This document shows positions 1 to 64,000 of a stretch of DNA of 64,000 nt, one piece after another. This stretch comes from Ancylonema sp. Taxonomy: Eukaryota. The notes beneath the pieces are model-generated. The model ran no database searches and was not told the origin of the DNA. It saw nothing but the letters and a program-made list of their open reading frames with translations. Within the stretch, counting starts at the first letter, position 1; each line of letters starts with the position of its first letter. The stretch covers positions 1 through 64,000 of the forward strand of contig JBFLGF010000064.1 in the NCBI GenBank assembly GCA_050230475.1, in the 5' to 3' direction. Position numbers and translations under genes: made by a program.

Positions 1-17
1 TGGCATCCGAGGGGGTG

Positions 18-459
18 TGTTGGAATATTTTGGATAGCCATATGTTATGCTTGCTAGTCCAGTTGTACCCGGTTACTCTAACCGGGAGCAATATTCCTAT
101 ATGTGCCTATATGCGGGGCCGGGCAAGTTTGTGTCCGGGCACCTGACATGTTGCCGACGCTTAGAGTCGTTATTTGTTTGACGCGTCGTGATTGGCTTGT
201 GTCAGAAATGTCCGGCTTGACATGTAGAAGAGCTGTCAGTCAATGATAGGCCGACGGTCAATTGTGCCGACCGTCGGCACACAACAACCTGTAAAGTGCA
301 TCGGGTATTACCATTCCCGATGCAATCACAATAATAATTCGTTCCACACACGCAACTCCTGTCTCGTTGATCATCAGTGATAGAGATCCTTTTGCATACG
401 GTTCGTTTTGTCGCGCCCACCTAATTATTCCGGCACGTCTAATCACTCAAAAGCTTATA
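18..459 (+). repeat. Copia-1 left LTR (TGTTGG...CTTATA)
   Basis: Near-identical to 6124-6573; followed directly by the PBS and preceded by a PPT-like GAGGGGG tract. Confidence 0.92.
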
Positions 460-473
460 GGTTATGGGCCCAC
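460..473 (+). other. Primer binding site GGTTATGGGCCCAC (internal/half initiator tRNA-Met type)
   Basis: Complementary to the GUGGGCCCAUAACC anticodon-arm segment of plant tRNAiMet. The identical 14-mer recurs at 46120-46133 (+) and 57849-57862 (-). Confidence 0.9.
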
Positions 474-675
474 GTGCGGTCTAGTTCAGACGCCGTGTTG
501 GTTAAAAACTAAAGGCTCCACCGATTCGCTGCAATTATCTCTGAAAACGGTATATTCTGCAATTGAGCGCAAATATATTCGTAGTTGTTAAGGGCTGCAC
601 GTAATTTTCACATTGCGCTGCAAGAATTCGAGCTGAGTGCTGCAGTGCAGGAATTGCACTGAGAGCTCGAGCTGA

Positions 676-3600
676 GTGAGAAATTTCGAGAAATCCTACA
701 CAATTGCTTCCACACTGTCGGATAGGTCGCAAATCCCACAGTTCACTGGAGCGGATTACACAGGATGGGCCTTCAAGGTCAAATATGGGTTGGCGGACAA
801 AAAGCTGCATCGTTTGGTGATGGATTGGGACAGCATGCCGCGGAGGTGTCGTCCAGACGCGATACTTCCATTAACACCAGACAACGAGCTGCAATTTGCC
901 GCCAGGGGGATCGACGTTGATGTCGAAAGATTGGTCAAGGAGCAGCAGATTTCCCAACAGCTGCTGCAGCTCGAGAAATGGGACGAGGACAATCTGGCTG
1001 CCATGTCCTACAAAGTCAAACATTTGGGTCCTTCGGAGCTGACGCACGTCACGGACTGCACGACAGCTGCCGGAATGTGGGACGCCTTGAGGACATTCTA
1101 CCAGGTGCAGGGTGCGATCGAGATCGCGAATACCGAGCGTTGCTGAGCGCGATCATAGCAGACTGAGGCGGAGGATCTCAACGTATATGTCAAGCGTCTG
1201 CAGCAGCTACACCAGGATTTGAAGAATCTGGGCGCGCCAGTAACTCCTACGAAGCAGGCGATCAACCTGCTCAACTCCCTAAACACTCATTACACCCCAA
1301 TGGTCTCGACGCTGATGCCGTGGTCCGGAATCTCTCCACATCTGTTTACGATTCCCCACATCGTGAGTGCGCTGCTGCGCGACGACGTCAGAAAGGAGCT
1401 GAATGAACGTAAGAGGGGGGCGCTGCCAAGAGGTCACCAAGCTCATTATGGTGGACCTGGAGGGGGTAGCGGAGCTGGAGGCAACAGCAGACCTGGTGGT
1501 GGGACTGGAGCTGGTCGCAGAGACGCTGCAGGCGTCGAGTGCTTCGGCTGCCACAAATTCGGCCACATCAGGGCGAACTGTCCTTCACCAGCTATTGGCG
1601 GAGGCCATGCCGGAGCCTGGAAATGTCACAGGTGCCACCAAGCAGGCCACCGAGCTGCTCAGTGCCCTGCGCCATCGCCAGCAGCTGGAAATGTTGCGCA
1701 CGCGACTCAGGGAACAGGAGGGAGACACAGGTGCAGATATTGCAACAATGTAGGGCATACGATGATTGAACAATGTAGAAAACGCACATCTGATTTGGCT
1801 TTAATGAACCCAGAAGCTGCTCGAAGGGCTGACGCACAGGCAAGACTTGCTCGCTTTGCTGACAAACCCTTTGACGCTAATGTGGATTATTTTGGCTTTG
1901 GTGCTTTCTCGTTCGATGTTGCTCGAGCATTGTCTGCTGCTTCTCACACAGACTCCCTGATCCTGGACTCAGGTGCTACAGACCACATTTTCACGGAACA
2001 TGAACACTTCGTGTAGTACACTCCAACCCTGAGCACGCAGAGGGCCTTCATCACCACTGCTGACGGCTCGTCACACAAGGTAGCAGGCACTGGGTTCGTG
2101 CACATCCGAGTGAGGAATGGCGACACCTTTTTTGTGCAGCCACTTAACTCGATCCACGTCCCTACCTTTGCCGCACCCTCGTGTCGACATCGTGCCTCGT
2201 CAAAAGAGGTGGGCTGAGCTTTACTACCCACGGGTCCTGAATTAAACAAGGGGAATGCGAAGTGGGCTGATGTACTGCAGCAGCCTAGCAGTCTGACTTT
2301 GCTTGCTGCTACCACATGCCTGGATCTCATGAGAGCAAATTTATCCACAAGCATGGTCTGGCATCACAAACTGGGTCACCCCAGTTCTGATGTGATGTCA
2401 GATTTTGGCAGACGTGGTGACATCCCAAAGTCCAGATGAATTAACTGAAGTCAGGGGATGTCAGATTTGCTGTCAGGGGAAGATGAGTCAGCTGAGTCAC
2501 GCTAAGGTCAGCGAGGATCTGGGAACATGCCCCAAGATGGGTCGCATTCACCTGGATCTCATTGGACCTCTGTGTGTTAGGTCTGCTAATGGAGGTTTCA
2601 CTTATGCTCAGACAGGGATTGAGGTCCACACGTCTGTCATTTGTCAGTTTACTAAAAACTAAGGATGAAGCACTGAACCGAGCAAAGGTCACTATACAGT
2701 TGCTCGAGGTCCAGTCAGGGTTGCCACTACAGTCTATACGGACAGACAAGGGTGGGGAGTATGTGTATCAGGACTGGATAAACTACTGTGGGGGGAAGGG
2801 TATTGACAAGCAAACCACAGAAGCATATAGTCCTGAACAAAACGGAATCTGTGAAAGACTGAATAGAACATTGACAGAAAAAATGCGATGCATATTGATC
2901 TGGTCAGGTCTACCGAAGTCGTATTGGGATGTTGCATTGTTACATGCAAACTAGTTAAGGAACAGAACTCCCACTAAGTCGCTTGCTGGCAGAATCCCAA
3001 TTGAAGTCTGGGAGGGAAAGAACATGAAAATGAACAAAAGTCATAATTTTGGGTGTCTCTGTCAATACTTGAAGGTTGGGGCGGAAAAGAACAGGCAAGG
3101 GGACAAGTTTGCCCCTCGCACTTGCTTTGGTGTGTTTCTGGGGATGGCTGCGGGGAGTGCAGGCTACAACGTCTTCGACCCCCATAGGGTGGGGGTGCAC
3201 GGGACGTGCGGTTCTTCGAGGAGGTGCCGGGGTACCCGAAGCTCATGAGGGGGAGGCTCCCAGGTTCAGGCGGCAACAGAAAAACACTTTTTCTATCTGT
3301 TCCCCGACACCGAAGATGAGCAATGAGCACCCAGAAGCAGTTGTGCCAGCAGCAGCAGTCCACCCCAACATGCCAGCAGCAGCAGTCCACCCAATCATGC
3401 CAGCCAGCTGATGCCAGCAGTTCTGCAGCCAATCCCAGCACCAGCAGAACCAGCAGTCCCTGAGCGAGCAGCTGCCAACGACTATCTGCATGACAACTTC
3501 GAGCCACAAGCTACTGAGGTCCCTAACGTCACGATTGAGCTGTCCGACTGCCAGTCAGGGATCAACAACGCAGGAGGTGGAGATGCAGAGGAGGAGGAGG

Positions 3601-5402
3601 TGCAAGGAGGGGGTGCGAACCCAGGAGTGGGGGAGTCAGGCAGCATAGCTGATCGGGTGATGGCCAGAAGACGAGCCAACTTTGCTGAATATGGGGATCT
3701 CATGTGATGTGATGGGGAGGAGTTCGATGACGCAGCTCATGCCAACTACTCAGCGACTGAATGGGAGCCCAGCTGCTTCTACACTGGCTTCAACGGTCCT
3801 GTCGATCCTGGCTACGCATGCGTAGCATCAAACGGCAACTCCTCCGAGCCACTCACCCTCAACCATGCGATGATGAGGCCAGACTGGGACCAGTGGGACA
3901 GAGCCATCGTGGAAGAGCTCGCTGCCCTGGAGATGGAGACGTTCAACACCTTTGGTGTACTTCCTCCAGGTAAAAAGGCTGTGGGGTGTAGATATGTTTT
4001 TAAGGTCAAAACAACACCTCAAGGGGATATTGAAATATATAAAGTCAGACTGGTCGCACAGGGATTCTTACAGCAAGAGGGTATTGACTATAACGAAGTA
4101 TTTGCACCAGTAATCGACAGTACATCTATCACCCTACTCCTCTCTATAGCCAACCAATATGATTGGGAACTGGAACACATGGACGTAATCACAGCGTTCC
4201 TGCATGGACGTCTGGAAGAAGAAGTTTATATGAAAATACCACCACGTATGTATATCAATGGGGGTGCTGAGGGAAAGGTCTTACGACTGAAGGGTGCTTT
4301 GTACGGACTAAAACAGAGTAGCCACGTGTGGCAAGAAATGTTCAGAAAGTTTATGATATCTCACGGGTTTAAACAATGCGTAATGAACACATGTATATAT
4401 ATGAGGGGGGAAGGAGACAACAGAATCATACTGGGCATACATGTAGATGATCAGGTGATCACAGGTCCTAACGCAATGGTGGTCAAAACTTTTAAAGAAG
4501 ACATGGGTAAAAAATTCAATGTCAAGGATCTGGATCCCCTAACCCATATCCTGGGGGTGGAAGTGAAGAGGGATAGACAAAGAAAACTGCTCACACTGGG
4601 ACAGTCAGGTGTCTTAAGGGGAGTCCTCGAACGTTATGGGATGCATGAGTGTAATCCAACCAAACTCCCTCTGGCCCCTGGAACTCAGCTTACGCAAAAT
4701 GATGAACCAACACTTCCCCCTACCCCTGAAGAAATAACAGACTTTCGAGGAAAAGTGGGATCTCTCATATACGCCATGAAACAAACCAGACTGGACATCG
4801 GGTATGCACTTGGGGTACTGGCTAAACACATGGGAAATCCTGGGGTCGCACACATAAGGGCGTTACATCAATTATTCAGATACCTTAAAGGGACTGTGAA
4901 CCACGGACTGACGTTTGTGGGAAAAGACAGTTTTGAAGTAAAGGGTTACTGCGATGCATCATGGAACAGCTGCAGTATGACAAGAAAGTCAGTCACAGGA
5001 TGGGTAACCACGGGTGGGGGACAGCACTGAGTTGGAAGTCGACAGAAGCAGTCCACTGTTGCACAGAGCACTGCTGAGGCTGAATATATCGCTGCCTGTA
5101 GTGTATCTAAAGAGTGCTGTTATCTAAAGTCTCTCTTGAAAGAACGCAAATTCCCAAACCAAATCACAATCCACACTGACTCAACCTCAGCTCTCTCCAT
5201 GATCCAGAATCCTGTGCAACGACAGAAAGCAAAACACTTTAATGTGGTATATCACTGGGTACGGGAATGCCACAGCACGGGGAGACTAAAATATGTGTAT
5301 CTTGCAGGCGCCAATCAACCAGCAGATATGCTAACCAAAGCTCTTCCTCAAGTTTTACTGGACAGACACAGCAAAAGTCTAGGTTTTGGACGGTTATACT
5401 GA
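676..5402 (+). pseudogene. Copia-1 gag-pol, broken by frameshifts and stops
   Basis: ORF pieces: 676-1146 (Gag N-terminus), 1219-2016 (three CCHC knuckles plus protease DSG), 2405-2954 (integrase), 3870-5030 (RT), 5136-5402 (RNase H). Confidence 0.95.
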
Positions 5403-6123
5403 AATGGGGGTGTCAGTCTTTTCTTTTATTTTTATTATCAGAGGTTTCGAATTACATGCATGTTGGCAGGGGGTGTGTTGTTATGTTTCTTTCAGAAGTA
5501 ATGGGAAGGGTACAACAACTTCAGCTCATCCAGCTAAGTCACACTCTTACCTTAATACCTTGGAAAAGAAGGACACTTTACTTAAGGACACTTAAGGACA
5601 CTTTAAGATCAGAAAGTGCGGATCTGCTGCTCAACTTTAAACTTGTCATCAGTTTGTTCTGAATTTTTTTCGAATGTATGTCTTAATCATTGTTGTTGCA
5701 AAACTTGTGTCAAAAGTTGGTGCTGATAGGACTGGTAATTTTGAAGTTATGCTGTTTTGAGATTATTTTTCTGACTGGAAAGTGTGTAAAATTTTGAGAA
5801 TCATAAAGTTGAAAAAGAAAAAATCAAAAATATTTTCATAAGTTTTTTTGTTTTTCGCCTAACTTGGTATTTGTTTGTATGTTCAGGCTTGCCTGAAAAA
5901 CGACTAAGGATCTGGAGCGTTCGACTTCATGGAGTTCCGATCGGCTTCCGAACGGCTGCATTTGTCGATAGAGCCCCCTCGCACGCTTGTATGCTAGGGA
6001 AGACCTAAACTGCTTTATATGTTATGCAATGGTTCTGCCATGATTTGGTAATGACTTGGGTACTCCTTTTGATGTCTGCATCTATGCCAACTTTAGCATG
6101 GCATCCATCCGAGGGAGGGGGTG

Positions 6124-6573
6124 TGTTGGAATAAATATTTTGGATAGCCATATGTTATGATGCTTGCTAGTGTATGTTATGCTTGCTTTACTCTAACCGG
6201 GAGCAATATTCTAGATGTGCCTGTATGCTGGGCCGGGCAAGTTTGTGCCCGGGCACCTGACATGTTGCCGACGCTTAGAGACGTTATTTGTTTGACGCGT
6301 CGCGATTGGATTGTTTAGTCGTGTCAGAAATGTCCGGCATGTGCCGTTGACATGTAGAAGAGTTGTCAGTCAATGATAGGCCGACGGTCAATTGTGCCGA
6401 CCGTCGGCACACAACAATCTGTAAAGCGCATCGGGTATTACCATCCCCGATGGCAATCATAATTCGGTCCACACACGCAACTGTGATCATCAGTGATAGA
6501 GATCCTTTTGCGTACGGTTCGTTTTGTCGCCCACCGAATTATTCCGGCACGTCTAATCACTCAAAAGCTTATA
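6124..6573 (+). repeat. Copia-1 right LTR
   Basis: Repeat of 18-459; preceded by the purine tract GAGGGAGGGGG. Confidence 0.92.
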
Positions 6574-6582
6574 GGTTATGGG

Positions 6583-7269
6583 AGGAGGGGTGCTTGTTCA
6601 TAAGCTTGTGCAACGCCCGGGGGAATTTGTCGTGACGACACCGCGAGGATACCATGCAGGCTTCAGCCATGGATTTAACATCGGGGAGGCAGTGAACTTC
6701 GCACCTCCCTCATGGCTACCACAAGGAGAATTCTCCGTACACCGCAACTCCATCTTTAACCTCAAATCCATTGTACACATTACGGAGAGTATCTACTCGG
6801 AGAGGTGAAGGACATATTACGTCACAATCGATGTGCGGGGCAAAACCTCGTGAAAGCAGCATGGATCACACAAGTTCAACAGATAGAGGAGCGGGTAGGG
6901 GACATCCGAAACTGTGGGGAGCAAACTGTGGAAATCATCAAGCCAAACGCACAAAATGAGAACCAGACCGCAACATGTGGTAGCTGCGAGGAAAAGTGCG
7001 AACTAGTCCATGTTTTGTGTGCATGCTATGAAAACCGTCCAGTCTGCGTTTGCCATGAGAGGAACTCGTGTGAGTGTGCTCACATCAAAATTACATTTAG
7101 CAAGGATTGGGAGAATTTCCGGCCTCTTGCACGCTTATGGAAACACGGTAGTGACAAAGAAAGCGTGAGCCGCATTCAAAGCCAAGTGACAATAGAGGAG
7201 CCACTTCTTGACCCGCGATCGATCATCACGCAACCTGAAAGGGGAAGGAAGAGGAAAGCAACACAATGA
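6583..7269 (+). pseudogene. 3' part of a JmjC + zf-C5HC2 histone demethylase (JMJ13/JMJ706-like), 5'-truncated by Copia-1 and frameshifted near 6800
   Basis: GVLVHKLVQRPGEFVVTTPRGYHAGFSHGFNIGEAVNFAPPSWLP matches the JmjC C-terminus including the distal Fe-binding His. The next frame has the C5HC2 pattern CGSCEEKCELVHVLCACYENRPVCVCHERNSCEC and ends GRKRKATQ. Confidence 0.88.
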
Positions 7270-8406
7270 ATTTTGTTAAGACGAAATACTCATATGTGTA
7301 GCTACAAAGAGAAGTGATCGAACAACTTATTGTTAATTGGCATCCAAATAGAAATAGATGGTGATAAGCCAATACAGTTTTTTTCGTCCGCCAAAAAAAA
7401 ACTGACTGCTTATAAGAACGTTTTCATAAAATGTCTTACAACATGTTAAAAATTTTAGAAGTCGTTATTGTGACCAAAATTTGTAGTGAATAAAGTAGAT
7501 AAGTTCACATGTGGACTATGGGGAAATTGTAGTGCAAAAAGTAGAATAGTACACATGCATTCACTTGGTAGAAATGGTTCTTCCCTAGAGAATCAAAACT
7601 TTGGATTAGCCTAGGAGATTAATGCGTGGATTTATTGATGATCATCAATACTAATAGACATTACAAAAATAGATTGCAAATCGAAACACAACCAATAAGA
7701 TCCTACAATAACTAAGCCTTACAAAAGGTACAACCGAATAAAATGTCTATCCAAACCATATATCTTGCCAAGTGAATAAATCTATCAAAACAATTGACAA
7801 GCTCCGTAAGAATTCAAGGAAAATAATAAAACATCCAAACACACACTACTACCCACTAACAAAAACAACTCCATAACATCGCGCCATACTACAATTGGCC
7901 TCAACTCTTTCCAAATCTAACCTATACAATGGTTCTTCGAACGACGATCTAATCAACAAAAAAGCCTAACAAACAACGTCCAACGAACAGGTTAAGTATA
8001 TTACAAGAATCCTAGACTAGGTTTTAACATCGAAAAACCAAAAATCTCAAATTGTACTCAAGGCTACCACAAGTCTAATTCACCATCCGGCATCAACTCT
8101 ATCCTAAAACCCATCATATCATATCACTAAGTAAAGGTGGCTTGCTAATTAAAAACCAAATAGATCACCTACAATAAAAAAACGAACATAGCATTAGATT
8201 ACTCGAATAACCAGTCCACAAAGAAACAAACACAATGAAATAAAGCAAAAATCCAATAACAATTCTTACACAATACAAGAATGTACATTAAATTGCAACT
8301 AACATAATATAGGAAGCAATGGTAAGAAAAAAAAAAAAAAAAAAAAACAATATAAGGAAACCACTCACCCATAAGAACCATCTTCGTTCTTTCGCAACTA
8401 CACCAC

Positions 8407-9108
8407 TCAATCCACACTCTTTCTCTTCCTCGGAGGAATTTTCAATCCTTTCTTTGCACATATGGCCACAAACTTCTCTAACCTCTTGAATGCGTAAGAA
8501 TAGTAATCATAGTCGCCCACAAAAATTTCGTGCTCGCTTGTCCAATTAGACACCAGTTCATTAACTTCGTTCTTCAACCCCACTAGGTTCGTGATCAGTG
8601 ACCAAACTTCCTTACACATACAACCATCACTAGCAGTTACCACCCTACTCAGTAGCCTCTTAAGGTAAGCCTCCCGTTCATCACAGTCCATCTCCTCCAC
8701 TCCACCCGAGTTTAAAACACCATCAATGCCTCCTACAACATCAAAGTCCCCACTAATAACATCTCCGAAAGCGCCCACATGAGCCTTTAAATAAAATAAA
8801 GAATCATTAAAAATCTCAACAGAACATCAGCTGATCCACAACAACAAAAAAATCACAATACAATAGAAACCCACCTTCCTCAATAAGAGGGCCCCGTTAT
8901 TAGAGCCATCGAGAACTTTCGCTCTCAAGGTCTTCCCCTGATGATGTCTCGAGGACAAAGTGGTGCCCAACGGAAAGACCCCGTGCGGCAAAGGGGCAAA
9001 CGAGTTCAATGCTTCAAGGACTAGGGAAAATTTAGTCTTATCGGAGACGACGGTGACCGGATGCGAAGAACCAGCGACGCCTACATCGCCTACACTTGGT
9101 TCATCCAT
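8407..9108 (-). CDS. Putative 2-exon hypothetical protein (~203 aa) with basic C-terminus
   Basis: Exons 9108-8875 and 8784-8407 join in frame through a GT..AG intron (MDEPSVG...LLRK/AHVGAFG...KIPPRKRKSVD). No recognisable domain. Confidence 0.45.
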
Positions 9109-9662
9109 AATGACCATCAAAACTATACCAATTACAACATATATACCTAAAAAAATGACGCAATAACAGGCTTTATAGATAACCGCAAACAAGTGCATAA
9201 AAAAACAGACCAAACGGTATGGTGCCGTACTTATTGCATAGCCTGTCCCGCATAATGCGTCCATGAAATAAACAGGCATATAGCGACAGAAACCCAAGCT
9301 CAGAAGCGTAGTGGAGCAAATTGCAGGGATTGCCAGAAGAAAAAATGACGGTACAACGAACAGCGCATCCAACCGGCGCATTTCTTCGTATTATACCGAA
9401 GATTTAACAGTCGGCAGAGCAGCCGTTATCACGACTGACGGACATAAAAATCGCACGAACAAACGGCCGGCACATCAGACCGGCAGGAACATGGCTTCGA
9501 CTAAAAAACTGGCCGGCAAACATGCAAAAAACGGCCGATAAACAAACCGGCAAGGGAATAGCTTCGCCATACAAAATTGCCGGCGACGACCACCCCGGAA
9601 GACCTAAGTCGGTGCAACCGATTCTTGTTCTGGCGGCTTTCCGATCCGATTTCCCAAGCAAA

Positions 9663-9863
9663 ATGAGCGCAAAATGAACGCATGAGCGCTGCTCCGCTGA
9701 AATGATCTGCGCTCATGTGCGCTCCAACACGCTCACGCTCATGAGCTGCGCTCATGGCCTATCTTGGGGATACCTGCGCTCATGCGCTCATTGCGCTCAT
9801 GCGCTCATGAGCGCATGATCCTGCGCTCATGCGCTCGCTGCGCTCTGCGCTCGCCGATCTCTA
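9663..9863. repeat. Array of GCGCTCAT-type repeats in both orientations ending in a TIR-like CGCCGATCTCTA
   Basis: Many GCGCTCA(T)/TGAGCGC units, then an abrupt end. The minus strand starts TAGAGATCGGCG, resembling hAT termini. Confidence 0.6.
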
Positions 9864-10382
9864 GGTCACCGGTATCCCCCGCCCTGGCGACTGTCGGACG
9901 AGGGGCCCACAACATACCGGTAATCCAGTAGTCCGCATTTATCCGTCAGCCGTACTATGAACGGCTGACTTTCGACCACGTCTTCCGGTGCCAAGTACTT
10001 CTCTCGCGGCACACGTGGGCTTTTTTTGGTGAACCAGAACGCACCGGCAAACGGGCAGGCGACGTAGACAGCGCTTCAGCTGTTCAGAAACTCGAGAACT
10101 TCTTCCTAAAGTCGTCTCTGGCCGTGCCCATTGACGACGAGCTTCACTGATGTTCTCGCCTGTCTCGTCGTAAAAAGTTAGCTTTCTCACACTTCTGAAT
10201 CGTGGTGCAGATCGAGTTGGAGGAGTAGATATTGCAAGTGGTGCAGTGTATTGTCCCGATTTGCAGCTGTTAAAGTGAAATATAATGCTGTGCCATACTT
10301 CAGTCCCGCGGCTGCAGAGCTAGATCACTACGCAAACGACAAATGTCAGAATGATGTTTTGAATTCCGGGAAACAATTTAAG

Positions 10383-11898
10383 ATGGCGTCTTTCATAGAA
10401 GTTATTTACCCTGCTGACATTTTGGCGCGTCGTGATGTTGAAGACGAAGATATATGTAGCTCACTAACGCCGGGCGAGTTGGAAGTTTGGTCATATTTGG
10501 TGAATCTGGGAATGCCTGCTGGCTCTGCTCGCGCTCAGGACATTGTCCCCGAGAACTCGCCATCCACTCCTGACTACAATATATTTTCTCAGTTTACCTC
10601 GTTCGGTAACGAGCTGGAAGACAACACTGAATCACTTGCGCTTCCGCAAGCAGACGGAATGGAACTGCTTTATGAGACATGTAAGTTACTTAACCTGCAG
10701 AAAGTGGTAAAACTCATCCCGGGGGGCGGAGGTATATTATTGGCGTGTCACCTTTACGTCCACTCCCTTAGTTTGGCCCAAAGAACCAACCATGGTCCTC
10801 GCATTCGGGGTATACCTGCTTTCCTGTCGTTTCTCTTCTCAAATGAAGTATATTCGCTATAACCGGTGACATTCGCTGTATCGCTATATCGCTATATCGC
10901 CATATCGCTATATCGCTATATCGCTATATCGCTATATCGCTATATCGCTATATCGCTATATTCACTATATTCAAAAGATGGATATTCGCAGGTATTCGCA
11001 GACATTCGCATTCTCTACCTTCTGCGCTTCCCCACCATTTGCAGATTATTCTACTTCGATCCGAAGATATGAATGCAGAGAGACAGAAGTTGGGTAGAAT
11101 TTGGAAGTACAACTATAACACTGAAATTCTGGGGCTCCAGTCACCTATGAAAATGTGTGCCCTCTTTAAGTGCGTAGTCCCAGAGTCAGACACCTGTCAT
11201 AACTGCTGCACCCTTTCGTCGATTGACTGCTTAGATTGGTCGAGGCTGCCTTTCCTCCTTCTCACCGTCTGTAGCGGACATCATGATGGAAACAAACAAC
11301 AATTATCTTGTTGGTACTTTCCAATCTGAAATTCACCCCAATACTGACTAAGAGTTTGTCTCCTCCCTCTCCTCTAATTGCAGCCCTCAATGCAACCGCG
11401 ACGGTCGCCCCAACCGTCCTTGATTCAGCTCATCCAGCCTCATCTGAACACGGGGTCTCCCTCCTTGCCACCGGCCAAAATACAGAAGCCGAATCCAGTA
11501 CCTCGCTCCCCCGCGCGCACTCTCATGACTTGCCTTCAGATGTCACCGAATCAAATCCCGACTTCCCTCAAGCAACTCATCTCTTCTCTCCACCTTCCTC
11601 TTCGTTCTCTATGCCCATTCCGAAATGCCTCTGGTGTGGCACAGATCGCCAGCTGGACTGCTGTGAGTGGTCCATTTTGAAAGCGTCCGCGGTCAACCAT
11701 CGCCCAACCCTTCGACGGACGTCATCCGAACGAGTTCCTGGCTTGCCTTCGGGCAGCAGGTGGAAGACATTGAACCTGTCCAAGAGTGCCTCCAGCACTG
11801 CAATCGCCGGTCTTGTAGGGAGTGAAGGGAAAGGAAGTGGGATAGAGAAGGATAGACCAATGGCTGCGCTCCAACGCATTCTTTCTGGAAAATTCTAG
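10383..11898 (+). other. Unidentified ORF cluster (possible degenerate gene with Cys-rich segments)
   Basis: ORFs 10251-10862, 11039-11329 and 11308-11898 have coding-like composition but no recognised motif. Confidence 0.2.
10873..10960. repeat. 8-bp tandem repeat (TCGCTATA)x11
   Basis: Direct reading; two units carry single substitutions. Confidence 0.95.
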
Positions 11899-12307
11899 TT
11901 TTTGATGTGAGTAAAGTGACGGCGGACGCCCAACAAATGTTGAGGTCAGGGAGGGGAAGGAGCCGCCTCATCATGATGGGAGCACAAGTGCTTGTTGCAA
12001 ATTGCTAATCTAGATACAATACATAGTACTAAACTAGATTTTGTACACAGTGACATTGTATTTGGAGACCCAAGGATTCAATTGAATTATAACGTGCTGG
12101 TACAATAGTTGTAGTACTCGGCTACTTTTTAACATCCTTCTAATGTTTTAATATTGTTGGAAGATTGATAACAAGCAAAGAAAGACATGCTAAAGTGTAT
12201 CACTTCTTTTGACCACCTTATTGTATCCCACATGGGTTTGTGCATTTTTGCAATATGAGTGGACGTGGTATTAATCTATGGGTAGATGGAAATTTGTCTT
12301 GCAACTG

Positions 12308-13335
12308 TGACGTGCCAGATGGGATCGATAGGGTAAATGGGCATCGATGACGTAATCAGCTGATGTATGTACGTCATAATGGAGATGATCGACATGAAGT
12401 GATGAATGTCGATATCGTAGATGTTGTAAATGTAAGGTTCATCTGCTGTGACTAAGGAGTTTGGCACGCTTGAGTCGCGGCAGTGATCGTAAACGATCAC
12501 CGAAATGTTGGCAAAAACGGTAACTTGACTCGTTACTCTCTCGCTGCGGGCAAGTAGACAATGCTATCGACACTCTGAGGATTTCTAAAAGAGTGTGATG
12601 CAATACAATAACTAAGTAAGAACACGATAGCTATCGGTCAGCGATCAGCTATGTATGTGTAAGTCTTAATTGCTTGTAATCTGCAGCAAAGGACTTTGAG
12701 TCTGCAAACTGAGCGTGGCTATGACTTGCGTTGTGTAAATGAGCACAAAGGGTAATTCGCGAAAGCGAAGTAAATAGACTGAAGCACGATGGGCGACAAT
12801 TCGGATGTGCAAGCAGCAATGACAATAACTCACACTATGTAAGCAAACAGATTGCAAGGCAAAGCACAGTAGATAGAGATACAATTACACGAGAGGCAAG
12901 ATTGGAATGCAAGTCTCTTCAGCGTTAGATTCAGCGAAAGCTGAATTCTGAGTTCGAAGTACAATGGTTTTATTCAAACTCTATAGACGACGCTAAACGC
13001 GTGTCGATCTACAATTCAATCTCAATATTCGTCGCGCGCGCAAATGTCTTATCTACAATCTCAAGCGTCAGATATTCATCGACGGCTAACAATTATCACA
13101 AGTCATCACAAGTTGATTGCTGACTAGTTACAAAGTGCCACGTCGGATCAATGACTAATCAAATATGGTGTGGGGCGCGGGCTAGCAACTTGGAGCTCGG
13201 GGAAATCGACGAGCGGGGCGGAAGATGTAGCGAGGCGGAACTCTTAATATGGCGCGGCGCGGACGTGATTTATCATAGGGAGAGATTTAGTAGATATTAG
13301 GGGTAAAATAGCTAACGATCTCAGACATCGTGACA
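12308..13335 (-). mobile_element. Solo LTR related to the Gypsy LTRs at 43723 and 57688
   Basis: Minus strand reads TGTCACGATGTCTGAGATCGTTAG...CACGTCA. Flanked by the direct repeat ACTG (12304-12307, 13336-13339). The start resembles TGTCATGCCGCTAGAGATTGTTAG (43723) and TGTCATGACGCTAGAGATCGCTAA (57688, minus). Confidence 0.7.
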
Positions 13336-16300
13336 ACTGTAACCCACGACGAGATAAGTGGTATATATATTTCGAGACCGTCATTCCAACACAAAGTGTG
13401 TTTCATAGACAACTTCAGCTACACATATAACGCAAAATTGAACACATGGTAGGGACATGGTAGGGACCTTGCTTCCTATATCTTCCTATGGCTTGTTGTT
13501 GAATATGTGACAAGCATGACCTTGTCTATAACTTTTTCCACTTGAGGAAGATTTAATACTATGCTTGCGCCCGTATCAAATTTGTTGATTCTGTCATGAT
13601 GACGCACTTTCGGCGGAAATTGAAGTACATGTTAGACCGGGTGTGCGTTGTGTAGAGGTATTTTGATTTCCTCACATAGAATGTTTACTTAGAATTCAAG
13701 TTGATCTATTGAGAAGGACATTACAATCGTCATGCTCTTCAAAAATCCATCTTGCAATCCCATCTCTCCGTTTTGAATGAGATGTTGGCATGACCGCAAC
13801 CAGCTTGGGCCGTGTCCAACTGGCATCGCACTCACATGTATGTGCAGGCCAAATCATGAGAATACGAAGTTCTCCACCATGTGCTTCTGTGCTTTATCAT
13901 TGAATTTGCAAAGGTACGCAAGAAAACAACCCCTACTTGAAGGTTTAAACATGTGACAAGTTATTTACATGGAAAGAATTTCCGAAACATGTTGTATAAC
14001 ATGTGAAATGTGGGACAGTTCTAAATTTAACAAATTATATTGAATGACGCAACACGATGATATTATGCGCGCGACAATTTTTGTAATCACGTGCAATGAC
14101 TCCTTGGGAGTGAATTAATGACACGACACGATTTTTTGGGAGTGAATTAATGCCACGACTTTTTTTCGTATGCCTATATCACAATCGCTTTGCTCCCAGA
14201 CTGAACCATAGTCCTACCAGCCATAGTCGTATTGGGGTTTGAAGAGAATCCGGACAAACTAGTTTCTTCGAACGTGGTCTTTTGTGCTTCATATCGTGGG
14301 AGTCAACGTGGGGTGGGGAATCCGAAATGTTTCGTGAAGTACAAATCTATCTTACGGTGTTTCTTATATCGGGGTTTTTATGCATCACAAACACTTGATA
14401 GTATTAAGCGTTTGCTCTCTTGTATTAAGTTAATACAAGAGAGCACGCCTAGAGTGATGATGTGCGTTTGGTTTTTTTTCACAATTGAGTACAATTTCCC
14501 GCTCAACGTCACGCGGGTGTCAAAATTAGTATTCCTCCCTTATGTAGTAGCCTAGGAGCGCCACTCGCGTCCCAAACGCGTATTAAACGCGCTCGCAAAT
14601 CCTCTAGGCGTTGCGGACCTATACACAACACGTTACCCCCCGTAACACCCGCATTTCGATGTCGCGGTACGTACCCCGCGTGTATAGAGCGCGATCGGAC
14701 TACACGCGCTCGCGAGTCTTTCGAACAGTGCGGACCAACCATACGATTCAATGCGTAAAATATCATTTTCGCTCAAATCTGGGAATAAAGTACAAAAACC
14801 CTATACTTTCGCATGCATCCTTACTAAATGTTATTTCGTGGGTGCAAAAAATTAAACAATGTACAGAAGAAGAAGAGGGAAATATATATGAAAAAACAAA
14901 AGCAGGTTTTTTGTGGATCTTAGGAGACCCAAGTAGATAAGTTTAGTTGCGAGTTGTCTAACTAAGGCGCATAAGTTAACATTCTATAAGCGGAGAAAAT
15001 TGATTGAGCTGATTACACCGACTTCAACTTCGTTTGTTCCCGTATGCGACGTCCATATCATCCTTGGAGATGTACAATTTCAGAAATTCGGATTTGGATA
15101 ATTCGTTTAAGGTGTGGGTGAGTAGCAAATTCCAAATATCTTGTGCGCTCAAAGAATAATACGTGAACCCAAGTAAGGTGCGAACATTTTTTTCTTACAA
15201 CGTATGTTCCTTGTTTAAATCACGTTTTGAGATCAAAAGCGAAAACAAGTTTCACTAAGGAAAACCATGAGTGACCATGTCATATGAGTTACTTTTCCAC
15301 TCTGGTCGCCATCTCAATAATAATGTAAATAATGTATGGGCTTTTGTCATATCCAATGACTAGTCTCCGACAATTGAACATTCATTTCATGTCAATGTGA
15401 ACTACTTTGGTGTCTTGTGCCCTTGCCAAAAATACAACAGAAAACTTTTTCGAGACGTTTTATGTCAGCGATCCGTTTGTCAATATGCCGATGAATATCA
15501 TGTGCAAGAAGTATGCCAAATCTTCAAGATGTCTAGTTTTACCCTAATTTCTTACTAATCGACAAAAGAGGTCTTCTCTGGGCTGTATCATACCACTGCA
15601 GGTCCGCGACTGAACTTCAATGGCGACCTGAAAAACTGACAATAATGAAGAAAATAGAGACTTAGACAAAATAGTATATCTTTGATCCCAGGACCGTTCA
15701 TTCATATGCCTATGTGTCTATGTCCGAACCGTTCCTTTATGTTGCCTAGAGGAAGTTGCCTTGGCATCATCAACGGGCCACATAAGTATTACAATTGGAA
15801 GATTCCGAACTCGACCATTGTGATCAGCGTTAATTTTCAACCTAGAAAAGATGTGTCTCATGCATTATTAACACTATCAAGGCTTACCCTTCATTATATT
15901 TTGAGCCTTAATAATTATCGACGGAATTTTCGGGGCCTAAAAACGCAACCGTAATGTATGTTTGCCCCGCTGACATCTGCAGTACGCAACGGGAAGCGGT
16001 GCGAAATTCGATTCCCGTATGCCAGAAGAGACGACGATCTGTCTACTCATACTCGTATGTAAGCAAGGCGCCATAGGACAGCGAAGTTTAACTTCATGTG
16101 TGGCGAGGCAAACCGACGCGCCGACTTGTCGTGCGCTGACTCATCAGTAACTGGGTGCAATTTCCAGCTGAGGTCGCTAGCGTCTGACGCTTAACTTGCT
16201 ACCGACACTAAAACAACGTGCAGATAAAAGCTCAGAGAGTCCTGGCAACCAGGAACGATGTGAATTTTCCGGATTGTCATGTTGGCCGTATTTCCAGCCT

Positions 16301-16421
16301 CGTGGGTATCGAAATCTAGGCTCGTAAATCATTTCCCAACCAGCTCCCGTTCTTTCCCCGTGCTTCACGCCAACCTTCCATTTTCCTCAGTCCACTGAAA
16401 TTTGAATTTTATATTTCTACT

Positions 16422-16557
16422 ATGAAAAGCGTGACGGGGACAGCTTCGTCGGGGTTCGGACTGTTGCGGATCTCGTTTGCTGTGACTCTCGCGTCCGCTC
16501 TACTCGCCCTCAGTCTGCTCTACTCCATATCAATGCCGTCGCTACCCTTGCCCGATG
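16422..16557 (+). CDS. Possible first exon (signal anchor) of the downstream O-fucosyltransferase-family gene
   Basis: MKSVTGTASSGFGLLRISFAVTLASALLALSLLYSISMPSLPLPD is a type II membrane anchor followed by a GTAATG donor. Linkage to 19360 is inferred only. Confidence 0.3.
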
Positions 16558-17517
16558 GTAATGACTTATCCGTTTATGATGGTAACTCCTCCGTAGAAAC
16601 AAATGAAATCTATAAATGAAATCTCAAAAACACTCTGGATTATTTGCAGTCCGGATGGTTGCGAACTTCGATTATCCCTGAGTGCCTCAATTTCCTGTTC
16701 ACATAAGCAAAGCCTCTCCAGCTTGCTTACTCAAATCTAAGGTCATGTTAAGTGCACAATTGGTAGCTCTACATTGATCGGCACAAAAGAAACCTTTCAG
16801 CAACGATAGGAAATGAATTTTATAGGTATTGGGATGGGATAATAAGAAAATAATGGGAAAATAATGGGCTGCCGCGACATATCTACCCTTAATATGAAAG
16901 CCCTTTCAGAAGTAACCAGGGTTAGATTTTCTTTCTTACGTACATTTTGGCCGTCAGACATTTTATACTTTATCTCTCATTGTTTCTAAAGTAACAGATG
17001 ACTAAATCAGATGACTACCTTACACCCAATAACGGTAAATTATCCGTGTGACACCATTATTTTTACATCATTATTCTGCGATTTTTGTTGTCTTAGGATT
17101 GAATAATATGAAGTATGATAATATAAAAAATCATCTGCAGTTTTTTAAATAACCTCATGGTCTGTTTTAATTCCCAAAGCACACATGTTTTCGTCATATA
17201 ATTATGACACGTGTCTTATGCTTTCAATATAGACCTGGCACCTGCTTTGACCTCATACTCATGTTAGCCTCATTCTCATTGAATAATGAACCCCCCCTGA
17301 CTGCGATATGTCCTGCTTCAATATCCCTTCTAAACTGCATCGCTCAACAAATTAAACTTAATATTAATATATGAATATGAATATTAAAATAGACTTGGAA
17401 TCATTAAACTGGAATACTGGTTGCACTTTCACAACTTCATAGTTGCCTGGTCATCTCGCTCCAACAACAATCAAAAATCATATAAAAATATAATTACATA
17501 TAAAATATATGTAATAT

Positions 17518-17520
<3 letters not shown>

Positions 17521-17570
<50 letters not shown>
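17521..17570. repeat. (TA)n microsatellite
   Basis: Direct reading. Confidence 0.98.
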
Positions 17571-17574
<4 letters not shown>

Positions 17575-19359
17575 TAAAAATCATATATTCCCAAGGCTAT
17601 GTACTGAGAGAACGTTGACTGTGAACATATATACCCTAATACTCACTTTACAGGCATTGACGAGTTTAAGCATATCTGAAAGCACCTTGGCATGTCATGC
17701 TAGGATTGCACCTCGAAATTCAGCGAATTGGGCAAAATCATGTCGCACATGATCCATGATTTCTTCGGGATCATAAGAAAGGGAGTCGTTGACAGGTAGA
17801 AAAGGGAATCGCAGACTGCTGACTGCTCAGGTGTGTGTTATGCACACGAACACATCAGCTCATACTCAGCGTGCGTTGTCCCATATGGATGTGTATTATA
17901 TGTAAGTGAATATATTTACATGTTTCATTTGTGAATATTTATATACGTCATTTACATCATCTGTATTTGGTAAGTATGGTAAAAGAGTGTGCGTCTTTAT
18001 ACCTACGCCGTTATCAATATCCTCAGCGCTTCAAAGTAATCATGAAGCAAGGACAGTATGCACCATCAGAACAAGTCAAACAAGTCAAACACTTAATATA
18101 TACTGTTTTCTCAAACACAAAAACCCCATTCTCGATCCCTACTCTCACTCCCATTCTCACCTCTCCTCCCCCCCCCCTTCCCCAATCCCCCCCCCTCCTC
18201 CCCCTCCGGATCCAGCCTCCCACCCCGAACCCTTCAACCCCTCCCACGCTCCCCACGCCCCCCACGCCCGCGCCCCCGCCCTCGCATGCACCCCCGACTG
18301 GCGCTACCCCGTGGAGAAGTCCGGGCTCACGGACGTGCTCATCGACGGAGTGTGCGAGGGGAACCCCCGGGGGGCACCCCCGGCGACCCAACGGTGGGGG
18401 CCCCAGGGGCCGGGGGACGCCCACCTGCGGGGGGAAGAGAGGCATGAGTCCCTGGATAGCACAGCGTGTGGGGAGGACATGGGGGAGACGTCGCACCCTA
18501 TGGTGAGGGTGGGGGGGGGGGGGGTTGGGGTGGGGGGGAAGGGCGGGTAGGGGGGGTGGAAGGGGTGGGAGTGGGAGGTTGAACCAGAAGGGGAAGGAAG
18601 GGAGGGAGGGAGGGGGGGGGGAGTGGGGGGGGAGGGAGTAGGGGTCAGAATGGTAAGGTTGGGGGGGGGGTGGAGGCGGTTGGGAGGTGGTGGGGAGGGG
18701 ATGCTAGTGATAGGAAGGGGGGGAAGACGGGAGGGGCTTGGGATTTGAGGCGGAAATTTATGTAAGGGCATAGAGAAGGGCAGGGCAGGGTTAATTTTTT
18801 GAAGGCATAGTTTCAGCTGAGCCTGAGTTTGAGTGGAAGCTTCTGAGATAATGAGAAGGGCCATTTCTAGAATGTGCTAATGTATATTGGAAGTTGGAAG
18901 GGGGGTGGAGGATAAGGGTTAGGGAGTTAGGCTTTAAAAGGGGAGTAAGGCTGCAATGTGAAATCCAGGCAGAGGTTTGGAGGGGCTTATCTTTGGGATA
19001 GGGTTTTGGAGTACCATGTAGCAAAATATAGGGTTAAGGTCCCAACTCTGGATAGGTCGGGCCACAATGAGGGGGGTTCTTGTGTGGGGGGGTTGGGGGG
19101 TGGGGGGGAAGGGCGGGTAGACAGTGTTGATACGGGTAGTGTGTGGGTAGGGGGTTGGGGGTTTGGAATCCGGAGGGTGATCAGGCTCAATATGTTGTGG
19201 GCAACCCTCCAAACGTTGTTGTGTTCTTGTGACCTTATGTTTTGCCACGTGTCAACGTCACTCCGTGCCACGTATCCGCCACGTGTCCGCCACGTGTCCA
19301 CTCGTAAGTGAGTCGGATTCCTCATTGACGGAGACCCCGTTGACCTCGTTGACTTGCAG

Positions 19360-20526
19360 AGCGACGAGGAGTTCCGTTCGGCGAAATTCATGGCGGTTAT
19401 CCGGATGCCCGACGAGCAGCTCTCCAAGGCGCGAATGCATTTCTCCGAGATGGTAGCGCTGGCAAAAGCCTTGAAGCGGGTGTTGGTTTTGCCGCGGGTG
19501 GGAATGAGCACGATCGGGATGAATCTCCCCCTCCCCTACTGCGCCTACTTCGACGCGAAGCTTCTCGGAAAGTACGTGAGGTGGGTGACGTACGAGTACC
19601 ACGTGAGGATGACGAGGCGGCTCGAGAGCGTGCCAAGCGTCCAGTTCCTGTGCCTCCGCGACAAGATTTGGAACTGCGATTGGGATGCAATAGAGACAAA
19701 GGTGTGGTTTTGGGCCATCACGCACGGGCAGAGCCCCCAAGAAGACAACTTTGTGCAGAGCTGTCTCGAAAACGACGTCAAGTGTTTGGCGGACAAGGGG
19801 CACGGGATAAGGGAACCGATGACCCGAGAAGCGGTCATCCATTTGTTCGGTGCCGCTAAGCTGCGAGTGGTCGGTAAAGTTTCATGGTTCGAGGTGGGAC
19901 CGAAAGTGTTTTTGGATATCAATGTCACAAAGGCCCTCAAGTACATTGCGTTTGCACCGCAATTAGAGGCGAAAGCGGATGCCCTGATTGGCGGTTTGGG
20001 TCCGCACTGGGCGGCGGTGCATATGAGGTTCGAGAAGATATGCGTCATCTGGCTAGACTATGGCCAGAAAGCGGAAACGTTGGACGTTCGGGCGGAGAAG
20101 TGCGGCAGAAGTTTCTTGAATCTGGTGCAGAGTATGAGGGAGGAGAGGAACATCACTAGTTTGTATGTTTCGAGTGACGTGTCGTTGGTGACCCTCAATC
20201 CGTACATGAGTCTTGGGGAGCAGTGCGAAAACGCGATCAAGCCCGTGGCGAAGTCGATAGTGGAGTCGCAAAATTTAGTTTCGTTAGAGATGCTAGCGCC
20301 GGATTTGGTGGATGTGGACCACGGGATACAAGGCGTGGTGTCCAAAATAATATGTCAGAAGTCGGAAATGTTTTTATCGGGGGCGTTCGAATGCGGAGGA
20401 ACACATTCATATGAGCGAGAGATATGTGAGGGCAGAGTCGCAAGGGGGATCACCGCACCGGTAGTTAGATGGCCATACGAAAAACAAAAAAACCTCACGG
20501 AAGTCGAGGGGGGAATGCAGAGATAG
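19360..20526 (+). CDS. O-fucosyltransferase-family (O-FucT, GT-B) glycosyltransferase, catalytic terminal exon
   Basis: Open 390-aa frame with EQLSKARMHF..LAKALKRVLVLP, WAAVHMRFEK, LYVSSD and IICQKSEMFLSG motifs. Candidate acceptor TTGCAG ends at 19359. Confidence 0.8.
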   Translation, partial: SDEEFRSAKFMAVIRMPDEQLSKARMHFSEMVALAKALKRVLVLPRVGMSTIGMNLPLPYCAYFDAKLLGKYVRWVTYEYHVRMTRRLESVPSVQFLCLRDKIWNCDWDAIETKVWFWAITHGQSPQEDNFVQSCLENDVKCLADKGHGIREPMTREAVIHLFGAAKLRVVGKVSWFEVGPKVFLDINVTKALKYIAFAPQLEAKADALIGGLGPHWAAVHMRFEKICVIWLDYGQKAETLDVRAEKCGRSFLNLVQSMREERNITSLYVSSDVSLVTLNPYMSLGEQCENAIKPVAKSIVESQNLVSLEMLAPDLVDVDHGIQGVVSKIICQKSEMFLSGAFECGGTHSYEREICEGRVARGITAPVVRWPYEKQKNLTEVEGGMQR

Positions 20527-20895
20527 GTGTTACCTTATAAGTTGTTGGTGTTCATTATTAGTTTGCATTTGACTCAATTTTGTAAGGCCTTTAGCCAACT
20601 TTCTCTTTAAAATACTTGAGATACAATTTGGAAGCCATTGCCGCTTTTGTTATTCAACTCATTCCTTCACGCTTCATGGAGCAAGGGTGGTCAAGCATAA
20701 GAACATACATAGTTCAAATATATTGCATGGACGCATGGCACTCGCCAAAATGCATGTGCAGAAGCGGTAGAATTTAAAGGAGTGATTGGATTAATTGGGT
20801 TTATAGTTTTGGTTGTACATTTAGCCAACTACGCCGTAAGTAAGAATTTCCTTGAATGTACGGAATGCTATGCAATGCAATGCAATGTGCATAAT

Positions 20896-21324
20896 TGTTA
20901 GGAATGGTATGGGACTCCTAGCAAACTATGTTGCAAGTGCACACACAAGGCAATGGAAAAATTAGCCGATAGGATGGAGGCTAATGAGCCGATGATCAAA
21001 TGGTTTGGTTGATATGGTAGGCACAAAAAGGTGCAAGTACATGAGTTGATAGGAATGCTCTAAAGGCATTCCTGTAGACTAGATATAGTGAAAGTCGACT
21101 CTCACAACTATAATCAAGATGTGGGATAACTAGAACTCGTTATAAGAACAAAGTGGAAAGCTAAGGGTCAGGACTCGATATAAGGACAAAGTCGCTAGGG
21201 GCACACATATCACTATAAAGGGACAAAACTCGCTATCGCTAGTAGCGCTCTAGTGCTAAGTGTGGGAGCCTCGCTAGGGAGCCCTAGTGACTGTAGCGAG
21301 GGTCCTAACAGTACCCCCCCCTAA
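20896..21324 (-). mobile_element. Orphan 3' LTR (TGTTAGGA...TCCTAACA) with adjacent PPT
   Basis: 8-bp inverted termini at 20896 and 21310; PPT TTAGGGGGGGGTAC on the minus strand at 21311-21324. Homologous inverted copy at ~58460-58651. Confidence 0.8.
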
Positions 21325-21708
21325 TCATGTGTCCATAACACAAAGAATGTACACTCTTGGACGATAGAACCACGTACATTGTGTGTGGGAAAGAATTATA
21401 AAAACATATTTTGACACATGCAAGCATGTATGTACATACTACCCATAGTTTCCGGGCATGTCCGGGATTTTCTGGACATGTCCGGGGTTCTCCGGACACA
21501 TGACCTCTCCCCCCCGCGCGCGTCAATTTATGCAGCAGAGTTACGTGTGGTAGCTTGGTTCCCCTCGAGTGTGCGGAACCTTGGTGTTTCAAAAATTGCC
21601 GTTACTTAATAATTACTTAATAGATGTTTAGTTTTCCTTCGTTGTAGTGAGATGGGGTTCCCATCGCGCTTCCGTTATATTTCTTTCTCTTTTCCTCTAG
21701 ACAAATCT

Positions 21709-21810
21709 ACTATATCGAGGGTATTTCTGTACAGAAATAGAACTCGGCAGGATTCTGGCCGAGAGCTCTACGATATCGAGGGTCAGTCACTATATCGAGG
21801 TGAGACTGCA
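21709..21810. mobile_element. Right end of a pogo/Tc1-mariner-like MITE
   Basis: Three ATATCGAGG subterminal motifs ending TATATCGAGGTGAGACTG. Confidence 0.4.
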
Positions 21811-21913
21811 TTTGGTTAACAAGTGAACCAAATGTGAAGTTGTTGATGTCGGCTCAGCTTACGTCCCGGCATAGCCATCTTCGGTAGAGAGGTCCTGTCG
21901 CGGGCTTGATGAC

Positions 21914-24505
21914 ATGGCGTCACGACTCGTGCGGAGAGACACTTAGAACCAAGCAATACTGCTCGTCCGTCAGGCTTTACGACTCTCCGTCGCGCCTTTG
22001 CCGACATCTCCACTTTCTCCCAACCAGATCAGAGCAGACGACCGAGATGTACGGTATCGATTCGTACAGTCGGAATCTTTTCTGAATTCCTTGTCCCCCT
22101 CGCTATCATGCACTTCTTCAATTCTAGTAGGCGCTGTTGACGTCATCAAATCAGCAGGCCATTTCAAACGACAGTTCGGAAGCGCATCAGACGTCAGCAC
22201 ATCGGCGTCTGAAGAAAGCGATGTCAGCGCCGGTATTCGACTGACAGATGCGTGCGTGCAGGTCAGTCCCGAACATCGATTCCTTATCCCTGAGAAAAAA
22301 TCCCACCTTACCCCAATATACCAATTGAGCCCGACCCTCCCCCTCAGACTATTCCTCAGCTTCTAAATTCATTGTCCTTCTAACCGGATTAATGAGTTCG
22401 GAATGAATAAATGTCGGAGACTTCCACGTGTACTTCACGTGCACACGTTACTTACCTTTACGAGATGAATGAACGAAATGGTTTAGAAATGACACGATCT
22501 CCTAGGGAAAATCCATATGTCATTATGTCTTCTTCAGTTCCCCCCCCACCTCCCTCTCCGAAGGTAATTCTTCTCTTCTTCTCAATTCTAACCCTACCAC
22601 AGGCAACCACAGGAAACTGTGGACTCACACTCTCCTGCTTAAAGATATTGGTAGACTCTGTGCTTTCTGTGGTTGTCGAGTACACTTCGGAGAGTCACCC
22701 TGGTTACCCTGGTTACCCTGGTTACCCTGGCTACCCTGGAACCCGCAGTAGGCATAGGCACGAAACTACTTTCGGTAGAAGAAAAGTGGCTGTAGTCACG
22801 AGTTTGCAACCATCCACACTCCGTGGTTAGAAAGTCCCTGGCTTATTTTCGGGTTTGGGGTTCAGAGGATACGCGAATTGAAGGATCAGGAAGGGGGCGA
22901 GTCGGATGTAGTGCTCAGATTGGCCGTGGAGGGCGGGGGATGCTCTGGATTCCAGTACTCGTTCTCTATTGACGAACACAGAAAGGAAGACGACAGGTGT
23001 GTGACTCTGGTAATCCTTTGCAGCCTTTTTTTTTTTGTAGTTTGGTTTTGAGAAGAATCCGTTATGGCTGTGGGTGCATTGTAGGATGTATGGCAATTTT
23101 TTTTGGGGGATCGGATTCAGGTTTTGTGATGTCGAAACGTGAGGTTTCTGTTGTAGGGAAGGTTTGGTCCAAGAGTGCATGTGTGTTTCATATCACCAAC
23201 TTCGTTATATCGAGGGAGGGTGCGCACTGGAGGGTGCCGCTAGAGTTTGTCTCCGTTTTTTACACAATGAAACGAAATTTTTATGTATCGGATTCCGAAT
23301 ATGGATTATCGATTTATCTATCAATAATCATCGATTTTCCACTAACGAACATCGAATATTGAATGAAAAATTTAAACTTTTGGGAACTTGGGTAGCGCCA
23401 GTTTTTTAAGCAAAAAAAGCTAATTTTGATACCAGTAAAGAATGTTTTGTGAAGCTTGTTGCCCAACACTCTTGAAACAACAACTAGTACAAGGGGGGGA
23501 GAATGGGGGAGAATATACTTACCTTCTTCTCTTTTTCTTCTCTGGATCTTGTAGTTTTCCAACCCTATTCCAACCCTATTCCAACCTTCTTCTTCTCCTT
23601 CTCCCTCTTTTCTCTTGTGACGAGTGTTAGGGTTTTTGAGAAGGACGGCGCACGTCTTTTTGTGGACGAAATGTCCTTCCCGTTTGTGGCCGGAGCCACG
23701 GTGGACTTTTCGGAAGAGCTCAGTCGCTCCTCCTTCCAAGTAGGGTTTGAACTCTTTGGGCTATTTAGGCTCTTTGGGCTCTTTGGGCTCTTTGGGCGAT
23801 GCTTATAGTCAACCACTATAGTGAAGCCGATGGATAGTATCGACTTCTAGGGAAGTGGGTACCCGTATATAGGGGTTTTGTTAACGAATGGGTGGCGCAT
23901 GCCTCGCACATACATTTATTGGATAGCGTGCATCACATTTCCAACATCACATTCCTACATCACATTTTCACATCACATTTTCACATCACATTGTTTTTTC
24001 TTGGAATTGCGTGTTAGAAGAAGATAACATTGAACTGTGTTGAGTGATTGCGGGCCCTCAACCCGTGCGTACATTACTGTGTTCCTAGTCCATGTATGTG
24101 TGCTATGTTATGTATGTATTGCTGTATGTTTTGAAGATCGGACATATGACGTCCTTCAAGCTCGACTTGTTCGACTTTATCGTGTTTAACTGCAATGTTT
24201 GAGCTTGACAAGCAAGTTACATGTTTTGGTGGTGGAGGTGCCACACGCTCTAAGTGGCTCAAGAAGCTAGCTAAAAGCACGATATGTTTTTGGCCATGTG
24301 GACTCTTGACAACTCATTTGTTTGTGGAATTGCAAGATTGTGAAATTGTGGATGATGGCAACATAGTTTGATATTGAAGTTGTGGCCCTATAATCGTATA
24401 ATTCATTGACGCGATGGGATTGCTTTATGTTTGTTTGAGCAGGTCATTGAAAATCCGAACTCATCTTCTTCGTGTGGATGCGGGGCTTCCTTCACGGCAA
24501 AGTGA
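21914..24505 (+). CDS. ISCA2: Iron-sulfur cluster assembly protein, IscA/HesB family (mitochondrial ISCA2-type), 4 exons; start uncertain
   Basis: Exons ?-22261 (GIRLTDACVQ), 22866-22996 (LAVEGGGCSGFQYSF), 23631-23739 (VFEKDGARLFVDEMSFPFVAGATVDFSEEL) and 24443-24505 (NPNSSSSCGCGASFTAK*). GT-AG introns with consistent phases; all three Cys ligands present. Confidence 0.9.
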
Positions 24506-26923
24506 ATCTGTAGAAAACATCGTGTTAGTTTTGAGGCCTAAACCTCCCACAACGTTTGGTATAAGGCGTTCCCCCTCGCTTAGAATAGATTGCAACCGCA
24601 GCAGCTTGCGTATCAATAATATTGATGAATTAAGTTTGTTCGAGGCGAAATATGCAAGTGTTTTGTACAAAGTCTAGGTAGCTAGTGAAAGTCTTGCAGG
24701 TGGCGCATAACAAGTCTCAAGTGCATGATGCAACTACTTGCGAGTGTCGATGACAACATGCACATGTATATTTGTTCAGTCACTTATTTTTGGGGCCATT
24801 GAATATGTGCATGCTATCAACATGCGGACATACATACGCCTTTTCATTGGAAGTAGTACGGATTTTGCCAACAAAAGCCTGCGCTGGTTTTATCATTGGG
24901 GGACACAGGGTCACAAGGGGAACAGAAAACGGCGGGGGCCTCCTTGCCTCCTTTTTCCTCATTCTGGTTGGGCTCATAGTTTGATGAAATGTGTATGTAC
25001 ACAAATGTTTGGTACACAAATGTGTGGGTATCACCTCACATCTGTCCATAATATGATTTACACGAGGGTTAAAAATATCTATGCCCACTCAATTCGGGTC
25101 TCACTCTAGTTATACAACCAACAGTGATTTGCACATTACTTGTAGAATATGAGTGCGATTTAGATTGATATCATGTGCGAGTACATTCAAACACAAGCTT
25201 GCTCAATGCCAGGGGTGAAGGGGAGGGCGGGGCAAAAACGAGGATGGGAGGTGGTGGTGGGGGTATGTAAGCTCCGGCTTGAACCAGGGGGGGGGGGGAG
25301 AGAAGAGGGGGGAGCACGCTCCACGGGGAGGCGGTCACAGGGGGGTGGAGTCTCCCAACGGGGGGGACTCTAGTTGGTAAAGTTAGTGTACGCGCTTTGT
25401 GTTTATGCGTGCTCTTTTGACTCCTTGTATCCACAAGTGTGTATCCACAAACACGGAGTGCATAATATTGGAAGTGAACGGAAACACGAACAACATCTGA
25501 AGTGTTAATATGATGTGCGAGTAGCGGCATATTTACTTGCAAATCGGTCTTTCAAGGTATAAGACCTCGACGAAACCTCATGCACGTCATATGCTCAAAG
25601 TCACCTACGTGGTTGGCCATTGTTGACACAATTAAGAAGTTTTGCTACGTCACCCACAATAAGTGCAAGACTATTTCGTGGAACTAACGAAATAAAGGTT
25701 GTCCTTTTCCACAACTAAGAGCTCGGCGTCCTAAGCTCGGCAAGCGAGTAAGAGACTAACGAAGGGACGACCAAGATACCCTGATAGGAGTCACATGTCA
25801 TCGGTGAAATCAAGACATATGGACGGAACGATATGATTGACATCGATAGAAATCATATACGTACTGGGCACCGTAAAATATTTCCGTTTTTTCAATTAGT
25901 TATTTTCGTAATGATTTCAAAAAATGATTTTGGGATTCCGTTACTTATTATCGATGATATATGGTAATGATTCTAGTAATCCGTTAATTGTTATCAGTGA
26001 ATGTCGGGGATGCGTCCGGCTGGAGGAATAAAAAGATGGAAGATTTCCTTATTTGGGAACTAAAATTCAAATGATGCGGCAAATATCCATCCGCATAAGG
26101 GTCACTTTGACATATTTAGCGTATTTTATGACGTCGCAAGTGCACGTGGCAGACACTCGTACTAGTCGGGATGTCTCGCCCGGCCACGATTTTGTTGTTA
26201 AGCACGGTCTTACGTTGTCGTGTAGCGCGCGCCTGATCGGTGGTTTCCCATATTGTGGGACTCTCGCCCGGTGACGTATTTTTTTACGTCGTAAATGTCG
26301 CTCGTCCAAAAATGTGTCGTTTTCGTATGTGCCTACTTTGTCGTGTAGCCCATTTCAGCACATCTAGAGTCATATCTAGGTGACCCCGAAATTCCCAGAC
26401 ATGATTCGTGAAACGGGTTTTATTGTTGAGTATCCTTTTTCCACCTTTGACAATCAATTCATATGTTTACTTCCGATTTTCAATAGATTATTAAAATTCA
26501 TTTACGGTGTCCAGTATGGTATACCATCGGGTTGTATGGAGTGCAAGTGCAAATACGGTAAGAGAAATTAACTAACGTGCTTTATAAGTAAAAGACTTCA
26601 ACCAATCAAGGAGTGTCGAAATAATAGTACGCAAGAGGTACGAATGTGTACATCTGAACGTGGACGGAATAAGGTCCGGTAGCTGACGGGAGAGGTTTCA
26701 CAATAATCGGTGTGAAATTCAAAACGCCTCATGAATGTCTAGTAACAAGCCGGACAACTATGCCAAACCAGTAGATGACGAATGTAAGCGGAGTGCGGTT
26801 TCTAGTTTCTGTACGGTGACCACTCAATAATATAAAATGTAAATTTTATGTTGATCTAATTGCGGACACTATGAATACCACATTGCTCACATTATATACT
26901 AGGAAAATCCCGCTATATTTTCC

Positions 26924-29900
26924 TCACTTCGTAGAGGGGAGTCGCGAGAAAAGAGTGAACCATATAAGGCCTATAACAATCAACGTACTAGCTACAATTG
27001 TGGATGCAATCCACACAATCTCAATTGCGGTCTGCAAAGGACCGCAATCCGTTGAAGTCATGTTCCTGAACGCCACGTCCACAAACTTACACACCAACAA
27101 GTCGGAGACGACAAAAATTAAATTCATCACCTGCACGATTATAACCAAACCGATCACAACGATTTCATCTCGAAAAATCCGATGATGCTCTTGTTGTCAC
27201 TTGCAACACAAACGACATTTCAAACCGCGAAAGCCTACTAAAGCGGCTAAGTGGCGTGGAAATTGGTATTGATAAGTAGTCATAAGTACTCACGTTAATT
27301 GAAGCAGTCGCGGTTGTTGCAAATGCCGCTACTTCCGAGCGGAGGAGCGGCACGCCGGCTTTCAGGCACACACTCAGCTTGTCAATTGCGCACGTGAACG
27401 GGGCGTAGTCCTACAAGAGAAGGCGGAGCAGATGTAGTAGGTGAGGGATAAGTACGAGGGTTCAATTAGATTTTTACTTCGGCAAATGGGAACCCTTTGG
27501 TACCGTTCTAATATTGGACATATTATGTTCATGAAGATTATTATCTTCCCGGGATGTGCGTTGAGTTGTCGATTGGCTCGTGGCCACTCACTGCTCTAAT
27601 ATTGGTATTGGTGTATTGTACAAGGAATCTCAATATAGTGCACGGGAGACCACAGTTTCTTACCAAAGATGCTACCTTGCTTTCCATGTTCATCCTCTAT
27701 GGTATCCAATACAGTTTACTCCACCTACCTTTCTCTTCGTTGTTTTTTCTTCTCCCTTGAAAAAAAAACACTTTGTGGAGAACACGGTAAGCGATTCCCA
27801 AAGTTTTTTTTTTTAAAATGCGGGTGAAGCGGTAAGCAATACTCATCTCCCTCCACATCGTGTATTCGACGAATGGTCTAGTGTTTAATATTGATGCCTC
27901 ACCTTCACAAAGGTTCCAATCATGGCGGTCGTATTTGTACACGTCACCACTTGATAACCGGGTCCCGGCCCGTACGGATCGCACAGTAGTAGTATCGGCC
28001 GCGCCCCCAGGTATGTAGGGTCAGTAGCGATTTGCACATTCCTTTGTTGAACTTTTTCGTTGATTATCTCAATCGTGCCCTTAATCGTGCCCTTTATGTC
28101 ACTCAACGTGGTTTGAGCGGCAGAGGGAGAGATGCATGGGAGGAGGGAGGCGAGAGGGGAAGAAGACGGGTTGGTCTCGTACTGGTCCATCGCTACGCAC
28201 GCGTCATGGGCGACACTGCGAGTTGGGGACATGGGGGGAAAGTGAGGAACCAAAAGGGGCAAAATAAAAACCAAGAGGCATGCTCTAAGATTGTTTTTTT
28301 TGTGAACACCGTTTTCTTGAAGTCCTTGGAGTACTTGAAGTACATGATTCTAAGTAGTTGTAGTAGAAAATGATTTAAACTCGTGAGATGCTGAAGGGGT
28401 CGATTGCTATGAGAATGACGTAAGTGTATGATAATAGGACCTCCTCGTAATTTTCTTCAAGTTTTTTTCCCCCCTTTCACTCAACCTTCACATTGATTTT
28501 GCATGTTACCCTAGAAATGGCGGTGGCTAATTGTTTTCGGATTATTGAAGTGTTTCAAGGTTCTCACTTGTAAGCGCTAAATCCAATGCCCGCTTGCACC
28601 CATGTGCAAACTCGAAGAGGTATGCAAAATATACACGCGCTGCACGGGGAAACCACAAAGTGCATCGACGAAAGTAAGAGTTGAAGATGATACTCTGAAA
28701 AAAACATTATGGAAGTTAAATAATTACACCAGTAAAGATGAAGCATTGAAAGTTAATCAACGTTTCGGGGAAGGATATTAGTGCATGGGGGAACAGATGA
28801 TTTGATCAAAAAAATCTGATAATCGAAGATAAATGAAATGTGAGAAATAGATTTCTCACATCAAGAGAGCTTTCCGCCATCGACACCAAGAGGAGACTGC
28901 GAGAGGAGGGGGCAACAAATAGTGACGAAAATATATGAGAAGTGTTTTTAACCCAAATTATTACTAATGAAGTGGGACCCAGAGATATGATTACATTTAG
29001 TATGCTCTCGTACCGTGATTACATGTTCTACAACCTGTGACTAGGTTCTTATCTCGCAACCAAGTAAAAGTGTTAGCCATTGTCAATGTGTGACGAAAAC
29101 ACATTCGGCTATATGGATGGGGTGCAAGGCTTGTTTTTTTTCACCAGTGCCAAGTAGCGTGATTGCGATGATGGCGCAAGTTACAGCCACTAACACCGCT
29201 TGCCTGCAAATATCAAGTGAGTGGAGGAAATGGTCAAACTGATGGGTCAAAATTTTGGGGGGTCAAAATTGATGAAAGTTTGGTGAGGCGTTGAAAGTCG
29301 GACGTTAGAAACGCTTACAAATCATTTAAGTGTATGTTGAAGTTTACAACACGGGTACTAATTGGAGGTCACAAAGGCCTTAGATTGGTACTTTTGAGGG
29401 GAAAATCACACTCAAATTTGTGTGTTATTTAACGAGGCTTGAAGGTTCACGCCGCGGTAGAGGCAAGATCCAAAGTAGATAAGATTAGTTTGTGGAACTC
29501 GCACCACGATATGACACTAGACCATGGAGTGCCACGTTTTTTTAATCCCCAAAGGTGGAGAGTGAGCACTAATATTATTTTTATATACGGATCTTTATAA
29601 ATTACATTGCATAACTTAACCATTTGGAACGTCAAAACATAACATTCCACGCAAACAGAAACAGAGGGACCGATATTGTGCATTTCACGTGATCGCCTAG
29701 TGCCTTACCCGTGGATGAAGAACCTCTGTGTGGATTCTTCATTTTTTTGAACTACCAAGTTCAAAGCAACCGCTTGCCCTTGAAGGGCGTTCATTGATGT
29801 TAACGCCGCCGATAAGGTTGGGGGAAGGGCCGCTTGTCCCATTTGCACCTCTATAGCCGATGTCAAGTTTTGGAGGGCAACGGCCACGATATTGATCTGC

Positions 29901-32339
29901 GAGATTAGGTGCGGAGTAAGTATAAACGATTTTGACAAATGTGAATTGTTCGAGCAAATGTGGTATAAACGGAGTGCTCTTCGAACCCGGCGAAATAATT
30001 ATGACGTTAAGGACGAGTGGGGTATCAATTGCGAAACTTGATGGCGATCCTTCGGACTTCCATTTTGAAACTTCTCGTATGCCAACCATTCCTTGTAACT
30101 AAAGTATTTTTTGCATAACCAAGCTATCTACAACCAATTCTATATTTGGACAACACAAAAGCAAGTCTCGATTTCAGATGAAAGAATATCGTGGATGTGA
30201 TGTTAGAGACGGAGGAAGAGGAAAATCGACTTCACGACATCGTTATCACACCGTAATGTTCGATGGTACCTGCTTCGTAACGTTGACGGAAGCATCGACC
30301 ATTGTTGCCGATGTGCTCGTTACAGGGCGCGACAATTGGCTATTGCCGATAAAGATGGCGATGCAAGCTCCCCTGAAACCATATTCAAGTATGATGAGTT
30401 TTTTTCGATGTTCAACGTTGATCTAAAACCATAACACAAATTACAGCCTTCGATGAGAACAACTAGTTACTGGTAAGCATATGCAATAAAATACTTTCTT
30501 ACACGAAGAAAGAGTGTGATATTAAAAAAACGCAAGGTTGCTAGGTCCGGTTGCCTCGTATCCCCTGGTGAGAAATATTTCGGGACTTTCATCCGTATCG
30601 TTTGTAATATACAATGTATTATCATGCATGCTATCTTGTCATACTCAATGTAAGGAATCGATCAATACCGGAGAGGAAAATTTTCACAAAGATTTACAAT
30701 CTTGTGGCACATCCGTGAATACCGTGCAAATGTTTGATGTTGAGTACTTACACCACAATGAGGTTGTAGAAGAGGGTGGAGAAACGAAGAGTACGTTCGA
30801 GATGGGGTGATAACATCTTTCCACGTAAGTCCAAAGAAGGGCGGCACGAACACACGATGAGTCGACCGACAAGATACAGAACGGGAAAGACGAGGCAAAT
30901 GATTGCCACGCCGTAGGCCCAAATACCCGTGAAGAAGACGGACTGGTGGGGGGAGGGGGGGAGGGGGGGAGGGGAAGGGGATATGTTTATTTTCGGGTTT
31001 GTACGGAGAAGTTTAGACGCGAAAATATACTCTCAACGATATATAGAACTAGAAAATGAATGTCCCCGAAGAAAATATTGTTTTACATTCGCTGACATAT
31101 GGTCATTGAAAATGATATGTCTCTACTTCAACACGCAACATGAACGACACACGATTCATGCAGCCAGTAGGGAGTTCTTACTTGTGCGGCGTTACAAGTG
31201 GTTGATTGAAAAAAGAAAAAAAAAACCTGCCCAAATATTGGTGATTGATGTTCAAGCAAGAATATGTGTGAACGAATTAATAAAATACCGAGCAAAATAT
31301 CTTCATAAATACATGACCTTGCCCATGCATACATCGAAATCAAGTGCAACTAGAAACTCCGATTACGACGGTTCTTGGACGCGTATTTATGCATATGAGT
31401 ATGTAACTATGTTTGTTTGTAACTATGTTTGTATAGATGTATGTACTTATGCATGCATGCAGACATGGATACAAGTCAAGTCTATATTAGTCATTTGTGT
31501 ATACAAATATACAATAACTGAACATGATTTATTTGATAATGGATATAATTTAAGTAATTTTCCATTTATATCTAGATACATGTTTGAAACATGCAAATGT
31601 GTTTGCGTTTACTTATGTCGGGTGCAACACAAACACACGTGTATGTATATTCGAGCGCGTGTTTATTTCATTTCCAAGCTCTTTTTTTCCGTTATAAAGT
31701 CTCAACAAGGACCTTTTCTATGACATGGATGGGAATTTAATGTCACGAACGAAATGAGAAATATCGAAGTCAAGAATAGGTCATAACTACGACCGCCAAA
31801 CAAATGAAAAATGGTGGTGGTTACGTATGCAGAAAAGTCGACGTTTCACACACCATAGTGACTCTAGTAGTTAATCTCACATTTCCACACCCCCTTAGAT
31901 CAAAACGAGTACTCACAGCCCAATAGTGTTGGTTGGTGACATTGAACCCCCCTCGATATATCCGAAAATCGTTTGTGGGGTCGACTCTCGGAAACATGTC
32001 AATCAACGGCCGCTTTTCATTACGGGAAATGGACTTTGAAACAACGCCGTCCGAGAATGTGACACGTGGAGACACCGTGGAATGTGACTCACGGTATGAA
32101 TAATAATCAGGACGTGACAATAAAGACCGGGTGGTGCTAGGGATCGAATGTTGCACTTCCAAGTCTATTTCACCTCGGTGAGATGAGGTGAGACACTTTG
32201 CCCGTGGCGTGGAACTAGAATTGGTCAAAATCACGAGGGATGCGATGAGGATTGTGAGAACTAGGATGTCGGTGGAACGCTGAATGATGGCTTTTCTCCC
32301 AAGTAGACGACTCATTCTCGTAAAACCATGCCCCCGCAT
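26924..32339 (-). CDS. Uncharacterised plant multi-pass membrane protein (At2g12400/At1g71110-like), ~10 exons
   Basis: In-phase exons 32339-31917 (RVDPTNDFRIYRGGFNVTNQHYWA), 30942-30752 (SVFFTG), 30372-30270, 29896-29709, 29203-29145, ~28896-28860, ~28639-28568, ~28216-27904 (DACVAM..P..LASLLPC), ~27410-27294 and ~27130-26924 (LLVCKFV..F..DCGPL). Confidence 0.8.
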
Positions 32340-34580
32340 CCTAAGATGTGTTATGTATCGGAATGTGAAGTTTTATATTTATTTATAAGTTTTATATCTG
32401 TTTCCATACACTTAGATACGTGAAAGGAGGATAAAATTTGTCATTTTCCTGGTGGAAGGTAAAAAATCACGTCATTTTTCTTCCTTCCTACCCTCCTTCA
32501 ACTCTTTACGAGATTCGTGCTTAACCTATGGTTGAATTTAACGGTTTGATCCAATTGCCCCAAAATCGAACGGTGCAAACGAATGATACTTCTTTGCCTG
32601 ATATGGTTGTGATTGGTAGGAGTGGAGGTCTGGAGTTCAAAACATTTGACGAGGAGGAGAGATGAGTTTTCGAAAATAGTGGGTACTAGACGTAGAACGA
32701 GCCACTACTTTCACACGCCGTTTTCCAATTCACTCGAACAGCACTTGAAATTTCTTCTCCTCCTATTTGAAATACAAGGCTGCTGTATATCCTTTTTATG
32801 TGTCTCCATTGCACCTACCTTCCCCCTACATCGTGTGTGTGTGATGAAAGGGGCCTCCCTACGTAGCGTTTTCCTGGTCCCCCTCACCCGAGAAGCTCTG
32901 CAGCGACAGTTGAACCGGCAGGAACCGCCGGGTCAACCGGCAAGAACCGCCAGTCGCCCCGGCAGGAAACGGTCGTTGAAACGACCGGATCCTAAGATGG
33001 AAAAGTCCGAAAAGCGCTTCGCGCGCAAGGGAGCGTGTCGATTCAGATGGAGCTGAAACACGTGTGCCGATGTGTGCGTTGACCGTCGGGGAAGCGCCGA
33101 ACTATCGCCGACATAAATCTCCCGGCATCCCATACGTGGCGGATCCCGTCCACTTCAAATTGGGCGCAACGCGAGTTTTTACCAGTAATGATAAGTTCGA
33201 CACGGAAGAGGAAAGCAAGGGACAGCAGAGCAGACGATTGATTACTCGCCTTATACTTCGACTACGATCAAGTCAGCATTTTAGCATTCGCGTGTTTGAC
33301 ACTTCAGGTATACCTCGTGTATCCCGAGAAGCGGCCCTGCATTCTGCACTACAGCCAACTGCGGAAGCACATCGCAGCAAAGGCTTCGCATTTTGTGCAG
33401 TTTGTCGATGGGTCGAAGGGTCAAGGAACAGAAAAGCCGCGACGGGGATGAGAAACAGAGTGCGGGGCCGCGGCCAGATGCCACGGACGGCTCGGATCAC
33501 TCATTTCGGATGACTGTCGAAAATCGTACGGTCTCAAAACCACGATCCCGTCGTTCTCCGTCCTGTCGTGGTCCCGCTTTCACATTTTTGTACAAAATTA
33601 TTTGTCTCGGAATATAAGCAAACACATAACAGGAATATTAGGCCCAATCTGGGAGGGGCTTAAGAGGTCGATTCTCGATTTAATTCGTATCAGCTGCCAC
33701 TGTATTTTTTTGTGTTTTTTTGCCTAGTAGAATAATAAAAATATTACATAATGATTCCACTATCGACATTTTTTTCTACCATGATTGCTTATGCACACCC
33801 GTTGAGGGTTCATTGAATAACAAAACACAATTACGAAAAAAAAATGAATCTGTGTAAATGTGCTCGTCATTTCCGTACATACCATGTCTTATGACGTAAT
33901 GTGATGTCCGTACATATGATGGCCGTACATATGATGTCCGTACATACTCACTTTGTAGGAAAAAGTGTGGTTGGGGTGAGGGAGAATCCTCAGACTCGGA
34001 AACCGGGCTGACGGATTTCAGGATATAAAAAGTTGGCGGATCTGAAGATGTCTCTTCGAAAACTCGTAACTATTCAGGTCAGAAACCTACCACACAGGTC
34101 ATAAGTCAACCACACAGGTCAAAATTTAACCGCAAAGGTCAAGGCACTTTTTCATTTTTTTGCACCACAAACCTCGATGCAAGTCAAGGCACTTTTTCAA
34201 TTTTTTGACCCTTGGTTAATCCCCCCCCCCAATTTGAATCTTATCAAGCTGAAAATATCTGTACCATACAGATCTGCTCCTTTACATTAAGTTTATACAC
34301 ATATTTTATATGCTAATACATTGTATAATATATGTGACATATTATTTGTTTGACGAGTATTATGCACCCTAGACAACTGAAAGCTGTTTCTGCATGCTTC
34401 ATGATATGTTGTTCACTGCATAATATAATAAACACATAATTCATATCATATGTGAAACGCAGAAAAAGCATAACTCACATATAAAAAACTATGGAATGCA
34501 AAGGACTCATTTCCGTATCTCTGCGTCTTTCCATCATAAGAATGAATACCTACTGCCAGATTTCCAACCAAATTACCTGT

Positions 34581-34672
34581 CAGGTTACTACTCAGGTTAC
34601 CATCCAGGTACTCATTCAGGTTACTTTTCAGGTTACTACCCAGGTTACACCTCAGGTTACCCGTCAGGTTAC
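34581..34672. repeat. 12-bp minisatellite CAGGTTAC-NNNN x8
   Basis: Units start every 12 bp from 34581 to 34665, each with a variable 4-nt tail. Confidence 0.9.
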
Positions 34673-35208
34673 TGCTCATGTCACCCTACAGCTACCTACC
34701 TGCTCAGTTTCCTCTGTCCTTATCCCCCCTCCCCCACTCCCCCCCCAGACCATGTACATCATCATACGCAGCCTGTGGGCCCTCCTCGATTTTTCAAAGG
34801 GTCAGAGAGTGAGCCCAGAGACAGCTGCCATGCTGGCTCTGGGGGGGGGAGCTTCTTGGTGTGGGACTATGGGTGGGGGAGAAAGAAACCCTTGAACCTT
34901 CACCCCAAACCCCTTAACCCTAAATCCTACACACTTAATCCTTCCCCGCACCTTTAAACCCTATACTCTACACCCTTAACTCTGAACTAAAAACCCTAAA
35001 CCCTAGACCTTTTGCAGCTTCAAAAGTCAAACGCGAAGGCTCCTCCTGAACTCTAAAACTCTCGACTCCTGTTACTGTAAAACCCTAAACTCTGGATTCT
35101 GAATGAGGAAGGATTGAGTGTAAACCTCAATCCTTCCTCATTTTCCCCATCAATCAAATGCTTCTGAAGAGGGGAAGGATCTTAACAGGGGATACCGGGA
35201 ATTTAGTG

Positions 35209-35308
35209 CCTGAAACCCGAAATCTGAAACCTGAAATTGAAACCTGGAACCTGAAACCTGGAACCTGAAACCTGAAACCTGAAATGTGATACCTGAAACC
35301 TGAAACCC
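35209..35308. repeat. 7-bp tandem repeat (CCTGAAA)n
   Basis: Direct reading. Confidence 0.85.
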
Positions 35309-36045
35309 AAGAATCACACCTCCTGGCCCCAACTGACCAGGGCCAGGGCCAGGGCCAGGAGGCCCTGGTCCCAGTCTGGGTCATGCTTCAAAGTTTTTTT
35401 TTTTTTTTGGGTTTTTTTTGGGTTTGCATTTATTATTAATATTATTTTTGAGTTTACGGAAGTGTGTTGCCCTCATCTCACCCCTCACTGCACACCTAAG
35501 GGATAACTTCCAGCCACAAAGACAAAGAAGTTACTTTTCCTTTCCTCAAAGAAAACCCAAAAATATGAAGAGAGAAAACCCAAACCAAAAAAAACCCCTC
35601 AAAAATTCACCCTAGAAAAGGAAACAAAAAACAACAACAATAAACCACTCGTTTGTTCTGATTTCTAACCATCTCTCCCCCCTCCCCCCTCTCTCGTTCC
35701 TCCAGCCGTATCCGGCACCCGCCCCCTCTCCTTAAGATTCTTTGTCATCCTCACAGCGGCTTCCCTGTGCCTATGCGTTTGGCCGATGGTGAATGGGACT
35801 ATGGCGAGGGAGGTGGGTGACGGGGATGGGGATTGTGACTGTATCGAGGGACTGCATTTAACGAGTTGGGGATGGTTATTCAGCCACACGCTGAGTCCCC
35901 CGCTGGCTCCGGTCTGGGCTGCGGGCTCATGCATCGGGGGCTATTGGGGGCCATGATTGGCCGATAGGTGTTATTACGGGATGGTAGGAGCTGTTTCTTG
36001 GGCCTACTAGGGGCGAATATGACGGGGCTACCCTTTCACAGGAAA

Positions 36046-36195
36046 CAGGGTATTATTTTGGAGGGTATTATGATGGAGGGTATTATGTTGGAGGGTATTA
36101 TCTTGGAGGGTATTATCTTGGAGGGTATTATTTTGGAGGGTATTATTTTGGAGGGTGTTGTTTTGGAGGGTATTATCTTGGAGGGTATTATTTTT
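36046..36195. repeat. 15-bp minisatellite (GAGGGTATTATYTTG)x10
   Basis: Direct reading. Confidence 0.92.
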
Positions 36196-39100
36196 GAGGG
36201 GAAACACATTGAGTGTTTTACGAGAAGTAGAGGAGAGGGATAGGGGATATGTAAAAGTATCAAGAAAAGTGTATCATCTTGGAAGGGTAATGTCTTGGAG
36301 GCAATTACATGATTGCCTTCAGACATTGATGGGAGCATTATGTCCGTGACGTACAATAAAACCTGAAATCTAACTTCAAACGTATACGATCTCCATAACT
36401 TCCTCAACTCTCCCCCCCCACCAAAACCTACAAAAGAAAACCCAAAAAAAACATGTGGTCGAACAAAATACGCACTAAAAGAAGCCAAAAATTATATCAA
36501 ACTATTAGTTTCAAAAAAAAAAAAGAAGAAGAGGATATTGAAACAAGAAAAACCGACAAGAGTTCATCTTCGTGTGTTGTTTGGATCCGCCAGATCTCTG
36601 AGTCGTACCTCATTGCGGAGGAAGGGGAGGAGGTGGCGGGGATGACGTTGAGAGTAGTGGAAGCTGGGCAAGACTTACTGGGTAGGAGGGGGGGCGGGGG
36701 GGGGGCGGGGGGGCGGGGGATGGGTGAACACCTCAATTTCAAGCAAAGATATTTTGTTGTTTGCATTTTTAGCAATGGCTTTTTGGACCACAATGAAGGA
36801 TAGAATCAATCTACGCTCGATTTCCGGGTGCTCACCGCATTCGAGGAACCCACTCCTATCTGTAAACTGATCTAGTTCCCCCTTCCTTGACCTCTCAGGA
36901 ATGGCCGCGGAGGTTGTGTCGCTTTTTGTTGCCTTCCAAATGTTCCCCCACTTGACGACACCGACCAAGAAGAAGAGAACGTTTTGAGGTCGTCACGTCG
37001 TTGGAGCGGATAGATTTACGTGTTGCGTGTCGAGTGTTGAGAGAGGCACAATTACGCAGTTGTTTTTTGCACATTTGTGTTCCCTTGTAGCACATTGCAA
37101 AAAAGGATGTCTGCTTTTAGACAACCGTTTGGGTCGAGCACTTTTTTGTAACAACGAAGATAGAAATCGAGATTGGACCAGAGTGTGGACGGATGAGGAC
37201 AGCCTCATCCGTCCTATCTCCAGTCTACGTTCCTTATAATTGTTCAAGTGTTATCGATTAATGAAGAAGGTACACGGCATCAATCATGGAGGAGAGATGT
37301 CGGACCTCGTTTCTTTTGTTTTCCACCTCGTTTTTCCTCTTTTGTGCTTTCTGGTTTGTTCAATACGCGTGATATGAAGGACTAAAAAAGAGTATATTGT
37401 GTTTGTTAAATGGCCGTGGCCGTCGTGCCAATTTAGCGTCCCAAAAAAATGCGTGTTAGACAATCTTTTTTTATCGGGCCAATTGGTCCCTCCTTCCCCC
37501 CATATGTCACATCCCGTCACTCCTTGTCCTACTCGTGCCTAGGTCTACAGGTCCGGGATAGGATCTTGCGAGACACACTTATAGACATGGGTCAATATTT
37601 GGATTTGCACCAGATAATCGGGTTTCGACCATTAGGCCCGATCATTTATGGAACGGCTGTCCTGCTATCACATGAGGGGCTACTATGAGTATAATTACAC
37701 TTTTCCAATGTCGGGTCACCCCAATACATGCCAAGTTGTAATGTACAACGCTAAGATGCTTGCGTAAGGTTTGGTATATGATATGGATGTCACACTAACT
37801 ACAATGCAGAGAAAGATGCATGTATTTGGCGATTTACGGCATTGCGATAATCTGAGAAATTGAAGGATGTCATTGGCTCATTGTGTCGTTATGTAATTTT
37901 ATGTTATATTATTTTTCGTTCTTTGTCTTGGCAAACTAACTGCCTATAATTTCCACCTTTAATAAGCGGGCTTGCGAGTTCGCAAATTGAGGTGTTTGAT
38001 TATGTGAAAATTTGACACCATGGTTACAAGGAGGAAAGCATGAGCTAGCTTTTTCTCTTCAATCAAACGATAGCCAATGGTTTCTCGATGCCCGAATAGA
38101 GTCACGGCGACAATTTTGTCATCACCATGCCAAAATACAAGTGGCAGTTAGAGTATGCTTAAGGATGCGTCAATGTAGATCAGCAGGCGCATGGGCAATG
38201 CATCGTTACCAAATATTGTCGAGTAACCTTTCAAAAAGGTTGCAAGGTACAAAGGCGTCAACAACCCACCCACCCGATTACACTCGCTTAAGCCTTCGTG
38301 AGACTCTACGATCATATGTATATACATCACTAGGCGGAAAGTAGAGGTCTCAAGCACGCATATACAACATCGATAAATGTCGGTTACTACGGCCAACTAT
38401 ATGTACGGACATCCTCTACATAGGGACACCCTTTATAAAAGCACCAAGTGTGGCAAACAAAATCCGTCAGCACGTAATTTTTCCTATTCTAAAGGCACAC
38501 CCTCCATAAAGGCACCAAATCATGGCCGATGAGGAGGGTGCCTCTAGAAAGGTTCCTCTATACGAGGAGGGTGCCTCTATACCACCCTGTCATACTCTAT
38601 GTAAAGCACAAAATGGATGCCAACAAAGCCATCAAGAATTATGACAAGTATCAAAGCGACGTGATAAATTTGTCACTCATTTCTCTCTGGTTATTGTTTA
38701 GGTCCACTTCCATTTCTATAAGTGGAAGTCGACTGAACCACTTCAAACTTCTTCTCACTTCTTGGTGTCGTCTTGTTGCAACTCGCTGTTGGTTTCTGGA
38801 GTCGAATCACATTTTCCCTTTGCTTCCGCCGTGCCTGCAGTGACAAATGTTGCGGCGCAGGTGCATGTGCGTATGTGAACATAATTCGTTTCAGATTATG
38901 GAGACGCCATGGTCGCAATTTACCGATTACTATACGCATTTTGCGCTCCATCATTAATGATTCTTTGCAACAATGCATGGAGACGAATAAATGAGGTGCG
39001 ATATGGTAGCAAAGGCGTATGTGCATAACATATAATCATGCCTGTGGACATACACACACTACCACACACATGCAAGTATACCTACACAGATATGCACATA

Positions 39101-39466
39101 TAATATACTGTGTTATTTTCTATTTTATCATAGAAAATACTTGCAGCTGTTTGCTCGTGTACGTTCATCAATGAGATAAGAATGGCGAGTACCACAGAAA
39201 GTTGCGAGAGAGTCGAGGGAAGTGTGATGGGGTACATTTTATCAAAACTCTATGTTACAAATGTGCCATGAAGCCAATAAGTTTGAATGCACTTACCATG
39301 GATATAATTCACATACGCATACATAAAACATTATGAACACATCCATAGATACGTATATACATATATCAATACGTACATAGATACATATATCGTACATATA
39401 TACATACAAACATACATATGTAGATATATACGTATGAATTGGAAAAATTAATTTGTTGAAAAAGAC

Positions 39467-40113
<647 letters not shown>

Positions 40114-40958
40114 GAGGCTTGGACAGCGAAACGGCTATTTTTTTGGCACCAAGAACTCTGCGTAGGCTGATAGCACATCAATATCGAGTTGAGGTTGTGA
40201 GATGTAGAGTGTCAGTCCTCTCCGCATGCGTTTCTGCGCGCGTGTCCTGAAGGATTATATAGAACCTGTTCCAATCATGATTTGACGAGTAGCTCGAATG
40301 GAGTGGGATGAGAGAAAGCTAACGCTGCATGGAGGAACGCCGTGAACGCGCTTCGTTCTATTTTCAGGCGGGAAAGTGAGACGATTCAAAACTTTTCGCT
40401 TCGAATTTTGTCACAGTCCTGCGGCAGTTCCCCTCGCGGCGGGGCGTAGTTCGCCGTCCCGCCAGTTCCCCCCCTTGAGGTTCGATGTACGGTCGTACTC
40501 CCTGTACCATTGTACTCATCGTACGGTCGAACTCGTGCCACGACAAATTCGGGGATATCGGCGGATTCGGGGATGCACTTGCTGGTAATACCGGTGTACC
40601 GGTATACCGGTATTGCCGATTCCGCCACGAAGTCCCTGACGGTATCCGGTAAAGCGTATACCAGTCACGGTAAATGTTCGCGATAATATTCACGGTAAAT
40701 GTTAACGATAATGTTCATGGTACATGTTCACGATATCAAACAAGAGCGGACAGACGAAATGAGGGACGGGTCATGTACTGCATAAGAAGCATAAAAAAAA
40801 ACGTGAAACTGTCAAAATCCCAGATTGTCTATTCGCCGCAGTGCAGCGAAGCCTGGCGTATTATTTCACTCTTTCATGGTGGTTGGCCCCGATCATTACG
40901 TAGGCGTCAGGCACCGACATCGGTCTTTCAAATGGCTTTCTGAATTTTGATTTTGCAG

Positions 40959-42367
40959 TTCCGATTGCGTCGATGGACCATTTCAATGCTGCCGAGCTTC
41001 AAAAGTAAGTACTTCATCCGTGACCGACATCCCCTCTTGTGGTGTAAAGATTCGAGCCACAATCAGAATGCTATGATTCTATTATCCTTCAGCAATCTCG
41101 TTTTTTTGGACGAATTCCGTCACGTGGATGTACCGGAATTACTGTACGGAAACTACGTAGAAACCACCATAATGGTCGCTCAACCATTAGGTCGTTGTGC
41201 CGAGTGAAATTTGACTGTCAGATCAATTACATTTGAAAGACAAAAGTCATCGGATTTGTGAGGAGAATATCCAGACACTGGTCAGACCACTGTTTCTGGC
41301 CAGTCCTTCATATAGAACAAATCAGAAGGCGATGATGAACAAACATGAAAAAAAAGGGGGGGGAAATCCCCTTTCAGATTCAGAGCGATGCATTCTTGCT
41401 TGCACCCGTTCTAGAAATGCGAAGAATTGTCGCTAGTACGGTGTCCCTCTTTCTGTGGCGGCTCCACGTGGCAGACTCTTGCTCGACGAGACTCTCACTC
41501 TGGAGAGCATGAGGCAGAAGGTCATGGCAGCACTGCAGGAACTTAAGGTGTTCAAAGTCTGGGGTCTGGGGTCTGGGGTCTGAGATTGGGGTTTAGATGG
41601 GGGAGAATTTCCTCAAGCCTAAGTTTTCAGGTTCAGGTTATGTTCCAATTCAGTGTCTGACAATCGTGACACCGACCACAGTCCAGCAACATTTCTTTGG
41701 CAGAATGCGGTAAACCCTGCCTTCAATCCTGGCCAATCATACAAAAGTTGTGAGCTGCCACGTCAGCATTCCTCACATTTTGTTTTTTTGGTGTAGGTAG
41801 AGGAAAGCTGGTTGAAGAGCAAGCTAGGGGAGAGTGCGGATAGGATGGGCCGATTTCAAGAGATAGAGAAGGAGACGTCGTGGGAAGAGGAGGACGAGGT
41901 AACTTGTGGACCCTTTCGTTGAATTGTTTGCTTGATTTTTTTGTTGAATTAAATTTTGGCGTCCTTATTTTGTTTGTTGTATCTTATTCCTGTTAAACCG
42001 GAAGCTCTCAAAGCCCTTGCCAATCTTTGCAAATCTCTTTTTGGGTAAGGTTTAGGGTTTCAAGGTTTAGGTATCAGCTGTATATGTTGGGGTGAGAAGT
42101 TTTGGGGACAGCAGATTTATGTTAACTCAAAGCGTTGGCTTTTTTTTTTTTTTTTTTTTTTTTTGGAAATTAGCTCATGAGGTATTCATGATGAAGGTGT
42201 CCTCATTATCGTAATGGTGGAAAATTCAGGATGAAAACAACGGTGAAGATGAAGGGGAAGACGCGGAGGGGTTGGAGGGCTTTTTGCAAGAACTGGAAGG
42301 GAGGGTGGAGGGAGGGGGCGGAGAGGATGCAGATGGAGTGAGGGACGAAAATAGAATGGAGGAGTGA
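40959..42367 (+). CDS. Hypothetical multi-exon protein with acidic C-terminus; 5' structure uncertain
   Basis: Phase-0 exons 41437-41547, 41797-41898 and 42230-42367 (ends TGA) join in frame. Candidate upstream exons 40959-41004 and 41093 onward. Confidence 0.5.
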
Positions 42368-43722
42368 GGGAGGGGAGGGGGATTGAGAAAATGGACCATG
42401 AGAAGATGGGTGTGGACTACCACAAGTTAATGTACCCTTTTTTTAAGGTTGTCCAACAAAGTGCTAGTTAGTGAGTTGTGTGGTTGATGTTGGGGTTGCA
42501 GTATATTGAAGGTTACGGTTATTTAATGCTTATTTGGTGTGAAGTAGTATAGTTAGTCCTTTCTACATGCACCCTTTTGGTGTAGGATAGTGTGGTGCAT
42601 AAATAGAGGGTGTGTATTCACGAAGGGTGAATCTCGTCATTGTTTTGGTGCCTTTATGGACAAGGGCGTGCCTCTACAATGGGGTGCCTTCAGAAAGGAA
42701 CAACTTGGCCAGATGTCAAGATCGCAATATATGAACAATGAAAATGAGTACTCCAATGTGCAAACTTGTCTTTTAGACTTGTCTTTGTACTACGAACAGT
42801 ATATTCTTCTCTATAATGGACAATTTGTTGACAATCAATAAGCCTCGTCTGTGTGTGGACCAAGACAAAAGTTGAAAAAGATCTTAGCCTCTTCCGAACC
42901 GTAAGGGACCGTTTTCAAATCGAAATAAGGTCATAAGGTTTTGAGTTATGTAATGTGCAATGCGTGCACTAGGTATTTGCACGTATTTGTTACTGTTACA
43001 ATGTTACAATGTTACAATGTCACAATGTTATGATGTCACAAGTTTTACGTCACTTTTAGTCAAGATTTCGATTTTGAAGAGTTTCACTTTCGTTTGTGTC
43101 AAGTTGCACAAGCTCTTACTAAAATCTCTTATTTGCTACATTGAAGACATCTTTGTAACAATCGCACGAGGGTCACCTTGCTACCACTACTACGAAGAGC
43201 TACAGACGATCATAACCAATATCATGCTTGAACGCTGTCATTTTTTCACCTCACTTGAGATACATCACTATTTTGGGTAGAAGCACATGCATTGAAATTT
43301 CAATAGAAAACCAAGAAATGTTGTGTTAAAAAGAAAATGTCGTAGATTTCATTTCGACGGGAATGCTTCCGAAGTGTGTAAAAGTGTCGCTATCACTTTG
43401 ACTTTGATGTATACCTTAGCGTGTCACACCTAGGATTGTACCTACCCATGCTTGTGTGTGGTTAGGGGGTGGCCACCCGCCAGTCGCGGTACTGACGACT
43501 GCATGGTCGGCGGCGCCAACTTGGCGCGGAGTTAAAAACCCAAGGCACACCAGTTCGTTACCAGTTGATGAGGTGTACTCTAAGATGAAACTTCGATATA
43601 GGATGCAAGTGAATTTTCCAAATCATGTTTCTGACAACGAATAAAACACCTTTGGAGTATGAAACAATTAAATAATTCTTGACCCCCCCCCCCCCGGTAC
43701 GCGTTGATTTCGGCGGCAGAGT

Positions 43723-44820
43723 TGTCATGCCGCTAGAGATTGTTAGAAAGTAAAGACTGTTTAATCGTCGATCCGCTTGAAAAATAGCAATTTTTGTAAT
43801 TTTCGATTTTTAGTCGTTATATCGAACTCTGTCATAATATGAGATTCGATCTGTCAGACGTTTGATTTGATAAGTTTGTTCTACTCAGTAAGTGTAGAAA
43901 AGTCGGTGTACCACTTTTTAGACTTTGATTCAGAGTATTTTGTCGTATCGACGAGTTAGAATGTTCCCAGTGCGCGCCGAGTTAATTTCAGTCAGTCAGC
44001 CTCGCTAGTGAGGTGCCGCACGTGTAAAATCTAGATTTCTAGAATAGACAGTCACGATTATCTGTCTAGTCGATATTTGTTTTCAGCCTTAGATCAAGAT
44101 AAGATATAGAATACCCCGCGTGCGAAATGCTGCGTCGGTTGTACTAAAGCCTAAGTCGCTTTCTGAACTGCCGGCTTCCGCTGTCAGTTTACGTTGTCTG
44201 AATTTCAACAATCACTTTGGAATTGTCATCCTATTGCAATCTCTGTGAATTCGTGTATTCTGAAATCGTTTACTTTCGCTATCTGTGATTTTATGCAAGC
44301 TTCGCGTTGCTTCATTCAACCGCAAGTCTCTGTGAAATTACTTGTTTACTTGTGCGTGCTGTCGCATCTCAAGTAACTGTAAAGCCGTGTGCCGTTCTGC
44401 ATACGCATCGTGTGAAATTCTGCCGTAGTCAAAATTATCGTTACCAATGCAATATCGTGACCTTTACATGTCGTTGATTGTCAACCGTTTTGCTGACGTA
44501 AAAAATCGTTACAAGTTCGTTGCACCGTTTCGCGCAAGCTCAGCCAGACAATTCACCCTTTGAATTGCTTGCACCCGGTCCCTAATCCGTGAATCGTTTA
44601 TTCACCGAAACGCTTGATTATCGTAACCATTATCGTGTGCGTATTCTGAAGCAACCAATCATCAATCATTCTGCAACCCTTGTAGAAATTCTACAATTAT
44701 TTGCGTTGATTCCCATTACCATTAGCTGTCACGTATTGTCAAGTGTTGTAATCTGCGATTCTTGATTAACCCAAGTATTGTTTTCAAGACCTCCCAATAC
44801 TTTGCGTTGAGTGCATCTCA
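43723..44820 (+). repeat. G1 5' LTR (TGTCATG...ATCTCA)
   Basis: TG..CA ends; both termini resemble the minus-strand LTR at 57688-56567. Confidence 0.65.
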
Positions 44821-45655
44821 GCTTTTGGCGAGTAGTAGCTACGGCAACCATCGTTGATAAGTCACATACAACGCTTGAATTACATTCTTGTGTTGTCGGT
44901 ACCTTCACCCAACTACTCTAAACTGACCAGCGGAAGAGCTTCTTCACATTCAGGTCTCCAAGGAAAAGTTTACCGAACCCGAGATTTTTTTTCTGGAAAA
45001 CCCTTCTCATTGATTGTTTACCATACACCATTGCCTCGACATTAAACAACGGTAGCCCGATTCGGAAACCCGAGATGGAAACCTACGACCATCATTTATG
45101 GACAACCAAGGCTACTGACTCTGAGCATGCTCTAAGTGACATACAATATGAAAGAGATCTCTTGCATATTGCTACCAATATTTCCGACGACTACACGATT
45201 TACAAGATTTGGTAAGCTCCAGCTCATGCAGCAGAAAACCGAGAACGAGTTTCGACAACTCCCTCCGGACCTCAAATGACGCCGAGACGAACATCTGGCG
45301 GTCATTCGAGTTCATCGACAACGCGAGTGGAACATAATACAACCAGCTCATCGCACCACAGATTGGCGAAAGGTGAGGTAACCTGGAAAAATCGGATGTT
45401 TCACCAATTCCAGCGACAACTTCCAGCACCCCTTGCAGTACGACCAATCCCGGCATACACCAATATGTCGGTAACCAATACTCCTCAGTACCTCGAGATG
45501 ACAAAGGAAGAACACCAAAGATATATGTAGGAAGCAGCATATGCCACATCTGTTGGCATTTTCAACTCACTCATAAGCCAGGAAAAGGTGAAATCACGAG
45601 ATGTGGCATCGACAATACTCACCAAAAAGGCTGTCACTTTCTCACCTGTCGTTGC

Positions 45656-48600
45656 TATAGGAATTATATCGGATAGCCATGTTTGCTAGTGTGCTAGTCC
45701 GGACTACCGGTTAGTGTAACCGGTAGGATTCCTAGGGTGTGCTTATATTGAGGGACCGGACTTCTGTCCGGGCACCCGAATACGACGTTTCGATTGTGCC
45801 GTTTGTAGCACGTGCGGTCTAGATGGTTCCGAATCTAGACGTTATGTCTTGTCAGACTGTCCGGCATGTGCCGTTGTCAGGATCTGACTCTTGTTGTGTT
45901 TTGATAGGCCGACGGTCCGTCGATACGACCGTCGGCACCGCTTTGTAGATTCTGCTTTGGACGAGGCATCGTGGTATACCTACACGATGCCGACCATTCA
46001 ATAATAATTCTCAACACAATACTTGTCATTGATCATATTTGAGAGAGACGAAGTTTCTTGTACGGAAAGATATTCTCGACGCGATCTTGCACACCTATCA
46101 CGTAACATCGCTGCTAAAAGGTTATGGGCCCACAGGCGGTCCTAGTTAAAGACGCTCTGTCAATAACTACAGGCATTCCCCACGCGATTCGCTGCTAAGA
46201 AGAGACTTTGAGGTTGGGGTTATTAAGTACTGCACGTAATCTTTCGAATTGCGCTGCTAGTGACTGAGGTGTGAGCTGCGCTGCACGAAACACGCTCAAG
46301 GAAGCAGTGAGAGCTGATCATCAGATATATATAGCTGCTGCCTAACATGACGGAAAAATCATACATTCCGGTCTTCACAGGAGCAGACTATAAAGGATGG
46401 GCTTTTAAAATTAAGTTCGGTCTGGCTGACAAGGAGCTGCATGACAGTGTCATGGATTGGGGCAAATCCCCGAGGCAAGCAAAACCTGTCGTGTCTCCAC
46501 CAATCACACAGGATGAGCTCGATACGCTGGATGCTGCGGACATCGCTAGAACGGTCACGGCACGCACCCAGCTCATCGGCGACAGACTCTCCTTCGAGAG
46601 GTCTGGTCGAAGAAGAATATCGCTGCGATGGCGTACATCGTCAAACACCTCCAGACGGGGGAGCTGACGCACGTACGAAATTGCGAGACGGCAGTGGATA
46701 TGTGGGACGCCCTGAAAGCCTTCTACGACATTCAGGGAGCCATCGAGATCGCCAACGCTGAGGCAGAGCTCACGGCGATTATCATGGGAGAAGCGGAGGA
46801 TCTGAGCGACTATGTTAAGCGACTTCAGGAGCTGCACGATCGTCTGGGGCATCTGGGAGGAGCCAGTAAGGCCTGCGAAGCAGACGATCAACTTTCTGAA
46901 TTCCCTTAACACTCGCTACAGCGCGCGCGTGGAGAGCGTGATGTCTTGGGCAGTTTTTGCGCCAACACTTTCACGATCCCTCAGGCCGTAACATTTTGTC
47001 AGCTGGCGATCGACGGGAGGTCGCAACGACCGGAAGAGAGGGGCGCTGCCGGGAGGGCAGCAGGCCAATTTCGTGGGAAAAGGGGTTTACTCGGGCAGCT
47101 CTGGAGCTGGCCCAAGTGGACCAAGTGGGAGTGGCGGTCCCGGAAGTCGCGACATGTCGAGAATTCAGTGCTACGGTTGCAACTAGCATGGTCACCTGAA
47201 ATCGGACTGCCCTTCACGTCTGCAAATGAGGTGTCATGGCTGCAACCAGATCGGCCACAAACTATCGCAATGCGGACTGCAACGGCATGGGGGAGGTGGA
47301 AGATCGGCTGGCCAGGGAAGTGGCAGTCCGAAACTCAAATGCAGATAATGTGATAAGCTCGGGCACACATTGGTAGAATGCATGAAGCGTAAATCTGACC
47401 TCGCATTGGCTGCACTTGATTCTAATCTTCGTGATCAAGCTCAGGCTAGACTTGCTGCACGTCCAGACACACCCTTCGATGCATCCAAATCCCTTGCCTA
47501 TGCAACATTCTCATCTCACGCACGGATTTCCATGGCAGCTGAAACTGATTGCTCGCATCTGTGGCTTGATTCAGGCTCGACCGATCACGTCTTCATTAAC
47601 AGAGACCACTTCGTCGAGTACGACACCAACGTCCCGATGCAGCATTCATTCAACCACACGGCTGATGGCACGCCTCATAAGGTCGAGGGGACAGGCTTCG
47701 TGCACGTTCGAGTGAAGAACGACGACTCCTTCTTCGTCGTCCCTCTCACTGCACGTCCCTACATTCGCTGCGACCCTGGTGTCCACCGACTGCCTCGTCC
47801 AGAGAGCTGAGCTTTGCCCAGACCCCACATGGTCCTAACTGACTAAAAATGGACAAAAATGGGCTGATGTCAGCAGGCAGAGTGGTCTGTCATTGCTGCA
47901 TGCATCTATCATCATGCCTGGTTCATCATCTGGTCTGCAAGCAAATCTGTCCATAGGCATGCTCTGGCATGGCAAGCTGGTTCACCCTGGTATACCAGCC
48001 ATGTCAGACATGGCCAGACGTGGGGACATACCAAGACTGAGTCAGGAAGAGTTGACTGAGGTTAGAGATTGTGAGATCTGCTGTATGGGGGACAGAGGCG
48101 GCATGCAATGACTAGCGATGTTGTGGCCACTATGCCGAAAATGGGGAGGTTGCATCTAGATCTGATAGGTCCTTTTGGTGTCAGATCAATGCACGGAGGG
48201 TTTGATTATGCTCAGACAGGTCACTTAGACAGGGATAGAGGTCAATTCTAGACTGTCGACAGTATCTCTTCTCAAGCACAAGAGCAATGCTCTCAGTCAA
48301 ACGCGCATCACTGTACAGAAACTAGAGGTTGAGTCAGGACTGCCGTTAAAGTCGATCAGGACAGATGGAGGAGGGGAATATACCAGCAAGGAATGGAAAG
48401 GCTATTGTGAGGATAAAGGCATCAAACATGAATTGATTGCCCCCTATAGTCCTCAGCAGAATGGTATGTGTGAAAGGCTGAACCGAACATTGATGGAGAA
48501 TATGAGATGTTTGCTGATGTGGTCTAAAGTGCCTAAATCATACTGGGATGTGGCACTGATGCATGCAAACTGGCTAAGGAACAGAACCCCCACTAGTTCA

Positions 48601-51600
48601 TTGACAAGGGGGATACCTATTGAAAAGTGGACGGGACGCCAAATCAAACTGGACAGAAGTCACACATTTGGCTGCCTAGTGCAGTTTGAAAGTTGGGCAT
48701 TATAAAAACAAACAAGGGGACAAGTATGCTGCCAGGACTGCTTTTGGGGTATTTATTGGGCTGGCAGCAGATCAAGCTGGCTACAACATCTTCGACCCAC
48801 TCAGAGCTGGTGTGATGGTGCGGACAGACGTCCGTTTCTTTGAGGAAGTGCCGGGGTACCCGAGACTCACGGGGGGGAGAGCTCCCCAGGTCGAGGCCAA
48901 AGCAGATATGAACATTTTCTCCAGCTATTCCCCGACACGGATGATGAGCCTAAGGCTAGAGGGGTGACAGGGCAAGCAGCAGTGATAGCAGTACCAGCAG
49001 CAGTACCAGCAGCAGTACCAGCAGCAGAGCCAACAGCAATGCCAGCAGCAGCAGCCCACAACGACCCAAGAGCCCAGATCCCAGCACTACAATTTCCGCC
49101 ACCACCAGCTGCTGAGGTCCCCATCGCTGTGATTGAGCTGTCTGACAGTCAATCTGGGATCAACAACGTAGGAGTGGCAGGCGATGAGGAGGAAGTTCAA
49201 GGAGGGGGTGAAGAGGGGGGGCAAGGGTGAATGCTGGGAGCATAGCTGAGAGAGTAATGGGAAGGAGGAGAGCAAACTTTGCCCACTTTGGGGATGTCCT
49301 CTGATACGATAGGGAGGGGTTCGACGACCAGGCGTTGGAAGCAGCCATTCAGGATGAGGAGTGGGAGGCTACATGCTTCTTCACAGGCTTCAACGGCCCC
49401 TCTGACTTTGGATTCTGCATGGTGGCCATGTCTGCTGACTCCTCCGACCCTCTGACGCTGAACGAGGCCATGACGAGGCCAGACTGGGATCAGTGGTTAG
49501 CTGCTATTCCAGGAGGAGCTGAAAAGCTTGGGGGAATTCAACACTTTCGAGGTGTGTGAACTTCCACCCAGGTAAAAGGGCTGTGGGGTGCAAATATGTA
49601 TTCAAAACAAAATACACACCCACGGGACCCCTTGAAAGATATAAAGTCAGACTGGTCGCCCACGGTTTTCTACAACAAGAAGGAGTTGATTATAATAAAA
49701 TATTCGCACCTGTAGTAGATAGTACCTCTATATCTCTTCTACTAGCCATTGCGAATTAGGAGGGTTGGGAAATTGAACAGATGGATGTGGTGACTGCTTT
49801 CTTGCACGGAAGACTGACCGAAGAAGTATATATGAAAATTCCACCATTCATGGAGAATTGTGGGAGGGGCTGAGGGAAAAGTTTTGAGAATGAGGGGGGC
49901 ACTCTACGGACTGAAACAAAGTAGCAAGGTCTGGGGTGAGATGTTCACAGCCTTCATGCTCACTATAGGGTTCAAACAATGCATTATGGACACATGCATA
50001 TACCCAGGGGCACAGGACAGTCACGGATCATAGTGGGGATACACGTAGATGATCACGTGATAGTTGGTCCTAACACCATGGTCATTAAAGCATTCAAACA
50101 GGAACTATTTGGGAAATTCAAAATGAAGGATCTTGGGGCCCTAACCCATATCCTGGGGGTGGAAGTGAAAAAGGGACAGACAACAGGGGGTGCTCTCGCA
50201 CGTTGCATCAGGGAGGGTTCATAAAACAGGTTCTAGAACGTTTTGGCATGGCAAACTGTAATCCTACAAAACTACCCTTACCACCTGGACTGTCATTTCA
50301 CCAAGACGATGAACCTCTAACTCCCCATACACCTGAACAGATAACTGAATTCCGGGGAAAAATTGGGTCACTCATTTATGCAATGAAACACACCCAGACC
50401 GGATATTGCGCATGCACTGGGCGTACTGACAAAACACATGGGAAATCCTGGGACTGCTCACATCAAATCCTTACACCAACTGTTCAGATATTTAAAGGGT
50501 ACAGTGGATCACGGAAATATGCTACGTGAGGCAGAGGAAGGAAGTTAGAGATCAGGGGGGGGTACTGTGATGCTAGTTGGAACAGCTGCGCAGTATGACT
50601 GGGAAGTCGGTCACAGGGGGTGGGTCACTACTGTTGGGGGGACTGCTTTAAGTTGGAAGTCACAGAAACAGTCTACAGTCGCACAGAGTACAGCAGAGGC
50701 TGAATATATTGCTGCCTGTTAGTGTGTCTAAGGAATGCTGTTACCTTGAAGTCGCTCCTGCATGAGCTCAATCCCTAATGAAATTACAGTTTACAGTGAC
50801 TCAACCTGCACTCTCCATGATCCAGGAACCCAGTCCAGCGCCAGAAAGCCAAGCACTTCAATGTGGTATACCACTGGGTGAGAGAGTGCCACAGAATTGG
50901 CAAGCTGAAGTATATGTATCTGGCAGGGGCCAATCAACCAGCCGAATGTTCACTAAGGCTCTTCCACAGGTCTTACTTGACAGACACGGAAAGTCTATAG
51001 GTTTTGGGAGGGTTAACTGAAATGGGGGTGCACACATGAGGTTCTGGGGATTTTCGGATGCCATGCTATGTTTGGCAGGGGGTGTATGTTCTGTTATTCT
51101 TCTTGCAGAAGGCACCTGTGGAGGTCAACGCTGCTTGTCTATCCAGCTAAGTCACCCCACTCTTTTTCTGCCCTGAAAACACTTAAGGACACCTGAAAAG
51201 TTGCAGATCTGCTGCATCTAGAGTTGTGAGTTGTTCATGAATTCTGGCATTGTGTTTCCATTTATACTATGTATGTTGTGTGAAAATTTCAGTTGTTTTG
51301 GTGAAGTTTTGAGAAAGTTATGAAGTTTTGAGAAAGTTGTGAAAGTTTGAGAAAGTTGTGAAGTTTTGAGTTTTTCAAGTTATTCGGAGAAAACTGCAGA
51401 AAGTTGACTTGTTGGTCATTTTTGTATTGCCCTAACTTGTGGTTTTGTTTGTATGTTCAGGGCTCCGGCCCGAAAAACGACTAAGGATCTGGAGCTATCG
51501 ATTTCTGGAGTTCCGATGGCTTCCGATCGGCTGTTATATTTTAGATAGGGCCCCCTAGAGCATTTGTATGCTAGGGAAGACTTTACTACCCCATGGGCTA

Positions 51601-52149
51601 TGCAATGGTTTCGCCGTGACTTAGCTGAGATAGGGAGTCCCTTGGTGCTGACTCAATGCCAAACTGGCATGGCATCCGAGGGGGTGTGTAGAATTATATC
51701 GGAGGATAGCCATGTTTGCAAGTGTGCTAGTCCGGACTACCGGTTAGTGTAACCGGTAGGATTCCTAGGGTGTGCTTATATTGAGGGGCCGGACTTATGT
51801 CCCGGCACCCGAATAGGACGTTTCGATTGTGCCGTTTGTAGCACGTGCGGTCTAGATGGTTCCGAATCTAGACGTTATGTCTTGTCACACTGTCCGGCAT
51901 GTGCCGTTGTCAGGAGTCAGGATCTGACTGTTGTTATGGTTATGATAGGCCGACGGTCCGCAGATACGACCGTCGGCACGCTTTGTAGATTCTTGTTTTG
52001 GACGAGGCATTGTGGTATACCTACACGATGCCGACCATTCAATAATAATTCTTCCAACCACAATACTTGTCATTGATCATTCTACGAAGTTTCTTGTACG
52101 GAAAGATATTCACACGATCTTGCACACCTATCACGTAACATCGCTAAGA
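45656..52149 (+). mobile_element. Ty1/Copia retrotransposon (Copia-2), full length, degenerate, nested in G1 gag
   Basis: LTRs 45656-46119 and 51687-52149; perfect TSD GTTGC (45651-45655 and 52150-52154); PBS 46120-46133; PPT ~51678-51686. gag-pol fragments 46347-51020 are homologous to Copia-1. Confidence 0.97.
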
Positions 52150-52479
52150 GTTGCGAGTCATGCACCAGGTCCCACCATCCTTTTACCACCCAAAGAAGGA
52201 GAGAAGTGCGCCGTTTGTTTCCAACCAAGCCATATCAACCAAGCCATATGGAAAAAAAATCTCCGCGATCACCTGACCAAGGAAGAATGGCAGAAACAAC
52301 AAGCGGACATTCCAATGGTTTTGCAGGGCAGGGTACCCGCAATTTACTCTACAGTCAAACCCGAAAACACCAAACCATTCATCGAACCAGACGCACGCAT
52401 CACCACAAATTGGACGGTGCGTGTGATTGAGAAAAACAAACAAATCCTCTTCATCGAAGGAGTCGAACCAACAGGAGAC

Positions 52480-52803
52480 ATGGTGCTCGATACCGGGTCA
52501 GGAGATGATGATGATGATGATGATGATGTATGATCGGTGTCACAACTCGGCATCACCTAGACGGACTTAGACCCTGGAGAATAATATCTCACATCTTCGG
52601 GACAGACCAATACATCATTGGGCGTAACCAAACGAGATTACGAGATCACCATTGGACAAGGCAAGTTCAAAACCACAGTTCCAGTCCGTCTCACCTTGTC
52701 ACCTTCAGTCAAGTACTCGATCTTCCTTGGCAATTCTTTCATTGTTCCCATTGGCGGGATCGTCGACAATTGGGGACACAGATTCCACTATCGAGTGGAC
52801 TAG
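52480..52803 (+). pseudogene. G1 retropepsin-like aspartic protease, disrupted
   Basis: MVLDTGS, then SPSVKYSIFLGNSF; frameshift at a (GAT)7 run. Confidence 0.75.
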
Positions 52804-53298
52804 GAAATCAAAGGTGACATAATGGTGTTTGTTCCCATCATCATCCATGGGCTAAATGCAACTCAGAAGTTTAGTATCGAAAGTTATGGGGTGGTCTACA
52901 TGAACCAAGGAATTTCACACGACACCACATACACCACCATGGACACCTTTTTGAAGAACGATGACGAAACCATGTTCGCCACGAACGAGGATGAAGACAT
53001 TCTTGCAAATTTTGAATTTATGGTGGCGCAAGAGGGATACGAGCACAGTATTGCCTCAGAGACACCATCACCTGATCCGGCCACATTGCCTGTTTATGAC
53101 CCACAGACTCAGGAATGGGAACTTGACACCATTCACTATCTGGCAACCCGCAAACACTCTGAGATCCGGGACGCACACAAACTCAAGTTAGTCACCGCAA
53201 TTTAGAGCTTGGCATAAATCAATGAGGCAAATGCAACCACAAATGTTCACAAACTTAGATTGGATAGGAGCATCATGATCTAGCAGGCCATCGACATT

Positions 53299-54372
53299 GT
53301 GTACAGACACACCGTTCCACCCTTGTACTCCGAATGGCAGGGAACACCAATTCGAGACGCGGTCCCCATCACCCCTCGACACAATGTTCGCTTTAACTTT
53401 GGAGCTTTGCAACATGCACTTAACGTGTGGGATCCTTTTGTAGGAACCAGTTGTGCTGGGTTGACGATCGTCGTGAACGCCAACTACAAGTGCGGTGTCT
53501 ACATCAACAACGACAAAGATCCAAGCACGACACCCGGGACAACTGCCGTCCAGTGCAATTCGAGAATTCGACACCAGATTTCCTTATTTCACCACATTTC
53601 TCAGATTTCCAATGCTCATCTTGACGCGTTCATCGCGGACAAAGGACCTATCGAATACATTTTTGTAGGGTGGGAGTGCCAAATGGTGAGTAAGGTAGGG
53701 AACCACCAAGGGTACAAGGACGAACCCCACCCGTACTTCTTCGATCTCATCCGCTGCATTAACCACCTGATCAAAGTCCAGCCTTACCCACCCATCTTTG
53801 TCTTGGAGAACACTTACCCTTTCGACGACTTCCCGAAGGAAATCCAAGACACCACAGTCCTCATCAAGTCATTTCTCGGATACCCAGCAGTTTTCGATGC
53901 ATGCAGTGTTGGCACTAACGCTCACCGAGTACGATGCCTCTGGAAAAAAATCATACCACCTCATATCCTGGAGTTGGAAATACCCGCGGTTCCACCACTG
54001 AATCCCTTGGCCAAAATTACGGACCTGAACCATCGACCCACAAGTGTCACCACCAATGACACACCACCCCGCGCATTGGTCGATAAGATTGGACAACCAT
54101 GCAAGGCTATGCCCACCATTGTTTCTTACCCTAGCAATTTTCAGTACCGATATCAGGGAGGATCACCAGGCCCGGGTATGGTATACAACCTGCATTCAAA
54201 ACAATGGGAGACACCCAATATCTGGGAACGCGAAAGACTCATGGAATTTAAGGATGGCGATACGGCTGCTCCAGGCATCACCGTTAGTGCACGTTGCCAA
54301 CTCATTGGTCACACCATGAACAAGAACATGTTAGTATGGTTAGGCGGCATTCTTATGGCATCTCACAATTAA
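53299..54372 (+). CDS. C5 DNA-cytosine methyltransferase domain within Gypsy pol
   Basis: Ordered motifs: I VWDPFVG, IV IFVGWECQ (Cys at 53677), VI FVLENT, VIII AHRVRCLW, IX ERERLMEF, X RCQLIGHTMN. Confidence 0.88.
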   Translation: MYRHTVPPLYSEWQGTPIRDAVPITPRHNVRFNFGALQHALNVWDPFVGTSCAGLTIVVNANYKCGVYINNDKDPSTTPGTTAVQCNSRIRHQISLFHHISQISNAHLDAFIADKGPIEYIFVGWECQMVSKVGNHQGYKDEPHPYFFDLIRCINHLIKVQPYPPIFVLENTYPFDDFPKEIQDTTVLIKSFLGYPAVFDACSVGTNAHRVRCLWKKIIPPHILELEIPAVPPLNPLAKITDLNHRPTSVTTNDTPPRALVDKIGQPCKAMPTIVSYPSNFQYRYQGGSPGPGMVYNLHSKQWETPNIWERERLMEFKDGDTAAPGITVSARCQLIGHTMNKNMLVWLGGILMASHN

Positions 54373-54749
54373 CCCTCGTATATCGACACCCTTCCTCTGT
54401 CGGTTACATCACACCCTCGTTAGGAAACAGACCCCACCACTAAGACTATTGAGCGGGCGGGGGACACCTATCATACCCCCAAGCAGTACCATACACTGCA
54501 TTATGACACCAAGGAGCAGAAATTCTACAACAACCATGAATCAGCATTTACCCTGGATCCTGCTCAACAATAATATACGACCGGCGCCAGTCCTTTCACC
54601 CAAGAACTCCTTGCAGCTGCGGAAGGTAATTTGCCGGAGATTGAGAATGACCTTTTCGACCCCCCCGAAGAATTACCACCTACCACCGCGGAGAAAGAGT
54701 TCCAAAGGGAGATCGGTGACCATCTCACCCGGGCAAAAAAGGCCGAATT

Positions 54750-55300
54750 TTTAGCGTTGCTTGAATGAAATCGAGATTGCTTCGCATTTAGCCTTGAAGA
54801 ATTGGGAACTTCTAACAACACAGGTATGGAATTACCCCTCGAGACCATTGGATCCATCTTTTAGGGATCTCTCAAGCTCAGCCAGACAGAGTGGGACTTC
54901 GTGGAATCCAATTGCAAAAAGCTACATGACCTTGGCATGATTTGGCCTAGCTCAGGCAACACCAAGTATGCATCAGCCACAATGGTAGTCCGCAAAAAGG
55001 ACGAAGACGGACAAGACACATACTTCCGCCAATGTGGAGACTACGGACCTATCAACAGCCACACTGCATTGGATAGATACCCCCTACCCAAGATCGAAGA
55101 TGTTTTTGTTGAGATGCAGGACGCCAAGTCCTTCATTAAAATGGACCTGCGACAAGGATATCACCAGATCCCCATCAGGGAAGAGGTAAGGCAAAAATAG
55201 CATTCTGGGGGGCTAATTGGAAGCTCTGGGAGTGGAATGTGATACCCTATGGCCTAAAAAATGCACCACCTTTCTTTCAGCGCACCATGGACGCTATCCT
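54750..55300 (+). pseudogene. G1 reverse transcriptase, N-terminal half, truncated before YxDD
   Basis: YASATMVVRKKD, DYGPIN, YPLPKIED, DLRQGYHQI and AFWG..LWEWNVIPYGLKNAPPFFQR, with stops and a frameshift. Confidence 0.92.
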
Positions 55301-56840
55301 CACCAATGTTGATGGTGTATGCTTTCTTGGTGGTCCCCAAAGATTGTTGGTATTTGCCATCTGAAGTTACGTATTCTTTTCCAAGATCAAGGTCTTGTGA
55401 TGTAAGCTTGAGTTGTTTGGCAAATTTGGTACCAATGGTCACGTTCTCTGCACCTGAATCGAATATTGGTAGTGAATGTTTTTCTCCACCAATAGTGAGT
55501 ATGGCTTGACTGTTGTCAGCGGTTGGTTTATGCCAATTGGTTGTCAATCTGGCGTTGCAAATCACCGGTGGTTTGGTGATATGGTGTTTTGTGGTCCCAT
55601 TACAGAGAGTGCCATCGGTGGTTGTGACATCTCTACTTGTCGAGGGTAATCATGTGGTGGTGGTATGTCACCCTGAGGTGAGTCAAGTAACAGATTCCGT
55701 CGTCGTGGATAGTTGATCTTTGTATGTCCTGTTTGTCCACAAAAATAACATCGTAGTTCTTTTTCAATGACATCGTATGGTTCTTCAAAATCAGGTCTAA
55801 TTGGTGCCTGATGTGTTGTAGACTCGAGTGGTATCGAGGTACATGAAGGTGAGAGGTCTGGTTGGTTATTGATGGAATACTCTAGGTTGTGTTCAATCTT
55901 CGTGACTGTTGTAGTCGTTCGGAGCTTTGTCACAAGTTTTTCCAGCACTCGTTCAAGTTGTTCATCAGAAATGTGAGCAAATCTTGTCGGAATGTCCGAC
56001 CGAGGTGCCATAACTGTGTAAGCTGGTGGATCAACTTCTTCAGTCTTAGGCTGCGCGTATCGTATGAAAGCCAATGTAGCTTTCCACACCTCCTCTGCTT
56101 GAAGCAACTAAATGGTGAGATGACGAGGGATGTGCTCCTGCCACTCCTGCCTCCTGTATGTTTGTAACATCTGGTTGACATCTGTTTGTTCCCGCATATG
56201 AGGTGGTAGTAGGTGTACCATTTGGTTTTGGTCCTCAATCTGACTTTGAATGAGTCCCAGTTTGTAAAATCGACAATCTTGTCCCAGATCTGTTGTTATG
56301 GAAAGCATATATTTCTCTGATGTTAATTTGTTCAACATATATTCAATTTTTGATGCTCTTTCGACCCAATGTCCATGATTATAAACGTCTATTATTGAAT
56401 CGTGATATGAAAAGTGTATATCGTCAATGAAGTAGTAGTCAAGAAAGACAAAGGATGTACCAAAAAAAAAAAAACTGGTCACACTATTTGTTTCAAACTT
56501 TTAATTTATCGAAATCAAGGTCTTATGCGGTTGGATTGAAGTAGTATTTGCAGATTGAGTCTCTGCTGAGATACCAATATTATATCTATCACACGTCTCA
56601 GCGGTCTGGTGAGATTCACTACTTAACGCCGAGGGCGAGCTAACAGATGGTTTATAGCACAAAAGTCTGTGAAAATACTATAAAGCAAACAAGATAGTCT
56701 GGTGCAGACCAGCAAGGTTAGCAGCCGTAAGAGTTACTTTCGAAAGCAAAGTATCGACGGCGCGTCGATAAAAGATGCTGGCTCAGAAAGAGCGTCAGCA
56801 GACAGGTGTTTACAACAAATGCTGGCTCGGAGCGGGCGAC

Positions 56841-56884
<44 letters not shown>

Positions 56885-57688
56885 TAAAAGTGCCGGTTCG
56901 GAGCGAACGCGGGAAAATCGACAAATGTTTAAGACACACACGCACGCTTGCTGGCTTAGAGAGAGCGTCAGCGAATCGATGTAAGAAATTACAATCGATT
57001 ATCAAAGCTGGCTCAGAAAGAGCGACAGCCACAAATTTAGATGAATCAGATCAAATACACACACACACAGATTGCAAAGAATGATTTGCAATCTTACCGG
57101 CTGGCTGACGGATGTCAGGCTCAGTCGGGAGACGAGCACGTTGCGAAGTTGCGTAAGCGAAGGGATGCAATATTCAAAAAATTGCAAAGGATTCAGATTG
57201 CTGAAGATTATTGGAAGGGATTTCTTAACAGCGCAATCTGATAGCGGAAACTGGCAGATCTGAAAGTACAAATTTTCTTTTATCACAAAGTTGTTGCGCG
57301 GTGCTAATCGGCAAAGTTAACTAGAGTTAAAATGTCGAAGATCACGACAGGCTGGCTTCTATAACATTATAATTCATCTCGGCGCTCCGATGAAAGCGGC
57401 GCGAAATATTACTCTAGTTCTACGGCTAGATTTAATCGCCGGGATTATCGATTATCGACAAGTCGAAAGAGACTTAAACAAAATCGACACGCAGCTATTT
57501 GTTGAAGACTGCTGGATTCTAGACTTCGGAAAATACGCCACGCGCGTTATGTTCGAGTCGTACAAATTTCGTACTTCACTATTTCTCTAGCAAAGTACTA
57601 ATTCTAGAAAATCGTTATATCGAATACTCTCGTTATAGCAGAGTATTATTAGAAGGGTTTCGCATTAGCGATCTCTAGCGTCATGACA
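55297..57688 (-). mobile_element. Gypsy element G2, 5' portion only (LTR, gag, protease start), same family as G1
   Basis: LTR 57688-56567; gag with CYFCGQTGH knuckle (56107-55562); protease PIFDSGAENVTIG (55565-55300). Confidence 0.8.
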
Positions 57689-58345
57689 AGCCTCACACGC
57701 AATCCGCAATTACGTGCAACAAATTTCCCAGCCAAATTGCCCTAACAACACAGGCGCAATTTACCGTTATGTTCCGTGAATTGTTACAGCGAATCGCGTG
57801 GAACCTACACGAGTCTGACACCACGGCGTCCGAAATCCTAGACCGCTTGTGGGCCCATAACCTTTCATCGTTCGGTCGGCCAATTGCACTCGATACTCAG
57901 AATCATGCTACAACGTAAAGATGCTTTACCGCACGACAGGAGATTTGCTTGTGGAACAATTATTGTAAAAGTGTCATCGTCGGGAGTAAAATATCCCGAC
58001 GATCGTACAACGGACAAATTAGCTCAAATAATTTTCTATAGCCGACGGTCGGAACTCCGACCGTTGACCAATCACAAACTAGCGTCACATCAAAGATCTA
58101 CGGCAACTTGTCGGACTAAACTGACACCAATCATTATAGCCGATGGATGGATGATACCACCCTAGAGTCGTTCTGACATAAATAACGACTACAAGAGATT
58201 GACACGCCGTACACGTGTGGACACGTGCAAAGGCGGACGGATGCCCGGGTGTGGTGTACCCGGCTCCGTGCAACAAAAGACTTAGGCAATTATTCCGAAC
58301 TAGGCAATCAAGTCAAGTAGGCGCCTATCCGAACAATTCCTAACA
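57689..58345 (-). mobile_element. Copia-3: 5' LTR, PBS and start of 5' UTR, interrupted by G2
   Basis: Minus-strand LTR TGTTAGGAATTGTTCGGATAGG...ATGAAA (58345-57863); PBS 57862-57849; downstream leader similar to Copia-1 and Copia-2. Confidence 0.85.
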
Positions 58346-58651
58346 TCCTTAGCCATGGCAGTTGTGCCTTTAGTCAGATTCCGTTGTGTACTTAGCCGCC
58401 CTTGACTTAGTTATCCCACATTTTTCCTAGAGTCGGCTAGGGTCGACTTCCCTATATGTAGCCGATAGGAATGCCTCTAGAGAATTCCTATCAACTCATG
58501 TACTTGCACCTTGTTGTGCCTACCATATCAACGAAACCATTTTGATCATCGGCTCATTAGCCTCCTTCCTATCGGCTCTTTTCGCCATTGCCTTGTGTGT
58601 GCACTTGCAATTATAGATTGCTAGGAGTCCCATTATATTACACTCCTAACA
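58346..58651 (+). mobile_element. Partial LTR of the 20896-21310 family, inserted in G3 integrase
   Basis: Reverse-complement homology to 20896-21075; terminus TCCTAACA at 58651. Confidence 0.8.
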
Positions 58652-60020
58652 CAAATTCTCCTATGAACTCGTTGCCTTGATCTGTGATCACCTCTCTCGG
58701 TGCGCCATACGTGGACAAGATTTGAAAACAGCAAAGCCCACCTCGCCAACTTCCCCGATAACTTCTTTGTCGACAAGATCCACTTGATGGGCTCGTGGTC
58801 GGTCACTAGTGTTAACTTCTTCCCGATCACGTACTGTTTGAAGTGTGATGTTGCCCACACTGCACCCAAGCACTCCCCATAATAGTTATTTTCAGCTGGG
58901 TTCCAACTCCTGGTGGCATAGGCCACAACATAGTCCAGCCCCCGCTCGTCCTTCTGTCCTAGGACTGCCCTCGTCCCCTTCTGACTCCAGTCAATGGCAA
59001 GGTAGAAATGCTTGCTCCCACCTAGTCGCCTCAGCACTCTAGCCGAACACACCGCCTCCTTCACCTTCAGGAAGGCCTCCTTCCGTTCCCCCCCCCACTC
59101 CTAGACCTGTCCTTTCCGCAACAGCTTGTTGAGCGGCACAAACTTGCGATAGTAGCTGATAGCCCCAAAACTCCCCTGAACGAAGACAAGTCTGTAGGGG
59201 CGGGAAAATCCCTGACTGCCTTCACCTTCTCCTCTTGCGGTTGCAACCCTGCCGCAGTGATCCTGTGCCCCAGGTGGTCGATGCTCTCTACAACAAACAT
59301 ACACTTCCCCGGGTGCACCTTTAGCCCCGCTGATCTGAGTCGTCTAAAGAACACCTGCAGATGCCCCACATACACCTCTAGCGTGCAGCTCCACACGATG
59401 ATGTCATCGATGTAGCAACTTGCAAATGTCAGCCCCCCCATAATGTGGTCCATCCGGCGGTGAAAGTAAGGCGGCGCGTTCTTCAGTCCAAACGGCACCA
59501 CGCACCACTCCCACAGCATCCGCCTGGCTCCCCAAAATGCTGTCTTGGCACGATCCTCCTCCAGTAGTGGCATCTGATGGTACCCCGACCTCAGATCCAT
59601 CTTGCTGAAGATCTTGGCCCCCTTCATATCATCAAAGATGTCCTCTATCAATGGCAACGGGTACTTGTCGAGCGGCGTCAGCGCGTTGATCGGCCGGTAG
59701 TCCCTGCACTTTTTAAAGTCAGTGTAGTTCCCCTCATCGTCCTTCTTCTTCACTACCAGAGTAGCCGAGAAATACTTGGTCTGGCGTGATTTCCTGATGA
59801 ATTTCAGCATCTCCACCTTCTCGCACTGCTTCTCCACAAACTCCCACTCTTTCTCCCCTAGCTTGTGCGGCGGCTTGTACACTCTCCTCTCTGACACCAC
59901 CCCGATGATCATAGGGTCTCCCTTGAACTGCTCCAGATCCTCCATGCTGTAAGCAAATCGATCATTGTGCTCCCTCAGCAACTCCAGCACCAGCAATTGA
60001 TCCCTCTCCTTTAACCCCCC
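58652..60020 (-). pseudogene. Gypsy pol G3: RT, RNase H and integrase fragment
   Basis: RT 59996-59067 (DLRSGYHQ, PFGLKNAP, YIDD); RNase H 59064-58730 (LAIDWS, ECLGAVWA, LVTDH, LARWALL); integrase piece YGAPREVITDQGNEF after an internal deletion. Confidence 0.95.
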
Positions 60021-60814
60021 CCCAACCTTGATTTTTTTTTAAATTCTCAAAAAAATCAGGTTTTGGGTTTAAGGTCCCACCCTCGATCTCACTCCTACCC
60101 GTAAGTGTCTTCTACCATTCCTTCCAAACTTCCTTTGTTAACCTTTTTTTTTTTTTTTTTTTTTTTAATAATGATTTTTTGAAGTTTCCTGTGGGACCCC
60201 AACCGCCCCAATCCCAACCTCCCCCAACCGCTGCCTCCCCCCCAGAGCAGCCATCTGCAGCTCTGCAAACCTCTGTTCTGCTCCAAATTGAGGTTGCAAT
60301 GGTGCTAAAGAAAGCCCTTGCTCCCTTCTATGTTGTGTCAAACCCATAACATCCCCCCCCAAAACCCCTGCCAGTAAACCCAAATCGTGGGTTTAAGATC
60401 CGGCCACATCCATTTTACACTTCTAGTAGTAAAAAGGGCTGGAAATATTTAATTTTGAGTTGCTGGGTACATGGGATAGCTTATTGGAAACCCCTTCCCT
60501 ATCCTCACTACCATTTTGAAAAGCTACTACTGATTCCAAGACCCTAGGGTTCAACAACTGTTCTTCTAGAATCTGGCCAGAATTCTTTAACTTGTCGAAT
60601 TGCGGTTTAGAGTCGGCCGCCCGGAATGTTGTTCTTGACTTGTACTTGTCTCTGAATTGGGTTGGTTTCAATCATTGCTCTCTAACCTACTTCTGAATTT
60701 ATTGTTCACTAAGTTCTGGATGTTGATCATATCTTCATAATGTCACAATCTGATATCGATGACTGTTGGTCATGTCTCATAATGTCACAATCTAGTATTG
60801 TGCTGCTCTCACTG

Positions 60815-60958
60815 AGTAGTATTGCAGATTGAGTTTGTGATGAGATATCAATATTATATCTACCACACGTCTCGATGGTCTGGTGAAAATTCACTACTTA
60901 ACGTTGAGGGCAAGCTAACAGATGGTTTACAGTATAAAAGTCGTAGAAAATACTATAA
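60815..60958 (-). repeat. Second copy of the G2 LTR 3' end and leader, cut by N
   Basis: Close similarity to 56540-56685. Confidence 0.8.
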
Positions 60959-60959
60959 N

Positions 60960-62089
60960 ATCACCGGGGCAGCATATCAGGGATAGGCCTTTAAGGTTAG
61001 GTTCGGCCTAATTGAGAAAGAGCTGCATCGGTATGTCGTCGACTTCAACGGGAGGACGAGAAAACCTCGCCCGGCTGTTATTGAGCCGTTAACATCGGCA
61101 ACCGTCAATTCATTACCTAGTGATGTTGTAGCTCGAAGAGCTGTTGCTGATGCATACCAGTAGAGTGTTGATGCTAGAAATGTGCTTGTGGATGCTTGGG
61201 ATGCGCAAGATTTAAAGGCGTAGGCCTACATTGTCAGGTTCTTAGGTCCGTCAGAGCAGGCGCATGTTAGAGATTGTGATTACGCTTATGATATGTGGAA
61301 TAACCTTGCATCATTTTACGAAGTCCAAGGCGGTATTGAAGTAGCTAATGCCCTGGCTAAATTGAGTGCTACGGTAATGGGTGAGGTTGAGGACTTACAG
61401 GAGTTTGTCAAACGCCTGCAACTTATCCTTGGCGAGTTTTCGCATCTCAAGAAGCCCGTCAGCGAAGCCGACCAGGCCACCAACCTCATCAACTGCCTCA
61501 GCTCGCGCTACGACTCCATGGTGGAAGTCGTCCAGAGCTGGGCGGAGTCCCCAACCTATCTCTACACCATCCCCCACATCTCCTCGGCCTTGCAGCGGAA
61601 GGACACGAAGCTCATTGTCAGCGCGCGGAAGCGTGGAGAGCCTCTCGGCGGTCCGCAGGCTCATTATGGCGGATCAGGAGGAGCCGGACCTAGCGGCAGG
61701 CCCTAGCAAGGGCCAGATTTGAGCAACGTGCGCTGCCACGGTTGCTAGCAAATCGGCCACTACCGTACTAGCTGTCCGAACGGAGGGGGAGGTGGCCAGG
61801 CTCGAGGAGCTGGACTACAGAAGAAATGTCACAACTTCGGCGAGCCAAGCCACCTCATGCGAGACTTCCGACGACCACAGCGGCAAGACGGCTAGCAGTC
61901 TGGAGGGCAGGGACGACATCAAGGGGGGCCGCAGCAGTTTGGTAGAGGGCGAGGTGGAGGTCAGCAATACGGGAAGAATCGGCAGCAAGGAGGACAACAA
62001 GAGCAAAATGCCCTGTCGTGTACCTATTGCAAGCGACCCAGGCATGAGCATGAGGCCTGCACCGTTATGCGGCAAGATGCTGCAAGCCA
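60960..62089 (+). pseudogene. Copia-4 gag fragment between two Ns
   Basis: AFKVRFGLIEKELHR and MWNNLASFYEVQGGIEVANA are homologous to Copia-1 and Copia-2 Gag; three degenerate knuckles. Confidence 0.88.
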
Positions 62090-62090
62090 N

Positions 62091-63125
62091 ATCCTCCCCT
62101 CCACCAGACTTGGCAGCAAGCCAAACATTAGCAGTTCAGCGTCACGCGACATCTGCACCCTCTCCTGAGCAGTGGCAATGTCCCTTGCATCTGCCATGCT
62201 CATCTTAGGCAGTCCTTCCCCATCCCGCCTCTGCTCCTCTGCTCTTAGCTTCGGGCCGATGACCCGCCTCAACCCTCCCGACAGACAGTCCTCAGAAAGC
62301 ATGCCGCTTGACGTGCACTGACCATGTGCGGAACCAGGTTGACGGTGATTTTGGAAAGGTCCTCGTAAATCGAGTTAGCGGTCGCCCCTGGTGCTGGCCT
62401 AAAGTTCTAAAACTCCACCAACCATTCAGACCCACCGGTTGCAAAGCGTGTTCTCAATTTCTGGAAGAACCCCTCGAGATCAGGAGGTTCCGCTTGCACC
62501 GGCACAGCAGGATGTCCCAAGAGTCCGGATGTGAGCCGCATCAGCTGCCAACTCGCCTTCTGGCCGTAGTAAACGCGCCAGATCACTCTGACCGCATCCA
62601 CAACTTGCGCTATTGCCAAACCCGGGTTTTTAGGGTCAGTCGGGTTCAGCGACCAACGGTAATCGTCTGAGACTAGCTTGGCCTACCCCTCTACGTGGGC
62701 AGCCATCTTCTTTACGAACTCTCACTGTCCGTACTCCCCACTTCTTTTGAGAGTTCCTCTTTTCAGCCTCTCACATGTCTTTGACGTTCTGAATGAATTG
62801 CCACTGAGCCACCCCTCCTCCACCTAAATACTTTGGCACATCCAATGCGTTGTCCATCTGTGCCTCCTCCTCTAAACTCGCAAAATGCAATAAAGGATGA
62901 GCCGCAAACACACGTACCGGAGGTACAAAAGTCGGTGGTTGATACACAACAAGCTAAAGATTCGGCACTCTAGCCTCTCCCTTTGAGTTTACATAACCGT
63001 GAAAGTCAACCGATTTTGCCTTGGAACGAGACCTATCGCTCGACGATTCACTACCACCGGCTCCTCCCCCACTATCCACTGTCCGCACCAAACGTATGTT
63101 CTCATCGCGAGACTAGACAGACATG
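62091..63125 (-). pseudogene. Probable retrotransposon gag-like fragment
   Basis: Degenerate minus-strand frames (LEGFFQKLRTRF..; LPKMSMADARDIA) resembling a capsid region. Confidence 0.4.
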
Positions 63126-63245
63126 AATTACCTGACTCAAGACTGTCCTAAAACTACCACCTTGGGTTATCAGATCTGAACTATGCGTTGAAAATCTTGC
63201 TCAGGTTTTGAATTTTTTTCTTGCGTAGCATTACGCCAGAGTGAN

Positions 63246-64000
63246 ATGGCATTGGCTGACCACCTCTACATCGATCGATATGTCGACACCAAACAAAAGT
63301 CACTCAGTGCTTACCATTGGATGAGAAACACCGACTATACCAATCTTCGATTATGGCGCCGAAAATGTCACCATCGGTACCAAATTTTATAAACAGCTTA
63401 AGCTCACCTCACACGACCTTGACCCTCACGAATAATATGTACTTCGGATGGAAAATACCAACAATCTTTGGGAACCACAAAGAAGGCATCTACCATTACT
63501 ATCGAACATGGCAAGAACCAAACTCCGGTAAATGCCAAGCTCCACCTTACACCTTCCGACAAGTATGATGTTTTACTCGGAAGCACTCTCCTCGGACCGA
63601 TCGGAGATATTTTCATGGAGTCAACATTTTCACTACATGTTCGACTAGAACAAACAAGGAATACACCGTGCCTCGGTACCAATCAAGTATACTTTACCAC
63701 ATATAGCATCAATCCAGTGCCATTATATGGAAGATAAAGTTACATATACCTCGGCACATACCTTCATGCATATTCCAAACGAGGATTTGTTACATTCAAC
63801 AAAAGAGGAAGATGTTTTGACCGAACTTGAATTCCGACTCATGGAAGAAGAATTATACAGCGAACCACAAAACTATCGCGACGCACTAGTCGTCACCGAG
63901 TACCAACCTCACCTCAAAGAATGGGAAACCAACACCATGGTTTATTTGGAAACAACCAAACACTCCGACATACGTAAAGATCATCGACCACAAATCAATG
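63246..64000 (+). pseudogene. Gypsy G5 protease and post-protease linker (G1/G2 family), running off the window
   Basis: PIFDYGAENVTIGTKF is nearly identical to G2. TPSDKYDVLLG and KEWETNTMVYLETTKHSDIR match G1 SPSVKYSIFLG and QEWELDTIHYLATRKHSEIR. Confidence 0.85.

What the first reader, a model, noticed from the sequence alone, without database searches (positions are those of the whole stretch)
53299..54372. Gypsy retrotransposon encoding its own C5 DNA methyltransferase inside pol
Seen: a domain with C5-MTase motifs I, IV, VI, VIII, IX and X in order. It lies on the same strand between the protease (~52480) and RT (~54750) of LTR element G1. The catalytic loop reads GWECQ rather than the usual PCQ. 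Known: Gypsy pol is normally PR-RT-RH-IN, and DNMT capture by retrotransposons has been reported in charophyte algae and dinoflagellates, so the concept is not wholly new. Inference: the enzyme is cleaved from the polyprotein, packaged, and methylates new cDNA (self-marking or camouflage). Whether this family is described cannot be judged here.
Basis: partly seen in the sequence, partly recalled or inferred. Interest (0 to 1): 0.9.

Follow-up and report, generated by a model that had tools for sequence, protein, structure and literature searches.

The report
Gypsy retrotransposon carrying DNMT3-like methyltransferase
A broken copy of a multi-copy jumping gene carries, between its protease and reverse transcriptase, a domain predicted to fold like the DNA-methylating enzyme DNMT3, which in intact relatives likely marks the element's new DNA copies; the design was described in one green alga, and named relatives found here come from three more green-algal genera.

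Summary
Confirmed, with corrections. 53401-54369 encodes a C5 cytosine-methyltransferase domain (Pfam PF00145; family profile and predicted fold closest to DNMT3A), in frame between a Gypsy protease and RT. GWECQ is a family trait (62 of 126 relatives covering the site; all 126 keep the Cys). This copy is dead: 12 stops, a Copia inserted in gag (the nearby LTR pair is the Copia's), RT cut off, and a compensated frameshift pair inside the 'intact' DNMT frame. It is no one-off: 560 relatives, diverged copies in the host's runs, dN/dS 0.09-0.17 in relatives. Relatives hold the domain in two positions (PR-DNMT-RT; RH-DNMT-IN). New here: in one sister clade a stop plus CAR-YY readthrough signal separates Gag-PR-DNMT from RT (23 of 25 loci, three lineages), and the window's closest relatives end just after the DNMT, so the enzyme may be made at Gag rather than Pol levels. 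The kind is known (KnitGypsy-Dnmt3, PMC5890265), and this scan noted similar elements before in moss DNA. Methylation of new cDNA is inferred, not shown; no CG depletion is seen in this copy.

The parts
45075..45650 (+). 5' part of the Gypsy gag, upstream of the Copia insertion (decayed)
   Evidence: Weak match to the gag of the related minus-strand element at 56006-56392 (E 5e-4); its frame runs into the target duplication and matches the frame after it
45656..52149 (+). Copia element inserted into gag (not part of the DNMT element); LTRs about 45656-46115 and 51686-52149, 90.8% alike
   Evidence: 5-bp target-site duplication at 45651-45655 and 52150-52154; copia gag, Pol_BBD and rve domains inside; LTR match
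52150..52479 (+). 3' part of gag with a degenerate CCHC zinc knuckle (52207-52251)
   Evidence: Sequence; intact relatives have zf-CCHC before PR
52480..52800 (+). Aspartic protease, with three stops and a GAT-repeat expansion
   Evidence: DTG motif 52483-52503; family PR profile hit 52543-52779, E 1.4e-9; stops at 52531, 52558, 52582
52804..53400 (+). PR-DNMT linker, conserved in a second element of the window
   Evidence: 32% identity, E 4e-13 to the frame near 63660-63990; stops at 53203, 53215, 53281
53401..54369 (+). DNMT3-like C5 cytosine methyltransferase domain, motifs I-X in order; catalytic Cys in GWECQ at 53668-53682
   Evidence: PF00145; family profile best PDB hit DNMT3A E 8e-25; model pLDDT 84, Foldseek top hit DNMT3A E 4.5e-16
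53490..53584 (+). Stretch read out of frame in this copy (compensated frameshift pair between motifs II and IV)
   Evidence: Relatives match it in a shifted frame, 4 of 5 tested
54370..54423 (+). Two in-frame stops just after the DNMT (54370, 54421); candidate natural end of ORF1
   Evidence: P0012 (86% identical) ends at the codon before 54421; 9 of 9 window-nearest relatives reaching motif X end 0-39 aa after the domain; no CAR-YY signal here
54700..55302 (+). N-terminal two thirds of a Gypsy RT, with stops, a frameshift near 55190, cut off before YxDD
   Evidence: RVT_1 E 0.003; family RT profile 54823-55197 and 55185-55304; RT tree groups it with PR-DNMT-RT elements

Best explanation
This is a dead copy of a multi-copy Ty3/Gypsy retrotransposon family that carries a DNMT3-like cytosine methyltransferase domain between protease and reverse transcriptase, and in active members the domain is likely translated with Gag and protease, packed into the particle and predicted to methylate cytosines of the newly made cDNA before or at integration. 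Shown: the domain, its place and frame, its presence in diverged copies and in hundreds of relatives, an invariant catalytic Cys, purifying selection in related lineages. Inferred: catalytic activity, protease release, packaging, the cDNA as substrate, and the benefit (a new copy that arrives already marked as host-like or pre-silenced). Partly shown: in one sister clade the DNMT ends ORF1 and RT follows a leaky-type stop; for the window's own clade an ORF end after the DNMT is likely, but how RT is then made is unknown.
For: Pfam, PDB-profile and fold searches all give a DNMT3-type C5-MTase. 560 proteins at E<=1e-3; of 230 examined, 38 have PR-DNMT and/or DNMT-RT order, 126 have RH-DNMT and/or DNMT-IN order, 62 are DNMT-only fragments and 4 lack it (rows are not independent). 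Uninterrupted Gag-PR-DNMT-RT-RH-IN polyproteins exist (P0023, P0155, P0171, P0174 of Closterium). All 126 of 150 hits that cover motif IV keep the Cys. dN/dS of the DNMT is 0.09-0.17 in 5 of 5 unsaturated pairs of diverged or intact loci. Diverged contigs in the host's runs bridge linker-to-DNMT and DNMT-to-RT, and a second study covers 53516-54009. Related retrotransposon DNMT3s from Symbiodinium methylate CG de novo in yeast (PMC5890265).
Against: No activity data for this family; the Klebsormidium Gypsy enzyme gave no methylation in yeast (inconclusive). No CG depletion in this copy (CG o/e 0.72, GC o/e 0.74), while two Copia elements without DNMT show 0.57 and 0.61; related loci are CG-poor but so are their flanks (0.34-0.45). 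80 of 126 relatives have Glu instead of the usual Pro before the Cys, with an untested effect. The window's clade is divergent (about 30% identity to other members) and known only from short fragments, and selection on it was not measured. Among decayed copies of one family dN/dS rises to 0.39-0.47 (2 pairs).
Confidence: 0.6

Rival explanations
1. The enzyme is active but works on chromatin rather than on cDNA in the particle: it methylates the integration site or existing copies (self-restraint that spares the host), guided in many relatives by the C-terminal PHD finger.
For: PHD fingers end many relatives of both orders; de Mendoza et al. raise host-protective slowing of transposition as an option; an ORF1 location would give surplus enzyme.
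Against: In 126 of 230 proteins the domain sits among RT, RH and IN, the enzymes that handle the cDNA; the PHD is attached to IN, not to the DNMT; no methylome data.
Confidence: 0.2
2. In this divergent clade the domain is no longer a DNA methyltransferase; it is kept as a nucleic-acid- or SAM-binding module, or acts on RNA.
For: Long branch; Glu before the Cys; an extra residue in motif I shared with clade members P0091 and P0118; no CG depletion; negative yeast test for the Klebsormidium enzyme.
Against: Cys (IV), Glu-Asn (VI) and R-x-R (VIII) are kept across the clade's fragments and motif X Arg in P0012, P0019 and P0100; the fold matches DNMT3, not DNMT2.
Confidence: 0.15
3. One-off capture of a host DNMT3 fragment, or a bacterial or phage methyltransferase, in this single copy.
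For: Weak Pfam score; one full-length relative sits in a cyanobacterial genome bin (L083).
Against: Hundreds of retroelement-borne relatives; diverged host copies; no intron; no match in 50,697 phage records; viral contigs give only short motif-IV matches, E>=3e-10; L083 is itself a PR-DNMT-stop-RT element on a 9.3-kb contig, so likely a eukaryotic contaminant; HhaI scores 39 bits against 90 for DNMT3A.
Confidence: 0.03

Closest known systems
KnitGypsy-Dnmt3 of Klebsormidium nitens (de Mendoza et al. 2018, PMC5890265; read: main text parts 1-5 of 7 and keyword searches of the held supplements; Fig. 4c and the supplementary figures not seen)
   Same: Gypsy retrotransposon in a green-lineage host; intronless DNMT3-like domain in the polyprotein region; key residues kept; purifying selection on the domain
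   Different: Domain order in the Knit element could not be read, so whether it is PR-DNMT-RT or RH-DNMT-IN is open. The Knit repeats are described as DIRS-like, whereas relatives here have plain direct terminal repeats (L005, L027). The Knit DNMT is said to share the ORF with RT and RNase H (peer-review file), whereas one clade here has a stop between DNMT and RT. No Knit sequence was in hand for direct comparison.
SymbioDIRS-Dnmt3 of Symbiodinium (PMC5890265)
   Same: DNMT3-type domain in a retroelement Pol, found in two domain orders; shown to methylate CG de novo in yeast
   Different: DIRS elements with tyrosine recombinase; here Gypsy RT, RNase H and DDE integrase in relatives
EpiLTRs of Cymbomonas and Euglena (bioRxiv 10.64898/2026.05.21.726589; read: passages and Discussion)
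   Same: Gypsy-like LTR elements with a cytosine methyltransferase
   Different: Their DNMT is sister to DNMT4 and comes with a DAM and a chromodomain; here the DNMT is DNMT3-like, with a PHD in many relatives and no DAM seen in the Pfam scans
Type I stop-codon readthrough (UAG CAR YYA of tobacco mosaic virus; PMC3542737, PMC2754532, passages) and the GAG-PROT / RT-RH-INT split of Ogre elements (PMC6317226, passages)
   Same: A first ORF with Gag and protease, RT made at lower level behind a stop or an intron
   Different: Here the first ORF would also hold a DNA methyltransferase; the signal is seen in a sister clade, not in the window's copy

Membership tests
C5 cytosine methyltransferase, DNMT3 type | PF00145 hit above the curated cut-off | tested here: met
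   22.8 bits against cut-off 22, E 7.1e-5; marginal for this copy, 30-46 bits for several relatives
C5 cytosine methyltransferase, DNMT3 type | Motifs I-X in unpermuted order with catalytic Cys, motif VI Glu and motif VIII R-x-R | tested here: met
   unpermuted, unlike DRM2, whose chain matches the profile's N-terminal half with its C-terminal part
C5 cytosine methyltransferase, DNMT3 type | Pro-Cys dipeptide in motif IV | tested here: not met
   Glu-Cys here and in 80 of 126 relatives, Pro-Cys in 33 of 126
C5 cytosine methyltransferase, DNMT3 type | Closest solved sequences and folds are DNMT3A/B | tested here: met
   Profile: DNMT3A 90.6 bits, DRM 56.6, HhaI 39; all 29 listed Foldseek rows are DNMT3A/B/C
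C5 cytosine methyltransferase, DNMT3 type | Nests with eukaryotic DNMT3 in a phylogeny with host DNMT3, DRM and bacterial enzymes | not tested
   No host DNMT3 or DRM sequences were in hand; trees hold retroelement domains only
C5 cytosine methyltransferase, DNMT3 type | Methylates cytosine in DNA | not testable with these tools
   Needs an assay
Ty3/Gypsy LTR retrotransposon | Order gag-PR-RT-RH-IN with RVT_1-type RT | tested here: met
   gag knuckle, PR and RT in the window; RH and IN follow RT in relatives such as P0023, L001, L003, but are missing from this truncated copy
Ty3/Gypsy LTR retrotransposon | Pair of direct terminal repeats | tested here: inconclusive
   None for this copy; found around relatives L005 (307 nt, 94%) and L027 (342 nt, 92%), 2 of 19 loci of 6 kb or more, most too short to hold both ends
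KnitGypsy-Dnmt3 | DNMT3-like domain in a Gypsy polyprotein region | tested here: met
KnitGypsy-Dnmt3 | DNMT in the same ORF as RT and RNase H | tested here: inconclusive
   Same frame here, but stops at 54370, 54421 and 54571 lie between; some may be natural. Continuous in P0023, P0155, P0171, P0174; split by a conserved stop in L001-L005, L008 and kin
KnitGypsy-Dnmt3 | DIRS-like arrangement of repeats | tested here: inconclusive
   Not testable on this truncated copy; two relatives show plain LTR pairs
KnitGypsy-Dnmt3 | Sequence kinship with the Klebsormidium copies | not tested
   No protein named as Klebsormidium came up

The most novel reading that the evidence does not exclude
DNMT3-bearing Gypsy elements are a large, old clade spread over chlorophytes and streptophytes that has held the enzyme in two positions. 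In some lineages, including this one, the methyltransferase closes the Gag-protease ORF and RT lies behind a stop (a leaky UAG-CAR-YYA signal in one clade), so the enzyme is loaded into each particle at capsid-protein stoichiometry, far above RT, to methylate the new cDNA inside the particle.
Probability: 0.35. Interest if true: 0.75.

Novelty: new variant of a known kind. Interest (0 to 1): 0.5.

Why it matters
A transposon that carries the host's own silencing enzyme is an unsolved puzzle since 2018: camouflage, self-restraint or protection. The relatives found here make it testable. There are intact natural elements (L001, L003, P0023, P0174), two domain orders, Glu-Cys and Pro-Cys variants of the active site, and a clade with a readthrough-type stop that predicts the enzyme is made at Gag level. 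The window's own copy is only a fossil of a divergent sub-clade.

Tried and rejected
Single-sequence PDB search: no hit at E<=10; the family profile was needed. Word-indexed protein search among longer proteins: none, weak evidence given. Phage records: no match. Prokaryotic genomes: 5 loci, four short Streptomyces matches and one likely contaminant. CG depletion as a sign of self-methylation: not seen. Readthrough signal in the window's own DNMT-RT linker: absent. DNMT upstream of the minus-strand RT at 59256-59945, the window RT's nearest neighbour in the tree: none found at E<1e-4. The idea that the 45661/51691 repeats are this element's LTRs: rejected. Expression: no RNA holder listed, which says nothing either way. 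Summed contig depth was not used as copy number. The A/B split of the DNMT tree is clean (quick tree, SH-aLRT 99) and for RT (100), but locus L037, of PR-side order, fell with the B rows. The stop clade has only 84/62 support, and P0165 was labelled by its end point, not by seen DNA. No host assembly was available, so there is no genome-wide copy count. The host taxon was not established; a green-lineage host is inferred from named relatives. Literature searches found no paper on two domain orders or on readthrough in DNMT3 Gypsy elements; subscription papers, the figures of PMC5890265 and bioRxiv supplements were not seen and may hold this.

Full report
What is in the window. From 52150 to 55197 one reading frame on the + strand holds the end of gag with a worn zinc knuckle, an aspartic protease, a linker, the methyltransferase domain and the start of RT, broken by 12 stops. 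It has no single-sequence PDB hit, but a profile of 59 relatives ranks DNMT3A first (E 8e-25, 90.6 bits), then DNMT3B/C, DRM (56.6) and HhaI (39).

This copy is dead. A Copia element (45656-52149, 5-bp target duplication, LTRs 90.8% alike) sits inside gag; gag continues upstream of it and matches the gag of a related minus-strand element. The LTR pair near the finding thus belongs to the Copia, and no LTR pair of the Gypsy element was found. The RT shifts frame near 55190 and stops at about 55302, before YxDD, head-on against the protease of a related minus-strand element. Within the DNMT, about 53490-53584 matches relatives in another frame (4 of 5 tested give a separate hit), so the open frame is partly an accident of two compensating shifts. 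The stops at 52558 and 52582 differ in all contigs laid there and are private to this copy.

It is a family feature. Contigs of two runs of one sample (which may be the window's source) and of two metagenomes of another study lie on the stretch: 1020, 4640, 63 and 26 records, counted over 51900-55400 and so including Copia LTR pieces. Diverged contigs bridge the linker into motif I and the DNMT into the RT start. A second element with the same protease and linker begins near 63260 and runs off the window. An exhaustive search gave 560 relatives at E<=1e-3 and 273 at 1e-10. Of the best 150, 126 cover motif IV: all keep the Cys, 62 read GWECQ, 80 have Glu-Cys and 33 Pro-Cys. GWECQ is thus normal for the family. 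In loci with readable frames the DNMT shows dN/dS 0.126, 0.110, 0.093, 0.141 and 0.172 (5 pairs), against 0.02-0.045 for RT where unsaturated; 2 pairs of decayed near-copies give 0.39 and 0.47, and 2 pairs were saturated. Selection on the window's own clade was not measured.

Two domain orders. Among 230 proteins, 38 show PR-DNMT and/or DNMT-RT (order A, as here), 126 show RH-DNMT and/or DNMT-IN (order B), 62 are DNMT-only fragments and 4 lack the domain (many rows are near-copies). Named members are Closterium (A; P0005, P0060, P0174, P0176), Monoraphidium neglectum (B; P0203) and Cymbomonas tetramitiformis (P0232; its match and Pfam gaps fit order B, not classified); most rows are unnamed. 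DNMT and RT trees both separate A from B (SH-aLRT 99 and 100), with the window on the A side (half of the B rows were left out to save time). With other rows, L037 (order A) fell among B, so the split is not perfect. The window and eight fragments form their own well-supported sub-clade (100/99), about 30% identical to other A members. Without DNMT-less Gypsy outgroups and host DNMT3s I cannot tell one capture with relocation from two captures.

A stop between DNMT and RT. Of 54 metagenome loci, the 37 with long matches were mapped, and 25 of these hold both the DNMT end and the RT start. 23 of the 25 have a stop followed by CAR-YY in the linker, 4 with the exact CAR-YYA; shuffled linkers give such a motif in 635 of 5000 cases. 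Where the frame could be read, the stop is in frame, and in L001 and L003 it is the only stop between a long Gag-PR-DNMT frame and a 1047-codon RT-RH-IN-PHD frame (in L003 a frameshift also lies further upstream). The loci are not independent: they fall into three lineages (L001-type, L008, L004-type; 45-67% identical between lineages), L017 has a degenerate form and L037 no stop. UAG CAR YYA is the type I readthrough motif of tobacco mosaic virus and also works after UAA (PMC3542737). Other A members (P0023, P0155, P0171, P0174) have one continuous ORF. The window's linker has no CAR-YY signal, but 9 of 9 window-nearest fragments that reach motif X end 0-39 residues after the domain, against 20 of 121 other rows. 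P0012 (86% identical) ends exactly where the window has a stop at 54421. These fragments come from short contigs (531-5212 bp) and perhaps decayed copies, so this is a hint, not proof. If true, RT would need readthrough or an Ogre-like intron (PMC6317226).

Mechanism. Most likely the domain is translated with Gag and protease, released in the particle and methylates cytosines of the fresh cDNA, so that the new copy arrives marked. Shown are the domain, its position, residue conservation and selection in relatives; activity, release, packaging, substrate and benefit are inferred. Against it: no CG depletion in this copy (CG o/e 0.72, GC o/e 0.74; Copia neighbours 0.57 and 0.61), and the Klebsormidium Gypsy enzyme was inactive in yeast, although DNMT3B was too. 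Rivals are action on chromatin (0.2), a non-catalytic or RNA-directed role (0.15) and a one-off or prokaryotic insert (0.03; no phage match; only short matches in viral contigs).

Comparison and novelty. Gypsy elements with DNMT3 are described from Klebsormidium nitens (PMC5890265) and cited as streptophyte Gypsy-DNMT3 in a 2026 preprint; PMC12344493 mentions DNMT3 in retrotransposons in passing. Passages of PMC6338049, PMC6431247, PMC2754532 and bioRxiv 10.1101/2021.11.30.470311 added no domain order. I could not see the Knit domain order or sequences, so membership in that family is open; the element works like it at least in design. My nine searches found nothing on two domain orders, chlorophyte members of this DNMT3 type or a readthrough stop behind the DNMT. 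Earlier AI notes of this scan report similar elements in moss DNA; I formed my reading before seeing them and did not test their host assignment. Verdict: a fossil copy of a divergent sub-clade of a known kind, with a new and testable twist in its relatives. Interest 0.5.

Noticed in passing
L001:5083, L002:2081, L003:4661, L008:4509, L005:11720, L083 (after the DNMT): Conserved in-frame stop followed by CAR-YY(A), a tobacco-mosaic-type readthrough signal, between Gag-PR-DNMT and RT-RH-IN-PHD in three lineages of related elements; deserves its own test.
   Followed up: yes
window 63260-64000 (+): A third related element (protease and PR-DNMT linker) runs off the window's end and likely continues into another DNMT.
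   Followed up: partly
window 55303-56500 (-): gag, zinc knuckle and protease of a related element abut the truncated RT head-on; contigs of other copies continue differently at 55303.
   Followed up: partly
window 58633-60040 (-): Gypsy RT-RNase H, nearest neighbour of the window's RT in the tree (48% identity), with no DNMT detectable upstream and a long T run there; possible loss of the domain or a rearranged copy.
   Followed up: partly
window 9-6582 and 45656-52149: Two related Copia elements (69% alike internally) with LTRs 86% and 91% alike; their LTR stretch draws far more contig depth in the host's runs than the Gypsy part. A further Copia gag lies at 61224-61706.
   Followed up: partly
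L083 (contig CADCWO010000201.1): A Gypsy PR-DNMT-stop-RT element on a 9.3-kb contig inside a cyanobacterial genome bin; likely eukaryotic contamination.
   Followed up: partly
P0233: A 2101-aa RT-RH-DNMT-IN polyprotein whose DNMT matches the family profile only weakly (88 bits); perhaps a separate capture.
   Followed up: no
P0020, P0069, P0203: Order-B relatives carry further add-ons: G-patch (P0020, weakly P0069) and a Tudor-like domain after the PHD (P0203, below cut-off).
   Followed up: no
window 19312-20526 (+): Intronless 404-aa frame with an O-fucosyltransferase domain (PF10250, E 2.9e-12), probably a host gene.
   Followed up: partly
window 31821-32372 (-): Frame without Pfam hit whose end resembles a plant membrane-protein family (recalled, not tested); possibly the first exon of a host gene.
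   Followed up: no
window 36047-36200: 15-bp tandem array of about 10 copies; also long AT dinucleotide runs at 17514-17585 and 39747-39888.
   Followed up: no
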